From a bacterium (GTDB lineage Bacteria; Patescibacteriota; WWE3; 2-01-FULL-39-13; JAACPI01): 64,000 nt of DNA. Under the pieces are notes generated by a model that saw only the letters and a list, made by a program, of their open reading frames with translations, was not told the origin of the DNA and did not search any database. The stretch is from NCBI GenBank assembly GCA_009995545.1, contig JAACPI010000003.1, positions 5,781-69,780 of the forward strand, read 5' to 3'. Both the position numbers and the translations under genes were made by a program. Shown here one piece after another: positions 1 to 64,000 of the stretch. The first letter of the stretch is position 1. Each line of letters begins with the position of its first letter.

Positions 1-894
1 GTTAAAATTCCTTAGTTTTAAAAAAGATAAAAGCCCAAGTATTAAAGAAACTACCCAATAATAATTTCCGCAGGAACTGATATATATTAAAACTGCGGAT
101 AAAATAGCTAGAATTGATGCTAAAATTCTCCACTTAGTCTTAGAGAATAATAAAATTATTGTTAATAGCATTACCTGTGGGATAAATAGAAATAACCAGT
201 AATAATTTACACGACAGCTATTTTCACCTAAAACTTCACCTATAGATTTTTCGTTAAGGGTCTTATCCTTCTTAGGTTCAGTTTCAATTTTACTATTTTC
301 TTTTACTGTGTTGGGTTTCGCAGTTATACCCAATATTTCGGATACATAATCCCCTACATCTTGCAGGGTACTTTTAGTGTCTTTATCCTTAGTGCCATTA
401 TTATTATTTCCAGTCACTTCCTCTGCTTCAAAATTAAAGTCTAAATCAAAATATAAACGCAATGCTTGGTAGTCATTGTCTACGTCTAACATTGTAAGTG
501 TAAAAACGAATGTTTGTGTATTCTTGTTGGGAATTGCTCCTAACTTAACGTTTCCATTTTGTGCAAATTCCTTTAACGATTTAGGGCCATAAACTAAAGT
601 GGTTCCATTTTTTATAGATATTTCAATTACAGAATCTAGATCTGTATCTTTAAAATTATCGTTTTTTAAAACAACATAAGAATTGATAGGGTTAGGGTAC
701 TTATTTTGAATATCTACACTTTTAGATTCAGACCAAGAAGGGAAAACATTATCATATTGGAATAAGGGTAAATCAGAATCAATTTTACAATCGTTTTTTT
801 TACAAACCACTTTTCTATCAGCAGCCTTAACTGTATTAACGGCTACTAAAAGGTAAAATAGGGTGAATATCAGTAAAAAACTAAATTTCTTCAT
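1..894 (-). CDS. Secreted/membrane protein, 3'-truncated at window edge. Start codon at 894-892, N-terminal signal peptide (MKKFSFLLIFTLFYLLVAVNTVKA), hydrophobic C-terminal segments running off the window.
   Basis: Hand translation of the minus strand from ATG at 894. The open frame continues to position 1 with no stop, which is why it is absent from the ORF track. The frame was not machine-verified. Confidence 0.35.
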   Translation of the reverse strand, partial: MKKFSFLLIFTLFYLLVAVNTVKAADRKVVCKKNDCKIDSDLPLFQYDNVFPSWSESKSVDIQNKYPNPINSYVVLKNDNFKDTDLDSVIEISIKNGTTLVYGPKSLKEFAQNGNVKLGAIPNKNTQTFVFTLTMLDVDNDYQALRLYFDLDFNFEAEEVTGNNNNGTKDKDTKSTLQDVGDYVSEILGITAKPNTVKENSKIETEPKKDKTLNEKSIGEVLGENSCRVNYYWLFLFIPQVMLLTIILLFSKTKWRILASILAILSAVLIYISSCGNYYWVVSLILGLLSFLKLRNFN

Positions 895-2779
895 GGGCTA
901 TATCTTCTATTTTAACATTTTTTGGCCCTTCAGGATCTTTTGAATCAGGCACCTCTGTTTTTTCAGATACCTTCTCGACAATAACTTTTTGTTCTACTAC
1001 ATCTTCTTTTTTGTCAGCAGTATTAGTTAAAACTTCTTCAGTATCTTTAGCAACAGCAACCTCGGCATCCACAGGTTTCTCTTTGTTGTCAATAGGTTTT
1101 CCAAATATCTCAGCAGGCTCCTCTATAGTTATTTCTGCTTCTGCTTTCGACGATTGTTGAGGCAATATGTCCTCCTCATCAGATGAATCCATTTTGTTCT
1201 CCTCTGGCTCTGGTACAGGTTCGGGAGCAATACTATCCGTAGATAGACCCTCTTCAGGTTCATTTTCTATTGTAGTAATATTTTCTACATCGTCGGTTTT
1301 TAGGGGTATAGCCTCAATAACTTCTGTAACAAAAGTATCGTTACTAGAGTGATTTAAAGACTTGGGAGTTCCATAATCCTCCCCATCATCAGTATCCCAA
1401 TAAGTGCTGTCGTTGCACACAGCATCAATACAACTATGCCAATTTACAGGATCAGAGCCGTCTCCAGGGACACTATTTCGTTCCATAGATCTCTTTTGAA
1501 CAGTATTTTCCCCAGCAGCCCAGTTACCTGAAGGAGTTGTATCAATAAGGTCATTATGTAAATCGTAAAGCTGTAATAACTCGCCAGAGGTGTCTAAATT
1601 TAAAAGAGGTTCTACAAGATTAGAACTTATAGAGTCTGATATTGCGGAATTTGTTGTTACATACTTTGAGAGTAATAAGTATTCACCGACACCCAGTGTA
1701 CCGGACAAAGTAACACTAGTGTCACCCTCACCTGCTCCGTTTAAAGTCCACCCTGTTAAATTAACTATATTTGAGGAGTTATTATATAACTCAACCCACT
1801 GATCCTCAGTACTGTTTGTAGAACCAGACCAATAAACCTCATTTATTATAATGTCTCGAAGAACGTATTTAGGAGCCAAGGAAAACTGCAAACTTTCGGC
1901 GCTCATTAAAAATGGACCACCTGGATCAGAATTGGATGCTGAAATTTTTATTAACATTTGATCAGAAATTAAGGTAGTAGGTGTACTCCAAGTATAAGAT
2001 CCGTTATTAAAGGGTAAGAATGCAAATTCAACAAAATTTGCACCACCGTCTTCTGAGTATGATAGTTGAATAAGTAAAGAATTATCTGGTAGGTTGCCCG
2101 TACTTGTAGCCTCCCAATTTACAACAATATCACTACCAATTTCATATCTTTCCCCACTTAAAGCTCCAGGATTAATGGCTAAGACATAGGGCTCCCAGCC
2201 TAATGTGTAAATTGAATTCGTATTACTTTGTTCAGTATCAGAAAACCCTTCCCCTTCGTTAAGATCGGCTTGCCAGGAATTTAATTTGATGTCGAAGTTG
2301 CAATTTTTGTTTTGCAAAGACGCATCATCTGGTACAGAAGTTTTAAAATCCAAAGTATCCTCTAGATCACTTACTGTAAACTGCTGATTTTTAAGGTCAA
2401 CAAATTTACCACTATATTCAATAGAACCGTCAATAGATAACTCTAGGTCTAAGGAGTTACACAAACTATCGCTGCCCGAAATATTTAAAAGTTGAACTTT
2501 GTACTTAAAATCTAAACCGCCTATTTTAACTACTTTTATTTTAGAAATTACTGGGATACTTGGTGAGATCTGTGTACTGTCAAAGATCGGATTTCCTAAA
2601 CTCTCATCATCAGTATCTCTAATAGAAAAGTCTAAGGTGGCCAACTTTAAACTACTGTTTAAAGAAGTTTCGTTGTCAGAGTAGCTAGCTAAAACTGTAT
2701 CGTTTCTAGCTAAACTAATAATAACGAAAACAAGGTATACAAGGGTTTTAAAAAAGTTTCTTAAATTTAGGCGATGCAT
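881..2779 (-). CDS. Secreted surface protein with lamin-tail-domain (LTD)-like region and acidic K/E/D-rich C-terminal low-complexity tail
   Basis: Signal peptide MHRLNLRNFFKTLVYLVFVIISLA. LTD-like block IINEVYWSGSTNSTEDQWVELYNNSSNIVNLTGWTL. Overlaps the sipW stop by ~30 nt, consistent with an operon. Confidence 0.55.
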   Translation of the reverse strand: MHRLNLRNFFKTLVYLVFVIISLARNDTVLASYSDNETSLNSSLKLATLDFSIRDTDDESLGNPIFDSTQISPSIPVISKIKVVKIGGLDFKYKVQLLNISGSDSLCNSLDLELSIDGSIEYSGKFVDLKNQQFTVSDLEDTLDFKTSVPDDASLQNKNCNFDIKLNSWQADLNEGEGFSDTEQSNTNSIYTLGWEPYVLAINPGALSGERYEIGSDIVVNWEATSTGNLPDNSLLIQLSYSEDGGANFVEFAFLPFNNGSYTWSTPTTLISDQMLIKISASNSDPGGPFLMSAESLQFSLAPKYVLRDIIINEVYWSGSTNSTEDQWVELYNNSSNIVNLTGWTLNGAGEGDTSVTLSGTLGVGEYLLLSKYVTTNSAISDSISSNLVEPLLNLDTSGELLQLYDLHNDLIDTTPSGNWAAGENTVQKRSMERNSVPGDGSDPVNWHSCIDAVCNDSTYWDTDDGEDYGTPKSLNHSSNDTFVTEVIEAIPLKTDDVENITTIENEPEEGLSTDSIAPEPVPEPEENKMDSSDEEDILPQQSSKAEAEITIEEPAEIFGKPIDNKEKPVDAEVAVAKDTEEVLTNTADKKEDVVEQKVIVEKVSEKTEVPDSKDPEGPKNVKIEDIAHEEI

Positions 2780-3188
2780 ACCAAATTCCTAAAATTAAAA
2801 ATGCTGCAGACAAAAAATATTTATTAGTTAGATAACCTAGAAAAGGTAAGGTTAAGAAGACCCTTCCAACTATATCTTTAGAGTCTACAAGGTTTAAATC
2901 GGCAGAATCATTTGCGTCTCCTTTGGTTTGTAAATAGCCATCCATAATTGAAATTATCCTGTGTGTTACAGTAGAATTTGACTTTTTATAAGTTACAATC
3001 TGCTGTACTTTATAACTTTTTGCAGGAAGTACAACCACAATGCTGTTTTTCTTAATTGTCGGTGACATTGATCCCGATTTAACTGTGTATAAAAATATTT
3101 TATTCGTGTAAACCGATATAAAAACAGAAAGTAGTATTAAGGAACTTAAATTAAAGTATAAGTTTTTTTTATCTAGCACTTTATCCAC
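2748..3188 (-). CDS. sipW: Signal peptidase I, archaeal/eukaryotic type (S26B, SipW-like)
   Basis: Single N-terminal TM helix, then the SGSMSPT catalytic-Ser motif, and a downstream conserved His (VTHRI). Size 146 aa. Confidence 0.7.
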   Translation of the reverse strand: MDKVLDKKNLYFNLSSLILLSVFISVYTNKIFLYTVKSGSMSPTIKKNSIVVVLPAKSYKVQQIVTYKKSNSTVTHRIISIMDGYLQTKGDANDSADLNLVDSKDIVGRVFLTLPFLGYLTNKYFLSAAFLILGIWYASPKFKKLF

Positions 3189-3781
3189 TATTGTTGTTCT
3201 AAATTAAATTCAACATCAAAATTTACAGAGTCTCCTTGAATATTGTTATCTACATTGAGGGGTAATGTAAAGAGTAATTCAAAAGTAGCCGTTTCATTAT
3301 AATCTATTATGTTTGCACCTGTAGAAGCAAACTCGGAATCGCCAGCGTTACTTGGCGACCAGCAATAATTATTTAAAGTGTCCAAAGATGTATCTACGTC
3401 GACCAAAGAAAAAGAGTTAATCTTACTGTTTACCAGCAAACTTGCGCCAAGTTCACCGGGGTTTCCATCGGATTCAAACTCAGTAGTTCCAGTACTTTCG
3501 ACGTTGGTAACATTTTTAATACATATTGTGGGTTTTCCGGGTACAGAACCGATATTCTTTAATGTAAAGATATTAGATTTAGAATCACCGGGAACCAAAT
3601 CATTAAATGTAAAGTTTTGCACATTGCTTCCTTGGTTATCATCAACAGTCAAATCCAAAGTACCGGCAGCTAAAGCATTTCCGTTGGATGTTTCTTGGTC
3701 AGTAAAAAGTGAAGATGTGGGTAAAGAGAATCTGTTTAGTAATGCTAAAGAAAAGATAACTAACAACAAGTAGTTTTTCAT
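3188..3781 (-). CDS. TasA/camelysin-family (SipW-cognate) secreted protein
   Basis: N-terminus MKNYLLLVIFSLALLNRFSLPTSSLFTDQETSNGNALAAGTLDLTV matches the SipW-dependent signal and AGTLDL core seen in TasA/CalY-like proteins. Immediately adjacent to sipW. Confidence 0.6.
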   Translation of the reverse strand: MKNYLLLVIFSLALLNRFSLPTSSLFTDQETSNGNALAAGTLDLTVDDNQGSNVQNFTFNDLVPGDSKSNIFTLKNIGSVPGKPTICIKNVTNVESTGTTEFESDGNPGELGASLLVNSKINSFSLVDVDTSLDTLNNYCWSPSNAGDSEFASTGANIIDYNETATFELLFTLPLNVDNNIQGDSVNFDVEFNLEQQ

Positions 3782-3884
3782 AAGAATGCAAACTTAGTCA
3801 ACAATACCTATAGTATCTTTTATTGAAAATACAGTAAAGACTTACAGGCCTGTGGTATTAACAAACCTGTAAATCTAATACTAA

Positions 3885-4445
3885 CTAATATACTGGGGTT
3901 TCTGCCACAAATACTTCATCCCAAGTACAAGTTTCACCTTGAACGTCGTTGGTAGCATTCTCATCAATTTGAGCTCTTTGTTGTATAGCCATAGTCTCAG
4001 TTATTCCCAAATACTGGGAAACATAGCTAGTAACCTCTACCTTGTTGGAAACACCCTCTAAATCTACGATAGGACCTAGATATATATCTGTACCTCTCTC
4101 AGCGGTGTTCGTACCTAGTACACCCGTTGTAACCTGTAGGTTAACTTCATCGCACAGTAAACCACTAGTATTTTCTAAATACATAAAAACTCTTACAGAA
4201 GTACTGTAGTCCTCATTATATATTTCTGCTCTAGCCCAATCAGTCCACTGAGTAGGCACCAAATTAGAAACATTTACAGGTTTTTCAATAATTCCAGATG
4301 TTAGAGCTTGCAGAGTAATATCTACCGTTGCAGAGCTTAGGGTATTATTATCAATTCTTTCGGTATCACTAAAAACTGAATAAGTGTAACCTACACCAAG
4401 CAAGACAATGATAAATCCTATTGTTAAAGTTAAATATTTTTTCAA
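3885..4445 (-). CDS. Second TasA/camelysin-like SipW-cognate secreted protein
   Basis: MKKYLTLTIGFIIVLLGVGYTYSVFSDTERIDNNTLSSATVDITL has the same signal-peptide architecture. It is in tandem with the first. Confidence 0.5.
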   Translation of the reverse strand: MKKYLTLTIGFIIVLLGVGYTYSVFSDTERIDNNTLSSATVDITLQALTSGIIEKPVNVSNLVPTQWTDWARAEIYNEDYSTSVRVFMYLENTSGLLCDEVNLQVTTGVLGTNTAERGTDIYLGPIVDLEGVSNKVEVTSYVSQYLGITETMAIQQRAQIDENATNDVQGETCTWDEVFVAETPVY

Positions 4446-4546
4446 TTAAATCACCTCCCTGTTTTGGGCAAGAGGTAGCTAAATATTAATAAATTTCAGG
4501 AAGACAGGATGTAGTAGAAATTACCAGATACTTACTTAATATGCAA

Positions 4547-5509
4547 TTAAGATCTAGGGTAATTCTTATTTAATACCGATTTAATATCTCTGTTTTCAAA
4601 AATAATTTCATGTAGGGAGTCTGCTAATTTTACGGCCTCGGATACATTACGCTGATGCAAGTTTCGACCAATTGCAACTCCACTAGTTTTAGACAAATGA
4701 ATTTGTTTGTAAATATCAAACAAGTACGCTTCAGGTGAAACAGCCTTCCCACCGGCAGTTACTAATCTAACCTTTCCAGCTAGCTGAACAGCTCTAGCAA
4801 GATTTTCGAGTTTTTTAGTATCTCTGGGTGCGTTTATTTTTATAAAATCCGGGCCAAGAACAGAAGCAGCTGTAACTGCGGTGGATATGACTAAAGGATC
4901 CTTTTCGTCTTTAACACCATTACCTTTAGGGTATACCCAAAGTATAAAAACTAGACCTTGACTATGTGCTTGCTTAATTAGGTTTGCAGCCTCCTCCATC
5001 ATTTGGCCTTCTTCTTCTATGCCAAAAAGTAAAGTATAACCTACAGCAGGTATGTTTAGGCCGGAATTCTCCTTTAAGTTAATTACATCCTCAATCGAGG
5101 ATAAACAAGAACCCTTCGAGTAGCCATAAGTATCTTTTCGTATTTTTGACTGTGAGTTTAACTTAACTATGTAAGGGATTTGGCTGAATTCCTTCCCGTA
5201 TCTGTTAATTAGACCTATCTGTGTGGCCAATCCGCTTACCTTTGACACAGAAGCAACATTAAACAAATGCGCAGGCGAAATATCTAAGGGAGTTATTCCA
5301 GGACCGTAAAAACTTGTCGATAGGTGCTCTATTCGCTGGTCTCCAGCAAACATTAGCAATTTTCCGGTACCAAAAGTAAGTTTATTATAATTATTTATAT
5401 AATTTTTTTCTTTTGAACTGGGTACATCTAAAGGTACTTGTACAGTAAAGTCGGGCAGATCTTTCATATACTTAATTATAGATAAAATAACAGTAAGTAT
5501 AAAGAGCAA
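4547..5509 (-). CDS. Class I fructose-bisphosphate aldolase (DhnA/FbaB archaeal type, DeoC/LacD superfamily). The true start is possibly an internal Met.
   Basis: DhnA-like blocks (GLVFILWVYPKG, VRLVTAGGKAVS, GVAIGRNLHQ). ~300 aa. Confidence 0.55.
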   Translation of the reverse strand: MLFILTVILSIIKYMKDLPDFTVQVPLDVPSSKEKNYINNYNKLTFGTGKLLMFAGDQRIEHLSTSFYGPGITPLDISPAHLFNVASVSKVSGLATQIGLINRYGKEFSQIPYIVKLNSQSKIRKDTYGYSKGSCLSSIEDVINLKENSGLNIPAVGYTLLFGIEEEGQMMEEAANLIKQAHSQGLVFILWVYPKGNGVKDEKDPLVISTAVTAASVLGPDFIKINAPRDTKKLENLARAVQLAGKVRLVTAGGKAVSPEAYLFDIYKQIHLSKTSGVAIGRNLHQRNVSEAVKLADSLHEIIFENRDIKSVLNKNYPRS

Positions 5510-5591
5510 AGTTTGTGCCAGTAGAATTGAGATGTATAATACAAATAGTTAAATTGATTTATTAATAAATTACTAAATAATTATTGTAAGT

Positions 5592-5984
5592 ATGGAACAG
5601 AAAAAATTTAACCTTATACCTTTGATAGTTGCCTTTGTTTTAATTGGAATCTTTATATATTTTTTAAAGCCCAATAAGCTTTCTACTTACGCCCGGGCCA
5701 AATTTGGAGTTAAAAACAAGGTTTTACTGTATGAACTAAATAAAGACGCAGACTACCCAACTAATAATTCCAACTTGGGTAATTTTTTTATAGCAAGAGG
5801 GATATCCGGGACAGCTTATGAAGATAATCAAAAAGAATACTACGTTACTATAGTGCCCCACGATGTAACCCCTAACACCGAGCTTGATTTCGGATTCAAA
5901 GAAATAACTCCAGATGAATTCTACAAAACGGTATATAGCACAAAGCAAATTTACTTTACGAGAACTTTAAAGCTAATTCACTAG
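5592..5984 (+). CDS. Hypothetical membrane-anchored protein
   Basis: N-terminal TM helix (LIPLIVAFVLIGIFIYFL). No recognisable motif. Confidence 0.4.
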   Translation: MEQKKFNLIPLIVAFVLIGIFIYFLKPNKLSTYARAKFGVKNKVLLYELNKDADYPTNNSNLGNFFIARGISGTAYEDNQKEYYVTIVPHDVTPNTELDFGFKEITPDEFYKTVYSTKQIYFTRTLKLIH

Positions 5985-6008
5985 AATCTAAATAAAAAAG
6001 AGTAAAGG

Positions 6009-8465
6009 CTACTTGTCTTTCTCCTCTTCGTTTCTGTTTTCTTTTAAAGAGTTAATATAGTCCTCGGAACAATGTTGTTTAGGTTGGCTGCCCTCTACAT
6101 AGTACTCAACAAAACCCCCGCAGCTGTGGCAACTTAACTGTCCCGTGATTGGGCAAATATTTGCCTTGTAAACTTGGCCTGGAGGATCTAAATCTAGATA
6201 ATTTTGTTCGTTTGTAACTTGCTTTATTATATTTGCCCATATGGGAGAGGCCCCCGTAATACCACTTGCCACATAGCTCATGGGAGTGTTGTCATTATTC
6301 CCAACCCAAGCTCCCACTGTGTATTCATCGTTAAAACCAATCGCCCAGTTATCCCTTAGATCATTTGTAGTACCTGTTTTAACACCAGTACCAAATACAT
6401 TTAAAATCGACACACCAAAAGCCTCTTTCCGAGCATTAAAATCAGATAAAATACTTTTTATAATAAAAGCATTTGACTCAGGGATTATGTTTGTACCGCA
6501 TTCCCCTGGTTTAAATAGAATTTTTTTATCTTTAAAGTCCTCTTCTGTATAAACACAAGGATTATACTCAATTATATCTCCCCCACTGTTTGTAATGTAC
6601 AGAATAGGGTTAACTGGTACTAGATTTCCCTTATTAGCAAACACGGAAAACCCTTGGTTTAGTTCCACCATGGTTACTTCTGCTGCACCTAAAGCCAGAG
6701 AAAGGCCGTAATAGTCTCTATCCCAGTGTTTAAAGCCGAATAATCGTGCATAATCAATAAAGTTATTAACACCATTTTTCTCTAACACCTTTACAGAGGG
6801 TATATTTAAAGAGTTTGCTAAAGCACGTCTAAGGGTAACTGGACCCCTAAATTTGCCGTCGTAATTAACCGGTTTGTAAACAGGAGACCCCGGGGTAGCA
6901 TAGCTTACAGGAGTATCTAAAATTATTGTTCCAGCAGTCATTCCATTTTTTATACCTAACGAGTAATTAAAAGGTTTTATACTACTACCGGGTTGCCTTA
7001 AAGAGGTAGTTAAGTTTACAAAACCGTCGATATCTTTAGCATAAAAATTTTTACTTCCTACCATGGCAACTACCTCGCCTGTTTTATTGTTAGTTATAAG
7101 AGCTGAACCATTACTAATACGTAGACTAGAAATTTTGGCTACTTCATCAGTTACAACATTTTGGGCGATATTTTGTTTTTCTGGGTCTAAAGATGTGTAG
7201 ACCCTGAGTCCGCCGTTATCAAAAAGGTACTCTCCGTATTTGTTTCTAATATAGTCCTCAATATAAAAAACAAAATGTGGGTATTTTATTTGTGTTACAG
7301 GGTACTGAATATTCAATTTTTGGTTTAAAGCATCTCTTGCCTGCGTGTTTGTTATGTACTCGTTTTTAACCATAAGCACCAAAACCTCTTCTTGCCGACT
7401 TTTACTTTGTGTAAGGTCTGCATAGGGGGAATTATCTGTTGGGGCAGTAGGAAGTCCCGCCAATAAAGCACTTTCTGCTAAGGTTAAATCTTTTGCATCT
7501 TTGTTAAAGTACATCTGAGAAGCTTCTTGTACTCCATAACTGGTACCCCCAAAGCTTACAGTATTTAAGTACATCTCTAATATCTCATTTTTAGGATACT
7601 TATAATCAACCATAACGGACATTACAGCTTCTTTAATTTTTCGCTCTAAAGTTTTTTCTGGCGTTAATAGAGTATTTTTTACCAGTTGTTGTGTTATTGT
7701 AGAACCCCCCTGTACTACATCTTTATTTTCAAAATTTTTGTAACCTGCCCTTAGAATACCTGTTAAAGAAATACCGTGATGGGAATAAAAATTATCATCC
7801 TCAACAGATAAAATAGCTTCAATTAAATAGGGGGGTAGATCGTTAATTGATACCAATGTTCTGTTTGTATCTTTATAATTTTTATAAAGTAAGTCGCCAT
7901 TTTTATCGTAAACATAAGAAGTCAGCCTTTTAGTTCCAACAACAACATTATTTGGGTTTGGTAAAGAATAAATTATATTAAAATAAAAATAGGAAGCTAT
8001 TAAAAATATTAAAAATAAAAATAATATATACAGTTTGGCCCTAAAGACAAACCAAAATCTAAAGGTTTTAACCACCTCTTTTTTTGTTCGATCTATTTTT
8101 TTGCTTTTTTTAAATTTTGGTAGTGTTAATGATTTAGATCTACGCTTAAATAGTTTAGTTGGAAATCTGTTTAATTTTATGCAGCGTGACTTTAAAACTT
8201 TTATGTAATTATTTAAAGATACAGTTTTTTCAGACCTGGCTTTTTTTATAGTTGTTCTTACCAAAATATAACTATTTCTAAATGTTTTATGAGTATTTTT
8301 TAAAAGAGTTTTTTTGTAAATATAAAGCTGGCTGACAAGTAAATAATACGAGTATTTAATATAGCTACCAAGGTATTTTACGAGAATCAAAATAAAATTA
8401 ATTACGCCTCGATATATATCAAAAACATCTTTTAAAATTATTTTAATTTCATTTAGTAAGGCCAT
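6009..8465 (-). CDS. ponA: Class A penicillin-binding protein (bifunctional glycosyltransferase/transpeptidase, PBP1A-like)
   Basis: GT51 motifs EDDNFYSHHGIS and GGSTITQQLVKN. Transpeptidase SXXK in SLRQPGSSIKPF. Long basic N-terminal leader with a TM helix. Cys-rich C-terminus. Confidence 0.85.
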   Translation of the reverse strand: MALLNEIKIILKDVFDIYRGVINFILILVKYLGSYIKYSYYLLVSQLYIYKKTLLKNTHKTFRNSYILVRTTIKKARSEKTVSLNNYIKVLKSRCIKLNRFPTKLFKRRSKSLTLPKFKKSKKIDRTKKEVVKTFRFWFVFRAKLYILFLFLIFLIASYFYFNIIYSLPNPNNVVVGTKRLTSYVYDKNGDLLYKNYKDTNRTLVSINDLPPYLIEAILSVEDDNFYSHHGISLTGILRAGYKNFENKDVVQGGSTITQQLVKNTLLTPEKTLERKIKEAVMSVMVDYKYPKNEILEMYLNTVSFGGTSYGVQEASQMYFNKDAKDLTLAESALLAGLPTAPTDNSPYADLTQSKSRQEEVLVLMVKNEYITNTQARDALNQKLNIQYPVTQIKYPHFVFYIEDYIRNKYGEYLFDNGGLRVYTSLDPEKQNIAQNVVTDEVAKISSLRISNGSALITNNKTGEVVAMVGSKNFYAKDIDGFVNLTTSLRQPGSSIKPFNYSLGIKNGMTAGTIILDTPVSYATPGSPVYKPVNYDGKFRGPVTLRRALANSLNIPSVKVLEKNGVNNFIDYARLFGFKHWDRDYYGLSLALGAAEVTMVELNQGFSVFANKGNLVPVNPILYITNSGGDIIEYNPCVYTEEDFKDKKILFKPGECGTNIIPESNAFIIKSILSDFNARKEAFGVSILNVFGTGVKTGTTNDLRDNWAIGFNDEYTVGAWVGNNDNTPMSYVASGITGASPIWANIIKQVTNEQNYLDLDPPGQVYKANICPITGQLSCHSCGGFVEYYVEGSQPKQHCSEDYINSLKENRNEEEKDK

Positions 8466-8627
8466 TCATTTAGGAGGGCAACAGGTAAATTAAGGTAACT
8501 GAAAGTTTGAAGGTATTTTATCTTATAGTAGTCACTTATACAATCATCTAATTATCTATAGTAGGGTTTTAAAGAGTAATTTAGGGTATTTTAAGTACCT
8601 TATAGATAAATTATAAATACTCCACCT

Positions 8628-9797
8628 TTATTTGGGGACGTATAAAGGGAGCGCACACTGGTAGGGTTTTGCTTTTTTCCTTCTAGATCTTTTTTTCGAT
8701 GTCTTTACGATAGGAACAGAATCCTGTTTCAATTCTACTGAAATATTCCCGCTGACTAAGTCTTGATATAAGATAGGATTTTGTTGCATAAAATTTGCAA
8801 ATTGGGCTAGCCTATAAAGTGCATTTTTAATCCGCGTGTCGCTAAGTTCAATTTGTAGAAATGAAAAATTATTTTTTGGACGATTATACGCATTGTGCAT
8901 CTTAAGATAATGGAAATGGCCCCGATATTTCTCAATTAGACCCCCTATCAATTCTGGGCTCATCTGTACCCAAGGCTCCAAAGACACCCTCTTATACTTA
9001 AGACAATCCTCTTCTATTGCAAGTAGGCCGGAAACCAATGTCATCAGTATTCTCATATCCCCTACTAGGGATTTTTTTCTTGTGGAAGGGGGGCTAGAAT
9101 CTAATAGAAAATACCGAGTAGACCCTAATCTATCCTGGTCAGATAAAATCATTGGTGTATAAACCCAGATTCTAAAGTACGGAAATCTGGTGTCACTCCC
9201 AGTTGGAAAATTCATATTAATACATCTCGTTAAACCTGGATAAAAATTCGTTTGTTTAGGGTCAAAACAGCCAGGTAGGTTATAGGGATTGTCATTAAAG
9301 GGGTTGTCTTCAAAACTAAAATGGGCGGCATTTATTATCTGAGATAACGTATCTAAAACTTCCTCAGGTAGTAAGTTTGGAGGAATACCTTTAGCAGCGC
9401 AATAATGGGTAAATACATAATCGATCTGTTGATATAAACTATGCCCATCGTAGCAGGTGGTTCCGGATAATTCAGCACCAGTTAATCCCAAATTTCTAAG
9501 CTGGTTGTCTGTAAATAAATATCTTAAATCCTCACCTCTTAAAACACCAAAGACAGTCCTATAAAACCCGGCTAATGAGGTTTGCACTTGAGCAGTCACG
9601 TCAAATTCATCTTTGCTCTGAATTGAAGCGGACACCTCTAATAATTTTTTTGGGGTGTAGCCGCCATTAGAATCTAAAAGCTCGTCTAAAATCCAAAGCG
9701 ATCCGGGGTTTAAAGTTGGGGAATTGGGAGATTCTTCCTCAGGATAATAAGCAGTCTCATCCAATAAATAATTATTTGTTGGTCTTAATGCAGACAC
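8628..9797 (-). CDS. Hypothetical protein with a basic C-terminal tail (KKRSRRKKAKP)
   Basis: Long ORF with slightly raised GC. No motif recognised. Confidence 0.4.
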   Translation of the reverse strand: MSALRPTNNYLLDETAYYPEEESPNSPTLNPGSLWILDELLDSNGGYTPKKLLEVSASIQSKDEFDVTAQVQTSLAGFYRTVFGVLRGEDLRYLFTDNQLRNLGLTGAELSGTTCYDGHSLYQQIDYVFTHYCAAKGIPPNLLPEEVLDTLSQIINAAHFSFEDNPFNDNPYNLPGCFDPKQTNFYPGLTRCINMNFPTGSDTRFPYFRIWVYTPMILSDQDRLGSTRYFLLDSSPPSTRKKSLVGDMRILMTLVSGLLAIEEDCLKYKRVSLEPWVQMSPELIGGLIEKYRGHFHYLKMHNAYNRPKNNFSFLQIELSDTRIKNALYRLAQFANFMQQNPILYQDLVSGNISVELKQDSVPIVKTSKKRSRRKKAKPYQCALPLYVPK

Positions 9798-9887
9798 TTA
9801 TAAATTTACCAAAATTTTTAATATATTACTATAAGTTTTTTTAACTTGTTGATTGCTCGTTACCTATAAATCAAATAGAATTTACCT

Positions 9888-11915
9888 GTGAAACTGTCCA
9901 AAAAAATAGCATTACCTTTATACTCAATTACCTTAATTCTTTTTGCATTGTCGCCTTTTTATATACTAGACAAATACTTAAATACCCAACAAAAAATTTT
10001 AAACACTGGAAGTGTTTTGGGGGATACAAGTTGTAGTTGTGATTGTGGTGGGAGTCCTGGGAGTTATACCGATGTATATTGTGGGGCGAAAGGATCTGCA
10101 GGCTACCAAGAAATTAGTGGTACTTGCTACGAAATACAGGGTCACTGTAACGCAGATGCCTCTGATGACGGATCCTCATGTAACGCAAACCACTACTACA
10201 CTACGCAAGGTTCCTCTGTAGACTCATCAAACTGTGGTTCCGGAGGTGGTGGAGGTGGAGATACTTGTAACATAAGCAGCTGTGCGGATGCAGGTGGGAA
10301 GGTTTGTAACTTTGGAGTTCCAACATCCTGTAGTGGTATGAACCAATCTTTGTGTAGCACTCACGCAGGTTCAGATTGTTTTTGGACAGGATCTAGCTGC
10401 ACCTGTGATCCTAACCAAGGAAACACCGGGGGCGAGGGAGACTGCGGGTTTAACATAACTTATTCAGATAGTCATGCCTGTAGCGGAGGTAATAGCGCTT
10501 CTTTAACAGCGACAATCACAAAAAAGGACCCTTCAAAATGTACCCAAGCCCTAGACGTAGATATAAATGCGGGCTCTTTTAGTTGCCCAGGAGAAGACTA
10601 TGCTGACGGAACTTGTAGAACTTGTGGTGGAGGATCAGGCAAAACAACAGTTACTATCCCCGCTAACGAGGCATCTAAAACACACTCAGTAAGCTGCCAA
10701 GTAGAAAATAACTGCGGCTCTTGCCAGGTAGACATTAACGGTACAGGCACACTTGTATACGATAACTCTGGATGTGGGCCTGTTGTAACTCCAGGACCTC
10801 AACCAACCTACTATGATATAGGGGGAAAGGCCTATTGTGTAATAAAAAGTACTGGTCAAAAAGAGTATAAAGGGGGCATAGATATCTCACTTGGGGGAAC
10901 TAAAATTGCTACTACAGATGGTTCAGGATCTTGGGCTGCCTCTAAAGAAGCGAGCACGTTGATTAACACATATATTAGACCTACCGGAGGATCTAACTTT
11001 CCTAATGCTTCTGCAACGGATCAAAGCACAGGGGTGAACAATGGAATTAATTGTACAGATAGCAATGTCGAAGGAGCAACTCGCAGAACCGAGGGAGTAG
11101 TAGAATCTGTAGGTTGTAAAAGAACAATTCCTACTAATGAGATTAATTTTAACCTAGGGTACTGCCCAATTCCAGATTGCACGAGTATCCAGGGCCCTAA
11201 AGACCTAATAGTTGGACAGCCCGCAACCTACAATGTTTCATTTTCTAAATCTGTGCCTAATGCCAAAGTCACTGGAGTTGGAATTTCTATAATCGACGGG
11301 AGTATAAATGCAGGAACCCAAGTATGTAGTTCAGATAACCAACCTGGAAGATACATTGTACAAGATGCCAACAACAATACCTCAATAAATTCTTTTAGCT
11401 GGACACCCAAAGCTACAGGCACATTTTCAATATACGGAAGAATCTGGAATGATGGTATTACCGAATGTAAAGCCGCGTGCGTTGACGGACCACCAAGATA
11501 CGAGTGCCAAAGTGCTACAAGTTGTCGAACGGAAGTAACAGTTAAAAACCCAGAGGTGCCTGTGCCTAATTTTAGCTGTGATGATTTACTTATGAGTTTC
11601 GAGAACGCTTCGGGGGCAGTTGAGTACAACGAAACATCACCAAATATACCCAAAGGTTATACCGGAAATATAATACTAACCTGTAAAGCCAGTTCCGCTA
11701 GTACCACAAAAATTGACAAAATAAAGTTTCAACTCTCGCTGAATGGAGCAATAGTTAAACAAGCTGACAATACAGATGTTAAGGAGGTAACAGTATCCGG
11801 AGAAAATAAACGTAAATTTGAGGCCACACAAAAGTTTGCTGTAAATTCAAAAGGAAAATACGAAGCAGATTCCATGGCATGTATTACCTTTGAAGGAAAT
11901 GAGTATTGTAATTAA
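9888..11915 (+). CDS. Large Cys- and Gly-rich secreted/surface protein
   Basis: N-terminal TM/signal segment. More than 50 Cys in CxC/CxxC-rich repeats. Gly-rich low-complexity run. Confidence 0.5.
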   Translation: MKLSKKIALPLYSITLILFALSPFYILDKYLNTQQKILNTGSVLGDTSCSCDCGGSPGSYTDVYCGAKGSAGYQEISGTCYEIQGHCNADASDDGSSCNANHYYTTQGSSVDSSNCGSGGGGGGDTCNISSCADAGGKVCNFGVPTSCSGMNQSLCSTHAGSDCFWTGSSCTCDPNQGNTGGEGDCGFNITYSDSHACSGGNSASLTATITKKDPSKCTQALDVDINAGSFSCPGEDYADGTCRTCGGGSGKTTVTIPANEASKTHSVSCQVENNCGSCQVDINGTGTLVYDNSGCGPVVTPGPQPTYYDIGGKAYCVIKSTGQKEYKGGIDISLGGTKIATTDGSGSWAASKEASTLINTYIRPTGGSNFPNASATDQSTGVNNGINCTDSNVEGATRRTEGVVESVGCKRTIPTNEINFNLGYCPIPDCTSIQGPKDLIVGQPATYNVSFSKSVPNAKVTGVGISIIDGSINAGTQVCSSDNQPGRYIVQDANNNTSINSFSWTPKATGTFSIYGRIWNDGITECKAACVDGPPRYECQSATSCRTEVTVKNPEVPVPNFSCDDLLMSFENASGAVEYNETSPNIPKGYTGNIILTCKASSASTTKIDKIKFQLSLNGAIVKQADNTDVKEVTVSGENKRKFEATQKFAVNSKGKYEADSMACITFEGNEYCN

Positions 11916-11917
11916 AA

Positions 11918-13915
11918 ATGAATATACAAGTAGAACAAAATAACAAAAGGATAATCAGTAATCAACCTAAAAACAAAGGAAAGGTTTGGAACGTCTTATT
12001 GGGTACCCTGGGTATTACTATGATCTTTTCTATAAGTTTTTTTGCAATAAAAAACTACCTAGTTAAAGAGACAGATATAAATTTTGTAGGTACAGACGCG
12101 TGTAGAGTAAGTTTTGAAATTCTTGAGGACTCTCTTCCGCCAAGCATCAGTTGTGCGAAATTAATCAACGGATCCCCTTCTAGTGAGCAAGACCCAACCT
12201 ATGTAGAAAACGGCAGTGAATTCTTTTACACTCTAAAAGCTAAAAATACAGGTTTAACCCCCGTTTTTGTAACTAAATTTGATGATTCTTTCAGTACTCT
12301 TAACACAAATAACTATGTTAAATTTTTAGAGATTACAGACTCGTCGGGTGTTAGTTGCACACTCGAACCAGTAAATATTTTAAACTGCACAGTAACAACA
12401 ACAACTTTAAACCCTGACCAAGAAATTTACGTAACTATAAAAACTAAGGCGATTGCAAAAACAGATCAAGATTCAATTATCAACGGCATAAAGGTAGAAG
12501 CTAGTAATGTAGAACAAGATAAAAATATAAATAAAGAATGTGTTTCAGCTCTAAAAGTAGTACAAACAGTTTATACAAAATTTAGTTGCACAAAAGAGTT
12601 TACAGACGCCTCAGTGTCTATCGGAAAATCCCAAAATGCTAGCATTAAACTATTCTCAAGTACAACTACAAACAATACAGATGTAAAAAGTAATGAGGTA
12701 ATTTTTGATAAGGATATAAATAAGATCGACACCTTGCAGGTTTTAGACCCTCTTTATAATTACCCTGTATTTAACAATAAAAACACGAGTTGGCTTACCC
12801 TACCTATAATAAAAGAGGGATATCCCAAATGCGAAATAAAGGAGATACCCGATAAAGGCAAAGAAGTATTTTGTATTCAAGATAATGTAATTTTTGAAAC
12901 AGGAAAAAACTTACTAGAATTTAGCTCTACAATAGTAGACAATGCCACCCCTTCAGAAGACATTATTAACTCCTCCGCCCTAAATATTGTTGTTAATGGG
13001 AGCGCGCAAACAGTTTATTGTAGTGATACAGTTAAAGTATTGGAAAAAGAAGAGTCTAATCTAGAGTGCTCAAAATCTTTTTATAACGAAATGGGAGAAA
13101 AACTTGATGACAAGGCAAAGGTCAGTGCTGGTAAAAAAATACTAGCTAAAATCGAAATTAAAAATAAGGGAAACACCTTACTAGAGGGAGTTAAACTGAA
13201 AGATCCTTTAGACAAAAGCTATAAATCAGAAGGCGCACAGAACTTGAATTACTTACAATATAAAGAAATATCTAGTAGCAGTTCACAAGAAACAAAAGAT
13301 AAATGTAATATTAACAGTAAAAAAGATGAGGTTACTTGCGAAAATATTAAGATCAATCCTGGGGAATCTACCACACTATACACCTTATTAAAGTTACAAG
13401 AATCAGTAGAAGATAAAAAACAGGTTATAAACGTAGCTAAAGTTGAATATACCGATAGTGAGGGGAATAAATTGCAAGGTTACTGTAAAGATAATTTTGA
13501 AACTAATGCTAAAGAAGAATCTACCCACTTAGAGTGCAGTAACAGTGCTTGTATAACAGTCGATGGTTCAGGAGAAGACGGATGTGCAACTGATGCAAAC
13601 TGCTCATACACAACTTGCGAAGGAAACAGCTGTACGCAAAAAGAATGTACAAGTGGCAACTGTAACAGCAGTTGTACTGCGGACAATGACTGTGTTACAG
13701 GTCAGCAAAGTCACCTGATTTGTCAAAATCAATCCTGTGAACAGGTTTTAGGTGCAGGTATAAGTAAGTGTTCTAATAATAACGACTGTAGCTTAGAAGT
13801 ACAAAAACCAATACCAGATACTGGAAAAACAGACTACACTATTTACCTAGCTTTAAGTGCATTAGGTATAGGTTTATTTGTTAGCTTAATACTTTTTAGA
13901 AAATCTAAAGTTTAA
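11918..13915 (+). CDS. Cell-surface protein with a C-terminal sortase-type sorting signal (IPDTG, hydrophobic stretch, RKSKV tail), Cys-rich EGF-like repeats and DUF11-like beta repeats
   Basis: The C-terminus PIPDTGKTDYTIYLALSALGIGLFVSLILFRKSKV is a classic LPXTG-like tripartite signal. Starts 3 nt after the preceding gene, so an operon is likely. Confidence 0.5.
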   Translation: MNIQVEQNNKRIISNQPKNKGKVWNVLLGTLGITMIFSISFFAIKNYLVKETDINFVGTDACRVSFEILEDSLPPSISCAKLINGSPSSEQDPTYVENGSEFFYTLKAKNTGLTPVFVTKFDDSFSTLNTNNYVKFLEITDSSGVSCTLEPVNILNCTVTTTTLNPDQEIYVTIKTKAIAKTDQDSIINGIKVEASNVEQDKNINKECVSALKVVQTVYTKFSCTKEFTDASVSIGKSQNASIKLFSSTTTNNTDVKSNEVIFDKDINKIDTLQVLDPLYNYPVFNNKNTSWLTLPIIKEGYPKCEIKEIPDKGKEVFCIQDNVIFETGKNLLEFSSTIVDNATPSEDIINSSALNIVVNGSAQTVYCSDTVKVLEKEESNLECSKSFYNEMGEKLDDKAKVSAGKKILAKIEIKNKGNTLLEGVKLKDPLDKSYKSEGAQNLNYLQYKEISSSSSQETKDKCNINSKKDEVTCENIKINPGESTTLYTLLKLQESVEDKKQVINVAKVEYTDSEGNKLQGYCKDNFETNAKEESTHLECSNSACITVDGSGEDGCATDANCSYTTCEGNSCTQKECTSGNCNSSCTADNDCVTGQQSHLICQNQSCEQVLGAGISKCSNNNDCSLEVQKPIPDTGKTDYTIYLALSALGIGLFVSLILFRKSKV

Positions 13916-13950
13916 TTCTACTGGAGTAAATAAAAAAACAAAGTCACAGC

Positions 13951-14646
13951 TTAGTACTTATAAGTATACATAGTTATACCTTTATTCTTAGAAATAGTCA
14001 GATAACTAGCATGCTGTTTACCAACAAAGCCAGGATTAGCGTACAGTCTATTTAACTCTCTATAATGAGTGTGTCCAAAAATAACCCTCTCAAATTTTCC
14101 AGACTCTTTAGAAAATGCCTTAAAGATACTTAAGTTTATATCTTTTAAGTAAGAAACTTCTTTTTCAAGCGTTTCTAGTTTTGGTTCTAAATTGGAAACT
14201 ATTCTGTCGTAGTAAAGTAAAAGGATTTTTGTAACGATGCGTGGCATAAGATAGAGGTAATAACGAACATCTATACTTTTTAAATGTAAATGGCCGTGTA
14301 AAAATGCGTATCTTTTCCCATAAATATTTTTAACTACATACCTACCGGAAGTATACTCAATATTTTTTAAAAATGGAAAATCAAAATCTTTATCATGGTT
14401 ACCTCGTATAAATAAACACTTTTTTTTGTCTAAAACTTGAAATAACTCCAAATACTTATAATAAATGGCATTGGGAGAACTACGGTAACCCTCGAACAAA
14501 TCACCAACAACTATTATTTTAGAGTACCGATTAAATAAATCAGTCAGAAAATGTATTTTATTAAGAGGGGTTTTATCTGTTAAATGTAAATCAGATATTA
14601 CTAAATAGGACATGGTATGGTATAGTATATCGCAAAATGGACACAA
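13951..14646 (-). CDS. Calcineurin-like metallophosphoesterase
   Basis: Motifs ISDLHL, VVGDLFEG, GNHD, GHLH, GHTH. Confidence 0.7.
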   Translation of the reverse strand: MCPFCDILYHTMSYLVISDLHLTDKTPLNKIHFLTDLFNRYSKIIVVGDLFEGYRSSPNAIYYKYLELFQVLDKKKCLFIRGNHDKDFDFPFLKNIEYTSGRYVVKNIYGKRYAFLHGHLHLKSIDVRYYLYLMPRIVTKILLLYYDRIVSNLEPKLETLEKEVSYLKDINLSIFKAFSKESGKFERVIFGHTHYRELNRLYANPGFVGKQHASYLTISKNKGITMYTYKY

Positions 14647-15977
14647 ATGAAGGCCAAAAAAATTTATCTTTTAATGAATACACACCCAATATGTATTCTC
14701 TTCGACCATTTGTTCAAGACAATGCACCTGAAACTACCAAAACACTTATAGATCCATTTATTAGCGACTTTTCTGACTCTACTTATATAGCTGCAGCTAT
14801 GCTTCTTACCCCGGAAATTTTAGGGACTCTTACTAATTTTTTGTTGCATAAAAAAACAACTCGAAGATCCCTACTGCTAGGAATGGGAATCGCAGCTGCT
14901 GGTATGGTTAAATTGGCAGATACCGCAGATCTAGCTGAAAGGTTGTTAAGCTATTATGAAAACGAAGGTCGTGAAAATATGTTTGCAGAGAGAACCCTGT
15001 TAAGGTCACCGGAGCTTGCTTACTATAAATTATACCTAGATACAGTCGCTACCTTTGATTACCAGAGTAGACTTAAAAATCAATCAGTCCTAGAGTCTCC
15101 AAAGCAGGAGTTTTCAGACACAGGTGATTACCTGGAAATGACTTTTTTACAACGAAACAAAGAAGTAAAATTTTTTGGCTACAGATCCCAAAAACCTATA
15201 AGTATAGACCTTGACGGGAGTTATTTAGCTCAAAATGCTAGGCAATTTCACTCTATGAGTAATCAAAAGTGTTCCTGCTTTCTAAATGCCACCAGCCTAT
15301 CAGCAATTGAGTGGTCTAAGGCTATAGCGATCGGAGAAACGGAAATGTCCAAACCGGAAGAAAAAATAGTTTATGGTTCTGAAAGCCTATTTGTTTACCA
15401 AGCACTGCATAAAAATTCTCCTGTGTGGGAACATGCAAGATATCTCATGACCCACAATCACCCAAACTTTTCGGAGCTTACCCTACGACCGGGTAATAAA
15501 AATCAGCACGCAGTTGTAGCAAACGAGGCGGGTGAAATGTCCGTAGTTTCAAACGTAGTGCTGTCAGAATGGGTGAAAAATAAATTTTTACCAAAAGGTA
15601 TAAAATACGCATGGTTACCTCAATTTTGTTTTGTACCCGATCAAGAAGGTATTAACTACGACATTCCCTTTAACGACTTACATCACAGAATGCTGTCTTT
15701 ACTAGCCTACGATGGGCAACAAACATATTTAATCTCGGGAAAGCCCGATTATTTCTGCACTCCTTGGGACATTAGAGATGTCGTTAAATATTTTCAAGAT
15801 GCTTATAAAACTAAGTTTAAATTTGTAGCGTGCACAGATGTAGGTTTAGCAGGAGGTTTTAATATTTCTGATGACAATAGAAATGTATTTAAACCTAGCT
15901 TAGAGGGATTTTGCTCAACTGGAAAAGTTTTACCAAAAGCTTTAGATCATACGGCCTCTGTAATATTGGGAATATAG
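14637..15977 (+). CDS. Hypothetical protein
   Basis: 446-aa ORF, divergent from the phosphoesterase. No motif recognised. Confidence 0.4.
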   Translation: MDTNEGQKNLSFNEYTPNMYSLRPFVQDNAPETTKTLIDPFISDFSDSTYIAAAMLLTPEILGTLTNFLLHKKTTRRSLLLGMGIAAAGMVKLADTADLAERLLSYYENEGRENMFAERTLLRSPELAYYKLYLDTVATFDYQSRLKNQSVLESPKQEFSDTGDYLEMTFLQRNKEVKFFGYRSQKPISIDLDGSYLAQNARQFHSMSNQKCSCFLNATSLSAIEWSKAIAIGETEMSKPEEKIVYGSESLFVYQALHKNSPVWEHARYLMTHNHPNFSELTLRPGNKNQHAVVANEAGEMSVVSNVVLSEWVKNKFLPKGIKYAWLPQFCFVPDQEGINYDIPFNDLHHRMLSLLAYDGQQTYLISGKPDYFCTPWDIRDVVKYFQDAYKTKFKFVACTDVGLAGGFNISDDNRNVFKPSLEGFCSTGKVLPKALDHTASVILGI

Positions 15978-16088
15978 TGTGGTTTTGTAAACAAGCTAGG
16001 CTTGTAAACTGTATACCACACAATCAAGGATATACCTTGAAACAGTTTAGTTACTATCGTGCACTAGTGCAAAATAGTAAATTACTCT

Positions 16089-16727
16089 TTAAAGCAGCTC
16101 TACCACCTCCTTGGCCCTATCTAAAGTATTACGAACCTTTTGAACGGATTCAGCATATTCCTCAGGTAATCCCGCGGGGTAAAGACGCGTTAACCACAAG
16201 GGACTAATCAGACATAGAGAAAAAGAATCGACGTACATACCACCGGACCGCCTCACACGAGGATTACGACCTGTAATATGGTAGCCGACGCGCTCAAGAG
16301 CCTTTCTGGAGCCAAGATTTTCAATCATAACCTCAGACTGAATAGTCGCACGGTCAAGATAGGTAAGCGCGTACCAAGTGCGTGCCACATGGGCGCGGCT
16401 TGCAACACCTTTTCCCCACCAACTAGGGTCACAGATAATAATCCCAGTGTGACAACTGTTAGAACTATTTATATCGTGAATCCCGGTAGAACCAACGACT
16501 TTACCGTGCCCTTCAGGCTCGATTGCCCAGTAGACATCTTCGTTCTCCTGAGCCTTGTCAAACCACTTCTCCTCCATCTGTTGAGTGAAACCTCGGGACT
16601 GCAGAGTGTACTCATGAACTCTGGGACTGCTAAACATGTCAGCAAAGTAACCCATCTCCTCACGTTTAAAAGGACGAAGATTGATATAGAATCCGTCCCA
16701 ACCAACTTTGAACTTAGGTCCAAACAT
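16089..16727 (-). CDS. GNAT N-acetyltransferase (RimJ/RimL-like)
   Basis: GNAT core GHGKVVGSTGIHDI...GIIICDPSWWGKGVASRA...IQSEVMIENLGSRKALERVGY. Strong SD (AAGGAG) 8 nt before the ATG. Locally ~50% GC against the ~32% background. Confidence 0.7.
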   Translation of the reverse strand: MFGPKFKVGWDGFYINLRPFKREEMGYFADMFSSPRVHEYTLQSRGFTQQMEEKWFDKAQENEDVYWAIEPEGHGKVVGSTGIHDINSSNSCHTGIIICDPSWWGKGVASRAHVARTWYALTYLDRATIQSEVMIENLGSRKALERVGYHITGRNPRVRRSGGMYVDSFSLCLISPLWLTRLYPAGLPEEYAESVQKVRNTLDRAKEVVELL

Positions 16728-16871
16728 GTGATTTCTCCTTTGATAGTGGCTGTAGTTGAGTTGTTAAAGAGCTTCTTTGTTCTTTAGTTGTCTTTGTATT
16801 TCCTTAGCTACAAAGGGTTTAAAGAACCAAAAAAGCCTTCAAATAGAGATTTATTAAGTGAAAATAAGCAC

Positions 16872-16896
16872 AAAAAAAGCCTCCGTTTGGAGGCTT
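16872..16896 (-). terminator. Hairpin (AAGCCTCC-GTTT-GGAGGCTT) followed by a T7 run on the minus strand
   Basis: Seen directly in the sequence. Which transcript it ends is unclear. Confidence 0.35.
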
Positions 16897-17220
16897 ATCC
16901 GGGTGTTTAAAGGGGGGTTAAATCTTAGATAAGCCACAAACTTGCGCAATAACCTGCATAACAGGGTTTAAACCCGCTGTTGCAGAAATATTAAGTTTGC
17001 AGTTCCATCTAAAATAGTTCATATCTAGGATATTATAACTGTTATTTCTACTTAATCAAGTACTATAGGGTGTTTATTGAATTAATAACAAATAACACAT
17101 ATTGTAAAATAACCCTGTCTAATGGTTTATAGTACGATTTAAGTGGAAAACTACGGATTAAAACGTTATAATCTAGCAGGCTAAGCCTAAGTATCCTGAA
17201 TACGGGGGTTAGCTATTTAT

Positions 17221-17298
17221 GGTGGCTGTAGCTCAATTGGTTAGAGCGCCGCTTTGTGGAAGCGGAGGCAGTGGGTTCAAATCCCATCAGCCACCCCA
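17221..17298 (+). tRNA. tRNA-His (anticodon GTG) with encoded G-1 and 3' CCA
   Basis: Hand-folded cloverleaf. Acceptor GTGGCTG/CAGCCAC, with an extra 5' G pairing the discriminator C, which is the His hallmark. D-stem GCTC/GAGC. Anticodon loop TTGTGGA. T-arm GTGGG-TTCAAAT-CCCAT. Confidence 0.85.
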
Positions 17299-17330
17299 CC
17301 TTAAAATCCTTTACCTAAGCCATCTGTAGT
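17274..17330 (+). repeat. att-like repeat copy 1: tRNA-His 3' half plus 32 nt of downstream flank
   Basis: Near-identical copies at 18716-18776 and 19813-19866. Confidence 0.7.
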
Positions 17331-17496
17331 GGTATAAAACACTACTGATAACTACTGCCACTTAGGCTAGTCTTTATTGCAGACAAGCACTTTTGTTCGG
17401 ATATCATCCTACAACAAAAGAGCACAGACATTTTCGCCCTCGAAGAAGGAGTCGCATTTTCACAGACACACAAGTATACAACTCTAGTCATTGAGC

Positions 17497-18648
17497 TTAA
17501 AGATTTTCCTTAATCCATAGATTTAGAGGATCCCTCTGTTTGATATAAGACTCTACAGTGATCGGGATAGGAATATTTGGCTTGAGTACATCTAGGTCTT
17601 GTCCAGGCAATAACTCAAAATACTTATACGAACACTGAACTTCAATTTTAGAGTTTGGCAGGACTATGTCCTTTCTATCACCAAATCTATTAGGCTTTTG
17701 TCCTGCATTTTCTCCAATTAGCACTGCGTTTTTATGTTGTTTCAAAAAAAGCGTATGATGCATGGCAGACGAAAATGTTTCTCTACCGATTGCTACATAC
17801 GTTGGAGTATTATCTGGGAAATTTTCGAAGGAGTCTTCCATAACACTAGTATCACCTCCGCCGTTAAGGCGTAAGTCTACAATAATGCTCTTTGCTTTAG
17901 AGGCTTCGAGAGAAAGAACTTTTTTAAACTTCTTCAGTTCATTCTCAGTGTGTCCTCTGTTGTTACAAGCATTGTACTGAAATACAAGGGTTTCTTCTTC
18001 CATGCGAAGCCTATACGTATTGTTTCCTGTGTAGGTGGGATTTTTAATGTAATCAGATTTCTTCCAAGTTAATGGTTTCAGTACAATTGCATTTTGAAAT
18101 TCTTCCTCAGTTCCTTTGTTAATTTCAAAACTCCCTTCAGACGTCTCTATATTTAATAAGTCTTTCTTGCTCACATCTATATATTTGAGAATATTGTTGG
18201 ATTGTAGATAGATCGAAACATCTCTAAACAGAACCTCTAAGTTCTCTTGTGAAGACAGCTTTGCTATTCTCTTGGTAAGTTCTTCAATCGAGATATCATT
18301 TATGCTTAAAAGTTTCTTTCCAAGAAAAGCTTTTTTGTTTTCTGTGATACCTACGATGTGGAGAATATCTCCTATAAATATGTATTTTATAGGAAATAGG
18401 GACCCTCCTATTCTAGTAACTTTTGTATGGGCGTCTCTCAATAACACTAAAGCTTCTTGAATAACGTACCTCATCTCCTCTTCAGTACAATCAAGAGTTT
18501 TGGACAATTCCTTTTCGAAGTCCTTTTTTTCAACATTTTTATAAGGATCACAATGTATTTGTTCTATCCCAGATACTAAGTATTTAATGTCTTCCTTCTT
18601 TTCCTTAGTAGTTAATTGGGTAGATTTTATGTTTTTGCTCATTTTCAA
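17497..18648 (-). CDS. S41-family (C-terminal processing/tail-specific protease-like) peptidase
   Basis: DLRLNGGGD and GRETFSSAMHH...NAVLIGE resemble the S41 DLRNNGGG and Ser-containing catalytic blocks. Confidence 0.55.
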   Translation of the reverse strand: MKMSKNIKSTQLTTKEKKEDIKYLVSGIEQIHCDPYKNVEKKDFEKELSKTLDCTEEEMRYVIQEALVLLRDAHTKVTRIGGSLFPIKYIFIGDILHIVGITENKKAFLGKKLLSINDISIEELTKRIAKLSSQENLEVLFRDVSIYLQSNNILKYIDVSKKDLLNIETSEGSFEINKGTEEEFQNAIVLKPLTWKKSDYIKNPTYTGNNTYRLRMEEETLVFQYNACNNRGHTENELKKFKKVLSLEASKAKSIIVDLRLNGGGDTSVMEDSFENFPDNTPTYVAIGRETFSSAMHHTLFLKQHKNAVLIGENAGQKPNRFGDRKDIVLPNSKIEVQCSYKYFELLPGQDLDVLKPNIPIPITVESYIKQRDPLNLWIKENL

Positions 18649-18715
18649 GTTATATCATAATAGTATCTATATTATACAATTACTCTTATCAAAATCTCTA
18701 TTTCACCAACTATTT

Positions 18716-18776
18716 GGTTCAAACCAAAAATCTATCAGCTACCCCACCTTAAAACCCTTTACCTAAGCCATTTGTA
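18716..18776 (+). repeat. att-like repeat copy 2 (degenerate tRNA-His 3' end plus flank)
   Basis: GGTTCAAACCAAAAATCTATCAGCTACCCCACCTTAAAACCCTTTACCTAAGCCATTTGTAG versus the tRNA's GGGTTCAAATCCCATCAGCCACCCCACCTTAAAATCCTTTACCTAAGCCATCTGTAG. Confidence 0.7.
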
Positions 18777-18914
18777 GGCGTCATAACATACCCCTATGAG
18801 ACTTACTTGAACTCCTAGACTTCCGAACCTAAAAATATTTTAAAATGAATATTACTGAAGCTTATTGGTTGTTATTAATTTTGTTATTTGAAATAAACTT
18901 GTTAAAATTTTCTT

Positions 18915-19760
18915 ATGGATATGAACTTACTTGAGGAAAAATTTAAAGGACTTCCAGATCATAAAAAAGTTGCTTTTAAAGCATTAAAATATTTAAGTGA
19001 GTCTCCAGATGTAATAGGATTGTACTTATCTGGATCTTTTGCAAAGGGTCTACCAGACATATATTCTGACTTAGATATAAATATACTAGTTGATCCCACA
19101 AAGCGAGAAAAGATAGTTAAAGAGCACCAAGAAAACCTAATTAAAAATGTAGGTAAGATAGCCACTTTATTTCCCGCAACTCACTTAGGTGACCCTAACC
19201 AAATAATCGTTTTTTATGAAGAAGGCGTACCAATTCACGTAGATTACCAATATAGAGTACTGGAAGATCTTTTACCCACTTCAAAAAATAAAGATGTATT
19301 AGTCTTATTTGACCCTGGAGGTGTCTTAACTGAGTGGAAAAGTAAGTGCTTAATTGCTAAACCTGAGACCCTACCGATTAACGATAAAATGCAATATTTT
19401 GAAGATAGATTTTGGGGTTGGTGCGCCTACACGGATGCAAAAATTGAAAGAGGTGAACTGTGGGAATCTAGAGACGCTCTTGAATACTTAAGATCTAATG
19501 TACTAGTTTCTTTGGCTTATTTTAAGCTCGGATTACCAAATGAAGGAAATAGGAGGCTAGAGTCTAAATTCCCTACCGATATACTTAATTCACTAACCAG
19601 TACTGTTCCTTTGGGCTTGGATAAAAATTCATATAAAGATGCTTTACTAAGTACGATTGAAGGCTACACAACTCTTTTCAGGGATGTCTCTAGCTTAAAC
19701 ACCACTAACAAAACCACCCTAGCGGATCGCGAATATTTTATCCGCTCGATCAAAAGCTAA
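18915..19760 (+). CDS. Nucleotidyltransferase-fold protein (ANT/aminoglycoside-lincosamide adenylyltransferase-like architecture)
   Basis: GS...D.D NTase motif (LSGSFAKGLPDIYSDLDINILVD) plus a C-terminal helical domain. 281 aa. Confidence 0.5.
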   Translation: MDMNLLEEKFKGLPDHKKVAFKALKYLSESPDVIGLYLSGSFAKGLPDIYSDLDINILVDPTKREKIVKEHQENLIKNVGKIATLFPATHLGDPNQIIVFYEEGVPIHVDYQYRVLEDLLPTSKNKDVLVLFDPGGVLTEWKSKCLIAKPETLPINDKMQYFEDRFWGWCAYTDAKIERGELWESRDALEYLRSNVLVSLAYFKLGLPNEGNRRLESKFPTDILNSLTSTVPLGLDKNSYKDALLSTIEGYTTLFRDVSSLNTTNKTTLADREYFIRSIKS

Positions 19761-19770
19761 TACACAGATT

Positions 19771-19866
19771 AGACAAACAAATACTCCTTCACAAACACTT
19801 TCGTTCGAGTATCGTTCAATTGCCGACCCCCACCTTTAAAACCCTTTACCTAAGCCATTTATACCG
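19771..19866 (+). repeat. Composite repeat R1/copy 3: AAACAAACAAATACTCCTTCACAAACACTTT block, pseudo-tRNA 3' half, then the tRNA downstream flank
   Basis: Left half matches 22901-22945. Right half matches 17296-17330 and 18741-18776. About 50 nt downstream of it also resemble the sequence after copy 2. Confidence 0.65.
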
Positions 19867-19933
19867 ATTGTAAAACACCCTGATGGGACGTTACTCGAAC
19901 TCATAGGATTGGAAATCAAAAATCACCCAGGTT

Positions 19934-21247
19934 CTAAGGGGTAAGTCTTTTAACTCCCCTATAGAGATAGGTCACTTCTCTCACATTTGGAATATCAAAT
20001 ATTTTCATTAACATTCTTGTAGGACCAAACCCAATTCCACCATGAGGAGGACAACCATACTTAAAAAAGTTTAAATAATGTTGTAAGGGCTCCAAGTGGA
20101 GACCTTTCTCTGTAGCTTGTTTTATTAAAACGTCATAACGGTGTTCTCGTTGCGCACCCGTTGTAATTTCAATACCGTTCCAAAGTAAGTCAAAACTTTT
20201 AGTTAATGTTGGATCCCCATCAACGCGCATATGATAAAAAGGTCTGACATCAATTGGGTATTCTGTAACAAACACAAACTCGTGCCCCTTTTCTTTCAAA
20301 ATATACTCAGATAATCTTCTTTCTTCTTCTGGACTTAAATCTCCGTCTTTTTCACTTGGAACATTAAGTTTCTTTAGTATCTTCTTAGCCTCAGACATAC
20401 TTACCTTAGGAAAAGGTGTGGTAGGAATTACTAATTTTCTACCATAAGATTTTTCAATCTCAGCCCCAAACTTTTGCTTAAGCTTCTCTATAACAAACCG
20501 TAGCATACGTTCCTCTTGCTCCATAACATCGTAGTGAGACTTTATAAATGAAATTTCAAAGTCGTAGCCTGTAAACTCAGTATCGTGCCTAGAAGTAAAG
20601 GAGGGATTAGCCCTAAACACCGGACCCACCTCAAATACCTTCTCAAAACCAGAGGCCATAGCCATTTGCTTATAAAACTGTGGGGATTGAGCCAAATAGG
20701 CAACTCTATCAAAGTATTTAACCTCGAATAGTTCAGCACCGGATTCACTAGGTGTGCTCATAAACTTAGGGGAGTGTATTTCCATAAACCCATCGTTTAC
20801 GAAAAACTCTCTCATGTATTGCTCCATCCAAGTCCACACTTTAAAAATAAGTGCTTTTTCAGGTTTCCTAAGGTCAATCCATCGCCAGTCTAATCTCGTG
20901 GGTTGCTCTGTTTCTGCATTACTTTTATCTATTATGGGAATTGGCAATTTTGGATCTGCTTTAGAAAGCACGGTTATGCTATCAATCTGAAGTTCCACCC
21001 CATTAGGGGCCTGTCTCTCCTCTTTTATAACCCCTATTACTTCTATTACAGACTCGTTAGCCAAGTCAGAAATTATTTTAAATGCCTCAGTCTTTTCTTC
21101 ACCGACTACTAATTGGGCAATACCAGTAATATCCCTTAGTAAAACGAATTTTATTCTCCCTTGGTCACGAATAGTGTGCACCCACCCCATCATAGTTACT
21201 TCCTCAGAGATTTTAGATTTTATATCTTGAACGTATACCCTTTTCAT
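19934..21247 (-). CDS. aspS: Aspartyl-tRNA synthetase, archaeal/eukaryotic type (no GAD insertion, 437 aa)
   Basis: N-terminal OB anticodon-binding domain. Class II motifs (FRANPSF, GGIGFGPTRM). The length is typical of the archaeal-type enzyme. Confidence 0.85.
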   Translation of the reverse strand: MKRVYVQDIKSKISEEVTMMGWVHTIRDQGRIKFVLLRDITGIAQLVVGEEKTEAFKIISDLANESVIEVIGVIKEERQAPNGVELQIDSITVLSKADPKLPIPIIDKSNAETEQPTRLDWRWIDLRKPEKALIFKVWTWMEQYMREFFVNDGFMEIHSPKFMSTPSESGAELFEVKYFDRVAYLAQSPQFYKQMAMASGFEKVFEVGPVFRANPSFTSRHDTEFTGYDFEISFIKSHYDVMEQEERMLRFVIEKLKQKFGAEIEKSYGRKLVIPTTPFPKVSMSEAKKILKKLNVPSEKDGDLSPEEERRLSEYILKEKGHEFVFVTEYPIDVRPFYHMRVDGDPTLTKSFDLLWNGIEITTGAQREHRYDVLIKQATEKGLHLEPLQHYLNFFKYGCPPHGGIGFGPTRMLMKIFDIPNVREVTYLYRGVKRLTP

Positions 21248-21600
21248 AAATCGTTTTCTTAATTACGTAGGGGTAAGTTTAAAAATACCCAAACGGAACA
21301 AAAAGCTAAAAAAGCTAAATTGATAATCCGTAAGGGCGTAGTAGAGTACTAACAGTACCTAATGTTACGCGGTGCCACCTCACTTTTTTCTAATGTTCTC
21401 ATTAGAAACTCTCACCTCAAACTAATAAGGTTTAACGCTGTAATGGGCGTTCCCATGGGGTTCTAATTTCGTAAAGATTTCTTCCCCAAGCTCATCGGTG
21501 TTTGCCGAATCATAGCTATATACGGTAATTATATACCTTTTGTCAAATTACTTCAAATAACCTCTCAAAGGATAGTAAACAAAAGAATGGAGCGAGAGAA
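21248..21600 (-). promoter_or_regulatory. Candidate T-box riboswitch leader of aspS
   Basis: The minus strand at 21383-21365 reads GTGAGGTGGCACCGCGTAA. This matches the T-box core AGGGUGGNACCGCG with N=C, which would pair a G73 discriminator. It lies ~120 nt upstream of the aspS ATG. A further 450-nt untranslated leader with raised GC follows. Confidence 0.4.
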
Positions 21601-21689
21601 CAGAACTGAAAAATACTGTTAAGACACAAATTAAGTAAAAATCATGTTAGCGTACTGTACAAAAAAGATACACCTTAACAAAAGCTTTA

Positions 21690-21760
21690 GTTCGAACAAC
21701 GTCCCATTGCCGACCCCATCATCCTATAGTATTTACAAATAACTCCTATTTTGATATAAT
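21690..21760 (+). promoter_or_regulatory. Repeat R2: pseudo-tRNA-His 3' half (GTTCGAACAACGTCCCATTGCCGACCCCA), CCTATAGTA, then promoter TTTACA(21732-21737)-N17-TATAAT(21755-21760)
   Basis: Near-consensus sigma70-type spacing. Orientation fits the downstream + genes at 21816 and 22068. Confidence 0.6.
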
Positions 21761-21815
21761 TACCCTAATATAGCAATCCGGCTATAAATTGGATTAAGAG
21801 TTTCAGGAGGGAAAT

Positions 21816-21998
21816 ATGCCGAATAGAGGTTGGTCGAAGAAGCGCTTGTTAAGTGCAGGGGCATTTCTAGCCACTTTGCTGATCTTCGCGATCCAGGCTG
21901 TAGTGGCAAAAAATGGAAGCCCCGATGACGTCGTGCTGGTCTCGGCCTTAATGGTGATCGTAACAGCCTATCTGGTGATTTTTGTACCAGGGAAATAA
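21816..21998 (+). CDS. Small membrane protein (60 aa, two TM helices)
   Basis: Strong SD (GGAGGGAAAT-ATG). Local GC ~50%. Downstream of the R2 promoter. Confidence 0.4.
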   Translation: MPNRGWSKKRLLSAGAFLATLLIFAIQAVVAKNGSPDDVVLVSALMVIVTAYLVIFVPGK

Positions 21999-22067
21999 GG
22001 CCAAGGATAGGGAAAAGTGAAGGGTACCTTACGGAACCTATAGGCAAAGCCTGTAGCCCTTCGATGG

Positions 22068-22862
22068 TTGGATAATCTAGAAAGGAGGTTTATCCTTCAA
22101 AAAAGATTGTTCAACCATTTCCGTGTAGTAAAAATCTTTTTAAAAATGCTTAAAAATTACACAAAACCATACTTACAGGAAATTGCCCATAATGTAATTG
22201 ACGAAGAAAAAGAATCCCGTACCGGTTACCAGGATATAGAAGTACAAGATGGTGAGCTATTTGACCCTTCATATGCTGAGTGGGAAATAGCAGAAAGTTG
22301 GGAGAGGCATTTGAAAATTTCTTTATCCACAAGGTTAGAAGAGGACAATATTGAAAATATACAAAAAACAGGAAAATTCCTGGCCACTTTCTTTGTAACA
22401 TTAGAAGAATTAAGAAAAAAATACAATTTTGAGAAAGCTATACCAGTAGGTGTTGTCTATAAATATACGGAAAAACGCAACCAAAAATTTATTATATTAG
22501 CAGACGAGGAATCTGGGACAATACACATATCATTTTTTGACTTAAACAGGCTACTAACAAAACCTCCCACCAAAGTACAAGCAGAAGGAACAACTTACAG
22601 TGGTACTTTAGAAGACTTTGCAAAGTTGTGCGCCGCAGAAGAGTTTTACCATATTGCTCACCCAGAATACGAGCAAAATATACTAGGTAATGTAAGCGCT
22701 GGTGTAAATTTGGTAGACTATGATGCACAAGAGGCTGAGTTTAACGCACTCCTTTTTCAACTCCACAATGCAATAGAATGGGATATGCCAGAACATACAG
22801 TAGAAAATATACGACAAAGGATTAATAGAGCTAAAAAAATTAGAGACAATCGGATTAAATAA
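22068..22862 (+). CDS. Hypothetical protein, paralog of 27172-27903. The ORF-track start is TTG, so the true start is uncertain.
   Basis: Shares FLATFFVTLEELRKKYNF...ILADEESGTIHISFF and VDYDAQEAEF...LLFQLHNAIEW blocks with the 27172 ORF. Confidence 0.45.
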   Translation: MDNLERRFILQKRLFNHFRVVKIFLKMLKNYTKPYLQEIAHNVIDEEKESRTGYQDIEVQDGELFDPSYAEWEIAESWERHLKISLSTRLEEDNIENIQKTGKFLATFFVTLEELRKKYNFEKAIPVGVVYKYTEKRNQKFIILADEESGTIHISFFDLNRLLTKPPTKVQAEGTTYSGTLEDFAKLCAAEEFYHIAHPEYEQNILGNVSAGVNLVDYDAQEAEFNALLFQLHNAIEWDMPEHTVENIRQRINRAKKIRDNRIK

Positions 22863-22885
22863 CCTCTTTTACAGATTTATGGGAC

Positions 22886-23004
22886 ATTAAATCCCCCACT
22901 CTAAACAAACAAATACTCCTTCACAAACACTTTGGTTCTAGTATCGTCCCATTGCCGACCCCATTATCCCATAGTATTTACAGGTATACCCTTTTATCGT
23001 ATAA
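22886..23004 (+). promoter_or_regulatory. Repeat R3, the full composite: ATTAAATCCCCCACT, AAACAAACAAATACTCCTTCACAAACACTTT, pseudo-tRNA 3' half, then TTTACA(22976-22981)-N17-TATAAT(22999-23004)
   Basis: Same architecture as R2, R4 and R5. Left parts recur at 19771-19812 and 29731-29765. Confidence 0.6.
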
Positions 23005-23060
23005 TTATTGTGTAACTGAATTTCGAGTTACATAGTCGTTTTAGCACGAGGAGAGAAGAA

Positions 23061-23435
23061 ATGAAAAGGTTAAACCTGATGTTTTTTTTCCTAGTCTTGG
23101 CAAGCCTCCTATTACAAGGCTGTGCCAGCTTCGGCAATACGAAGGTGAAAGATGCAGTCGTTAGGGACTGGATATTTTCAGTCGAAACACGAGTAAACGG
23201 GGTGACTACCGTTTGGCTCAGGAACGATGACACCGGGGTCTACTGCTTCACTAATGATATCGCTACTGCGAAGCAGCTAGAAGACCTCATGAAGTCGGAT
23301 CGAATGGTCACATTCCGGTACGGTGATGTAAAGTTTTTCAATAACAATCCGTGCTCTGGAGCAGAAGTAAGTGTCGATGGGAGTGGTTTCCACACCTTTG
23401 TTGTCACCCAAATCGTAGGGGACTTAAAGGAGTAA
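23061..23435 (+). CDS. Small lipoprotein (lipobox LLLQGC)
   Basis: MKRLNLMFFFLVLASLLLQGCASF. Higher GC than the host. SD GGAGAG. Confidence 0.5.
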   Translation: MKRLNLMFFFLVLASLLLQGCASFGNTKVKDAVVRDWIFSVETRVNGVTTVWLRNDDTGVYCFTNDIATAKQLEDLMKSDRMVTFRYGDVKFFNNNPCSGAEVSVDGSGFHTFVVTQIVGDLKE

Positions 23436-23565
23436 CTTAGATGAGCGGTAAGGACCGGCGGAAGATCCAACATGGATCGCCACGGAATATCTGACAAAAG
23501 TCAGACGCACATATAACATCCTTACAGTAGTACAATTTTTAGAACACTACCCTCTCCCTAACGAA

Positions 23566-24180
23566 TTAAAAGTTCGGTATTTTAATAATAATTCCCTCTT
23601 CAAGTAAAGAATCAGAATCTATATCCAGTAAATTTATTTTACTTAGTTTTTCTGCGTAGCTGGTTGAACCAAAAAATAACGTTGAAAGATTATTTAGGTT
23701 TTTAGGAGTATTTTTATTATTTACTTTATATGTAAAAACTTCAGAGTGCTGTTTTATGTCTTTCTCAAAAATTGGGTTAAAAACCATATCTTTTAACGAG
23801 GACTTGGAGATATCTCTAACTTCAAAATGTAAGTGAGGCTCTAAACAAGCCTCTCCTGTATCACCAGAGAACCCTATAACATCTCCAGTTTTAACTATTT
23901 GAGCGAGATTAACTGAAAAGACGCTTAGATGGGCATAAAGAGCTACTATATTACCATTTCTAATTGAAACAGTATTACCCATACCTTTATGAAATTCTTT
24001 TCTTACGACAATACCCCTGAAAGAGTTTAGTATTTTAGTTCCAACTGGAATATCAAAATCTAACCCAGGATGTTTATTACTGAAAATTTCGTAAAACTTC
24101 CCCTTATCGGAGTCCCCAGTAAAGTCTTTGCCAAAAGTGACAGATATTTTACCCTGTTCCAGAAGTTTTTGTAACTTCAT
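23566..24180 (-). CDS. M23-family metallopeptidase (lysostaphin/LytM-like)
   Basis: HxxxD and HxH blocks (GLDFDIP..., GDTGEACLEPHLHFEV). Confidence 0.7.
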   Translation of the reverse strand: MKLQKLLEQGKISVTFGKDFTGDSDKGKFYEIFSNKHPGLDFDIPVGTKILNSFRGIVVRKEFHKGMGNTVSIRNGNIVALYAHLSVFSVNLAQIVKTGDVIGFSGDTGEACLEPHLHFEVRDISKSSLKDMVFNPIFEKDIKQHSEVFTYKVNNKNTPKNLNNLSTLFFGSTSYAEKLSKINLLDIDSDSLLEEGIIIKIPNF

Positions 24181-24216
24181 ATGCTTATTTTAACACCAGA
24201 GGAGTGTAACAGGCTA

Positions 24217-24296
24217 AACAAACATTTTCGTTCGAATATCACTCCATTAACGTCCCACCCTATAGTATTTACACCGAACCTCATTTGACATATAAT
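24217..24296 (+). promoter_or_regulatory. Repeat R4: TTCGTTCGAATATC...CGTCCCACCCTATAGTA, then TTTACA(24268-24273)-N17-TATAAT(24291-24296)
   Basis: Same promoter module. Faces the + gene at 24387. Confidence 0.55.
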
Positions 24297-24386
24297 ATAT
24301 GTATTTAGTGGCAATTCGATGCACTAATCAGAACATTCAAAACCTGTTACTTAATAATTGATTTTCTAGCATATAGGAGAAGAGAG

Positions 24387-25619
24387 ATGTCAGATCGAAG
24401 ACTTGGCGCATGGGACTGTGAGTATTGTAGTCGCACCAAAATCTGGGGAAATGTATATACATGTCCAGGATGTGGTAACCCAAGGAGCAAGGGAGTGAGG
24501 TTCTACCTACCCTCTGATGCCCCTTTGGTGACACCGGAGATTGCAGAACAATTGGGGTCCGGAGATCCTAACTGGTATTGCGAACATTGTAATTCCGGAA
24601 ACACAGACACCAGAGATATTTGCTGGAACTGTGGAGCTCCGAAGGGATCTTCTCCCGTACATGAAACAAAAAATTTCATGGAAGGACAGACCCCCCGAAG
24701 TACTGCACAGGCTCGAGCAGCAGATCCAGATGGACGGTCTTGGGTGGCAAAAAGTGATAGAAACGGCCGAACCACTACAACTTCACCTTCAAGAGAACCT
24801 AATAAGCCTGAGCAATATAGTTGGGCTTCTCTAGTGAGTTCTCCGAAGACGTTCACTAATCAGGCTAAATCCATAATAAGCTCGGGGAAAAATCCAGCTT
24901 ACTTAGGGGCAGCTCTAGGGGTTTTGGGAGCAATTCTGATAGCATTTCTAAGCTACAACCTGTTCTTTAAACCCCACGAGGAAACTGCTATAGTTAGCTC
25001 GTTCCAGTGGGAACAGAGCGTGGTTTTACAGCAGTTTTCCACCGTTCGCGAAACAGCATGGACAAGTACACCCTCAGGGGCGTACAACATCCAATCTGAC
25101 TACAGGGATACTGGCCGCGATCTAAAAGTCCACGACGGATGGGAGACAGTCAGTTACTCGGACACTTGTTACCGTAGCGAAAGCTACACCGACACGTGCA
25201 CCAGGTCTGTCTACAACTCCCGGACGTGTACAGGGAATCGCGACAATGGAGACGGATCCTTCAGCAGTTATACCTATGACTGCGGGAGCAGCGGTACGGA
25301 GACATACTCGTGTAGTAAAACGAGAAGTGTCCCATATAGCTGCACCAAGACCCGTCAAGAAGAGTTGTACCATTATGAGGACATATGGGACAACTGGCAC
25401 GAGTTCGACATTGATAAGTGGACCCATGTGACAACGTATCCCACACGGGGTAATAATCACAGACCCCACTTTCAAGAGGTAAATCTCCAAAACCCCTACT
25501 TGGGTGGGAACCCGATACTTGGTCAGCAGAAGCTGATTCAGATCCCGGGAAGCTATTCCATAACCTTTGCGTGCGAAAACAAAAAATCACTCGGCTCGTT
25601 CTTAAACCAAAATTTTTAA
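24387..25619 (+). CDS. Membrane protein with two N-terminal cytoplasmic CxxC...CxxC zinc ribbons, one TM helix, and a Ser/Thr/Tyr/Cys-rich extracytoplasmic domain
   Basis: CEYCSRTKIWGNVYTCPGCGNP and YCEHCNSGNTDTRDICWNCGAP. TM helix AYLGAALGVLGAILIAFLSY. GC ~48%. Several antisense ORFs are artefacts of that GC. Confidence 0.5.
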   Translation: MSDRRLGAWDCEYCSRTKIWGNVYTCPGCGNPRSKGVRFYLPSDAPLVTPEIAEQLGSGDPNWYCEHCNSGNTDTRDICWNCGAPKGSSPVHETKNFMEGQTPRSTAQARAADPDGRSWVAKSDRNGRTTTTSPSREPNKPEQYSWASLVSSPKTFTNQAKSIISSGKNPAYLGAALGVLGAILIAFLSYNLFFKPHEETAIVSSFQWEQSVVLQQFSTVRETAWTSTPSGAYNIQSDYRDTGRDLKVHDGWETVSYSDTCYRSESYTDTCTRSVYNSRTCTGNRDNGDGSFSSYTYDCGSSGTETYSCSKTRSVPYSCTKTRQEELYHYEDIWDNWHEFDIDKWTHVTTYPTRGNNHRPHFQEVNLQNPYLGGNPILGQQKLIQIPGSYSITFACENKKSLGSFLNQNF

Positions 25620-25683
25620 ACAAACAAACTCTAACAAATACTTTTAAATAGTAAATTTCTGAAGTATTTTAAATACATGAACC

Positions 25684-25998
25684 TTGGTGATTTTATTTCC
25701 TTTGCAAGTCTGGGGGGGGGGCGAAATTGGTTTTGATGGTTTAACGGTATCAACAAATTTTGGAGAAATAATGTTATACTCCGGGTATGCCCACAGTGAT
25801 AAATGCAACAGGGTTTTTTGTAATTTCGCAGACACAAACGAGCAGATAGAGTGTGTCTACAACACTAGCGGGGAATTACTAATTTTTAAAAAAGACGACA
25901 AAGTATTATTTCAATTAGAGACAGGTATAGAAACTGATCCGGCAATCGAACTCAGAAGTAGCAATAATTGGTCTCTCGGGGCTTATTGGACCAGGTAA
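25684..25998 (+). CDS. Possible small protein (104 aa) whose 5' end contains the G10 tract. The start may instead be the internal Met, after the tract.
   Basis: ORF has protein-like composition. No homology recognised. Confidence 0.25.
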   Translation: MVILFPLQVWGGGEIGFDGLTVSTNFGEIMLYSGYAHSDKCNRVFCNFADTNEQIECVYNTSGELLIFKKDDKVLFQLETGIETDPAIELRSSNNWSLGAYWTR

Positions 25999-26006
25999 TT
26001 ATAGGC

Positions 26007-27065
26007 CTATCTGGCATATATTGAATTAAACTCTTGAATCAGAGAAATATTTGAAAGGTAGTTTTTATACATGTCCACGTAGGTATCTTCATAAATAAGA
26101 TCGCGGTTTCCATAGCCAAATGTTTGATCAACTTTGTATTTCCCGTCTCCCATAGAATCGTACTGATACTCATATGCAGGGGTGCCAAAACTTCCTAGGT
26201 CAACCCATCTTTTTCTAATTCCTAGTACGGTAACTTCGCTGTCATTGTCAATGCCACCTACCCAGGTACGTTTATCAGAATCAGTTAAAAATAAATAAGA
26301 ATATTTACTATTAACTGATTTAAAAACTCTTGCTGTAGTTTTTCCATAAATGGCGGCTTCAAACTGCCATGTTAATGTTAAATTTTTAAAGTTGGGTTTA
26401 TCACTTTGCTCTATATAAATATCTTCGGGTGGAAGTAATTCTTCTTTTTTAGACGAGTACATCTTGCCTATTATTTTTAAGGGCTCCTCAACTATAAGTT
26501 CTGTATATGTTTTATCTGTGGCACTTTCCATAGCGGTACCATAGAACACTTCAATTCCTGAGATTTTATCTTCAATTTTAAGGGTGGTTTTAATTTGCGT
26601 TGAAATAAAATACTGAAGCTCTAGAGGAAGCATTATACTCCACTCACTATAACCTTTGTCATTCCACTTAGGCTGTTCATTACCTTCCTCATCCACTCTA
26701 TATTTATAAGCTCTAAGCAAACGATACAAACCTTGAGATTTGCTTTGGAAAAAAGAAGATACTAAATACCTTCCCTTATAATCTTTAATGTAAGCAATTA
26801 ATCTTGGAACTTCGTTGTTTGCAATTTTAAATTTGTCGGATAAATAAATCTTTCTATCCCCTACTGTTACCTGGTATTTAGGAAAAAGTTTGTGATTAAT
26901 TAAATCTTGTGCAGTAAGATCTTTACCATTAAAGGGGCGGGCGTGAAAATAAGACTTTTCTAAAGCATCTTTAAACATTACTACATTATATAACAGGAAA
27001 TAATAAATACCTTTAGTAGACATCTGATTAGAGTCCCCCCCCCCTTCTACTAAGACAGACCTCAT
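26007..27065 (-). CDS. Hypothetical protein with a G9 tract (on the minus strand) in codons 8-10 (GGG). Alternative start MSTKG lies downstream of the tract.
   Basis: 352-aa ORF. C9 at 27036-27044 on the plus strand. Confidence 0.4.
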   Translation of the reverse strand: MRSVLVEGGGDSNQMSTKGIYYFLLYNVVMFKDALEKSYFHARPFNGKDLTAQDLINHKLFPKYQVTVGDRKIYLSDKFKIANNEVPRLIAYIKDYKGRYLVSSFFQSKSQGLYRLLRAYKYRVDEEGNEQPKWNDKGYSEWSIMLPLELQYFISTQIKTTLKIEDKISGIEVFYGTAMESATDKTYTELIVEEPLKIIGKMYSSKKEELLPPEDIYIEQSDKPNFKNLTLTWQFEAAIYGKTTARVFKSVNSKYSYLFLTDSDKRTWVGGIDNDSEVTVLGIRKRWVDLGSFGTPAYEYQYDSMGDGKYKVDQTFGYGNRDLIYEDTYVDMYKNYLSNISLIQEFNSIYAR

Positions 27066-27070
27066 AGACC

Positions 27071-27115
27071 CTATAACCCTATAGTATTTACAAGTAACCT
27101 ATTCTAGGGTATATT
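27071..27115 (+). promoter_or_regulatory. Repeat R5: CCCTATAACCCTATAGTA, then TTTACA(27087-27092)-N17-TATATT(27110-27115)
   Basis: Same promoter module. Faces 27172. Confidence 0.55.
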
Positions 27116-27171
27116 TATTGTAACTAAAATCCGAATTATAAATCCTTGGTATCAATAAACTTTTAAAAATA

Positions 27172-27903
27172 ATGAATCCGCAAATACCAAAAGAAGAACC
27201 TACCGTTTCCGAGGCACAAATTCCAGATAGCGGCTTTGAGATGGAAATAACAGATAGGGATCTTATCAACGTGTCAGACCCTAGCTGGAAAGACACCCAA
27301 ATGTGGGTGAATCAACTTAGTATGTCTATGGAATCTCGCAATTTGGAATACTCAGAAGACGAAATTCTAGTTGCGGCAAGATACTTAGCTACATTTTCGC
27401 AGACACTAGAGGAACTAAGGGGGAGGTTTAACTATCCAAATGTAATACCTATAAACATTGTTTATAGGTACCAGGAGAAAAACAACCGAGCCTTTATGAT
27501 CCTTGCGGATTCAAAATCAAGAACAGTACATATCTCCATCATTGCTTTGATGAAGTTTTTTAGAGGATTGTCTAGTATAGAAGAAGATTTTTTTTACTAC
27601 AAACTGGGAGACACAATAGCATTTAATGGCACTTTAATGAATTTTGCGAGGCTTAATGCAGTCGAAGAATTCGACCACGTGACGAATTCTGCAGGCAGAT
27701 CAAATAGCCTTTGGTTGGTTAATGAGGATAACCCAATAGTCGAATATGATGCGCAAGATGTTGAGCACAGCGGGCTGTTATTACAGCTACAGTTAGCTGT
27801 TGAGTGGAAAATGCCCTGGACAACTATAAACCCACTGGGCGACAGGTTACACAACGCTATAGAGTTAAGAAGAAGTAGAAGGAGTAGTACTGTTAAAAAA
27901 TAA
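27172..27903 (+). CDS. Hypothetical protein, paralog of 22068-22862
   Basis: Aligned blocks YLATFSQTLEELRGRFNY...ILADSKSRTVHISII and VEYDAQDVEH...LLLQLQLAVEW. Confidence 0.45.
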   Translation: MNPQIPKEEPTVSEAQIPDSGFEMEITDRDLINVSDPSWKDTQMWVNQLSMSMESRNLEYSEDEILVAARYLATFSQTLEELRGRFNYPNVIPINIVYRYQEKNNRAFMILADSKSRTVHISIIALMKFFRGLSSIEEDFFYYKLGDTIAFNGTLMNFARLNAVEEFDHVTNSAGRSNSLWLVNEDNPIVEYDAQDVEHSGLLLQLQLAVEWKMPWTTINPLGDRLHNAIELRRSRRSSTVKK

Positions 27904-27941
27904 GTATCTAACTATAATCAATATATACCCTCAATAAATCA

Positions 27942-28832
27942 GTGGGTTGTAATTTTGCTATAAAAACACTGCTAATGGATGAAGTAAGAACAATTTCCCC
28001 AGATATTGTTGGATATACTATATCAGAGGCAGGCATACTACCCCCCAAAGTTGAAACCTCAATAAGAGAAAGTATAGGTGAAACCGTGGACACCCTTTTA
28101 AGTGAATTTAAGGGATCTACTCCAAGAACTCTGGCCACTCGAGAAGAATTAATAAAGGGTATAGATCAAAGGCTGGTTTTTGTCGATGAAGAAGACATTC
28201 CAACCATAGCATCGGCTTTTTTCGATACTAATCCAGACGATAATAAAGCTAGCGCTTTTTTTAAAATCGACGGAGAAGGCCCTATTGCAGTAGGAGTACC
28301 CTCTAAAGAGAAAGCACAAAAAATATATAATAACCTAGATGATGAAAGTAAAAAACAAGTTAATACATTTATTTTAGGTTCAAATTTTTCAAGGGTGGAG
28401 GGAGTGAGATATTTAATTTTGGCCCAGAATTTAACTCACGAACTAGTCCATGTTTTACAAAATTTTAAAGAAGTTAATGTAAACAAACCAGAGGAACTGG
28501 CTTTTGTTGAAACTGCAGTAAGATACTATACAATGCGGATTTTTGAAAAAAATAACATACCGTATATAACAAACAAAGTCGACCTAACAGCATTTAAAGA
28601 ATACAGTTCAATTCTACGAGAGTTTGATGAACAGACTCTAAAAGATATTTTATTGGGTAATAAACCAAAAATTAGTCATAGTACAAGCTTTTTTAGCCCC
28701 GGTGCAGAAAGATTTGCAAATTACACCCGTGTAAAAATTAGGTTACTATCCAGTTTTGTTCCTAACAGAATTAAATACATTTTTGATAATGGTCTTAACC
28801 CCAATCTGACAACCCAGATACCCAACTTTTAA
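27942..28832 (+). CDS. Hypothetical protein with an HExxH (HELVH) zincin-like motif, a putative metallopeptidase
   Basis: NLTHELVHVLQ at ~aa 175. No other support. Confidence 0.35.
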   Translation: MGCNFAIKTLLMDEVRTISPDIVGYTISEAGILPPKVETSIRESIGETVDTLLSEFKGSTPRTLATREELIKGIDQRLVFVDEEDIPTIASAFFDTNPDDNKASAFFKIDGEGPIAVGVPSKEKAQKIYNNLDDESKKQVNTFILGSNFSRVEGVRYLILAQNLTHELVHVLQNFKEVNVNKPEELAFVETAVRYYTMRIFEKNNIPYITNKVDLTAFKEYSSILREFDEQTLKDILLGNKPKISHSTSFFSPGAERFANYTRVKIRLLSSFVPNRIKYIFDNGLNPNLTTQIPNF

Positions 28833-28859
28833 AACTACCCAACCAATACGAAAAATAAA

Positions 28860-29720
28860 CTAAGATAAATCTAAACTTAACTTACCTAAAACTCCACGTA
28901 CAGAAGATTTAGCCTCGAACAATTCTTTAAGTTCCTCTAGCATAAATGTTTTGTTTTTTGCTCCGCCCTGCTTGATTAAAAAATTATAGGTGTAGTAATA
29001 AAGTAGCTGAAAAATTATCTCTTTAGTATACTCTTGACTATAATTATCGTTTAAAATTTTAAAGTAGTATTTATTTAAATCTAAGTATTTATTATTAAAA
29101 TTTTCAGAGGTTATAAAGCCTCCTAAAATACTAAATCTTAATAGGGGCTCAAAAATTAAACTTTTACTGCTTTTATTAAACTTGAAATTATTTATAACCT
29201 CCGCATCAAAAAATAAGATACTAATCCTTAAAGGTAACCTGCCATTAGCCGGTAACTCCTTTACAAAATTCTCTATCAACAACACAACTCTTAGATAATT
29301 CTGGGTACTTAAAATTACTTCGATATCTATGTCACTAAGTTTTTCTCTATCAGACTGATATAACTGTGCCTCCGTAGCTGAAATTAATTTTTTGCAGTCA
29401 AACGGTGAATTATTTAAATTACTACAGAATGACCCTACTACCCTTGCACAGTCAACACAGTCTTCTATCAACAAAAAAAGTTTTTCTAATAATACCAATG
29501 CGGCATTGTTTGTATCGCTGTATACAGAATTATCTAAATTAGAAAATATTGTAGGAAGTAAAATCTTATCATTTCTAAAGAATAAGAGGTTATCAAAACC
29601 TCTAGGAAAATACTCTATTAGTGGAGTCCTATTTATAAAATCTGTTATTCTTTCTTCTATATTTTGGTATTCTGTATTTTTAGCCATAACAAATAAGTAG
29701 AGTAATTCATTTTCATACAT
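28860..29720 (-). CDS. Hypothetical protein
   Basis: 286-aa ORF. Confidence 0.35.
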   Translation of the reverse strand: MYENELLYLFVMAKNTEYQNIEERITDFINRTPLIEYFPRGFDNLLFFRNDKILLPTIFSNLDNSVYSDTNNAALVLLEKLFLLIEDCVDCARVVGSFCSNLNNSPFDCKKLISATEAQLYQSDREKLSDIDIEVILSTQNYLRVVLLIENFVKELPANGRLPLRISILFFDAEVINNFKFNKSSKSLIFEPLLRFSILGGFITSENFNNKYLDLNKYYFKILNDNYSQEYTKEIIFQLLYYYTYNFLIKQGGAKNKTFMLEELKELFEAKSSVRGVLGKLSLDLS

Positions 29721-29752
29721 TAAAAATCGCGATTAAATCCCCCACTTTAGCG

Positions 29753-30145
29753 TTAAACAAAATAAAGAGAATAAGTATAAACTTCAGAATAAACCTGACT
29801 TTCCTGAAAACAAAATTCATATCCTACGGATTCCAAAGTTTTAATAAATCTTTGTGCATCTGGTGTTGTGGGCTGAAATTCTAGCAACAACGGACCCTCT
29901 TCTCTTACGTAGAATTCAATTTGCTCAATTAAATGTTCAAACAACCTAGTACCGTTTGAAGGGGCATAAATAAAGGATAATTCTGCAATATAGCCTTGAA
30001 GTGAGGGGTCTAGAGGCTTCCAGAACTCAACGTTATAGTAAAAGCCGGTTTCTTCTTCAGAATATTTTAATTGTTCAGGTAATGACTTCATTAAAAAAAT
30101 ATAACACACTGCAACCTTTAGATGGTTACACAAATCATAAACCAA
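29753..30145 (-). CDS. Hypothetical small protein
   Basis: 130-aa ORF. A left-part repeat motif (ATTAAATCCCCCACT...AAACAAA) sits in the 32-nt gap before it. Confidence 0.35.
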   Translation of the reverse strand: MVYDLCNHLKVAVCYIFLMKSLPEQLKYSEEETGFYYNVEFWKPLDPSLQGYIAELSFIYAPSNGTRLFEHLIEQIEFYVREEGPLLLEFQPTTPDAQRFIKTLESVGYEFCFQESQVYSEVYTYSLYFV

Positions 30146-30204
30146 TAGCCTGCACCTCCCTACCTCCAGTAAGGATCAAATGAAGAGTATGCTATGATCT
30201 TAAT

Positions 30205-31020
30205 ATGGGTATAAACCTAGAAAATGACATAGATAAAGTTTTAAAAGACATTAAAATCTTTGTTTTTGATAATATTCTTACACAATTCCCCTTTTTAAAG
30301 AAAGACTCTTCAATAGTAGTATCGGGTTCTGTAGCAACAGAATGTTACGATAAAGATTCAGATATTGATATTCATGTAATTAGATCAGAAAATTTAGATA
30401 CGATATTATTAAACAGATTAAAAGATTACAAAAAAATTTTACGGGAATCTGGATCAAATATAGAACTACGATTTGCTAGTACATATGAAAAACTAGAAGA
30501 CAATTTAGGATGGAATACTGATTATATCTTAGGCGAAATAAATAACTACCTAATAATCTTTGATTATAATAACCGACTCACAGAACTAGTAAGTAAATTT
30601 AACTGGTACCCCAGCGAGATATATGAAGAAAAAATAAAGTGGTTACTTTCCGAAATGCTTATAATAATACAAAGAGAAATAAACTCTGCCACAATTAGAA
30701 ACCAGGGCTATTATCTAAGGGTGTTGAAAGTAAAATATGTAAAGTACGCACTAACTATACTTAGATTACTAAATAAAAAATATCCCGTTTATGACAAAAA
30801 ATCATATGAAACTACTCTAAAGTTACCTACCGTAAGCAAGGATCTTAAACTAGCTATAAATGAAATTTTAAGTAGCAAGGATAAAGACAAAATACCAAAT
30901 GTTATGCTAAAGGTGCACTTAAATTTAGTTAATTTAGTTGAATCTGAAACACATTTTAAGAGCTTGAAAAAAGAAGATTTACTTAATTTCAGTACCAAAA
31001 ACAAAATTCGGTTTGAGTAG
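30205..31020 (+). CDS. Nucleotidyltransferase-fold protein (Pol-beta superfamily, G[S]x9-13 DhD motif)
   Basis: VVSGSVATECYDKDSDIDIHVI plus a C-terminal helical domain. 271 aa. Confidence 0.5.
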   Translation: MGINLENDIDKVLKDIKIFVFDNILTQFPFLKKDSSIVVSGSVATECYDKDSDIDIHVIRSENLDTILLNRLKDYKKILRESGSNIELRFASTYEKLEDNLGWNTDYILGEINNYLIIFDYNNRLTELVSKFNWYPSEIYEEKIKWLLSEMLIIIQREINSATIRNQGYYLRVLKVKYVKYALTILRLLNKKYPVYDKKSYETTLKLPTVSKDLKLAINEILSSKDKDKIPNVMLKVHLNLVNLVESETHFKSLKKEDLLNFSTKNKIRFE

Positions 31021-31095
31021 AGCTAACAAAGCGGAGAAGTATTTATACATACTGTGTGTGTGTTGGATGAGTATATGGTAAAATTAGCTTAGACT

Positions 31096-31815
31096 ATGGG
31101 TAAAATTCAAATTAAAATAAAGGAAACTGTCCTTATTTATCTTAAAAAACGACTCAAAAATATAGTTATTACCAAGTCCCTATCTAGATATATAGATACC
31201 TTGGATTTTATAAAAGAAGATAGAGTTGTACGAAGTAATTACTCGTTAGTTACTAAAGACCCAAAATTTAGCTACCAAACTCCCTTCTCAGAAATAAAAT
31301 TAATAAAACTATTAGTGGATCTTATAAAGGCTAAAAATATTCTCGAAATTGGAACCTTTAAAGGTTTTACTTCTGGTTATTTAGCCACTTCACCAAGTGT
31401 AAAAAAGGTTTTTACCTGTGAAATCGATGAAAGTAACATAAAACAAGCTCAAAAACTGTGGAATTCGCTAAAAGTAACCCATAAAATTACACCGCTCTTA
31501 GGTTTAGCTACAGAGAGTATGCAGGAGTTGATCCGTAGTAAAAAGTTTTTTGATCTTATATACATCGATGCAAACAAAAATCAGTATGATAGTTATTTTG
31601 ATTTGTCATTGCAGCTAATAGAAAACGAAGGACTTATATTAATTGATAATACTTTATGGGCGGGTTTGGTTGCGGAAAAAAATACATCCTTCTCCCACGC
31701 AAGACTAATTGACAAATTAAATAAAAAAATTGCTAAAAATAACAATTGTGAGTCAGTTATTATTCCAGCATGGGACGGCCTAACAATAGTCAAAATTAAT
31801 AAAAAAATTAAGTAG
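31096..31815 (+). CDS. Class I SAM-dependent O-methyltransferase (family 3, CCoAOMT/catechol-OMT-like)
   Basis: ILEIGTFKGFTSGYLA (SAM motif I) and IYIDANKNQY (the DADK-like block of PF01596). Confidence 0.65.
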   Translation: MGKIQIKIKETVLIYLKKRLKNIVITKSLSRYIDTLDFIKEDRVVRSNYSLVTKDPKFSYQTPFSEIKLIKLLVDLIKAKNILEIGTFKGFTSGYLATSPSVKKVFTCEIDESNIKQAQKLWNSLKVTHKITPLLGLATESMQELIRSKKFFDLIYIDANKNQYDSYFDLSLQLIENEGLILIDNTLWAGLVAEKNTSFSHARLIDKLNKKIAKNNNCESVIIPAWDGLTIVKINKKIK

Positions 31816-31820
31816 TACCT

Positions 31821-33071
31821 ATGGAATTTCCGTATACAGTAAAAAGCGATCTTGGACCCAAGGCACTTAGCTTTTGGAACAACATTCTATTGCCAACTAA
31901 GGGTTCAGCTGTGGATAAAACTATAGAGGAAAGTTTGTGGAGAAGAAATCAATCGGAGAGTAATAAAAAAATGTCGGGATGGACAAAGGAATCGGATAAA
32001 AGAAGAAAAATCGTCTACTATAAACACCAATATAATGTTATCCAGAAAAAATCTATTAAATACCCCGGTAGCCTAATCTTAGAATCTACATACATCTACG
32101 AGTGCTTTACACTACCAAGTAAAGAGATAATTAAATACAAAAAATCTTTAGTACTAAGTGCAAATACCGGAAAATGGAAAAAATCTAAAGAAGCTGAAAA
32201 CCAGTTAAGCTATATAAAGGGCGATTTGATACTAAACATAAATCACTTTATAAATCCCCAAGATAGAATGGAAGAGTATGGTGACTTTCCAGAAAATTAC
32301 CAAACCCTAGAGATCACCATTAAATCCAAAAATTTTGTGGAAGGTGCCGACCTTCAAGGCATAATTTGGAACGTAGCAAAATCTGGACTCAGGAGGGCAC
32401 TGCCAAGGAATAAACCAACTTATATTGAAAATGTAGATAGAATTATTAAACACCTACCCTGTCAAATAGAGTTAGGTTGCGGAGCCGCATTTGAAGCAGG
32501 GGTCCCACCTTTACACGAATTACACGATACATATTTTATAAATGAGCCCTTCACCAAAAAATTTATTATTACAGCTGAAAAAGATTTACTAATGAAGTAT
32601 TACATATTAAATACAGAAAAGGAATTTAAGTTATCCTCAAGATTTTATAGTAAGGTACTAACAGCTAAGTTGACTCCTTTTTATAAAATATTACAAAAAC
32701 TATACAAAAAAAATTATGTCGTCGGCCCTATAATTACAAATAATTTTGATGGTGTTCACCTAAGAATGGGGATCCCCGAATTATATATAAGAACATATAC
32801 TGAAAGTGAAGTTATGCCAAACATAGATTTTCATCCGGAAGCTAAATCTCTTCTGGTCGTAGGGTGCCACGCAGACAGAAGAAATATCGAAATGAAAGCC
32901 AGGGATAAAGGGCTAAAGGTGATTTACATTGATCCAGAAGGTTGGTGGGTTAAAGGTAATTTTATTGAGTATAAATTAGAATCTCCTCAACAAAAAGATT
33001 TAATATACAGTCGAGGTGCAAGTGATGCCTTTTTGGAAATAGGGCAAAAACTACTATCTAATAAAGAATAG
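31821..33071 (+). CDS. Protein with an unknown N-terminal domain (~200 aa) and a C-terminal SIR2-like (DHS-like NAD-binding) domain
   Basis: ELGCGAAFEAGVPPLHE resembles Sir2 GAGIS..GIPDFR. IITNNFDGVHLRMG resembles TQNIDGLHERAG. LLVVGCHAD resembles LLVIGTSL. The canonical HG catalytic His is not obvious. Starts 6 nt after the MTase stop. Confidence 0.4.
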   Translation: MEFPYTVKSDLGPKALSFWNNILLPTKGSAVDKTIEESLWRRNQSESNKKMSGWTKESDKRRKIVYYKHQYNVIQKKSIKYPGSLILESTYIYECFTLPSKEIIKYKKSLVLSANTGKWKKSKEAENQLSYIKGDLILNINHFINPQDRMEEYGDFPENYQTLEITIKSKNFVEGADLQGIIWNVAKSGLRRALPRNKPTYIENVDRIIKHLPCQIELGCGAAFEAGVPPLHELHDTYFINEPFTKKFIITAEKDLLMKYYILNTEKEFKLSSRFYSKVLTAKLTPFYKILQKLYKKNYVVGPIITNNFDGVHLRMGIPELYIRTYTESEVMPNIDFHPEAKSLLVVGCHADRRNIEMKARDKGLKVIYIDPEGWWVKGNFIEYKLESPQQKDLIYSRGASDAFLEIGQKLLSNKE

Positions 33072-33077
33072 GCCCTA

Positions 33078-34808
33078 CTACCCAAAAGTAAAAGCAAAAA
33101 CCTCTACGTTATTATCTTCAAATTCTAAAATTAGGGTTTCTTTTCCTGCATTTTTTAATTTTACTAGCTTGTATAAAGTATCTTTAGTAACTGTTACAAA
33201 ACCTCCAACAACATCTAAACCCAAATCATTTGGATTATTTTTTAGCAAAACTTTTACTTTAGAATTACCCTCTTTAGCCCTCATAACTAAAAAAACTTGC
33301 TGTGCATCAAAATTAAAGTATAACTTTGCACCAGCTTCAGGATTTGCAAACTCTTCATTAACAACCCAGTTACCTTCGTAGGCAAAACTATTACCCTTTA
33401 AATCTCTCGGTAAACTATAAGTTTCTAGCACGTCTTCTTTAATTGATTCATTAGAAGCAAAGCCTTTCAGCCTCCCATATCCTAAATATGTTTCTGGGGT
33501 CTTTGCGTAACTTTTCGGTGCTAATTCAGTTGAAATACTTTGCTCAACTTTAAGTAATTCTTGAATGGCTTTTTCTGTTTTATCGTAATCCCCTTCTCCA
33601 AAGTGGTAGTATCTTATATTACCCTCTTTATCAATTAGATATTTTGCAGGCCAATACCTATTGTTATAAGCCCGCCAAGTTGCAAAATCATTATCCTGCA
33701 TAACCGGATAGTTGATCCCAAAGTCTTCTAGTGCCTGTAACACATTTTTCGGATTTTTTTCAAATTCAAACTCGGGGGTGTGTACACCTATAATTACTAA
33801 ACCCTCCTTTTCGTATTTTTCCCACCAGGTTTTTAAGTAAGGTAGGGTTCTTTGACAGTTTATACAGGTATAAGTCCAAAAATCTATTAAAACAATTTTT
33901 CCCTTAAGCTGCGACATACTTAAAGGTTCAGAATTAAACCAAATTCCCCCCACTATAAGATCTGGTGCAAAAATTGGGTTTTTAACATTCAAAGGACTGT
34001 TATTAATTTTGGGTAAAGGAACATCAAATATAGAATTTGAGCTTTTTGTATTTTTATTAATATTTTGTAAGCTTTTATCAATTACAGAAGTATCCTCGAA
34101 TCTAGTAAGTCCTGCACCCCAATTTGGAAATGCAGATAACAAATAATTTTGAAATTTTCTATCAACACCAGTATAAATTCCGATCGCTAGTAGAATCATC
34201 AGTACTCCAAAAGCTTTTTGAATATTAACTAAATTCCTATTTAAAAGAGGTATTTTAGAAGTTACTTTAGACCCACCAAGCATAATCATTAACATAGGAA
34301 AAGCTGTACCTAAAGAATAGGAAAGGGTTATAAACAAGACAGAAGTATTAAAGACGCCAATTGCGGCTAAAGTTATTACAGACGCAAATATTGGACCCAC
34401 ACAAGGAGTCCAAAGCAGACCCAGAGAGATGCCAATTAAGAAACCACCACCAAACCCGGTTTTATCCTTAGAACTTAAGCCTTTACTTGAAAGTTTAGAA
34501 AAAAACTTTTCAGTCACTAACTGAAATTTTGGAATAACTAAGGAAAGTCCAAAACCAGCAATTATAAATACTGAGATTAACCTTAAGGTATCCGCTGAAA
34601 TGTTGGTAAGCCTGACTAGAGAAGATAAAAATAAAGTAAAAAAAGTAAAGCTTAAAATAAAACCTAATATAATCCCAAAAGGCTTCCTCTGACTAGATTT
34701 GTCACCCTCAACAGCTGATGAAAGGATAATAGGGAGTAACGGCAAGACGCAGGGAGAAAGTATTGTTACTAAACCAGCAATAAAAGAGTAAATTATAAGC
34801 AGAAACAT
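33078..34808 (-). CDS. Fused DsbD/CcdA-like membrane thiol-disulfide transporter plus a TlpA/ResA-like thioredoxin domain (CINC)
   Basis: N-terminal LSPCVLPLLP (CcdA motif). Multiple TM helices. WTYTCINCQRTLP thioredoxin CxxC. Confidence 0.65.
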   Translation of the reverse strand: MFLLIIYSFIAGLVTILSPCVLPLLPIILSSAVEGDKSSQRKPFGIILGFILSFTFFTLFLSSLVRLTNISADTLRLISVFIIAGFGLSLVIPKFQLVTEKFFSKLSSKGLSSKDKTGFGGGFLIGISLGLLWTPCVGPIFASVITLAAIGVFNTSVLFITLSYSLGTAFPMLMIMLGGSKVTSKIPLLNRNLVNIQKAFGVLMILLAIGIYTGVDRKFQNYLLSAFPNWGAGLTRFEDTSVIDKSLQNINKNTKSSNSIFDVPLPKINNSPLNVKNPIFAPDLIVGGIWFNSEPLSMSQLKGKIVLIDFWTYTCINCQRTLPYLKTWWEKYEKEGLVIIGVHTPEFEFEKNPKNVLQALEDFGINYPVMQDNDFATWRAYNNRYWPAKYLIDKEGNIRYYHFGEGDYDKTEKAIQELLKVEQSISTELAPKSYAKTPETYLGYGRLKGFASNESIKEDVLETYSLPRDLKGNSFAYEGNWVVNEEFANPEAGAKLYFNFDAQQVFLVMRAKEGNSKVKVLLKNNPNDLGLDVVGGFVTVTKDTLYKLVKLKNAGKETLILEFEDNNVEVFAFTFG

Positions 34809-34833
34809 CTATTAATCGTAACTTAAAAGTGCA

Positions 34834-35163
34834 TTAATTCCAATCAACGCCATCGTAATATCTAGTACCTCTATGACCTTTTTTGGTTACAGTATTTTTA
34901 ATTAATTCCCCGGGACAACCCACTATTATTAAAGTTCTGAGGCTTCCACTATCTGGATTTTTAGATCCCAGGATAAGCTTTACTATCTTTAATCTACCTC
35001 GCAACTTATCCTTAAAAATAGTATAAACGTAATCCCCTACTTTTAATTTAGAGGGCGTGCCTGCCATATGGAATTCAAACGTCTTTATTGTTCCGTTATA
35101 AAGCTGATTTAGAGCGCCATCTCCCTCACTGGCAGGTACTGTTTTAGTTATTCCAAAAAACAT
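34834..35163 (-). CDS. Hypothetical small protein
   Basis: 109-aa ORF. Confidence 0.3.
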   Translation of the reverse strand: MFFGITKTVPASEGDGALNQLYNGTIKTFEFHMAGTPSKLKVGDYVYTIFKDKLRGRLKIVKLILGSKNPDSGSLRTLIIVGCPGELIKNTVTKKGHRGTRYYDGVDWN

Positions 35164-35231
35164 ATATAAAGTTTAACATTTTTTAGCTAAATATTTATTT
35201 AATCTCGCTATGACAATGTTATAATAAAAAA

Positions 35232-36116
35232 ATGTTCACCGTCCTTTTGTATTACAAATACGTTAATATTGAAAATCCAGAAAATTTTAAGGCTAAGCAG
35301 ACCGAGTTATGTAAAAAGCTGGGATTAAAAGGGAGAGTAATTATCTCCTCAGAAGGAATAAACGGAACAATAGGGGGAAGTAAAGAATCAACCACAGAGT
35401 ATATTAGTGAAACCAAAAAATATCCAGGGATGGTAAATATGGAATGGAAAATTTCCGAAAGTAAAACAGACCCATTTCCCAAATTAAGAATTGTAGCAAG
35501 AGAAGAAATAGTTACCTTAGGATTTAAAAAGACACAAAAAGACGTTAACTTGCAAAACAAAGCTAATTACATAGAACCCGAAGAGCTTAAAAACCTATAT
35601 GATAAAGGGGAGGATTTTATAATCATTGATGCAAGAAATGAGTATGAAGGAAGAATAGGAAAATTTAAAAATGCAATTGTTCCAGACATAAAAGTATTTA
35701 GACAATTCCCAGAATTCGTAAAAACTATTGGAGAATTAAAGAACAAGCCAATAGTTACTTACTGTACAGGGGGAATTAGATGTGAAAAAGCTTCAGCTTA
35801 TTTGAGAGAACAGGGATTTACTAATGTCAGACAATTACACGGCGGAATTCACGAATATTCAGAAAAGGCCGGAGGAAAGAATTTTGAAGGAGAAATGTAT
35901 GTTTTCGATGCAAGAATTAATATTAAGGTTAATCACGAAAACCCAACTATCATCAGTAAGTGTATCCATTGTGGCGAAAGTATAACGAGGTATATTAACT
36001 GCGCAAATAAACTATGTAATAAACAAATAGTCTGTTGTGAAAAATGTCAAAATGAAAAAAGCTCTACGTGCTCGGATAAATGCAGAATTTTAGTACAAAA
36101 TAAAGTTACTTCTTAG
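35232..36116 (+). CDS. trhO: Rhodanese-domain tRNA uridine(34) hydroxylase TrhO (YceA/UPF0176)
   Basis: N-terminal ...KGRVIISSEGINGTIGG. Rhodanese CTGGIRCEK active-site loop. Cys-rich C-terminus. Confidence 0.7.
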   Translation: MFTVLLYYKYVNIENPENFKAKQTELCKKLGLKGRVIISSEGINGTIGGSKESTTEYISETKKYPGMVNMEWKISESKTDPFPKLRIVAREEIVTLGFKKTQKDVNLQNKANYIEPEELKNLYDKGEDFIIIDARNEYEGRIGKFKNAIVPDIKVFRQFPEFVKTIGELKNKPIVTYCTGGIRCEKASAYLREQGFTNVRQLHGGIHEYSEKAGGKNFEGEMYVFDARINIKVNHENPTIISKCIHCGESITRYINCANKLCNKQIVCCEKCQNEKSSTCSDKCRILVQNKVTS

Positions 36117-36255
36117 AAGGAAGGCTTTTACAAGCTAAACAGTCGTCATCACCATCTAGTCGAATAATACCAAATCCGGCCCCACTACACTTTTCTAAAA
36201 CCTCTTGCGCATCTTCTTGATAAGTAAAGGCTGCACATGGGTTGTAAATGAACAT
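36106..36255 (-). CDS. Possible 49-aa Cys-containing small protein (MFIYNPCAAFTYQEDAQEVLEKCSGAGFGIIRLDGDDDCLACKSLPSKK)
   Basis: Hand translation. Its ATG overlaps the NUDIX stop as TAATG, suggesting translational coupling. Not in the ORF track because it is under 60 aa. Tail overlaps the trhO 3' end. Confidence 0.2.
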   Translation of the reverse strand: MFIYNPCAAFTYQEDAQEVLEKCSGAGFGIIRLDGDDDCLACKSLPSKK

Positions 36256-36788
36256 TAATTTTGAGGGTGTCGATGGAATATTAAGGGATAATTCTGTGAC
36301 TTATAATCAAAAGACGAAAGTATAATTTTTTTGATTAATTCAGATCGAACAGAGGGAACTTGCATATTTGCAACTTGTTTTTTCGTAAAACTTTTTATCT
36401 CTAATACCTCATCTTCTGTCATCATATCTCTATTCGGTTTGACTTTAGTATCAACCTTTCCAACGTAAATAAAACTATAATAGTCTTTAGATTTTTTTGT
36501 AAACTCAGTAATTGACAGTATTCCAGAAATTTTAGAGATTCTATACCCAGTTTCTTCTAAAAACTCTCTTTTAGCGGCATCTAAACTACCTTCATTTTTT
36601 TCAATACCCCCGCTTGGGATCTTCCAACGATTTAAAGTATCTTTTATTAGTAAAACTCTACCTAATTGATCCAAGGCAACAATACCGGCAACATTTCTTT
36701 GATATTTTCTATAGATTATTGACTTAATTTTGTAAAAAATGCGATTAAGAAATACCCGATTGATTGGGAGTAAAGACTTAGGCAGCAT
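36255..36788 (-). CDS. NUDIX hydrolase
   Basis: Nudix box GGIEKNEGSLDAAKREFLEETGY. Confidence 0.7.
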   Translation of the reverse strand: MLPKSLLPINRVFLNRIFYKIKSIIYRKYQRNVAGIVALDQLGRVLLIKDTLNRWKIPSGGIEKNEGSLDAAKREFLEETGYRISKISGILSITEFTKKSKDYYSFIYVGKVDTKVKPNRDMMTEDEVLEIKSFTKKQVANMQVPSVRSELIKKIILSSFDYKSQNYPLIFHRHPQN

Positions 36789-36797
36789 GGTTTAAAT

Positions 36798-38105
36798 TTA
36801 GGATTGTAAAAGAGATATAGTTTCTTCTAGATTTATAGTTTTTTGTTCACCTGATTCCATATTTTTAATCGTAACTAAACCACTTTTAATCTCGTCCTCA
36901 CCCAATATAACCACATAAGGGATTTTAGACTTATTAGCGTAGTCCAATTGTTTATTTAAAGATAAATTTTTACCTAAATAAACTTGGGAGTTTATATTTT
37001 CTTTTCTAAGCTTAGTTAAAATTTCCGCTGACAGAGAATTAAATTCTTCGGATAAGGCACAAACAAGTACCCTAGTAGAAACTGCAGATACTTCCGGTAA
37101 AGTACCTAGTTCCAAAAGAACCTCAAAAAGACGTGTTAGTCCTATAGACATGCCCACGCCAGGCAACCTTTGATTACTATAGTAGTTAACCAAGTCATCG
37201 TATCTACCACCGCTAGCAATACTTCCATAGTTTACAGCGATATCAATAAAAGTTTCGAAAACAGAGGAAGTATAGTAATCTAACCCCCTAACAACCGATA
37301 AATCTATTTCTAAATAATCAGGATCTATACCCATTGAGATTAATAAATTATAAAGACTTTGTAGCTCAGTAGCGCCTTCACTGCCTTCTAAAGAACATTC
37401 TTTTATAATTGACTCTATTTTCATAAAGTCACCTTTTAATGTAAAAGTATCTAATATTTTTAAGGACTTTTCTCTGTCTTTAACTAAAGTATTTAGTTGT
37501 TCTATAGCGGAGCTTTTTCCTATTTTTGACAGTTTATCTATTATTCTTAAAATTTCAGTAGACTGCTCCCCTACCTCTAAAAAACTAAGAATTTCCTTTA
37601 CCAACTTTCTATTATTTATACTAATTGTAAATTTAGGGATATTCAGGCTCTTTAAAGCAGAATAAACAGCAAAAACAGAATCAGCATCTGCAACAACACT
37701 AGTATTTCCTAAAATATCTACGTCACATTGGTAAAATTCCCTAGACCTACCTTTTTGTGCTTTTTCGGCTCGCCATACTTTTTGAATTTGATATCTCTTA
37801 AAGGGGAAAGTGAGCTGACTGTAGTTTTGAGATACATATCTAGCAAGAGGAACAGTCAAGTCATACCTAAGGGTTAGGTTATTCTTACCTTTTGTAAAAC
37901 TATAAACCTGTTTTTCAGTCTCACCACCACCCTTAGCCAGAAGCACTTCAGTAAGTTCTAGATTACTGGTTTCAAGTGGGATATAGCCCAAACTTTCGTA
38001 TGTACTAGAAATTTGACGTTTAAATTTTTCAAAAATAACCTGATGACTGGGAAGAAGTTCTTTAAAACCACTAGGAAGCCTAGGGATGACTTTTTTAATA
38101 CTCAT
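36798..38105 (-). CDS. hisS: Histidyl-tRNA synthetase
   Basis: Class II motifs, GGRYDDLV, HGG-like region, C-terminal anticodon-binding domain. Confidence 0.9.
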   Translation of the reverse strand: MSIKKVIPRLPSGFKELLPSHQVIFEKFKRQISSTYESLGYIPLETSNLELTEVLLAKGGGETEKQVYSFTKGKNNLTLRYDLTVPLARYVSQNYSQLTFPFKRYQIQKVWRAEKAQKGRSREFYQCDVDILGNTSVVADADSVFAVYSALKSLNIPKFTISINNRKLVKEILSFLEVGEQSTEILRIIDKLSKIGKSSAIEQLNTLVKDREKSLKILDTFTLKGDFMKIESIIKECSLEGSEGATELQSLYNLLISMGIDPDYLEIDLSVVRGLDYYTSSVFETFIDIAVNYGSIASGGRYDDLVNYYSNQRLPGVGMSIGLTRLFEVLLELGTLPEVSAVSTRVLVCALSEEFNSLSAEILTKLRKENINSQVYLGKNLSLNKQLDYANKSKIPYVVILGEDEIKSGLVTIKNMESGEQKTINLEETISLLQS

Positions 38106-38132
38106 ATGTACATTTTAACAGACTAAAAAGTT

Positions 38133-38405
38133 TTAGTAACTAATGGTTGTTTTTACGCCCTGAATATAAGAAATGACTTCGGAAATAAATTCTCCTATGA
38201 AAGGAACCCACTCAAAAAAAGATAAAATGTATACTGACAAGGCTAAAAATACAGAAACACCTACAAGAGTTCCTAATCCTCGAGCGACACCCATAGTAAA
38301 GTTTACCCAAAACAGTTTTGAGGGATGCTGATACAGTTGAACTAGTCTCAGTTGTCTGATAAGTCTTAATTCTTTTAATAAAGGTTTAGTATCGTCGGCA
38401 GACAT
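38133..38405 (-). CDS. Small membrane protein
   Basis: Two TM helices. 90 aa. Confidence 0.35.
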   Translation of the reverse strand: MSADDTKPLLKELRLIRQLRLVQLYQHPSKLFWVNFTMGVARGLGTLVGVSVFLALSVYILSFFEWVPFIGEFISEVISYIQGVKTTISY

Positions 38406-38430
38406 TAAAATAAGAATACCTTATTATAGT

Positions 38431-38775
38431 TTACTCGACAACAAGTGTATTACTGCCACTATGTATTAAGTCTAAAAATAAATTCACATGTTCTAACACC
38501 GTTGGATCATACGAATTTAAATAAGTGGCCTTGAAAATAAACAGCTCTTTAAAGGAAACGTACTCACCGTCTATTTTAGTAACGAACTCTAAGAGCACCT
38601 GATCTACAGATAAACCACTACTTAAAAGAGCTGTGTATCTATAGTTAATATGCTTAGGGGTATCATCAAGATCAGTAATATAGTGAATTTTGGAGGCTTT
38701 TTTCTCTTTTATTAAAGAGATCTTACCGATATCTAATTTTTTCTTAATTTCCTCAAGCATCGAATTATTATACAC
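38431..38775 (-). CDS. Hypothetical protein
   Basis: 114-aa ORF. Confidence 0.35.
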   Translation of the reverse strand: MYNNSMLEEIKKKLDIGKISLIKEKKASKIHYITDLDDTPKHINYRYTALLSSGLSVDQVLLEFVTKIDGEYVSFKELFIFKATYLNSYDPTVLEHVNLFLDLIHSGSNTLVVE

Positions 38776-38784
38776 TATAGGTTG

Positions 38785-39297
38785 CTATTTAACAATAATT
38801 TGCCTATATTTTAAGAAATAACCTGCGATAGCCCCCGATATGGCCACGTTCATCGATTTATTAGAACCGAACATAGGGATAAAAAAAGTTGAAAGGCTTA
38901 TGGTTAAATAGGCATCTTCGATGCCGCTAACCTCATTACCTAAAACTAAGACAAACGAATCCGTTTTTATTGAAGAATCAAAAATACTTTTACAACCAAC
39001 CACACCCTCCTCTAAACAGTATAAATCCAGTTTTTTTTCAAGGGTAAATCTAATTGCTTCTTCTGGTTTTACAAAATACTCCCAATTAACTGTATCCAAT
39101 GTTTTAACTGCTGTTTTTCTAAGTTTTTTTTCGACACTTTTAATTTCATAAGGCAATCTAGCATCTTTGAAAACCTTTGGATGCGGAGTAATTCCTTGAA
39201 CCAAAACTCCCCAACCAAGGCTATCTGCAATCCTGAAAATAGATCCTACATTTTCAATAGATCTAATATTATTTAATAGAAAATAATTTGAAGGCAT
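38785..39297 (-). CDS. SpoU/TrmH-family RNA 2'-O-methyltransferase. Start placed at the internal Met MPSNYF; the ORF extends to 39375.
   Basis: IENVGSIFRIADSLGWG, VLVLGNEVSGI, MFGSNKSMNVAISGAIAGY (SPOUT motifs). Confidence 0.65.
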   Translation of the reverse strand: MPSNYFLLNNIRSIENVGSIFRIADSLGWGVLVQGITPHPKVFKDARLPYEIKSVEKKLRKTAVKTLDTVNWEYFVKPEEAIRFTLEKKLDLYCLEEGVVGCKSIFDSSIKTDSFVLVLGNEVSGIEDAYLTISLSTFFIPMFGSNKSMNVAISGAIAGYFLKYRQIIVK

Positions 39298-39328
39298 ATT
39301 CCTTGAAAATTTAGTTAAAAACTTGGTG

Positions 39329-40753
39329 TTAAAAAATAACCTGAGAATCCGACTTTTCCCAGGTAGACAGGTCATTCAGTATTTCCCAAGGATAAAACGA
39401 TTTAATATCGGGCGAACTTTTCAGTTTGGCTGAGTAAAAAAAGGTTTGTGCGGGATGTACGATAAACGTAGCTAAAGACTCTTCAGAAAATACGCTTTGA
39501 AATATATCATAATGTTTCTGTCTCTCCTCAATTCCTACAGCATCTCTGCCTTCTTCTAAGGATTTGTCTGTTCTTACCGACGAGTAGTTAGAAAAATTCA
39601 ATCCCTGTTTATTTTGGCTGCTGTGCCAAAAAACATACCTATCAGGATCTAATCCGTATTCCTGAGCAATTAAAACCAAGTCATAATCGATATCTCTTAT
39701 ATGCTCCACGTAATTTTCCTTATCTAAAGATATAGTTTTAATCTGCCCAACTTCTCTATCTTTAAACTGTTTTGTTATATTATCAGCAATTAACTTTGCT
39801 TCACGAACCTTTGGGATAACCAAAACCAATTCGTTGCTTATAGAAAAATTAAAATTGGGGTCATAACTAATCTGCTCAAAACTATCAGAGTCTGCCCAGG
39901 TACCTGAAAGAGGTCCATGGGGACGTACTCCACTTGGGTACTCCTGATAATCAAGTAACTCAGTATAATCTATGGATTTAGCAAGACTACGTCTGTTTTC
40001 TTGATTTAAATATTCCTTATCAGTATTAAATACTAAAAGGTATGACCTACTAAAGAAAATATTGTCTACAGTCTTAAAACCTTCAATAGGATCATCCCTG
40101 TTTGAAATAATGCTATCTACCTCTCTTAATTTTAGGCCTATGAGTAGAGATTCCTCGTTATCGTAAAACTTTATAGATAATTTTTTGAAATTCGGGGATT
40201 TTTCCCTATTTATTAAAACAACTTCTTTAACCTTAGATCTCTCTTTTTTCACCCTTATAATTTGGTATTTAGAGCTACCCAGAGGCAGAAAATCGTTTTC
40301 TTTACCACGCATATGCGCGGGAAGAAGCTTTAAAGACAAAACGCTGGGGAAAGCGCTATACTTATTTGGAAGAATAAAACGTACCTTGTAGTTATTTATT
40401 TTGTCCGAAGAAACCTCAGAGAGATTTTTAGAAATTGACGCGGTGTACAAGATATCGTCAGCTGTTATTTCGACACCATCCTGCCAAAACTGATTTTCTT
40501 TTAGGGTAACTTCGTAAACTAAACCATCTTCAATTACAGTATAACTATCCAGTAAATCTAACGTCTCCTCACCTGTAGCAGGGTTTAGGTAAAGAAGCTT
40601 GCGATAAATAAGTTCTGAAACTAATTTTTCCGAATCATTTGAAACTTTATCTGCTAAAAAAGTATTGGGCTGTCCTTGAACACCGTGACTCCAAGAAGAC
40701 ACAGGTAAAAAAGAAACAATAAAATAAAGAACGTAGTATAAAAAAGAAATCAT
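39329..40753 (-). CDS. Extracellular solute-binding protein, family 5 (Opp/Dpp-like), truncated form
   Basis: N-terminal TM/signal segment. Family-5 N-terminal block (LVYEVTLKENQFWQDGVEITADDILYT). Confidence 0.5.
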   Translation of the reverse strand: MISFLYYVLYFIVSFLPVSSWSHGVQGQPNTFLADKVSNDSEKLVSELIYRKLLYLNPATGEETLDLLDSYTVIEDGLVYEVTLKENQFWQDGVEITADDILYTASISKNLSEVSSDKINNYKVRFILPNKYSAFPSVLSLKLLPAHMRGKENDFLPLGSSKYQIIRVKKERSKVKEVVLINREKSPNFKKLSIKFYDNEESLLIGLKLREVDSIISNRDDPIEGFKTVDNIFFSRSYLLVFNTDKEYLNQENRRSLAKSIDYTELLDYQEYPSGVRPHGPLSGTWADSDSFEQISYDPNFNFSISNELVLVIPKVREAKLIADNITKQFKDREVGQIKTISLDKENYVEHIRDIDYDLVLIAQEYGLDPDRYVFWHSSQNKQGLNFSNYSSVRTDKSLEEGRDAVGIEERQKHYDIFQSVFSEESLATFIVHPAQTFFYSAKLKSSPDIKSFYPWEILNDLSTWEKSDSQVIF

Positions 40754-40759
40754 TTAAGG

Positions 40760-40978
40760 TTAAATTCCCAAAACCCTATATAGGCCTAGTAAACAAAAGA
40801 TAATTACACATACAATGGTTAATTGATGTAAAAATTTTTCGCTGCCACGTCTAGTAGATTGAAAGGATCCGCCGCCGAAGAGAGTGGAAAAACCGCTACT
40901 ACGACCTTGTAAAATAATTAAGATTACTATTAAAATCGACACTAGAAAGTGAAAAAAAACTACTATATTTTGAATCAT
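40760..40978 (-). CDS. secG: Preprotein translocase subunit SecG
   Basis: ILQGRSSGFSTLFGGGSFQSTRRGSEKFL...TIVCVIIF matches the SecG signature. 72 aa. Confidence 0.7.
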   Translation of the reverse strand: MIQNIVVFFHFLVSILIVILIILQGRSSGFSTLFGGGSFQSTRRGSEKFLHQLTIVCVIIFCLLGLYRVLGI

Positions 40979-40981
40979 AAT

Positions 40982-41395
40982 TTAAGAGTCTTTTCTTTTA
41001 AAAACCCAGGTAAAAACTCGAGTTAATACTACCACAAAGAGTGCAGATACAACATAATTCAAAGGAAAGCCAATTAAATACTTAGGAAATATTATAAAAT
41101 TAGTAGCTAATCCAGGAAACTCCCAAGGAATTACTTTTAATCCAGTAATTAACTCCGTTGTAACATAAAAAACAAGCACAGCCGCTACCCACCTTAGTAA
41201 ACCAAAAGTGATCATATTAACTGGAATTAACACCAATTTAAGTACAGGCTTTAAAAATTTATTTAAAACTGTTAAGGCTAAAGCGGCTAAAAGTACGTCC
41301 TCAAAACCGCCTTCTAATATTACGGTGGGAAAATACTGCCAGGCTACAATAAAAGATAAAACGTTAATTAAAAAGGCACGGAGTAATACTTTCAT
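40982..41395 (-). CDS. Integral membrane protein (4 TM)
   Basis: Hydrophobic throughout. Confidence 0.4.
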   Translation of the reverse strand: MKVLLRAFLINVLSFIVAWQYFPTVILEGGFEDVLLAALALTVLNKFLKPVLKLVLIPVNMITFGLLRWVAAVLVFYVTTELITGLKVIPWEFPGLATNFIIFPKYLIGFPLNYVVSALFVVVLTRVFTWVFKRKDS

Positions 41396-41439
41396 TTGTA
41401 TATAATAACGTAATCCTACGTTCTGTTGAATAGGGTAAA

Positions 41440-42810
41440 TTAAACTTTAATAGAGGAACTTCTAAGTTTTCGATTATAGCTCAAACCAAAACGATGAACC
41501 TCATTACGACCTTTTATTAAAATCTGTAAAGCCGGGTCACTTTTTGGCAGTTCAATTGATCTGTAATTGCTTCTAGAGCTTACATCCAAACTTCTTAGGG
41601 GTTTTAAAAATATTGTTTCGTCTTTTTTTGCCAAAGAAATAGTAGGTATCTTGTGTTTTTCAACTATATTTAATGCCTTTGACAGTTGGCCCTTACCCCC
41701 ATCTATCACTATTAAATCGGGTTTACCCCAGTCAGAAAAGTGCCGCACCCTTCTTTTTAATATTTCTTCCATAGCCCCAAAGTCATTTTGTTTGCTTTGA
41801 TGCTTTATCCTAAACCTCCTATAAAGGCTTTTATTAAAATCCTCACCTTCTAAGGTTATAAATGATCCCACTATATAGCTGTCCGCTAAATTTGAAATAT
41901 CGTAGAATTCAATTTTAAATTTTTTAAGTTTTTTAACAGAATCTTTTAGATAGAGATCATAAGTAGGAAAATAAAAAGATAGAATTTTAATAAGCTTTAA
42001 CAAGTTGCTCCCTGCCTTCTCTAAATCTCCTATGCCCTCAAGTAATTCTTCACCAGACTTGTAGGATTGAGATAAGTATTTATAGGTATTTAAACTATCT
42101 CTATATTTTGCAGCTTTTTCGAAGTCTAGGTCGCTAGAAGACCTAAGCATTTCCTTTTGTAAATCCTTTATAACTTTTTGATAACTTCCGTTTAAAAACT
42201 CTTTAATCTTAAGTATATTTAACTCATTTACCTTTATAGCACTGGGATCTACACAGGGAGCAGGGCAAAGACCCAGTTTTCCGTATAAGCAACTTCGACC
42301 CAATTTATGATATGTACCAAATTTATTGTCAGAGCAGTTTCGGTAAGGAAATAGCTTTCTTATATCCCTAAGAACTGTATTTACAGCATTTCCATCTGGA
42401 TAAGGGCCAAAGTAGGACCCTTTTTGATCTTTTTTTCTACTAGTTTCTATCTTATAGGTACCATTCTTACTTTTAGTAATCTTAATAAATTTGTAAAACT
42501 TATCGTCTTTTAAGTTTTTATTGTAAGCTGGTTGGTACTGCTTAATTAAGTTTGCTTCTAAAACTAAAGCCTCTACCTCTGTGGATACTTCATAAAACTT
42601 AATTTTATTAGCACTAGACACTAATTTTTTAGTTTTGGGGTATTTATCTAAGACACTTAGATCCACATACGATCTTAATCTGCTTTTTAGTTTATTGGCC
42701 TTGCCTACGTATAATACTTTACCAAACTCATTGTAAAAAGAGTAAACTCCGGGAGTTTGGGGTACTTTTTCAATCTGCTTTTTAAGTAGTTCTATTTTTT
42801 CGATCAGCAT
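41440..42810 (-). CDS. uvrC: Excinuclease ABC subunit C, short form lacking the C-terminal (HhH)2
   Basis: GIY-YIG N-terminus (PGVYSFYNEFGKVLYVGKANKLKSRLRSY). UvrC Cys cluster. VIDGGKGQL RNase-H-like endonuclease block. Confidence 0.7.
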   Translation of the reverse strand: MLIEKIELLKKQIEKVPQTPGVYSFYNEFGKVLYVGKANKLKSRLRSYVDLSVLDKYPKTKKLVSSANKIKFYEVSTEVEALVLEANLIKQYQPAYNKNLKDDKFYKFIKITKSKNGTYKIETSRKKDQKGSYFGPYPDGNAVNTVLRDIRKLFPYRNCSDNKFGTYHKLGRSCLYGKLGLCPAPCVDPSAIKVNELNILKIKEFLNGSYQKVIKDLQKEMLRSSSDLDFEKAAKYRDSLNTYKYLSQSYKSGEELLEGIGDLEKAGSNLLKLIKILSFYFPTYDLYLKDSVKKLKKFKIEFYDISNLADSYIVGSFITLEGEDFNKSLYRRFRIKHQSKQNDFGAMEEILKRRVRHFSDWGKPDLIVIDGGKGQLSKALNIVEKHKIPTISLAKKDETIFLKPLRSLDVSSRSNYRSIELPKSDPALQILIKGRNEVHRFGLSYNRKLRSSSIKV

Positions 42811-42826
42811 CGAGTAAAATTATAAC

Positions 42827-44503
42827 ATGTTATATATTAGGCTTATCGCTATATTGTTAGGTTTTATGGCGTGTCACAACCCCTACGTTAATGCTAAATC
42901 AAATTACAGCACAGAACACGAAGTTGAATACTACTTAGGCATAGATAGAACCTATATAACCCACAAACTAAAAATAAATATTAATGATAAATACAAAGGT
43001 TTAGAAAGCTTAACCTTTATAGAACCTACAGAAGATATCTTAAATCTAAAACTAGAAAAAAATAACCTGGGTGCAGAGATCGAAGAAGAAAATGGCAAAA
43101 TATTTATAAACTTTAGAAATCTTTTGGTTGGGCCTAAAACCGAAACTATACAATTTAACTACAGTTCCGATACGATTTTTAGAAAAATTGGTAAAACATA
43201 CGTATTGGACATACCCAAGGTAAAAGAATCAGAATCAATAGATAGCTTTAACCTAAAAGTATATTTTCCAAAATCTACAGGGCAGTTACAAAGTTTTATC
43301 AACAATTTAAAAAATGATGATAAGGGGGCTTATCTCGTATTTAATAAAGAAGAGCTTATGGGTTTTGGGGAAACAATAATATTTGGTAACGAAGAGTACT
43401 ACGTTATGAAAGTAACTAATATTGTATCCCCAGATAAAAATTATATTGTCCTTCCTACAACCATCACAGACAGGCAAGAAGTATATGTACAGAATATATC
43501 AAAGCCTCCCTACAGGGTTAGTATAGACATGGATAAAAACACCATCTTATATTATAAAGTTAGTTCCCCAGAAAAAATAACTACAGATTATACAGTTAAA
43601 GTATACGGTAATAAGTCAAAAGCGGTAAATAATTTTTATTATACAGATACAAAGGCTATCAAGAACTGGGACTACACAGAAGGATACCCAAAGTACGTAT
43701 TATCCAATCTTAAAGGTAGCGAGAAGTATGGTCAGTTACAGGATATTTTCAGTATCACCAAGGAGACACTTAGCTATAGTAGTGAAAAATCTAACTATGA
43801 TTATATAAACAGAATAGGGGCAGAAAACTTGAATAATAAAAATTTTTCACAATCAGTTTGTTTAGAATACACTGACCTTCTTATAGCATTACTAAGAGGT
43901 GTAAAAATACCTGCAAGGGAAATTAATGGTTATGCACTTAACACTAGCAACACAGAAAAACCCTTACCCCACTCTTGGGTAGAATATTTAGATAAAAACG
44001 GTTATTGGGTGCAAGTAGACCCAACTTGGGCAGACACATCTAACCAAAATTATTTTGATACCTTTGATCTTTACCATATAGGATTTTTAACTAAAGGGGT
44101 GAATTCGGAGTCCCCAAAGCTGGCTGGAAGTCATAAAATTGGAGTATTAGAAGAGGCAGTTGAGTTGAGTATACTTACTGAAATACCTAGAACAGAACAA
44201 GTCGCGGTTAAAAAAGTTGGTCTTGGACCTTTATTAATAGTTAAAAACGATTCCTACAACACAATCTCTTTTACAAACAAACTTTTAAAACCTAAAAGTT
44301 GGGGTTTTTATTTTAATGAAGAACTAAAAACAAGTAACACACTTTTTGACGTAAAGTGGGAAAAGTTAAACTTTAAGGATTTCTTAGGTGATTCGTTATT
44401 TTACTTTGTTCCATTAATAATCTCGCCCTTAGTGTTTTATATTATTCACAAAAAGTTAAAAAAATTATCTAAAAACAAAAATAAAATTAAAAGTATTATT
44501 TAA
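42827..44503 (+). CDS. Transglutaminase-like cysteine protease-fold protein, secreted, with a C-terminal TM anchor
   Basis: Core CLEYTDLLIALLRGVKIPAREINGY. N-terminal signal peptide. C-terminal TM plus KKLKK tail. Confidence 0.6.
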   Translation: MLYIRLIAILLGFMACHNPYVNAKSNYSTEHEVEYYLGIDRTYITHKLKININDKYKGLESLTFIEPTEDILNLKLEKNNLGAEIEEENGKIFINFRNLLVGPKTETIQFNYSSDTIFRKIGKTYVLDIPKVKESESIDSFNLKVYFPKSTGQLQSFINNLKNDDKGAYLVFNKEELMGFGETIIFGNEEYYVMKVTNIVSPDKNYIVLPTTITDRQEVYVQNISKPPYRVSIDMDKNTILYYKVSSPEKITTDYTVKVYGNKSKAVNNFYYTDTKAIKNWDYTEGYPKYVLSNLKGSEKYGQLQDIFSITKETLSYSSEKSNYDYINRIGAENLNNKNFSQSVCLEYTDLLIALLRGVKIPAREINGYALNTSNTEKPLPHSWVEYLDKNGYWVQVDPTWADTSNQNYFDTFDLYHIGFLTKGVNSESPKLAGSHKIGVLEEAVELSILTEIPRTEQVAVKKVGLGPLLIVKNDSYNTISFTNKLLKPKSWGFYFNEELKTSNTLFDVKWEKLNFKDFLGDSLFYFVPLIISPLVFYIIHKKLKKLSKNKNKIKSII

Positions 44504-44512
44504 AAAATTTAC

Positions 44513-47500
44513 TTATAAGTAATAAAGTTCTCTAAGTGCAAAGGCGGTTTTGCTGTCCTTATCTTTTAACAAGTTATCCACCGTACCTTGAAACATTATT
44601 TTACCGCCTTCTTCTCCACCTGCAGGCCCTAAATCAATCACCCAGTCAGCTGATTTAATTACGTCTAGGTTATGTTCAATAACCAAAACAGTATTTCCTC
44701 GTGCAACAAGCTTTTTTAGAATAGAAATAAGTCTTTCTAAGTCTGCAAAGTGCAACCCTGTAGTTGGCTCGTCTAAAATGTAAAATGTGTGTCCTCTAGG
44801 TATTTTACTAAGCTCGGTGGCTAATTTTACCCTTTGCGCTTCTCCACCACTTAAAGTAGGAGCTGGTTGCCCTAACCTAATATAGCCTAAACCTACCTCG
44901 TGTAGAGTTCTAAGTTTTCTTTCAATATTTCTATGATTTTTAAAAAAATCTAGGGCCTCTGTTACTGTCATTTCTAAAACATCTGCAATATTTTTATCTT
45001 TAAAGTAAACATCTAAAACCTCTTCTGTATATCTTTTTCCCTCACAAACCTCACAGTCTACGTAAACATCAGGCATAAACTGCATCTCAATTTTAATTTG
45101 GCCATCTCCCCTACACGCTTCGCACCTTCCACCTTTAACATTAAAAGAAAACCTTCCCTGGTTATAACCTCTAATGCGAGCATCCTTTGTCTGTGCAAAA
45201 ACTTTTCTAATTTCATCAAAGGCTTTAGTGTAGGTTGCAGGGTTGCTTCGAGGAGTTCTCCCTATAGGGCTTTGGTCAATATCTATTATCTTTTTAACAT
45301 CCTCAGCACCTAGTATACCGTCGTTTTCTTGAGGAGCACTGTCGTTTTTTAATCCTAGTTCTTTTCTAAGTTCTTTTAAAAGAGTTTCATTTACTAAGGT
45401 AGATTTCCCGCTTCCGCTTACACCAGTAACACAAACAAACTTACTTAAAGGTATCTCTACATCCACATTTTTTAAATTATGCCCCCTAGCACCTATTACT
45501 TTAATAACCTTACCTTTTCCATACTTCTTAATCTCATCCTTAATATCTTTTAATGTTTGTTTTTCTTCCTTAATTAAAAATTCCTCGGGGTTTATCTTCT
45601 TTTTTCCAGACAAATACTTACCAGTTAAACTATTGGGATTTTGCATTATTTCATCAGGAGTACCTTGTGCTACAACCTGACCTCCAAGTTCACCCGCACC
45701 AGGACCAAAGTCTATTATATAGTCGCTTTCAAGCATTGTTTGAGCATCGTGTTCGACCACCAATACTGTATTACCCAAGGCCTTAAGGTCTTTAAGGGTA
45801 GTAATAAGCCTGTCGTGATCTACAGAATGAAGTCCAATAGAGGGTTCGTCTAAAACGTAAAGTACCCCGGATAAACCACTCCCGATTTGACTAGCAAGTC
45901 TAATTCTTTGAGCCTCTCCCCCAGCTAAAGTGCTGCTGGAGCGGGCCAAAGTTAAATAAGTTAAACCAACACTAACCAAAAAATTTAATCTAGAAGATAC
46001 CTCTTTAGAGATAGACTGGCCAATGTCTTTTTCTCGTTTGCTTAAATTTGGGTCAGCCATTAAATTACTTATCCATTCAAAAGATTGTTTAATAGGCATT
46101 GAGGCTACATCTGCAATGCTTAAACCATTAATTCGTACGTATAAGGCTTCTTGTCTCAATCTAGCACCCTTACAAAGGGGGCACTGCTCTTTCATCATAT
46201 ACTTTTCTACCTCATTTTTTATATAGTCACTGTCGGTTTCGGCATAACGTCTTTCTAGATTAGGTATAATACCTTCCCACCTAAAATCAAAAGTCTTTTT
46301 AACACCTTCTGCAGAAACCCAAGGTGCCTTATATTTTTTTCCTTTTTTATCTTTAATATTGGCCACATTATTTAAAAGCCTTTGAGATATACGTCCTTTA
46401 ATAGAGCCGAAAAGCAAAATGTTTAAATGTTCCTCAGAAAGATCTTTCATGGGGACAGACAAGTTTATTTTTTCATCTTTTGCAACGGCTTCTAACCTTT
46501 TTCTAGTCCAACTACTTTTTTCACCTATGTCTCCTAGGGGGTATATCCCTCCTTCTAATACAGAAAGTACTGGGTTATATATTAGGTCTGTATCAATTTT
46601 TAAAATATTTCCCAACCCGCTACAATTTGGGCAAGCACCAAAGGGAGTATTGAAACTAAAAATTCTAGGCTCCACCTCAGGAAAATCGACCCCGCTCTCG
46701 TCAAATGCAAAATTTTCACTAAAAACGGTATCTTGCATGTCTTTAGGGCTATCCGGGAACTCTGCAGAAGAGTCTAATACCTTACTATAAGTAACTAGAC
46801 CATCACTTAACCTGGTAGAAGTTTCAATACTTTGAAACAAACGTGTTTTAAATTCTTTTAATTTTTCGTCATTTTTTAAAGTTTCTTTACCTATAACTAT
46901 TCGATCAACAACTACCTCGATAGTATGCTTATTTGTTTTTATAAGATTAATATCCTTGGATAAAGAATGGATTAAACCGTCTACTCTAACTTTTGTGTAT
47001 CCCTGCTTTTGTAAATTTTCAAGAAGTTTACTGTATTCACCCTTTCTTCCTCGTACAATTGGAGATAAAACAAGAGCCCAAACTCCTTTTATTTTAATAT
47101 CTCTATCATTTGTTATAAGGTCTAAAACATTATCTGTAATTTCATCTACACTTTGTCTTTTTATTTCTTTTCCTGTTTTTGGATCATAAACTCTACCTAT
47201 ACGGGCAAATAATACCCTTAAATAGTCATATATTTCGGTGACAGTACCCACGGTACTTCTAGGATTTTTGCTGGTTGTTTTTTGGTCAATCGCAATTGCT
47301 GGAGACAAACCCTCAATACTTTCTATTTCGGGTTTATTCATTACCCCTAAAAACTGTCTTGCGTAACTACTTAGGCTTTCTACATATCTTCTTTGCCCCT
47401 CGGCGTAAATGGTATCCATAGCCATACTACTTTTACCACTGCCGCTAACGCCTGTAAAAATTACGAGTTTATTTTTAGGAATATTCAGGTCTACGTTTTT

Positions 47501-47545
47501 TAAGTTATGTTCGCGGGCTCCGCGTACTTTTATTTGATCTTCCAA
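44513..47545 (-). CDS. uvrA: Excinuclease ABC subunit A
   Basis: Two ABC modules (GVSGSGKSS, LSGGEAQR), zinc fingers. 1010 aa. Confidence 0.95.
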   Translation of the reverse strand: MEDQIKVRGAREHNLKNVDLNIPKNKLVIFTGVSGSGKSSMAMDTIYAEGQRRYVESLSSYARQFLGVMNKPEIESIEGLSPAIAIDQKTTSKNPRSTVGTVTEIYDYLRVLFARIGRVYDPKTGKEIKRQSVDEITDNVLDLITNDRDIKIKGVWALVLSPIVRGRKGEYSKLLENLQKQGYTKVRVDGLIHSLSKDINLIKTNKHTIEVVVDRIVIGKETLKNDEKLKEFKTRLFQSIETSTRLSDGLVTYSKVLDSSAEFPDSPKDMQDTVFSENFAFDESGVDFPEVEPRIFSFNTPFGACPNCSGLGNILKIDTDLIYNPVLSVLEGGIYPLGDIGEKSSWTRKRLEAVAKDEKINLSVPMKDLSEEHLNILLFGSIKGRISQRLLNNVANIKDKKGKKYKAPWVSAEGVKKTFDFRWEGIIPNLERRYAETDSDYIKNEVEKYMMKEQCPLCKGARLRQEALYVRINGLSIADVASMPIKQSFEWISNLMADPNLSKREKDIGQSISKEVSSRLNFLVSVGLTYLTLARSSSTLAGGEAQRIRLASQIGSGLSGVLYVLDEPSIGLHSVDHDRLITTLKDLKALGNTVLVVEHDAQTMLESDYIIDFGPGAGELGGQVVAQGTPDEIMQNPNSLTGKYLSGKKKINPEEFLIKEEKQTLKDIKDEIKKYGKGKVIKVIGARGHNLKNVDVEIPLSKFVCVTGVSGSGKSTLVNETLLKELRKELGLKNDSAPQENDGILGAEDVKKIIDIDQSPIGRTPRSNPATYTKAFDEIRKVFAQTKDARIRGYNQGRFSFNVKGGRCEACRGDGQIKIEMQFMPDVYVDCEVCEGKRYTEEVLDVYFKDKNIADVLEMTVTEALDFFKNHRNIERKLRTLHEVGLGYIRLGQPAPTLSGGEAQRVKLATELSKIPRGHTFYILDEPTTGLHFADLERLISILKKLVARGNTVLVIEHNLDVIKSADWVIDLGPAGGEEGGKIMFQGTVDNLLKDKDSKTAFALRELYYL

Positions 47546-47787
47546 AATTGTGCAAAAGAGCTAATACACTAATGTGCTGAGGTGCTATATAGCAGATCAG
47601 TTGATTAGGTGTAGTTCTTGTTTTTGTACTTAATACAGCAAAAAGAAGTATAACACAAAATCACCTTTCGGGTAAAGTATGGGTTTTAATCGAAAGATAC
47701 TATTGTAGAATCTAAAAAGTCTTAATACCTTGAATTATCAAGCTTTTAATGCTATATTTAGATGCGTCCTAAAAACTAATTAACACT

Positions 47788-49899
47788 TTGAATCCACAGT
47801 TTACATACGAACAAAAACACCTTAAGGATACCCTAGTACTTTTAGACCACAGCTTTAAATTTTTGGATACCGAAACTAAAGACCTCTTTAAAAAATACCG
47901 CGAGGGGATAAAAGCTGCAGCAAGAAGTGGAGACAGGCAAGACAACGTCGTTGAAGAAATGGCGGCCCTAAACCAAATGATGGAGCTTAGAGGATTTAGA
48001 TACAAAGAAGCTTTAGCAGAAAGATTAAAAAGCCAGAAGCAGAAACCTTATTTTGCCCGAATTAAATTCACCCCTTTCGATACCAAGGAAGAATTAGATT
48101 TATACATAGGCAAACATAACTTTAATACTAATAAGAGTAACTTAAGAATATACGATTGGAGAGCCCCGATATGTTCACTTTACTATAATTATCCTGGCCC
48201 CGAAAAGACCGTAACTTATGAATTTGATGTACATAATCCCATAAGAATTAAAGAAATAATTCATAAAAAGATTGATGGGGATTTAAATTTACGTAGAAGT
48301 ATTGATACGGAGTATAACGAAAAAATTAAAAAACCCGAGCTAATTGCAATTTATGATAACAGTGCTCGGGTAGATTTAATGAACAAAGAAATTAGTAAAA
48401 AAACAGGAGGAGTTTTGCAAGACATTGTTCAAACTATTCAGTTAACCCAAAACAAAATAATTAGAACCGATAGAAATGCTGTTGCAGTAATACAAGGAAC
48501 CGCAGGAAGTGGAAAAACTACAGTAGCTATTCATAGAATTTCTTTTTTACTTTACTCCCACCCCGATCTTAAAGAAAAAGAAATACTTTTATTATCGGCA
48601 AGTAAGGTATTAGCAAATTACATTGAAAAAACTCTCCCCGAGCTAGAGATATACGCACTAACTAGAGACACTTTAGAGGATTTTTTACTTAAAAAACTTA
48701 AACAAAAGAACATTTTAAAACTTACCACAGCAATAAAAAAAATTAAAGATAAAGATATCTTAATAAAAACTAGCCCTAAATTTTTAAACAATCTTGATCG
48801 ATTTATTAAAGAAAAAAATGAGTATTTTACTGATTTTGTATCGGAGGCTAAATATTTTAAAGCTTTAAACCTGCAAAGATTTTTTGATAGGGGTAATCAG
48901 AGACCTGTTTTTACTATTATCGACCGAATATTAGAAAACCTACAACAACAATTGTTAGAGGTAAAAATAGAGCGAAAAAAAGGCAATATTACTGTAGAAA
49001 GTAAAATAGATGTAATAGAAGAAACTATTACCGATTTAAAATTTATAAAAGAAGACTTAAAAATAGAAGTTTTATATAAAGAATTTTTGCAAACCCATTA
49101 CCCAAAATTACCTTCAGCAAGCAAGGGTTTAATAGATATCGTAATTTTATATTACCTAGCTAATGGTTTAGTTCAGATCGTAGAAGATGAAGATAAATTT
49201 AGACAAATTGTAGTAGATGAGGGCCAGGAATTATCTGAGATACATTTTAGAATTATTAAAGACTTAGGATTTAAAGCGGGTTACACAATTTTAGGAGACT
49301 TAAACCAATCTACAGAGGACTCCGGAAGTATTAGCGACTGGTCAGATTTAGAAAAAGTTTTTAAGGATAAAAAGATCGAGAATTTCAATATAAAAACTAG
49401 TTATAGAAACACTAAACAAATAAGTGAGTACAGTAGAAAAATATTAGAAAAGTTTAAAGATTTTAAATATTTACCAGAACCCTTTGACAGAAATGGAAAG
49501 AATCCCAAGGTAATTGAGGTAGCCACCAAAGAGCAAATTCTTGAATCTATCATAAAAGATATTACAGATTTAAAAAATAAAGGAAATAAGGGAGCAGTAG
49601 GTATTCTAGAGCCAAACGATAAAAGTTTACAAAAAACTTTTGATTACCTAAAAAGCAAAAAACTAAAATTTAGCCTAATAACAGAAGACTTTAAAAATTT
49701 TACCAGCACTGGGATTTATTTAGTAAACCAAGAGTTAGTAAAAGGCTTAGAGTTTGACACGGTGTTTATTATTGACCCTAACCAAAAATTATTTCCACCT
49801 ACTCCCCTATCAGCAAAAAAACTTTTTGTTATGTGTACAAGGGCAATAAATAATTTATATATCTATCACTGTCAACCCTTAAGTGAATTACTGGTTTAA
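47788..49899 (+). CDS. UvrD/Rep-superfamily DNA helicase (HelD/helicase IV-like architecture)
   Basis: Walker A GTAGSGKTT. DExx VVDEGQELS. C-terminal GLEFDTVFI and MCTRA motifs. Confidence 0.6.
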   Translation: MNPQFTYEQKHLKDTLVLLDHSFKFLDTETKDLFKKYREGIKAAARSGDRQDNVVEEMAALNQMMELRGFRYKEALAERLKSQKQKPYFARIKFTPFDTKEELDLYIGKHNFNTNKSNLRIYDWRAPICSLYYNYPGPEKTVTYEFDVHNPIRIKEIIHKKIDGDLNLRRSIDTEYNEKIKKPELIAIYDNSARVDLMNKEISKKTGGVLQDIVQTIQLTQNKIIRTDRNAVAVIQGTAGSGKTTVAIHRISFLLYSHPDLKEKEILLLSASKVLANYIEKTLPELEIYALTRDTLEDFLLKKLKQKNILKLTTAIKKIKDKDILIKTSPKFLNNLDRFIKEKNEYFTDFVSEAKYFKALNLQRFFDRGNQRPVFTIIDRILENLQQQLLEVKIERKKGNITVESKIDVIEETITDLKFIKEDLKIEVLYKEFLQTHYPKLPSASKGLIDIVILYYLANGLVQIVEDEDKFRQIVVDEGQELSEIHFRIIKDLGFKAGYTILGDLNQSTEDSGSISDWSDLEKVFKDKKIENFNIKTSYRNTKQISEYSRKILEKFKDFKYLPEPFDRNGKNPKVIEVATKEQILESIIKDITDLKNKGNKGAVGILEPNDKSLQKTFDYLKSKKLKFSLITEDFKNFTSTGIYLVNQELVKGLEFDTVFIIDPNQKLFPPTPLSAKKLFVMCTRAINNLYIYHCQPLSELLV

Positions 49900-49907
49900 A
49901 AATATAC

Positions 49908-50984
49908 CTAAACCATTAACTTAAAACCAAATCCCCTTACATTAACAATTGTATTTTCGGGCAACCCGTATAAATTCAACTTATTTCTAACCCTTTGAAT
50001 TAATTTAGAAATACCCCAAAAAGAAAACTTAAGACTGTCTTCTACACCATATAATTCTTTAGAAAAAGCATCAAAGCTTACTGTGTGATTAGCATTAACT
50101 ACTAAAACCTTTAAAACCTTAAACTCATACGGGCTAAAATCTTTAGTTATATCTTTATTAAATAGTTTTAATTTATTTTCTTTTTCATCATAGGAAAAAT
50201 TAATACCGGAGGGCAAATTTAGAATCTTTAAATATTCAAGACCTTTTGATCTTAATTTTATATTCTCTTCTTGATCAACAACGTTAAGGGTAGTTTTAAA
50301 GTCTTTTGCATTCAATACAAATTTTGTTATAAAGTCACTTACCATTTCTGTTTCTCGCCACGAAACTTTTTTACTGTACTCTTTCTCTAATAAACCTTTA
50401 GTTATGCTAGAAGCCAGTCCTTCTAAAATTGTTCCGTAGGGCGCATCTACTCTTTTTGTTATCTGTATTTTGTGATGTTTCGAATTTAGTTTTTTTCCTC
50501 GCAAAGTTTTAAAAGACATATAAACCCCAAAATGAGTTGGGATAATTTCAACCTCAAAAGTATGCCCTTTATAGAAAGGGATTAAATCTACAAGTCTATC
50601 TAAAGCGCTAAGGACTAACCCTGTAGTGTCTTTTTCTAACTTTAACAAATATTTTGCCGTCAGTTTTTTAAATAATTCCTTTTGAACCAATTGCAGTACA
50701 ACTTTGTTAGATAACTCAGAGTTCGTTATTTTTTTGGGATAATTTTTAGTAAGTATCTTTGCATAATCTAACCTAGGAAGAATTATTGAGTTTTCGTATA
50801 GATAATTTTTGGTATTAATATCATCCAAAACGGCCCATCCATTTTGTATATAGAACCCACTTAAGATACCTTCTAAGGTGTGAAGTATTCTAGCTGACTC
50901 GGTATAGACAGAATAATTAATATATACACTATTCATTACCCTATTATACTTACTATGGGTTTTAAATACAATCCACATTGGCAA
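49908..50984 (-). CDS. Transcriptional regulator with C-terminal OmpR/PhoB-type winged-helix DNA-binding domain. No receiver domain; unknown N-terminal domain.
   Basis: C-terminus YEFKVLKVLVVNANHTVSFDAFSKELYG...ISKLIQRVRNKL...IVNVRGFGFKL. Confidence 0.5.
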   Translation of the reverse strand: MPMWIVFKTHSKYNRVMNSVYINYSVYTESARILHTLEGILSGFYIQNGWAVLDDINTKNYLYENSIILPRLDYAKILTKNYPKKITNSELSNKVVLQLVQKELFKKLTAKYLLKLEKDTTGLVLSALDRLVDLIPFYKGHTFEVEIIPTHFGVYMSFKTLRGKKLNSKHHKIQITKRVDAPYGTILEGLASSITKGLLEKEYSKKVSWRETEMVSDFITKFVLNAKDFKTTLNVVDQEENIKLRSKGLEYLKILNLPSGINFSYDEKENKLKLFNKDITKDFSPYEFKVLKVLVVNANHTVSFDAFSKELYGVEDSLKFSFWGISKLIQRVRNKLNLYGLPENTIVNVRGFGFKLMV

Positions 50985-51049
50985 ACTATGTCAAACTTCC
51001 AACGATACTCGGCTCCATAATCGAACAACCATAACAAATTCAACTTAGT

Positions 51050-52753
51050 ATGAAAAGTATATCTGGATTAAGGGCATTAGAATTCAACCCCGAAATTGAA
51101 GGGCTAGAAGATACTATCTTGGGTATTAAAGCGGAATTTGATAGAGTAATGGGTGAAAGATCCTTTGTCGATCCTGAGAGTCAGTACCTAGGGGTAACGA
51201 ACGACCAGGAAGAGTACACGCTGACCCCTAATTCAGATGGTAGGATTTCAATTTCAATGAAGTATAATCTTGAACCTGGGGATCCTAGAATGGATGTTTC
51301 TATAGAGCAAGGGCAACACCTGGAATTATGGGTGGACCAGGAAGAAATAGGGGTGGCTCAACTCTCAAATCAAACTACTAGGCTTCACGAAATTCTTATT
51401 AAAACTCCTGTACTAAGTTCGAGCGCCGCATTAGTAGAGGGTTTTAGTCCACCATTGGTGGCCTTACTTAAAGATATACCCTTACCCCAAAAAGTAGAGG
51501 AACTGGTAAGAAAGGAAATCTCAGCACTTTGTGAAAATACATTTAATGCAGTAACTAGGGCACTTGCAAATAGAGAGGTCGAAAACAGACATGTAATAGA
51601 ATGGTCAATAGAGGGTAGTCAGTACTCACTTGCAGAAATAAGAGTACATCTACTAGAAAATGAAGCAATGATAATTGAATTTTTTCATACACAATTTCCC
51701 ACAAAAAAATACGAAGATAGAGTAGAAGTACGCGAGAGTATAGTGTACTCACATACCCAACATACTTTCTCTACTACCACACCAAAACCAGATTCCTTAT
51801 TACCAGACTTAAGAAAATTCGAATATATAATTCGCTCTTGTCCATTAATACCCGCGCATAGACATGGTCCCATATTTAGATTTAATTACCAAGGTGGGTA
51901 TATTGATATAAAAGAAGATTTTCTAACGGTCCAAGAAATTACATCAATTAAAATTTTAGGTCTGGCACGACACATAGGTTACTTTTCAAATTTATGTCAT
52001 GATCAAATAAATTCTAATATGAGCGCTCTAACAGATGATGAACTTTACGCGCTTAATATACTCCCAAGAGACTTACTCTTATTTGACCCAGAAAAATTTT
52101 GGGGTTGGGAAAGAGAATTTTTGAAAATAGATAAAAATGCGGGATTATATCCTGTGAGTTTCAAAGATCTACATAAAACTAGAGTTGCTTTGGCTATAAT
52201 CAAGCAATACCTGATAAACTGGAATATAGATCAACAAAATGTTTTAATTCTATGTGCCGAACTACAAAACAAACAATATGAGTTAGCGGAAAAAATTGAA
52301 ACTGAAGCTGAGAGGATTTATGATCTGGCCTGCGAAATTGTCCCAGAATCATTAGATGGTGATTACCACATTATTACTTTAGTACACAAGGGATCAAACT
52401 ATAGACACAAAGTTTATCTTTCTAGAGATAAAGATAGAATGTTTATTGAATCCGAGTACAGGTATCAAAAACCCCCAAAAGACCTTATTAAATATGTCTT
52501 CGATTGCTATCCCGACAATAAAGAAATTATGCGCAGCCGACATACAGAAGAAGTTACGGTAGTTGATAGAGATAGAAAAATATCTTTTGTTGGAGTGGGA
52601 GGCCAAAGTTCTGTAATAGGAACATTAAATGAGGCAGACATAACTCGGATCCAGAATATCGGCAAGCTTTTATCCGATCTCTCCCAAATAGATGAAACGG
52701 AACTTCATAGGGGAGCATCTTGGGGAGATTTTTATTACTCAACTTTTGGATAA
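51050..52753 (+). CDS. Hypothetical protein (567 aa) with GC content above genome background
   Basis: Long ORF. No motif recognised. Confidence 0.4.
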   Translation: MKSISGLRALEFNPEIEGLEDTILGIKAEFDRVMGERSFVDPESQYLGVTNDQEEYTLTPNSDGRISISMKYNLEPGDPRMDVSIEQGQHLELWVDQEEIGVAQLSNQTTRLHEILIKTPVLSSSAALVEGFSPPLVALLKDIPLPQKVEELVRKEISALCENTFNAVTRALANREVENRHVIEWSIEGSQYSLAEIRVHLLENEAMIIEFFHTQFPTKKYEDRVEVRESIVYSHTQHTFSTTTPKPDSLLPDLRKFEYIIRSCPLIPAHRHGPIFRFNYQGGYIDIKEDFLTVQEITSIKILGLARHIGYFSNLCHDQINSNMSALTDDELYALNILPRDLLLFDPEKFWGWEREFLKIDKNAGLYPVSFKDLHKTRVALAIIKQYLINWNIDQQNVLILCAELQNKQYELAEKIETEAERIYDLACEIVPESLDGDYHIITLVHKGSNYRHKVYLSRDKDRMFIESEYRYQKPPKDLIKYVFDCYPDNKEIMRSRHTEEVTVVDRDRKISFVGVGGQSSVIGTLNEADITRIQNIGKLLSDLSQIDETELHRGASWGDFYYSTFG

Positions 52754-52780
52754 AACTTTTAATACCTTCGGCTAGATACT

Positions 52781-53905
52781 TTAAACAATACTCTCAGTCT
52801 GTAATTGTTTTTTAATATCTAACCACCTATTAAACTTAGCTATTCTCTCGCCTCTTTGTAGGCCGCCAAACTTAACGTACTCGGCTCCAACACCAACTGC
52901 CAAATCGGTAATAAAATCGTCGTTCGTGTCCCCCCCTCTGTGACTAACTATAATAGTCCAAATTTCTTGTCTTGCAGTTTTAATAGCTTCAATAGTTTCG
53001 GTTATGGTACCAATTTGATTCGGTTTTATTATTACCGCATTAGCCATTTTTTCTTTTTGAGCATTTTTTATTAAAAGTTTGTTACTTGTTGTTAAATCAT
53101 CAGCTACTACTCTAATTTTGTTGCTGTACTTTAAATAAAAATCTTTCCAGCCTAAATAGTCTTTTTCATCTTTAGGGTCTTCGATAGAAAAAATATTGTA
53201 ATCTTTAAGCATAGTTTCAAAATCAAAAGCATCTCCTTCTCTTGAGGCCTCGGCTATATCAATAGCTATTTGTTTGTCAGGGGCAATTTGTTTAATTAAA
53301 GAAAGCACACCTGAGTCATGCAAGGTACTGCTTGTAAAAGCCCCCTCTAACCCATACCCAGTAAATAAACTATTTGCATCTAAGTGATGTTTAAACTTTG
53401 AAATTAGATCCATAGACTCTTCAACACTTTCGGTAATAAGCATAAATTCTTGCGCAGTAATATACTTACTTCCATGTTTACCCCCTTCAAAGATCAATAA
53501 AAAGAACTTAGGTAATTTAGGGATAAAACCGAAAGTACTACTTATATACTCATAAGTTTCTAACTTTTGGGCCTTAGCAAATAATTTGGTAGCAGCAATA
53601 GATAAAGCTAATATAAGATTTGCACCAAGTTCAGACTTATTTGCAGTACCATCTTTTTCAATTAAAAAAGTATCAAAGTCTTTTAACGTATTAAAGTCTT
53701 TAGATAAAAGATCGGCTTTAATGCTGTTTAACTTTTCTTCGGCTTTTAAGGGGTCAATAGTTAGCGCTTCCGCTTCTCCAAAAGATTCGCCTTGAGGAAC
53801 ACTTGCTACAGTGGAATTTCCAGATGAGTCGGTTAAGGATATTTCAATAGTCCATTTTCCTAAAGAATTAAGAATGGTTTTAAACTCAATTTTTTGAAGT
53901 TTCAT
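52781..53905 (-). CDS. eno: Enolase, shortened (~374 aa). Start placed at MKLQKI.
   Basis: N-terminus IEFKTILNSLGKWTIEISL...SVPQGESFGEAEA. Catalytic blocks IKPNQIGTITE and VSHRGGDTNDDF. Tail KFNRWLDIKKQL. Confidence 0.65.
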   Translation of the reverse strand: MKLQKIEFKTILNSLGKWTIEISLTDSSGNSTVASVPQGESFGEAEALTIDPLKAEEKLNSIKADLLSKDFNTLKDFDTFLIEKDGTANKSELGANLILALSIAATKLFAKAQKLETYEYISSTFGFIPKLPKFFLLIFEGGKHGSKYITAQEFMLITESVEESMDLISKFKHHLDANSLFTGYGLEGAFTSSTLHDSGVLSLIKQIAPDKQIAIDIAEASREGDAFDFETMLKDYNIFSIEDPKDEKDYLGWKDFYLKYSNKIRVVADDLTTSNKLLIKNAQKEKMANAVIIKPNQIGTITETIEAIKTARQEIWTIIVSHRGGDTNDDFITDLAVGVGAEYVKFGGLQRGERIAKFNRWLDIKKQLQTESIV

Positions 53906-54608
53906 TGGGCAAAAGTTGCAGATGTAAAATGGCCTCACCACTTACTTTACTGGCAGAAATTGTTTTTAATACTTCTTCTATATTTCCATAATACACCCGT
54001 TCAAACTTTTTAGTAAGTTCTAAGCCTAGCGAAACTAAACACGTTGGATATACTTCAAAAATTAATTTTAAAGTTTTTTCTAAACGGTGTTTACTTTCTA
54101 AAATTACAAATGTAGTTTTTGTAATATTATTTATATCGTTAAAAGAGTTTAAAGTTTTGGTACACTTACCTATTTTTTTAGGTAAAAAGCCTACAAACAT
54201 AAAATTATTTGTGGGTAAACCCGAAATGGATAAGTGAGAAATGATCGAGCTTGCACCAGGAACACACAAAATTTCAATTTCTAGTTTATTAGCACGTATA
54301 AAACTAATAATTTCGTAACCGGGATCGCTAATTAAAGGGGTGCCTGCCTCCGAAACTAAAGCTGAATTTTTAGTATTTTTAAGTAATTCTATTACTTTAG
54401 GTAAATCTTGTTTGCTGTTAAAATCCGCAAAGGTAACCAGTCTTTTACCAGAAATATTTAAGTTTAAAAGTGAAAATAATTTTCGAGTAGTTGGTTGATT
54501 TTCAGTAATTATTAAATCAGCCTCTTGTAAAACACGCATAGCACGGCTAGAAACATCCTCTAAGTTACCGATAGGTGTTGCTACAACGTACAGTTTGTTT
54601 TCTTCCAT
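53886..54608 (-). CDS. rsmI: 16S rRNA (cytidine1402-2'-O)-methyltransferase RsmI
   Basis: YVVATPIGNLEDVSSRAMRVLQEADLIITE, tetrapyrrole-methylase fold. Confidence 0.8.
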   Translation of the reverse strand: MEENKLYVVATPIGNLEDVSSRAMRVLQEADLIITENQPTTRKLFSLLNLNISGKRLVTFADFNSKQDLPKVIELLKNTKNSALVSEAGTPLISDPGYEIISFIRANKLEIEILCVPGASSIISHLSISGLPTNNFMFVGFLPKKIGKCTKTLNSFNDINNITKTTFVILESKHRLEKTLKLIFEVYPTCLVSLGLELTKKFERVYYGNIEEVLKTISASKVSGEAILHLQLLPNETSKN

Positions 54609-54641
54609 CTATAAAGTATAACAGTCGCAAGTAAAAACCCT

Positions 54642-55595
54642 CTAATTTGGGTTTTTAACCGCCATTTTGTTTATAAAATAAACAAACAGAGCACCAAAGG
54701 AGATTAGCAGTATTCCAAGCAAATGCTCTGTATTATAAAGATTAGGAAGGCTACTTACAGACTCTGTATGTTTAACACAGTTTAAAGTAATTCCGTTTAC
54801 AGGCTCGCAAACTTCTCCTAGCGTTTTTACAATTTGAAATGGCCATATTTTTCTTACTGCGCCCAAAACAAATCCAGCTAATAAAGACACTGCTAGATCA
54901 TGGTAATTATCAAAAACATATTTTAATAATTTTGAAAAAACTATTAAACCTAGGGCTGCTCCTAAAGCCACTAACCCGACTGTTATAAAATCTCGATTAT
55001 TCACAGCACTTAAAACAGTTTCATACTTTCCCAGTAATACCAAGATAAAAGACCCAGAAATTCCAGGCAGGATCATAGCCATACTAGCCAAAGCACCACT
55101 TAAAAGTATAAATAAAGGTGTATCCGGAGTTTTAGAAGGAGCCAACCCAACTAGAACAAAAGCAAAAACTGCACCAAAAGCAAAAAAGAGATAAGGCTTT
55201 ATTTCCCATTTTTTAACCCTACTCGATATAGTAGGGACACTGGCTAAAATTAAACCTGTAAAGAAGGACCAAATATAGATTGGCTGGTTTTTAAGTAAGT
55301 ATTCTAAACCGTGAGATAACGATAAAATTGCTGTAACAATTCCAAAACCTAACACGGTTAAAAACTGCCAAGGAAATGTTTTTAAAATATCTTTAATTTT
55401 AAATTTTAATACTTTGGTAATTAATTCCTTGTTTATGGACGAAATTGCGGAGATTAGCTCCTCGTATATACCAAGTATAAATGCCATCGTCCCACCACTT
55501 ACTCCAGGTACTAAATCCGCTGAGCCCATTAAAACACCAGAAAAGTACAGTTTAATATAGTCTCTTAAAGATCTTTTTTGTTTTATTTTTTGCAT
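54642..55595 (-). CDS. DUF368-family membrane protein (putative polyprenyl-phosphate transporter)
   Basis: Two copies of the P-G-[IV]-S-[GR]-SG motif (VPGVSGGTMAF, LPGISGSFIL). Multi-TM. Confidence 0.6.
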   Translation of the reverse strand: MQKIKQKRSLRDYIKLYFSGVLMGSADLVPGVSGGTMAFILGIYEELISAISSINKELITKVLKFKIKDILKTFPWQFLTVLGFGIVTAILSLSHGLEYLLKNQPIYIWSFFTGLILASVPTISSRVKKWEIKPYLFFAFGAVFAFVLVGLAPSKTPDTPLFILLSGALASMAMILPGISGSFILVLLGKYETVLSAVNNRDFITVGLVALGAALGLIVFSKLLKYVFDNYHDLAVSLLAGFVLGAVRKIWPFQIVKTLGEVCEPVNGITLNCVKHTESVSSLPNLYNTEHLLGILLISFGALFVYFINKMAVKNPN

Positions 55596-55719
55596 AAAGT
55601 AAGATTACCTAAGTACTAACTGGTTGGCAATAATTCGTAAATTATAGGTATTTTACAATCGTCTTATTTCGGGTATAATTTGTGTAGTACCAAATTTAAC
55701 CCAAAAGTTACATTACACA

Positions 55720-56334
55720 ATGCCTATCACACTTTATAAGAGACAAAAAGAACTAGTAGATTACTTAAATCAGTATATTCAGAAATTTGGTTATGCACCA
55801 ACTTTAACAGACATTGCCGAAGCTATGGGACTATCTTCCTTAGCAACAGTGCACGAACACCTTGCAGCTTTAGAAAAAAAGGGGGTTATTAGAAAATTTG
55901 AAGGACAAGTAAGGGGGATAGAATTAGTAGATGCATACTCAAACTCAGCCTTAGAAGCAATCGAGCTTCCTGTGGTAGGTAAGATTGCAGCTGGAAAGCC
56001 TATTGAGGCGATACAGGATATGGATCAAACTATTTTAGTGTCACCTAATATGATAAGTAGTAGTAAACGTAACTTTGTTTTAAAAGTAGTTGGTAATTCT
56101 ATGATAGAAGATGGAATAAACAGCGGAGACTATGTGGTAATAGAACAAAGAGAAACAGCCAGTAACGGCGAAATTGTAGTTGCTTTAATTGACGGAGAAT
56201 TTGCTACTTTAAAAAGATACTACAACGAAAAAGGGAAAATTAAGTTAGTACCTGCAAATAGCGAAATGCAACCAATTTTTCCGGATAACTGTATAGTTCA
56301 GGGTGTTGTAAAAGGACTAATTAGAAAATACTAA
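55720..56334 (+). CDS. lexA: LexA repressor (S24 peptidase)
   Basis: N-terminal wHTH (LTDIAEAMGLSSLATVHEHL). C-terminal VVGNSMIEDGI and catalytic K. Confidence 0.85.
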   Translation: MPITLYKRQKELVDYLNQYIQKFGYAPTLTDIAEAMGLSSLATVHEHLAALEKKGVIRKFEGQVRGIELVDAYSNSALEAIELPVVGKIAAGKPIEAIQDMDQTILVSPNMISSSKRNFVLKVVGNSMIEDGINSGDYVVIEQRETASNGEIVVALIDGEFATLKRYYNEKGKIKLVPANSEMQPIFPDNCIVQGVVKGLIRKY

Positions 56335-56350
56335 ATTTAAATATTTAGAA

Positions 56351-58453
56351 ATGTTTGATTTAGTATCAACGTATTCCCCGGCAGGAGATCAACCAAGGGC
56401 AATTAAAGAACTTACAAAAAGAGTAAAAGATAAAGAGAAAAACACAGTTTTACTAGGTGTTACTGGAAGTGGTAAAACCTATACAATTGCAAATGTAGTT
56501 AAAGAAATAAACAAGCCCACCTTAGTTATTAGTCACAATAAAACTTTAGCTGGGCAACTTTTTCAAGAATTTAGAGACTTTTTTCCAAACAATGCTGTCG
56601 AGTACTTTGTAAGTTATTATGATTACTACCAACCTGAAAGCTATATTCCAAGCAGTGATACCTATATAGAAAAAGAGGCTGAGAGAAACGATGAAATTGA
56701 TCGTTTAAGACTTTCTGCAACTACTAGTCTTAGTACTAGAAAAGATGTTTTAGTAGTTGCATCTGTAAGCTGTATTTATAATCTTGGCTCCCCTATCGAG
56801 TATGCAAGCAATATTATAGAAGTTGTTAAAGGAATGAATTTACGAAGACAAGACCTATTTTTAAAACTGTCAGATTTGCAGTACGAGCGAAACGATTTTG
56901 AACTAAAACGATCTACTTATAAAGTAGCCGGAGATAGCATTAATATTTACCCAAGTTATGAAAAAGAAATTGTTAAATTTGTTTTTTTAGAAAATACCCT
57001 AACCAATATTTTTAGAGTAGATCCAATTACTGGAATTATTTTGCAAGAACTTAACCAATTTAGTCTTTTTCCAGCTAAACATTACGTAACCGCAGAAGAA
57101 CGAAAAGAGCAGGGTTTAAAAAATATGGAAATTGATTTAAATAAAAGAATTGAAGAACTTAAACAAAGTGGAAGAGTTGTAGAAGCCTATCGTTTAGAGC
57201 AAAGAACAAAACACGATATAGAAATGATTAACGAGGTAGGGTACTGTAGCGGAATAGAAAATTATTCAATTTATTTTGATGGACGAAAACAGGGTGACTC
57301 CCCTTTTACTTTATTAGACTTTTTTCCTAAAGATTATTTATTAGTTATCGACGAGTCACATATAACGGTACCCCAAATTGGAGGTATGTCTGCAGGAGAC
57401 AGGAGTCGAAAAGAAACTTTAGTTGAATACGGTTTTAGGTTACCGAGTGCTCTGGATAACAGACCTTTAAACTTTACGGAATTTGAACGAAGAATGGGCC
57501 AAAGTACTATTTATACCAGTGCCACACCTGGGGACTTTGAATTAACTAGAATTAAAGCCTCTACCTCAAAGAAAAAAGGTAAATTAGCGGATAAACCTGA
57601 GGTAACCAAGCAATACTTTAGTGATCTTAAAAAGCATAAAGGGATAATAGAACTTATTGTTAGACCAACAGGATTAATAGACCCCGAAATAGAAGTTAAA
57701 CCAACAGAAGGTCAAATAGAAGATTTAATAAAAAATATAAAGCAAACTATTTCTAAAGATCAAAGAGTATTGGTAACAACTCTAACTAAGAGAATGTCCG
57801 AAGAACTAAGTAGGTATATCGAAGATAGGGGTATTAAAGTAGCCTACTTACACAGTGATATAGAAACTTTGGATAGAGCAGATATTTTAGCCGACTTTAG
57901 GAAAGGTACTTACGATGTAGTTGTAGGTATAAACCTTTTAAGAGAGGGTTTAGACTTACCCGAGGTAAGCCTTGTTGCAATTTTAGACGCCGATAAAGAA
58001 GGGTTTTTAAGAAGTGATAAAAGTTTAATTCAAACAATGGGTAGAGCGGCCCGGAATTTAGATGGTAGAGTAATAATGTACGCCGATAAAATAACTGGAA
58101 GTATGAAGCGAGCAATGGACGAAATTGAGCGAAGACGAAAAATACAACGAGCTTATAATTTAAAACACGACATAACACCAACGAGTATTATAAAACCTTT
58201 TAGAGAAGTAATTATTGAGCGAGAAGACAAAAATAAGGAAAAAGACTACAAAGCTCAGGTTTTAAAAGATTCCTCGATTACTTCTGAGGATATGCAAGTA
58301 GAAGATTATGAGTATAAAACAATGGCTAAAACAGCTAAAAAAGATTTAATTAAAAGACTAGAGTCCCAAATGAAAAAACTCGCTCAAAATCTAGAATTTG
58401 AAAAAGCTAGTGTAATAAGAGATAAGGTTTTGGAATTAAAGAGAATTAAGTAA
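56351..58453 (+). CDS. uvrB: Excinuclease ABC subunit B
   Basis: GVTGSGKT, helicase motifs, UvrB beta-hairpin, C-terminal UVR domain. 16 nt after lexA. Confidence 0.95.
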   Translation: MFDLVSTYSPAGDQPRAIKELTKRVKDKEKNTVLLGVTGSGKTYTIANVVKEINKPTLVISHNKTLAGQLFQEFRDFFPNNAVEYFVSYYDYYQPESYIPSSDTYIEKEAERNDEIDRLRLSATTSLSTRKDVLVVASVSCIYNLGSPIEYASNIIEVVKGMNLRRQDLFLKLSDLQYERNDFELKRSTYKVAGDSINIYPSYEKEIVKFVFLENTLTNIFRVDPITGIILQELNQFSLFPAKHYVTAEERKEQGLKNMEIDLNKRIEELKQSGRVVEAYRLEQRTKHDIEMINEVGYCSGIENYSIYFDGRKQGDSPFTLLDFFPKDYLLVIDESHITVPQIGGMSAGDRSRKETLVEYGFRLPSALDNRPLNFTEFERRMGQSTIYTSATPGDFELTRIKASTSKKKGKLADKPEVTKQYFSDLKKHKGIIELIVRPTGLIDPEIEVKPTEGQIEDLIKNIKQTISKDQRVLVTTLTKRMSEELSRYIEDRGIKVAYLHSDIETLDRADILADFRKGTYDVVVGINLLREGLDLPEVSLVAILDADKEGFLRSDKSLIQTMGRAARNLDGRVIMYADKITGSMKRAMDEIERRRKIQRAYNLKHDITPTSIIKPFREVIIEREDKNKEKDYKAQVLKDSSITSEDMQVEDYEYKTMAKTAKKDLIKRLESQMKKLAQNLEFEKASVIRDKVLELKRIK

Positions 58454-58467
58454 ATGCTGAGTTAATT

Positions 58468-59253
58468 CTAAGTTATTTCTTCTTCTACAAAACTAGTTAT
58501 TGCAGGCAGCAAGTGCTTTCTCCACCTAACTAAATTTCCTCCTTGGTAGGAGATAGTGTGAGGACCATTAAACCATATTTCAAAACTATTTGGATAACAA
58601 TGCCTTAGCCTAACCCTAGATTCTTTGGTGACAATAGAGTCATTTTTATAAGTAACAATCATGCAGGGCTTAGTACTATACAAGGTTAATGGAATTTTAT
58701 ATTTTATGGCGTATAGCCACTGACTCAGGATTAAATCTAAATTAGTTTTAGGAAAGTCGGGGCCGAAAAAGCGCAGCTTACTAGTAAGGATATAACGATA
58801 AAACAGTTGTACTCTTTTTGAAAACTTCGGGGGTATAAAGGCAATTCTTAGTAATAAGGTAACAAAATTATTAAAGAACTCTCCTGGGGTAACTAATACT
58901 ACTTTAGATATAGACACTCTTCTCCCTTCAACAATACTATTAACAACACAAGTCCCAAACGAAACACCCACCAAGGTAATATCTTGGAGTTTAAGCTCTC
59001 TAATTAAGTACTCTACGTCCCTAGCAAACATTTCGTAGGAAAATTTATCACATCTAGAAGACTTGCCCCTACCGTAGTAATCAAAACTAACTAACCTAAA
59101 ACTCTTTGGGAATAATTTAAAAAAGGGGTGAAAATAAGTACCGCTTGTTGGACCTGGAGAAAAAAACAGCAAAGTATATTTTGCCGGAGAGTTATTTGTA
59201 TCATAATAAGAAAGTACCCTATCTTTAATTGGTATACTTTTGCTTACAATCAC
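58468..59253 (-). CDS. Alpha/beta-fold hydrolase
   Basis: Nucleophile elbow GVSFG. Confidence 0.5.
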   Translation of the reverse strand: MIVSKSIPIKDRVLSYYDTNNSPAKYTLLFFSPGPTSGTYFHPFFKLFPKSFRLVSFDYYGRGKSSRCDKFSYEMFARDVEYLIRELKLQDITLVGVSFGTCVVNSIVEGRRVSISKVVLVTPGEFFNNFVTLLLRIAFIPPKFSKRVQLFYRYILTSKLRFFGPDFPKTNLDLILSQWLYAIKYKIPLTLYSTKPCMIVTYKNDSIVTKESRVRLRHCYPNSFEIWFNGPHTISYQGGNLVRWRKHLLPAITSFVEEEIT

Positions 59254-59257
59254 ACTA

Positions 59258-59959
59258 TTAGAGATTATACAAACAATAGTCCTTGCCGGTAGGGTTTTCT
59301 ATTTGAACAGCTTCTTTAGGGCTCAGTTTTTCATAGTGATAGCGAATTGCCCGCATGGTATTACTACTGCAAGCAATTACAGCACTTGCTTTTTCCTTTT
59401 TTAAAACACACTCTAACTCTTTTATAAAAGGTAAAATTCTGTAGTAAACCATTTGAGGAGATTCTCCATTTGGTGGAGGGTAATCCCAACTTCTACGATA
59501 TAAAACAGCTCTTAACGGGTCTTTTTTTATTAAATCACTCTTACTGGTCCCAGTTAAATCTCCGTAACTTCTTTCTTTAAGTCTCCAGTCAATAGTAGCG
59601 GTATAGTCCCTTTCCCCCATTGAGTATTTTAAAGTTTCAATTGCCCTTGTTTGATCCGAAGTAAAAAAGTAATCAAACTCAAAATCTTTAAGTCTTGGGG
59701 CTAGGGCTTTTGCGTCCCTAATTCCCTGTTCTGTAAGCTTTGCGTTGTTTCTCCAACCACTATGTATTCTAGCAACATTATCTTCACTTTGACCGTGTCT
59801 AAAAACTACTATAAAAGGTCTTTTGTTTAAGTCACCTTTTGGGAGATCTTCTCCCCTGGATTTTCCGGGATTTTTTAAAGAAGCAACCGCCGAAGCTGCG
59901 TCAAAAACAAATAATTTATTTAGTTCTTTTTTGGGTATTTTATCAAGCAGGCTTGGCAT
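59258..59959 (-). CDS. Histidine phosphatase (phosphoglycerate mutase family)
   Basis: RHG motif (VVFRHGQSEDN). Confidence 0.65.
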   Translation of the reverse strand: MPSLLDKIPKKELNKLFVFDAASAVASLKNPGKSRGEDLPKGDLNKRPFIVVFRHGQSEDNVARIHSGWRNNAKLTEQGIRDAKALAPRLKDFEFDYFFTSDQTRAIETLKYSMGERDYTATIDWRLKERSYGDLTGTSKSDLIKKDPLRAVLYRRSWDYPPPNGESPQMVYYRILPFIKELECVLKKEKASAVIACSSNTMRAIRYHYEKLSPKEAVQIENPTGKDYCLYNL

Positions 59960-60011
59960 AAATAGTTATAAATTACCCCGGGTAGGTGACTTTACCCGGG
60001 GTAGAAAAATC

Positions 60012-62276
60012 TTAATTACTATGTTTTTTCTGTTCTGCTAAGTAAGTTAGATGTCTTGTTCTATCTATTACATCAGGGCTTACACTAATACTGGTTATTC
60101 CCCAGTCAACTAACATATCTGTTAACTCAGGAAACACTGAAGGTGCTTGGCCACAGATAGAGCAGGTAACATTATTTTTAGCACATGTTCTAACTATTTT
60201 TTCTAATGCCCAAAGTACAGCAGGGTCCATCTCGTTATAATCTTTAGCTACCCTAGCATTATCTCTATCAACACCAAGTAACAACATAGTTAAGTCATTA
60301 GAACCAATAGAACATCCGTCTATACCAATTTCTAAGAACTGCTCTAGTAATATTACGTTAGAAGGTATTTCTACCATCATCCAAAGTTGGAAGTCGGCAC
60401 TTCTTCTAAGACCGTGCGCATCTACAATTTGTTTTACCTCTTTTAATTCTGGAACATTTCGAACAAAAGGTAACATTAGGTGTAAATTTTTAAACCCGTG
60501 TTTGTTTCTAACTCTTTTCATTGCTTCAATCTCTAATTTAAATACCTCAGCATCTTCTACATACCTGCTAACACCTCTAAAACCAATTAAAGGGTTATCT
60601 TCTTGAGTTTCAAACTTGGCTCCCCCCTCTAAAGAGGCGTACTCGTTTGTTTTAAAGTCGGTAGCCCTATAAACTACAGGTCGCGGACTAAAGCTTTTAG
60701 CAAACGAAAGCATTCCTTCTTCAAGTTTAGATGTAAACTCCTCACCTTTGCCTTCTTCTATAAAAGCTCTTGGGTGCTTACCAATATCAGCTATCATAAA
60801 TTCGGCTCTAAGTAGGCCAACACCATCTACCTTGTGTTTAGCCATGTCTTCAGCCAAATCAGGTTCAGCTAAATTTAAGTAAACTTTTGTGGCTGTTTTT
60901 TCGTTTTTATGTTCGTAATCAATAATTTTTTCGCTAAGTTCTGCTCTTTTGTCCCCCATATACACGGTACCTTTATAGCCATTAACAGTTATTAAGTCTC
61001 CTTCTTTTAAGGTTTTTGTAGCTACTTCTGATCCCACAATACAAGGAATACCTAATTCTCTACTAACAATTGCAGCATGGCTAGTTCGACCACCTTTATC
61101 GGTAACAATTGCTACTGCTTTACGCATAGCAGGCACAAAATCGGGGTCAGTCATTTCGGTAACCAAAATATCACCCTTTTCTATTTTTGATATTTCTTTA
61201 GCGCTGGTTAAAATTCTAACTTTTCCAACACCAACTCCAGGGGAAGCGCTTAAACCTGTTAAAAGTAGGTCTTTGTTTCCTATATCAACTGTTAAATCTT
61301 CTGTTTTTATTTTTAAGGTTGTAACAGGTCTACTTTGTACAATGTATAGTTTTCCTTTTTGTAAAGCCCATTCTATGTCTTGGGGTCTACCGTAATGTTC
61401 TTCTATTTTTGCTCCAAGTTTAGCTAATTCTACAACGTAATTATCTTCTAATTTTTGCTTTTCTTTATACTCGGCACTTACGTCTATTTTTCCAGAAATA
61501 GTATCTTGCCACTGTTGTTTTACTATGTACTTTTTAACTATTTCAAATGTTTTTTTATCAATTAAATATTGATCGGGAGTTAATTCTCCAGAAACAATAG
61601 GTTGTCCTAAACCGTAAACTGCCTCTATGGAAAGTTGGGTGGTGTCGTTGGTTAGAGGATTTACCGTAAACATAATTCCACTTACCTCGCTTTGAACCAT
61701 AAGTTGAACTGGAACAGCTATACCAACTTTAAAATGATCAAAACCTTGAGTTTGTCGGTAATATATAGCCCTTGCACCAAATAGAGAAGCCCAACACATT
61801 TGAACATTTTTAACTACGTTTTCAGCACCTTTAATATTTAAGTAGGTATCTTGTTGTCCTGCAAAAGAGGCATCTGGTAAATCTTCAGCCGTTGCAGAGG
61901 ATCTGACAGCAACCAACTGATCTTGGTTACCACATAATGTATGATAACTAGAAGTTATTTGCTCTTTTATTTCTCCAGGTAATTCTGCACTTAAGATAGC
62001 TTGCATTATATTATCTGAGGCTTTTTTTAAGGTATCCGAGTTTTGAACGTCTAAATTGGCTAACTCGGTGGATATTTTGTGTCTTAAAGAACTTTTATCT
62101 AAAAACTGGTAGTAAGACTCGGAGGTAACAACAAAACCATCGGGCACAGGTATACCCGCGTTTATCATTTCGCCTAGGTTAGCTCCTTTTCCTCCGGCTA
62201 AATCTAAACTACCCTTGTTTAATTCGTGAAACTTTGCTACTAAAGGTTTTAGGGAAGTAATTGTTTGATCAGGCAT
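60012..62276 (-). CDS. ppsA: Phosphoenolpyruvate synthase (pyruvate, water dikinase)
   Basis: Phosphohistidine domain GGRTSHAAIVSRELGIPCIVG. PEP-utilising C-terminal domain. 754 aa. Confidence 0.85.
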   Translation of the reverse strand: MPDQTITSLKPLVAKFHELNKGSLDLAGGKGANLGEMINAGIPVPDGFVVTSESYYQFLDKSSLRHKISTELANLDVQNSDTLKKASDNIMQAILSAELPGEIKEQITSSYHTLCGNQDQLVAVRSSATAEDLPDASFAGQQDTYLNIKGAENVVKNVQMCWASLFGARAIYYRQTQGFDHFKVGIAVPVQLMVQSEVSGIMFTVNPLTNDTTQLSIEAVYGLGQPIVSGELTPDQYLIDKKTFEIVKKYIVKQQWQDTISGKIDVSAEYKEKQKLEDNYVVELAKLGAKIEEHYGRPQDIEWALQKGKLYIVQSRPVTTLKIKTEDLTVDIGNKDLLLTGLSASPGVGVGKVRILTSAKEISKIEKGDILVTEMTDPDFVPAMRKAVAIVTDKGGRTSHAAIVSRELGIPCIVGSEVATKTLKEGDLITVNGYKGTVYMGDKRAELSEKIIDYEHKNEKTATKVYLNLAEPDLAEDMAKHKVDGVGLLRAEFMIADIGKHPRAFIEEGKGEEFTSKLEEGMLSFAKSFSPRPVVYRATDFKTNEYASLEGGAKFETQEDNPLIGFRGVSRYVEDAEVFKLEIEAMKRVRNKHGFKNLHLMLPFVRNVPELKEVKQIVDAHGLRRSADFQLWMMVEIPSNVILLEQFLEIGIDGCSIGSNDLTMLLLGVDRDNARVAKDYNEMDPAVLWALEKIVRTCAKNNVTCSICGQAPSVFPELTDMLVDWGITSISVSPDVIDRTRHLTYLAEQKKHSN

Positions 62277-62310
62277 ATTTGGGCATGTAATTTACTAAAT
62301 TTATTATATG

Positions 62311-63945
62311 CTATTTATTAGCTAAAGGTAAGTTAAAACTAAATGTAGAACCTTCTCCCTCAGTGGAAGTAACCGTGATTCTCCCACCGTGCTTTTCTAC
62401 TATAGACTTAGCTATAACAAGACCTAAACCGGTACTTTTAAAAGATTTACTAACAGGAGTACCTGCCTTTATAAACTTGTGAAATATTTCGTTTTTACGA
62501 ACTTTAGACATTCCTAATCCGGTATCCGTAATAGATATTTGAGCATCATTTTTAACCTTTGTAAGAGTTACTTTTATACTTCCTTTTTTAGTATATTTAT
62601 TTGCATTAGAAATTAAATTGTTAACTACCCTTTCCATAAGCTCGGGATCAAACTTTGCGTACATAGGTGTTTTTGGAACTTTAACAAAGAATTTTAGTGA
62701 CCGGTTTTCCACAGTACCTCTAAAGTGTTCTGACTTTGTAGCTACAAATTTACCCAAATCTTCTAATTTTTTATTAATTATAAATTCGTCGCTTTCTATT
62801 TTAGACACGTCTAACAGGTTATTTACTGTATTTAACAAACTTAAAGCACTACCCTTAATATCTTCTAACATATCTACTTTTTGGCTCTTTTTTAGCTGAC
62901 TATCTCGTTTAACTAAAATATCCGCAGCATCTTTTATTACCGTTAAAGGGGCTCTAAGATCGTGAACCATCATATTTGTATTATCTACTCGAAGTTTTTC
63001 AATTTTTAAATCATTGGTTATGTCTATAAACCTAATCAGTAAAATAGAATTACCCAGATCTTGTGAGTTTACTTCGTAAGTGTGATCAAAAATATTAATA
63101 TTTTGTTTTTTGCTTTTGGTAGAAAAAATAGTTTTAAAAATACCAGATTTATCTTCTTTAAAAACTTTAGTAAAGGCTAATTCAACGTCTAAAGGGTAAC
63201 TATCGATTTTAAAAGTATCTTTTGCAAGTTTATTTGCGTAAATCAATTTATTGTGACCCTTTACTAGCAAAATACCCTGCGAGAAAGAATTAAAAATGTT
63301 AGATACAAATTCTAGGTCTTGATTTGAAAATGTTTTTAACGACTTACTTAAATTTAAGTAGTCTTCTGTAGCAAGTAAAACTAGCTTTTTAAAATCCTTT
63401 TCTTTTTTTAAATCGGAAGTTAAAACAAAAGTAAGTACAGGTACATCTTCTACTTTTTGTAAAGAAAACTTCACATTACCCTTTACACTAGGGATAGAAA
63501 TAGTGTTCTTTGACTCGGTCAATGTCTCTAAAAAATTCAAATTTCCAACATCGATTTTTGTGTTTTTAGAAAAATAGTTTACACAATCTCTAACAAGTAT
63601 TTTATATTCAGAATCTGGTAAGTTTACCGGTTTATTAACTGTAAAATAAAGGTTTTTATCTTTAACGTAAACAGTTCCAGAGACTGTAAACTGTGGAACT
63701 GCTGAAAGTACAGTTAGAAGCGACTTAGAAAAAAAGTCTATGCTAGGAATCTTATCTAGCTTTTGATTAATATAATTATTAAAAGAATATAAACTTTTAT
63801 AACTACTAATGTCCTGAGAAAGATCTTCATCGTTTTTAAAGGTTTGAAGTAATTTAGATCTGTAAGAATAGGCAAACAGAGCTAAAAAAACCACTAAAAA
63901 CAGTAATAAAAACAACAAGAAATATAATATTGGTTCGGGCAGCAT
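62311..63945 (-). CDS. Sensor histidine kinase
   Basis: N-terminal TM. H-box HDLRAPLTVI. HATPase_c blocks (ISNANKYT, ITDTGLGM, GLGLVIAKSIVEKHGG). Confidence 0.8.
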   Translation of the reverse strand: MLPEPILYFLLFLLLFLVVFLALFAYSYRSKLLQTFKNDEDLSQDISSYKSLYSFNNYINQKLDKIPSIDFFSKSLLTVLSAVPQFTVSGTVYVKDKNLYFTVNKPVNLPDSEYKILVRDCVNYFSKNTKIDVGNLNFLETLTESKNTISIPSVKGNVKFSLQKVEDVPVLTFVLTSDLKKEKDFKKLVLLATEDYLNLSKSLKTFSNQDLEFVSNIFNSFSQGILLVKGHNKLIYANKLAKDTFKIDSYPLDVELAFTKVFKEDKSGIFKTIFSTKSKKQNINIFDHTYEVNSQDLGNSILLIRFIDITNDLKIEKLRVDNTNMMVHDLRAPLTVIKDAADILVKRDSQLKKSQKVDMLEDIKGSALSLLNTVNNLLDVSKIESDEFIINKKLEDLGKFVATKSEHFRGTVENRSLKFFVKVPKTPMYAKFDPELMERVVNNLISNANKYTKKGSIKVTLTKVKNDAQISITDTGLGMSKVRKNEIFHKFIKAGTPVSKSFKSTGLGLVIAKSIVEKHGGRITVTSTEGEGSTFSFNLPLANK

Positions 63946-64000
63946 TTTTTATTAAACCATTGAATTTACTTTGGCGGAAAGTTCTTGAGGTACTATTCTA

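Follow-up and report, generated by a model that had tools for sequence, protein, structure and literature searches.

The conserved unit at this locus is a two-gene operon, in which an O-methyltransferase gene (OMT, 31096–31815) is followed by a gene for a SIR2-like protein (SIR2L, 31821–33071). SIR2L belongs to a rare, uncharacterised family and is a two-domain protein, in which a divergent sirtuin-fold domain follows an N-terminal domain particular to the family. The nucleotidyltransferase (NTase) gene upstream belongs to a variable segment as unrelated cargo and is no part of the conserved unit. The OMT–SIR2L pair is probably neither a defence NADase nor a protein deacylase; sequence and analogy lead us to favour, tentatively, a role for SIR2L in the metabolism of small molecules or glycans, as an ADP-ribosyl transferase that uses NAD+ and the acceptor or product of which may be decorated by OMT.

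In a preliminary description of the 64,000-nucleotide stretch of DNA analysed here (the window), three + strand open reading frames were presented as an NTase–OMT–SIR2L module. Their coordinates were exact: 30205–31020 (271 aa), 31096–31815 (239 aa) and 31821–33071 (416 aa). The spacer between NTase and OMT was 75 nt as described, but that between OMT and SIR2L, given as 6 nt, measured 5 nt (TAG-tacct-ATG). The domain assignments (NTP_transf_2/DUF4037, Methyltransf_3 and a SIR2-related family) were right, and the quoted motifs were all present, GS-x10-DID in NTase and GCGAAFEAGVPPLHE, ITNNFDGVHLRMG and LLVVGCHAD in SIR2L. The module itself was not borne out, all three genes being found together in this genome only. 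The genes of the segment and of the pair were as follows.

27015–31078: variable segment of ~4.06 kb with five genes, absent from the close relative L167 (blastn)
27172–27903, + strand: open reading frame in the variable segment
27942–28832, + strand: open reading frame in the variable segment
28860–29720, − strand: open reading frame in the variable segment
29753–30145, − strand: open reading frame in the variable segment
30205–31020, + strand: Pol-beta-type NTase, two-domain and KNTase-like in layout, with DUF4037 at the C-terminus (Pfam, SGS-x10-DID)
31096–31815, + strand: OMT, leading gene of the conserved pair, a cation-dependent class I SAM O-methyltransferase (Methyltransf_3)

By blastn, positions 1–760 of L167 corresponded to 26254–27014 of the window and positions 884–2975 to 31079–33180. 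The NTase segment was missing from this 74–79% identical relative, homology restarting at 31079, and OMT, SIR2L and the flanking synteny were kept. A copy of the D2 repeat (27067–27121) formed the left edge of the variable segment. At ~160 other loci, NTase never adjoined SIR2L. Co-occurrence of all three genes in another genome, on the absence of which the preliminary description would have the module refuted, was thus not seen for NTase.

OMT was located directly upstream of SIR2L, in the same order and on the same strand, in the window, L001, L081, L082, L167/168, L169, L170 and L174, i.e. in 8 of 8 genomes of the closest clade, the flanks of which otherwise differed. The pairing of an OMT with a SIR2-like protein, noted earlier as unfamiliar, is thus real. 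In a neighbour-joining (NJ) tree of 147 SIR2L proteins, those paired with OMT formed an exclusive clade. Tight spacing (5 nt) and co-inheritance across distant genomes suggested that the two proteins serve one pathway and are not independent enzymes. The gene order in L174 was epimerase, UGDH-like, OMT and SIR2L, and at 47 further loci a different class I methyltransferase occupied the OMT slot beside SIR2L.

OMT matched PF01596 over nearly the whole profile (2.1e-38, 132 bits against a cut-off of 22) and was a full-length member of the catechol/CCoAOMT-type enzymes, its nearest solved structures being Coxiella 3TR6, SafC-like 5LHM and SynOMT 3CBG (1e-29 to 4e-27). The motifs LE[IV]GT, IDA[ND]K and IDN were invariant in 9 of 9 aligned orthologs; as in the CCoAOMT family, we take LEIGT, IDANK and IDN of OMT to be SAM-binding and (Asp/Asp/Asn) metal-binding motifs. 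The SIR2L-paired OMTs formed a group of their own, at 42–71% identity (71% for L167, 42–47% for the rest). P0111, 41% identical to OMT, was unpaired with SIR2L. Because a TrhO gene was found 3.4 kb from OMT in the window, the tRNA ho5U methyltransferase TrmR was considered and rejected: catechol-type OMTs were far closer than TrmR (5ZW3, 8e-16), and OMT was inherited together with SIR2L rather than TrhO.

The features of SIR2L, all on the + strand, were as follows.

31821–32405, + strand: N-terminal domain, aa 1–~195, alpha/beta, family-specific
32406–33071, + strand: C-terminal sirtuin-fold domain, aa ~196–416 (AF2, Foldseek, profiles)
32475–32501, + strand: NAD loop GCGAAFEAG, aa 219–227
32739–32750, + strand: NNFD motif, aa 307–310
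32790–32792, + strand: invariant R324, adjoining the His-equivalent position 325 (Thr in the window)
32868–32882, + strand: HADRR, aa 350–354

The SIR2-like nature proposed for the C-terminal half was confirmed. A Foldseek search with the AF2 model (pLDDT 94) gave Sir2Tm (2h2i) as the top match (E=1e-5, prob 1.0), then SIRT2 and, more weakly (E~1e-2), DSR2; no deoxyhypusine synthase or other DHS-like family was among the top 50. The family profile matched Sir2Tm in the PDB at 2e-4, and PF02146 was matched by 28 of 82 homologs (E<=0.01; best 1.9e-8). SIR2L of the window had itself no Pfam match at E<=0.1, being below all Pfam SIR2 thresholds, and no match in NCBIfam, PADLOC or PHROGs; a single-sequence PDB search yielded only spurious deaminase-toxin fragments (E>0.04), which were rejected. 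When SIR2L was aligned with E. coli CobB by hhalign, GAGIS...QNID were matched: G219-C-G221-x-S223 (the GCGxS loop of the family) aligned with GAGIS, and N307, N308 and D310, invariant in 82 of 82 homologs, aligned with QNID of Sir2Tm and CobB. The Asn and Asp that position the nicotinamide ribose in sirtuins are thus retained in NNFD. NAD binding by SIR2L is predicted from these motifs alone.

Other hallmarks of canonical sirtuins (Sir2Tm, CobB; PF02146), which were the best fold and profile matches with an aligned GxGxS loop and N-x-D motif, were absent. Since profile alignments to sirtuins ended near residue 320, a gapless register was used to place the catalytic general-base His of the HG motif: in CobB a Gly lies at D+7 and the His at D+15, and in the SIR2L family G317 lies at +7. 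In this gapless sequence register, position 325 was His in 0 of 82 homologs (R in 43, K in 15, T in 14, Q in 6, others in the rest), and the adjacent R324 was present in 82 of 82. The zinc module was missing too, the linker between beta3 and beta4 being 18 aa in 61 of 82 homologs and Cys-free in 73 of 82, compared with ~60 aa carrying a Cys4 module in CobB. Besides R324, invariant Arg residues included R191, R353, R354 and R361.

The extra 195-aa N-terminal domain, which canonical sirtuins lack, was kept full-length in 82 homologs, with W40, R41, R42, Q44, Y91, P157, W183, G189 and R191 invariant. It had been called novel, and this held: a profile search of 1.84e9 representatives gave 154 matches, essentially all of the same architecture or fragments of it, and no PDB match was found by sequence. 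When the isolated domain (model pLDDT 90.5) was compared with the PDB by Foldseek, no match was significant (best E=0.02, TM<=0.30); echoes of class-II aaRS/LplA-like and START/lipocalin folds were likewise non-significant and were rejected. We propose that this domain may bind the acceptor.

The SIR2L family comprised about 150 clusters at 50% identity among 1.84 billion representatives, in several phyla, its taxa including Streptomyces, Myxococcota, Acidobacteriota and reduced-genome Patescibacteria. No description of it was found in the literature searched. Methyltransferases were beside SIR2L at 60 loci, a UDP-glucose-dehydrogenase (UGDH)-family gene at about 47–50 (by same-strand adjacent-ORF analysis), GT4 glycosyltransferases at 27 and NUDT22-like Nudix genes at 14. 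The Nudix neighbour c13, the profile of which matched Nudix proteins including NUDT22 over 170 aa, was directly downstream in 13, and P0142 was a natural SIR2L–Nudix fusion. Aminotransferase, phosphatases and an MFS exporter also recurred. A ten-gene operon in Streptomyces (L166) ran in the order SIR2L, Aminotran_4, HAD, GT4, unknown, IMPase-like, Methyltransf_23, APH-like, NUDIX and MFS. These neighbours look like genes of small-molecule or sugar-nucleotide biosynthesis, not of anti-phage defence. Since the partners varied between clades, the substrate may vary too; and since 16 loci with flanks of at least 2 kb (mostly Patescibacteria) had none of the partner genes, SIR2L can act alone. The neighbours in the window were OMT, NTase, DsbD-thioredoxin and unknown ORFs.

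In the reading that we favour, SIR2L would displace nicotinamide from NAD+ and pass ADP-ribose to an acceptor held by the N-terminal domain; this acceptor would most likely be a metabolite of small-molecule or sugar type, not the lysine of a protein. Processing of the product in other lineages would fall to a NUDT22-like Nudix pyrophosphatase (encoded next to SIR2L or fused to it), phosphatases, a GT4 glycosyltransferase and a UGDH-family dehydrogenase, with export to follow. In the Patescibacteria-type lineage the methyltransferase would be the sole linked step, the metal-dependent OMT methylating the acceptor or product at a hydroxyl group, perhaps one of a vicinal diol. The invariant HADRR and R324 could, however, be signs of chemistry other than ADP-ribosyl transfer. 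A bolder and more doubtful proposal is that SIR2L founds an unrecognised sirtuin-fold class (zinc-less, His-less and with a private N-terminal acceptor domain), which would ADP-ribosylate a small molecule or sugar and so start an NAD-derived metabolite or surface glycoconjugate pathway. This pathway would proceed through Nudix cleavage, dephosphorylation, methylation, glycosylation and export, and the OMT–SIR2L pair of Patescibacteria would be its minimal two-enzyme form.

Class M sirtuins offer a precedent for such activity. SirTM has its catalytic His replaced by Gln (QG for HG), keeps Asn118 and Asp120, and acts as an ADP-ribosyltransferase but not as a deacylase (PMC4518038); the same transfer in place of deacylation is predicted for SIR2L. 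Both have the Rossmann fold of sirtuins, retain the Asn/Asp of the QNID-type motif and have the His replaced (R/K/T/Q in SIR2L, with Gln in 6 of 82); each also has a conserved Arg, which contributes near the ribose site in SirTM (PMC4518038) and is the invariant R324 in SIR2L. However, SirTM keeps a zinc-coordinating small domain, which SIR2L lacks; its class motif is GVGx[NT]TP, in contrast to VVGxHADRR at the corresponding strand end of SIR2L; and its target is a protein and its gene partners are a macrodomain, GcvH-L and LplA2, whereas the partners of SIR2L are methyltransferase, Nudix, UGDH and GT4 genes. The Pfam-labelled neighbours of the SIR2L loci viewed included no macrodomain. The N-terminal domain is unique to SIR2L, and no kinship of the two in sequence was seen beyond superfamily level.

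Current understanding sorts sirtuin-fold proteins into deacylases of proteins, ADP-ribosyltransferases of proteins and defence NADases. The SIR2L family fits none of these: the His and zinc module have been shed, a private domain has been acquired, and there is co-evolution with methyltransferases and with Nudix, UGDH-family and GT4 enzymes. If NAD+ is indeed a substrate for small-molecule ribosylation, this would be new enzymology among the very few pathways in which NAD serves as a building block, and would give a handle on an unknown product of Streptomyces, Myxococcota, Acidobacteriota and reduced-genome Patescibacteria. In annotation, SIR2-like should not be equated automatically with defence.

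It is improbable that SIR2L is an anti-phage or toxin NADase, depleting NAD+ on infection, with NTase, OMT or both serving as sensor or modifier. SIR2 domains often act as effectors in defence, and some defence-associated SIR2 NADases lack the canonical zinc module. SIR2L shares the SIR2 superfamily fold with ThsA, DSR1/2, SIR2-HerA and SPARSA, DSR2 being among its weaker Foldseek matches, and the pair adjoins a repeat-bounded variable array. Some partner GT4s matched PF20706 ‘GT4-conflict’, although generic GT1 models matched them far more strongly, and relaxase-like and HTH genes were noticed by eye in the vicinity of Streptomyces copies. However, defence SIR2 NADases need both Asn and His, since N112A and H152A each abolished activity of ThsA (PMC7272460), and in SIR2L the Asn is present but the His is absent from 82 of 82 members. 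Such NADases are fused or adjacent to SLOG, HerA or pAgo, whereas SIR2L has a metabolic gene context, no TIR, SLOG, HerA, pAgo, STAND or other sensor adjoining it in the window. It matched no PADLOC-DB family at E<=0.1 and no PHROG, NTase was not conserved with it, and its recurring partners were biosynthetic-type enzymes and an exporter. The defence or toxin framing of the preliminary description was thus unsupported.

Deoxyhypusine synthase, of the same DHS-like superfamily, uses NAD as a redox or transfer cofactor, and SIR2L might similarly bind a dinucleotide or NDP-sugar without cleaving NAD+, as such a cofactor or with NDP-sugar or ADP-ribose as substrate or regulator. Loss of the His and zinc module, the many invariant Arg residues (R191, R324, R353, R354 and R361), which suit a polyphosphate ligand, and tight adjacency to UGDH-family, epimerase, GT4 and NUDT22-like (UDP-glucose pyrophosphatase-like) Nudix genes agree with this. 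We consider it unlikely, because conservation of NNFD, the sirtuin Asn/Asp contacting the nicotinamide ribose and carboxamide (PMC4518038), is hard to account for without nicotinamide chemistry; sirtuins were also the top fold matches, with no DHS-like family in the top 50. As improbable as the defence case is that the genes are independent detoxifiers collected in a variable region of an epibiont genome, with xenobiotics or antibiotics adenylylated by NTase, methylated by OMT and ADP-ribosylated by SIR2L, much as Arr ADP-ribosylates rifamycins. The KNTase-like layout of NTase, a second NTase and a GNAT gene in the same repeat-bounded array, and variation of the region between relatives point that way, but OMT is coupled to SIR2L and inherited with it across distant genomes, SIR2L elsewhere heads biosynthetic-type operons with an exporter, and neither protein matched a resistance-family profile (Pfam, NCBIfam). 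An ordinary NAD+-dependent protein deacylase beside unrelated genes is scarcely credible. PF02146 matches in 28 of 82 members and sirtuins as top fold matches would suit it, as would the NCBI name of one Streptomyces member, ‘Sir2 family NAD-dependent protein deacetylase’, a label that is probably wrong for the family; against it stand the missing His and zinc-binding module, the extra conserved domain, and SirTM as an example of His-less sirtuins without deacylase activity (PMC4518038).

NTase matched NTP_transf_2 (4.2e-7, 30.7 bits against a cut-off of 21) and DUF4037 (2.6e-5, 25.3 bits against 22.1) and carried the hG[GS]-x9-13-Dh[DE]h motif as SGS-x10-DID, thus sharing with NTases of this type the hG[GS]-x10-DxD motif and both domains above cut-off; its KNTase_C match was weak (0.029). 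It differed from the type VII toxin–antitoxin system MntA/HEPN, and assignment as MntA was rejected (NF047752, 15.8 bits against a cut-off of 60); no HEPN domain was found among its neighbours by Pfam scan, and only in this genome was it tied to OMT or SIR2L. Two relatives, P0116 and P0117, were solitary, beside DDE/Y1 transposases or an integrase. The second NTase of the window (18915–19760, streptomycin-adenylyltransferase match), in the same repeat-bounded array as the GNAT gene (16089–16727), was rejected as a paralog, the active-site motif being the one common feature.

The OMT–SIR2L pair adjoins a repeat-bounded variable array, and the remnant repeat reported beside the locus was verified, its motif at 29732–29749 matching 22886–22903. 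An integrase-bounded island at tRNA-His was rejected; the adjoining ORF was a Peptidase_S41 and not an integrase. A generic promoter/terminator scan gave no enrichment over shuffles. One further element was read from the sequence.

31076–31084, + strand: extended −10-like element TGGTAAAAT, 11 nt 5′ of the OMT start

By consensus only, TGGTAAAAT is a weak candidate for the promoter of the OMT–SIR2L operon; at the equivalent position L167 carried TGCTACAAT.

Three plus-strand ORFs were found at the positions given in the preliminary description, together with its 75-nt gap between the first two and every motif it had quoted; the second gap, reported there as 6 nt, was measured as 5 nt (TAG-tacct-ATG).

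30205–31020, plus strand: nucleotidyltransferase (NTase), 271 aa, Pfam NTP_transf_2 (4e-7) and DUF4037 (2.6e-5)
31096–31815, plus strand: O-methyltransferase (OMT), 239 aa, Pfam Methyltransf_3 (2e-38)
31821–33071, plus strand: sirtuin-like protein (SIR2L), 416 aa, zero matches to Pfam, NCBIfam and PADLOC profiles

A convergent DsbD_TM-thioredoxin fusion gene (33078–34808, minus strand) has its stop 6 nt from the SIR2L end. Short remnants of this gene are present in a close relative (L168, 1429–1750) and are followed there by a homolog of the 109-aa ORF at 34834–35163 of the window.

The conserved unit comprised two genes, OMT and SIR2L, which are tightly coupled, and the OMT is an intact metal-dependent enzyme. 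A Methyltransf_3 OMT was directly upstream of SIR2L at L001, L081, L082, L167/168, L169, L170 and L174, a set that takes in all closest-clade relatives having upstream sequence, with spacers ranging from an overlap up to a few tens of nucleotides. In a neighbor-joining tree of 147 SIR2L proteins the seven full-length OMT-linked members formed an exclusive clade. The gene 5′ of the OMT varied between relatives (SmpB, small unknown ORFs, or a UDP-glucose dehydrogenase (UGDH)-like gene plus an epimerase). Comparison with the close relative L167 (74–79% nucleotide identity) matched its positions 1–760 to window 26254–27014 and 884–2975 to window 31079–33180; the matches skip 27015–31078, and therefore the window has a ~4.06-kb segment missing from L167. 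It contains five genes, the NTase and four unknown ORFs, four of the five being without a match to Pfam, PHROG or PADLOC, and a copy of an intergenic repeat (D2, 27067–27121) lies at its left edge. Homology restarts 11 nt upstream of the OMT start at TGGTAAAAT, an extended −10-like element by consensus match only; its L167 equivalent is TGCTACAAT. NTase relatives (P0116 and P0117) were solitary, next to DDE/Y1 transposases or an integrase. The three-gene module first proposed was thus not upheld, as tblastn with the NTase found it in 0 of 160 other loci encoding SIR2L relatives and the window NTase lies in the segment missing from L167.

A database search returned 106 SIR2L homologs, nearly all full-length (about 400 aa). 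The NCBI entry identical to the window protein is named “hypothetical protein GW755_02270 [bacterium]”, a Streptomyces member carries the name of a Sir2 deacetylase, and no description of the family was found in a literature search. Sirtuin profile PF02146 was matched individually by 28 of the 82 aligned members, and in the PDB the family profile matched sirtuins, Sir2Tm among them, at 2e-4 over the NNFD region. For the AlphaFold model (pLDDT 94, pTM 0.91) Foldseek ranked sirtuins first (Sir2Tm, E=1e-5, then SIRT2; DSR2 was weaker), and neither deoxyhypusine synthase nor other DHS-like families were among the top 50. These three agreeing results bore out the SIR2-like nature proposed for the third protein. 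By hhalign against E. coli CobB (sequence from the annotated genome), GCGxSxEAGIPP aligned with GAGISAESGI and TNNFD with TQNID. Its fold and two motifs thus place SIR2L in the SIR2 superfamily; it is a true sirtuin-fold protein, though an aberrant one, and retains the NAD loop and the Asn/Asp.

In CobB the catalytic His is at +15 from the motif Asp and a Gly at +7, and Sir2Tm has the same spacing. The SIR2L family has the Gly (G317) at +7, as in CobB; residue 325 at +15, placed by sequence register, is R43/K15/T14/Q6 with His in 0 of 82, and is preceded by an invariant R324. On this register the catalytic His is absent from the family. The zinc module is also missing: only 18 aa connect β3 to β4, and this stretch is without Cys in 73 of 82 members. 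Also invariant in the 82-sequence alignment were H235, H350, D352, R353, R354, R361, E387 and D393. The N-terminal ~195 aa were conserved throughout the same alignment; their profile had 154 matches among 1.84 billion representative proteins, essentially all of the ~400-aa SIR2L architecture or fragments. No sequence match was found in the PDB and nothing significant by Foldseek with the domain model (pLDDT 90.5; best E=0.02, TM≤0.30), in keeping with the novel ~200-aa N-terminal domain claimed earlier.

Partner genes of SIR2L among 166 loci (a few redundant contigs included; tblastn with representative queries)
Any methyltransferase: 60 loci within 6 kb, 56 directly adjacent on the same strand
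UDP-glucose/GDP-mannose-dehydrogenase family: 50 within 6 kb, 47 directly adjacent on the same strand (Streptomyces, Larkinella, a Moraniibacteria genome)
GT4 glycosyltransferase: 27 within 6 kb, 19 directly adjacent on the same strand
~255-aa protein cluster (c13): 14 within 6 kb, 13 directly adjacent on the same strand

The 56 adjacent methyltransferases were nine Methyltransf_3 and 47 other class I enzymes, the latter mainly Methyltransf_23 upstream of SIR2L in Myxococcota/Acidobacteriota. Less frequent neighbours were aldo-keto reductase, aminotransferase IV, HAD, IMPase-like and APH-like genes. The partner type follows SIR2L phylogeny, and 16 loci that have at least 2 kb of sequence both before and after SIR2L, most of them from Patescibacteria, had none of the partner genes. 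The c13 profile matched Nudix hydrolases, the longest match being NUDT22, a UDP-glucose pyrophosphatase, and in a 654-aa metagenomic protein (P0142) the SIR2L architecture is naturally fused to this NUDT22-like Nudix domain. No window gene matched the c13 queries, and the window NUDIX at 36255–36788 is of another type. In Streptomyces (L166, GCA_003248355.1, 9001–18694) SIR2L heads a ten-gene co-directional run (SIR2L, Aminotran_4, HAD, GT4, an unknown 366-aa protein, IMPase-like Inositol_P, Methyltransf_23, APH-like kinase, NUDIX and MFS) that resembles a biosynthetic gene cluster not yet characterised; several of its genes are common to Nocardia and Pseudonocardiaceae loci (L018, L023 and L074). 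At L174 the order was epimerase, UGDH-like, OMT and SIR2L. Upstream of the SIR2L-UGDH pair at L050 (1948–6600) and in other Streptomyces, MobA/VirD2-type relaxase-like and XRE-type HTH-like ORFs were read by eye, and a conserved 148-aa protein without a Pfam match occurs there too; these surroundings may be a mobile-element context.

Confidence is high in the structural and genomic findings, which comprise fold, motifs, losses, N-domain, OMT coupling and Nudix linkage. Class-M sirtuins, with the His replaced by Gln and the Asn/Asp kept, are ADP-ribosyltransferases without deacylase activity (PMC4518038); by analogy, SIR2L is most likely an enzyme of nicotinamide displacement and ADP-ribosyl transfer. 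It would displace nicotinamide from NAD+ and pass the ADP-ribose on to an acceptor bound by the N-domain; ADP-ribosyl transfer to a small molecule is proposed tentatively, at somewhat below an even chance. The Nudix partner would cleave the ADP-ribosyl pyrophosphate of the product, phosphatases, GT4 and methyltransferases would supply tailoring steps and the exporter an export step; in the window genome methylation would be the only linked step. SIR2L differs from SirTM in lacking its QG, class motif and zinc and, among Pfam-labelled neighbours, its macrodomain linkage.

The defence NADase suggested by the preliminary description is improbable: no PADLOC or PHROG model matched, the family lacks the catalytic His required by ThsA (PMC7272460), neither a sensor nor a partner gene was found, and the gene context is metabolic, which separates SIR2L from defence SIR2 systems. 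Protein deacylation is hardly credible, the His and zinc module of canonical sirtuins both being missing. Sugar-nucleotide neighbour genes and the many invariant Arg residues make a non-cleaving binder of NAD or an NDP-sugar a plausible, though less likely, reading; the invariant NNFD favours nicotinamide chemistry. A gathering of independent xenobiotic-modifying enzymes would suit the NTase and the variable array, yet the OMT-SIR2L pair is co-inherited, and we give this little credence.

Window 17294–29749 is a gene-cassette array in which related repeats lie in the intergenic spaces between cassettes.

D3 (61 nt): 17294 (this copy overlaps tRNA-His, 17222–17298, at the 3′ end of the tRNA gene), 18742, 19829
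D1 (101 nt): 19775, 21662, 22907
D2 (55 nt, TTTACA-N17-TATAAT core): 21712, 22957, 24248, 27067

The 18-nt ATTAAATCCCCCACTYTA is present at both 22886 and 29732. An integrase was not found for the array; the tRNA-His-adjacent ORF is a Peptidase_S41. A second NTase (18915–19760, plus strand; NTP_transf_2, 2e-8; streptomycin adenylyltransferase PF04439, 4e-5) lies between D3 copies; considered as a paralog of that at 30205–31020, it proved unrelated. GC ranges from 29% to 46% over 10–26 kb, and a GNAT acetyltransferase lies at 16089–16727 (minus strand). Further downstream are:

35232–36116: TrhO-type UPF0176/rhodanese protein
36255–36788, minus strand: small NUDIX
36798–38105, minus strand: HisRS
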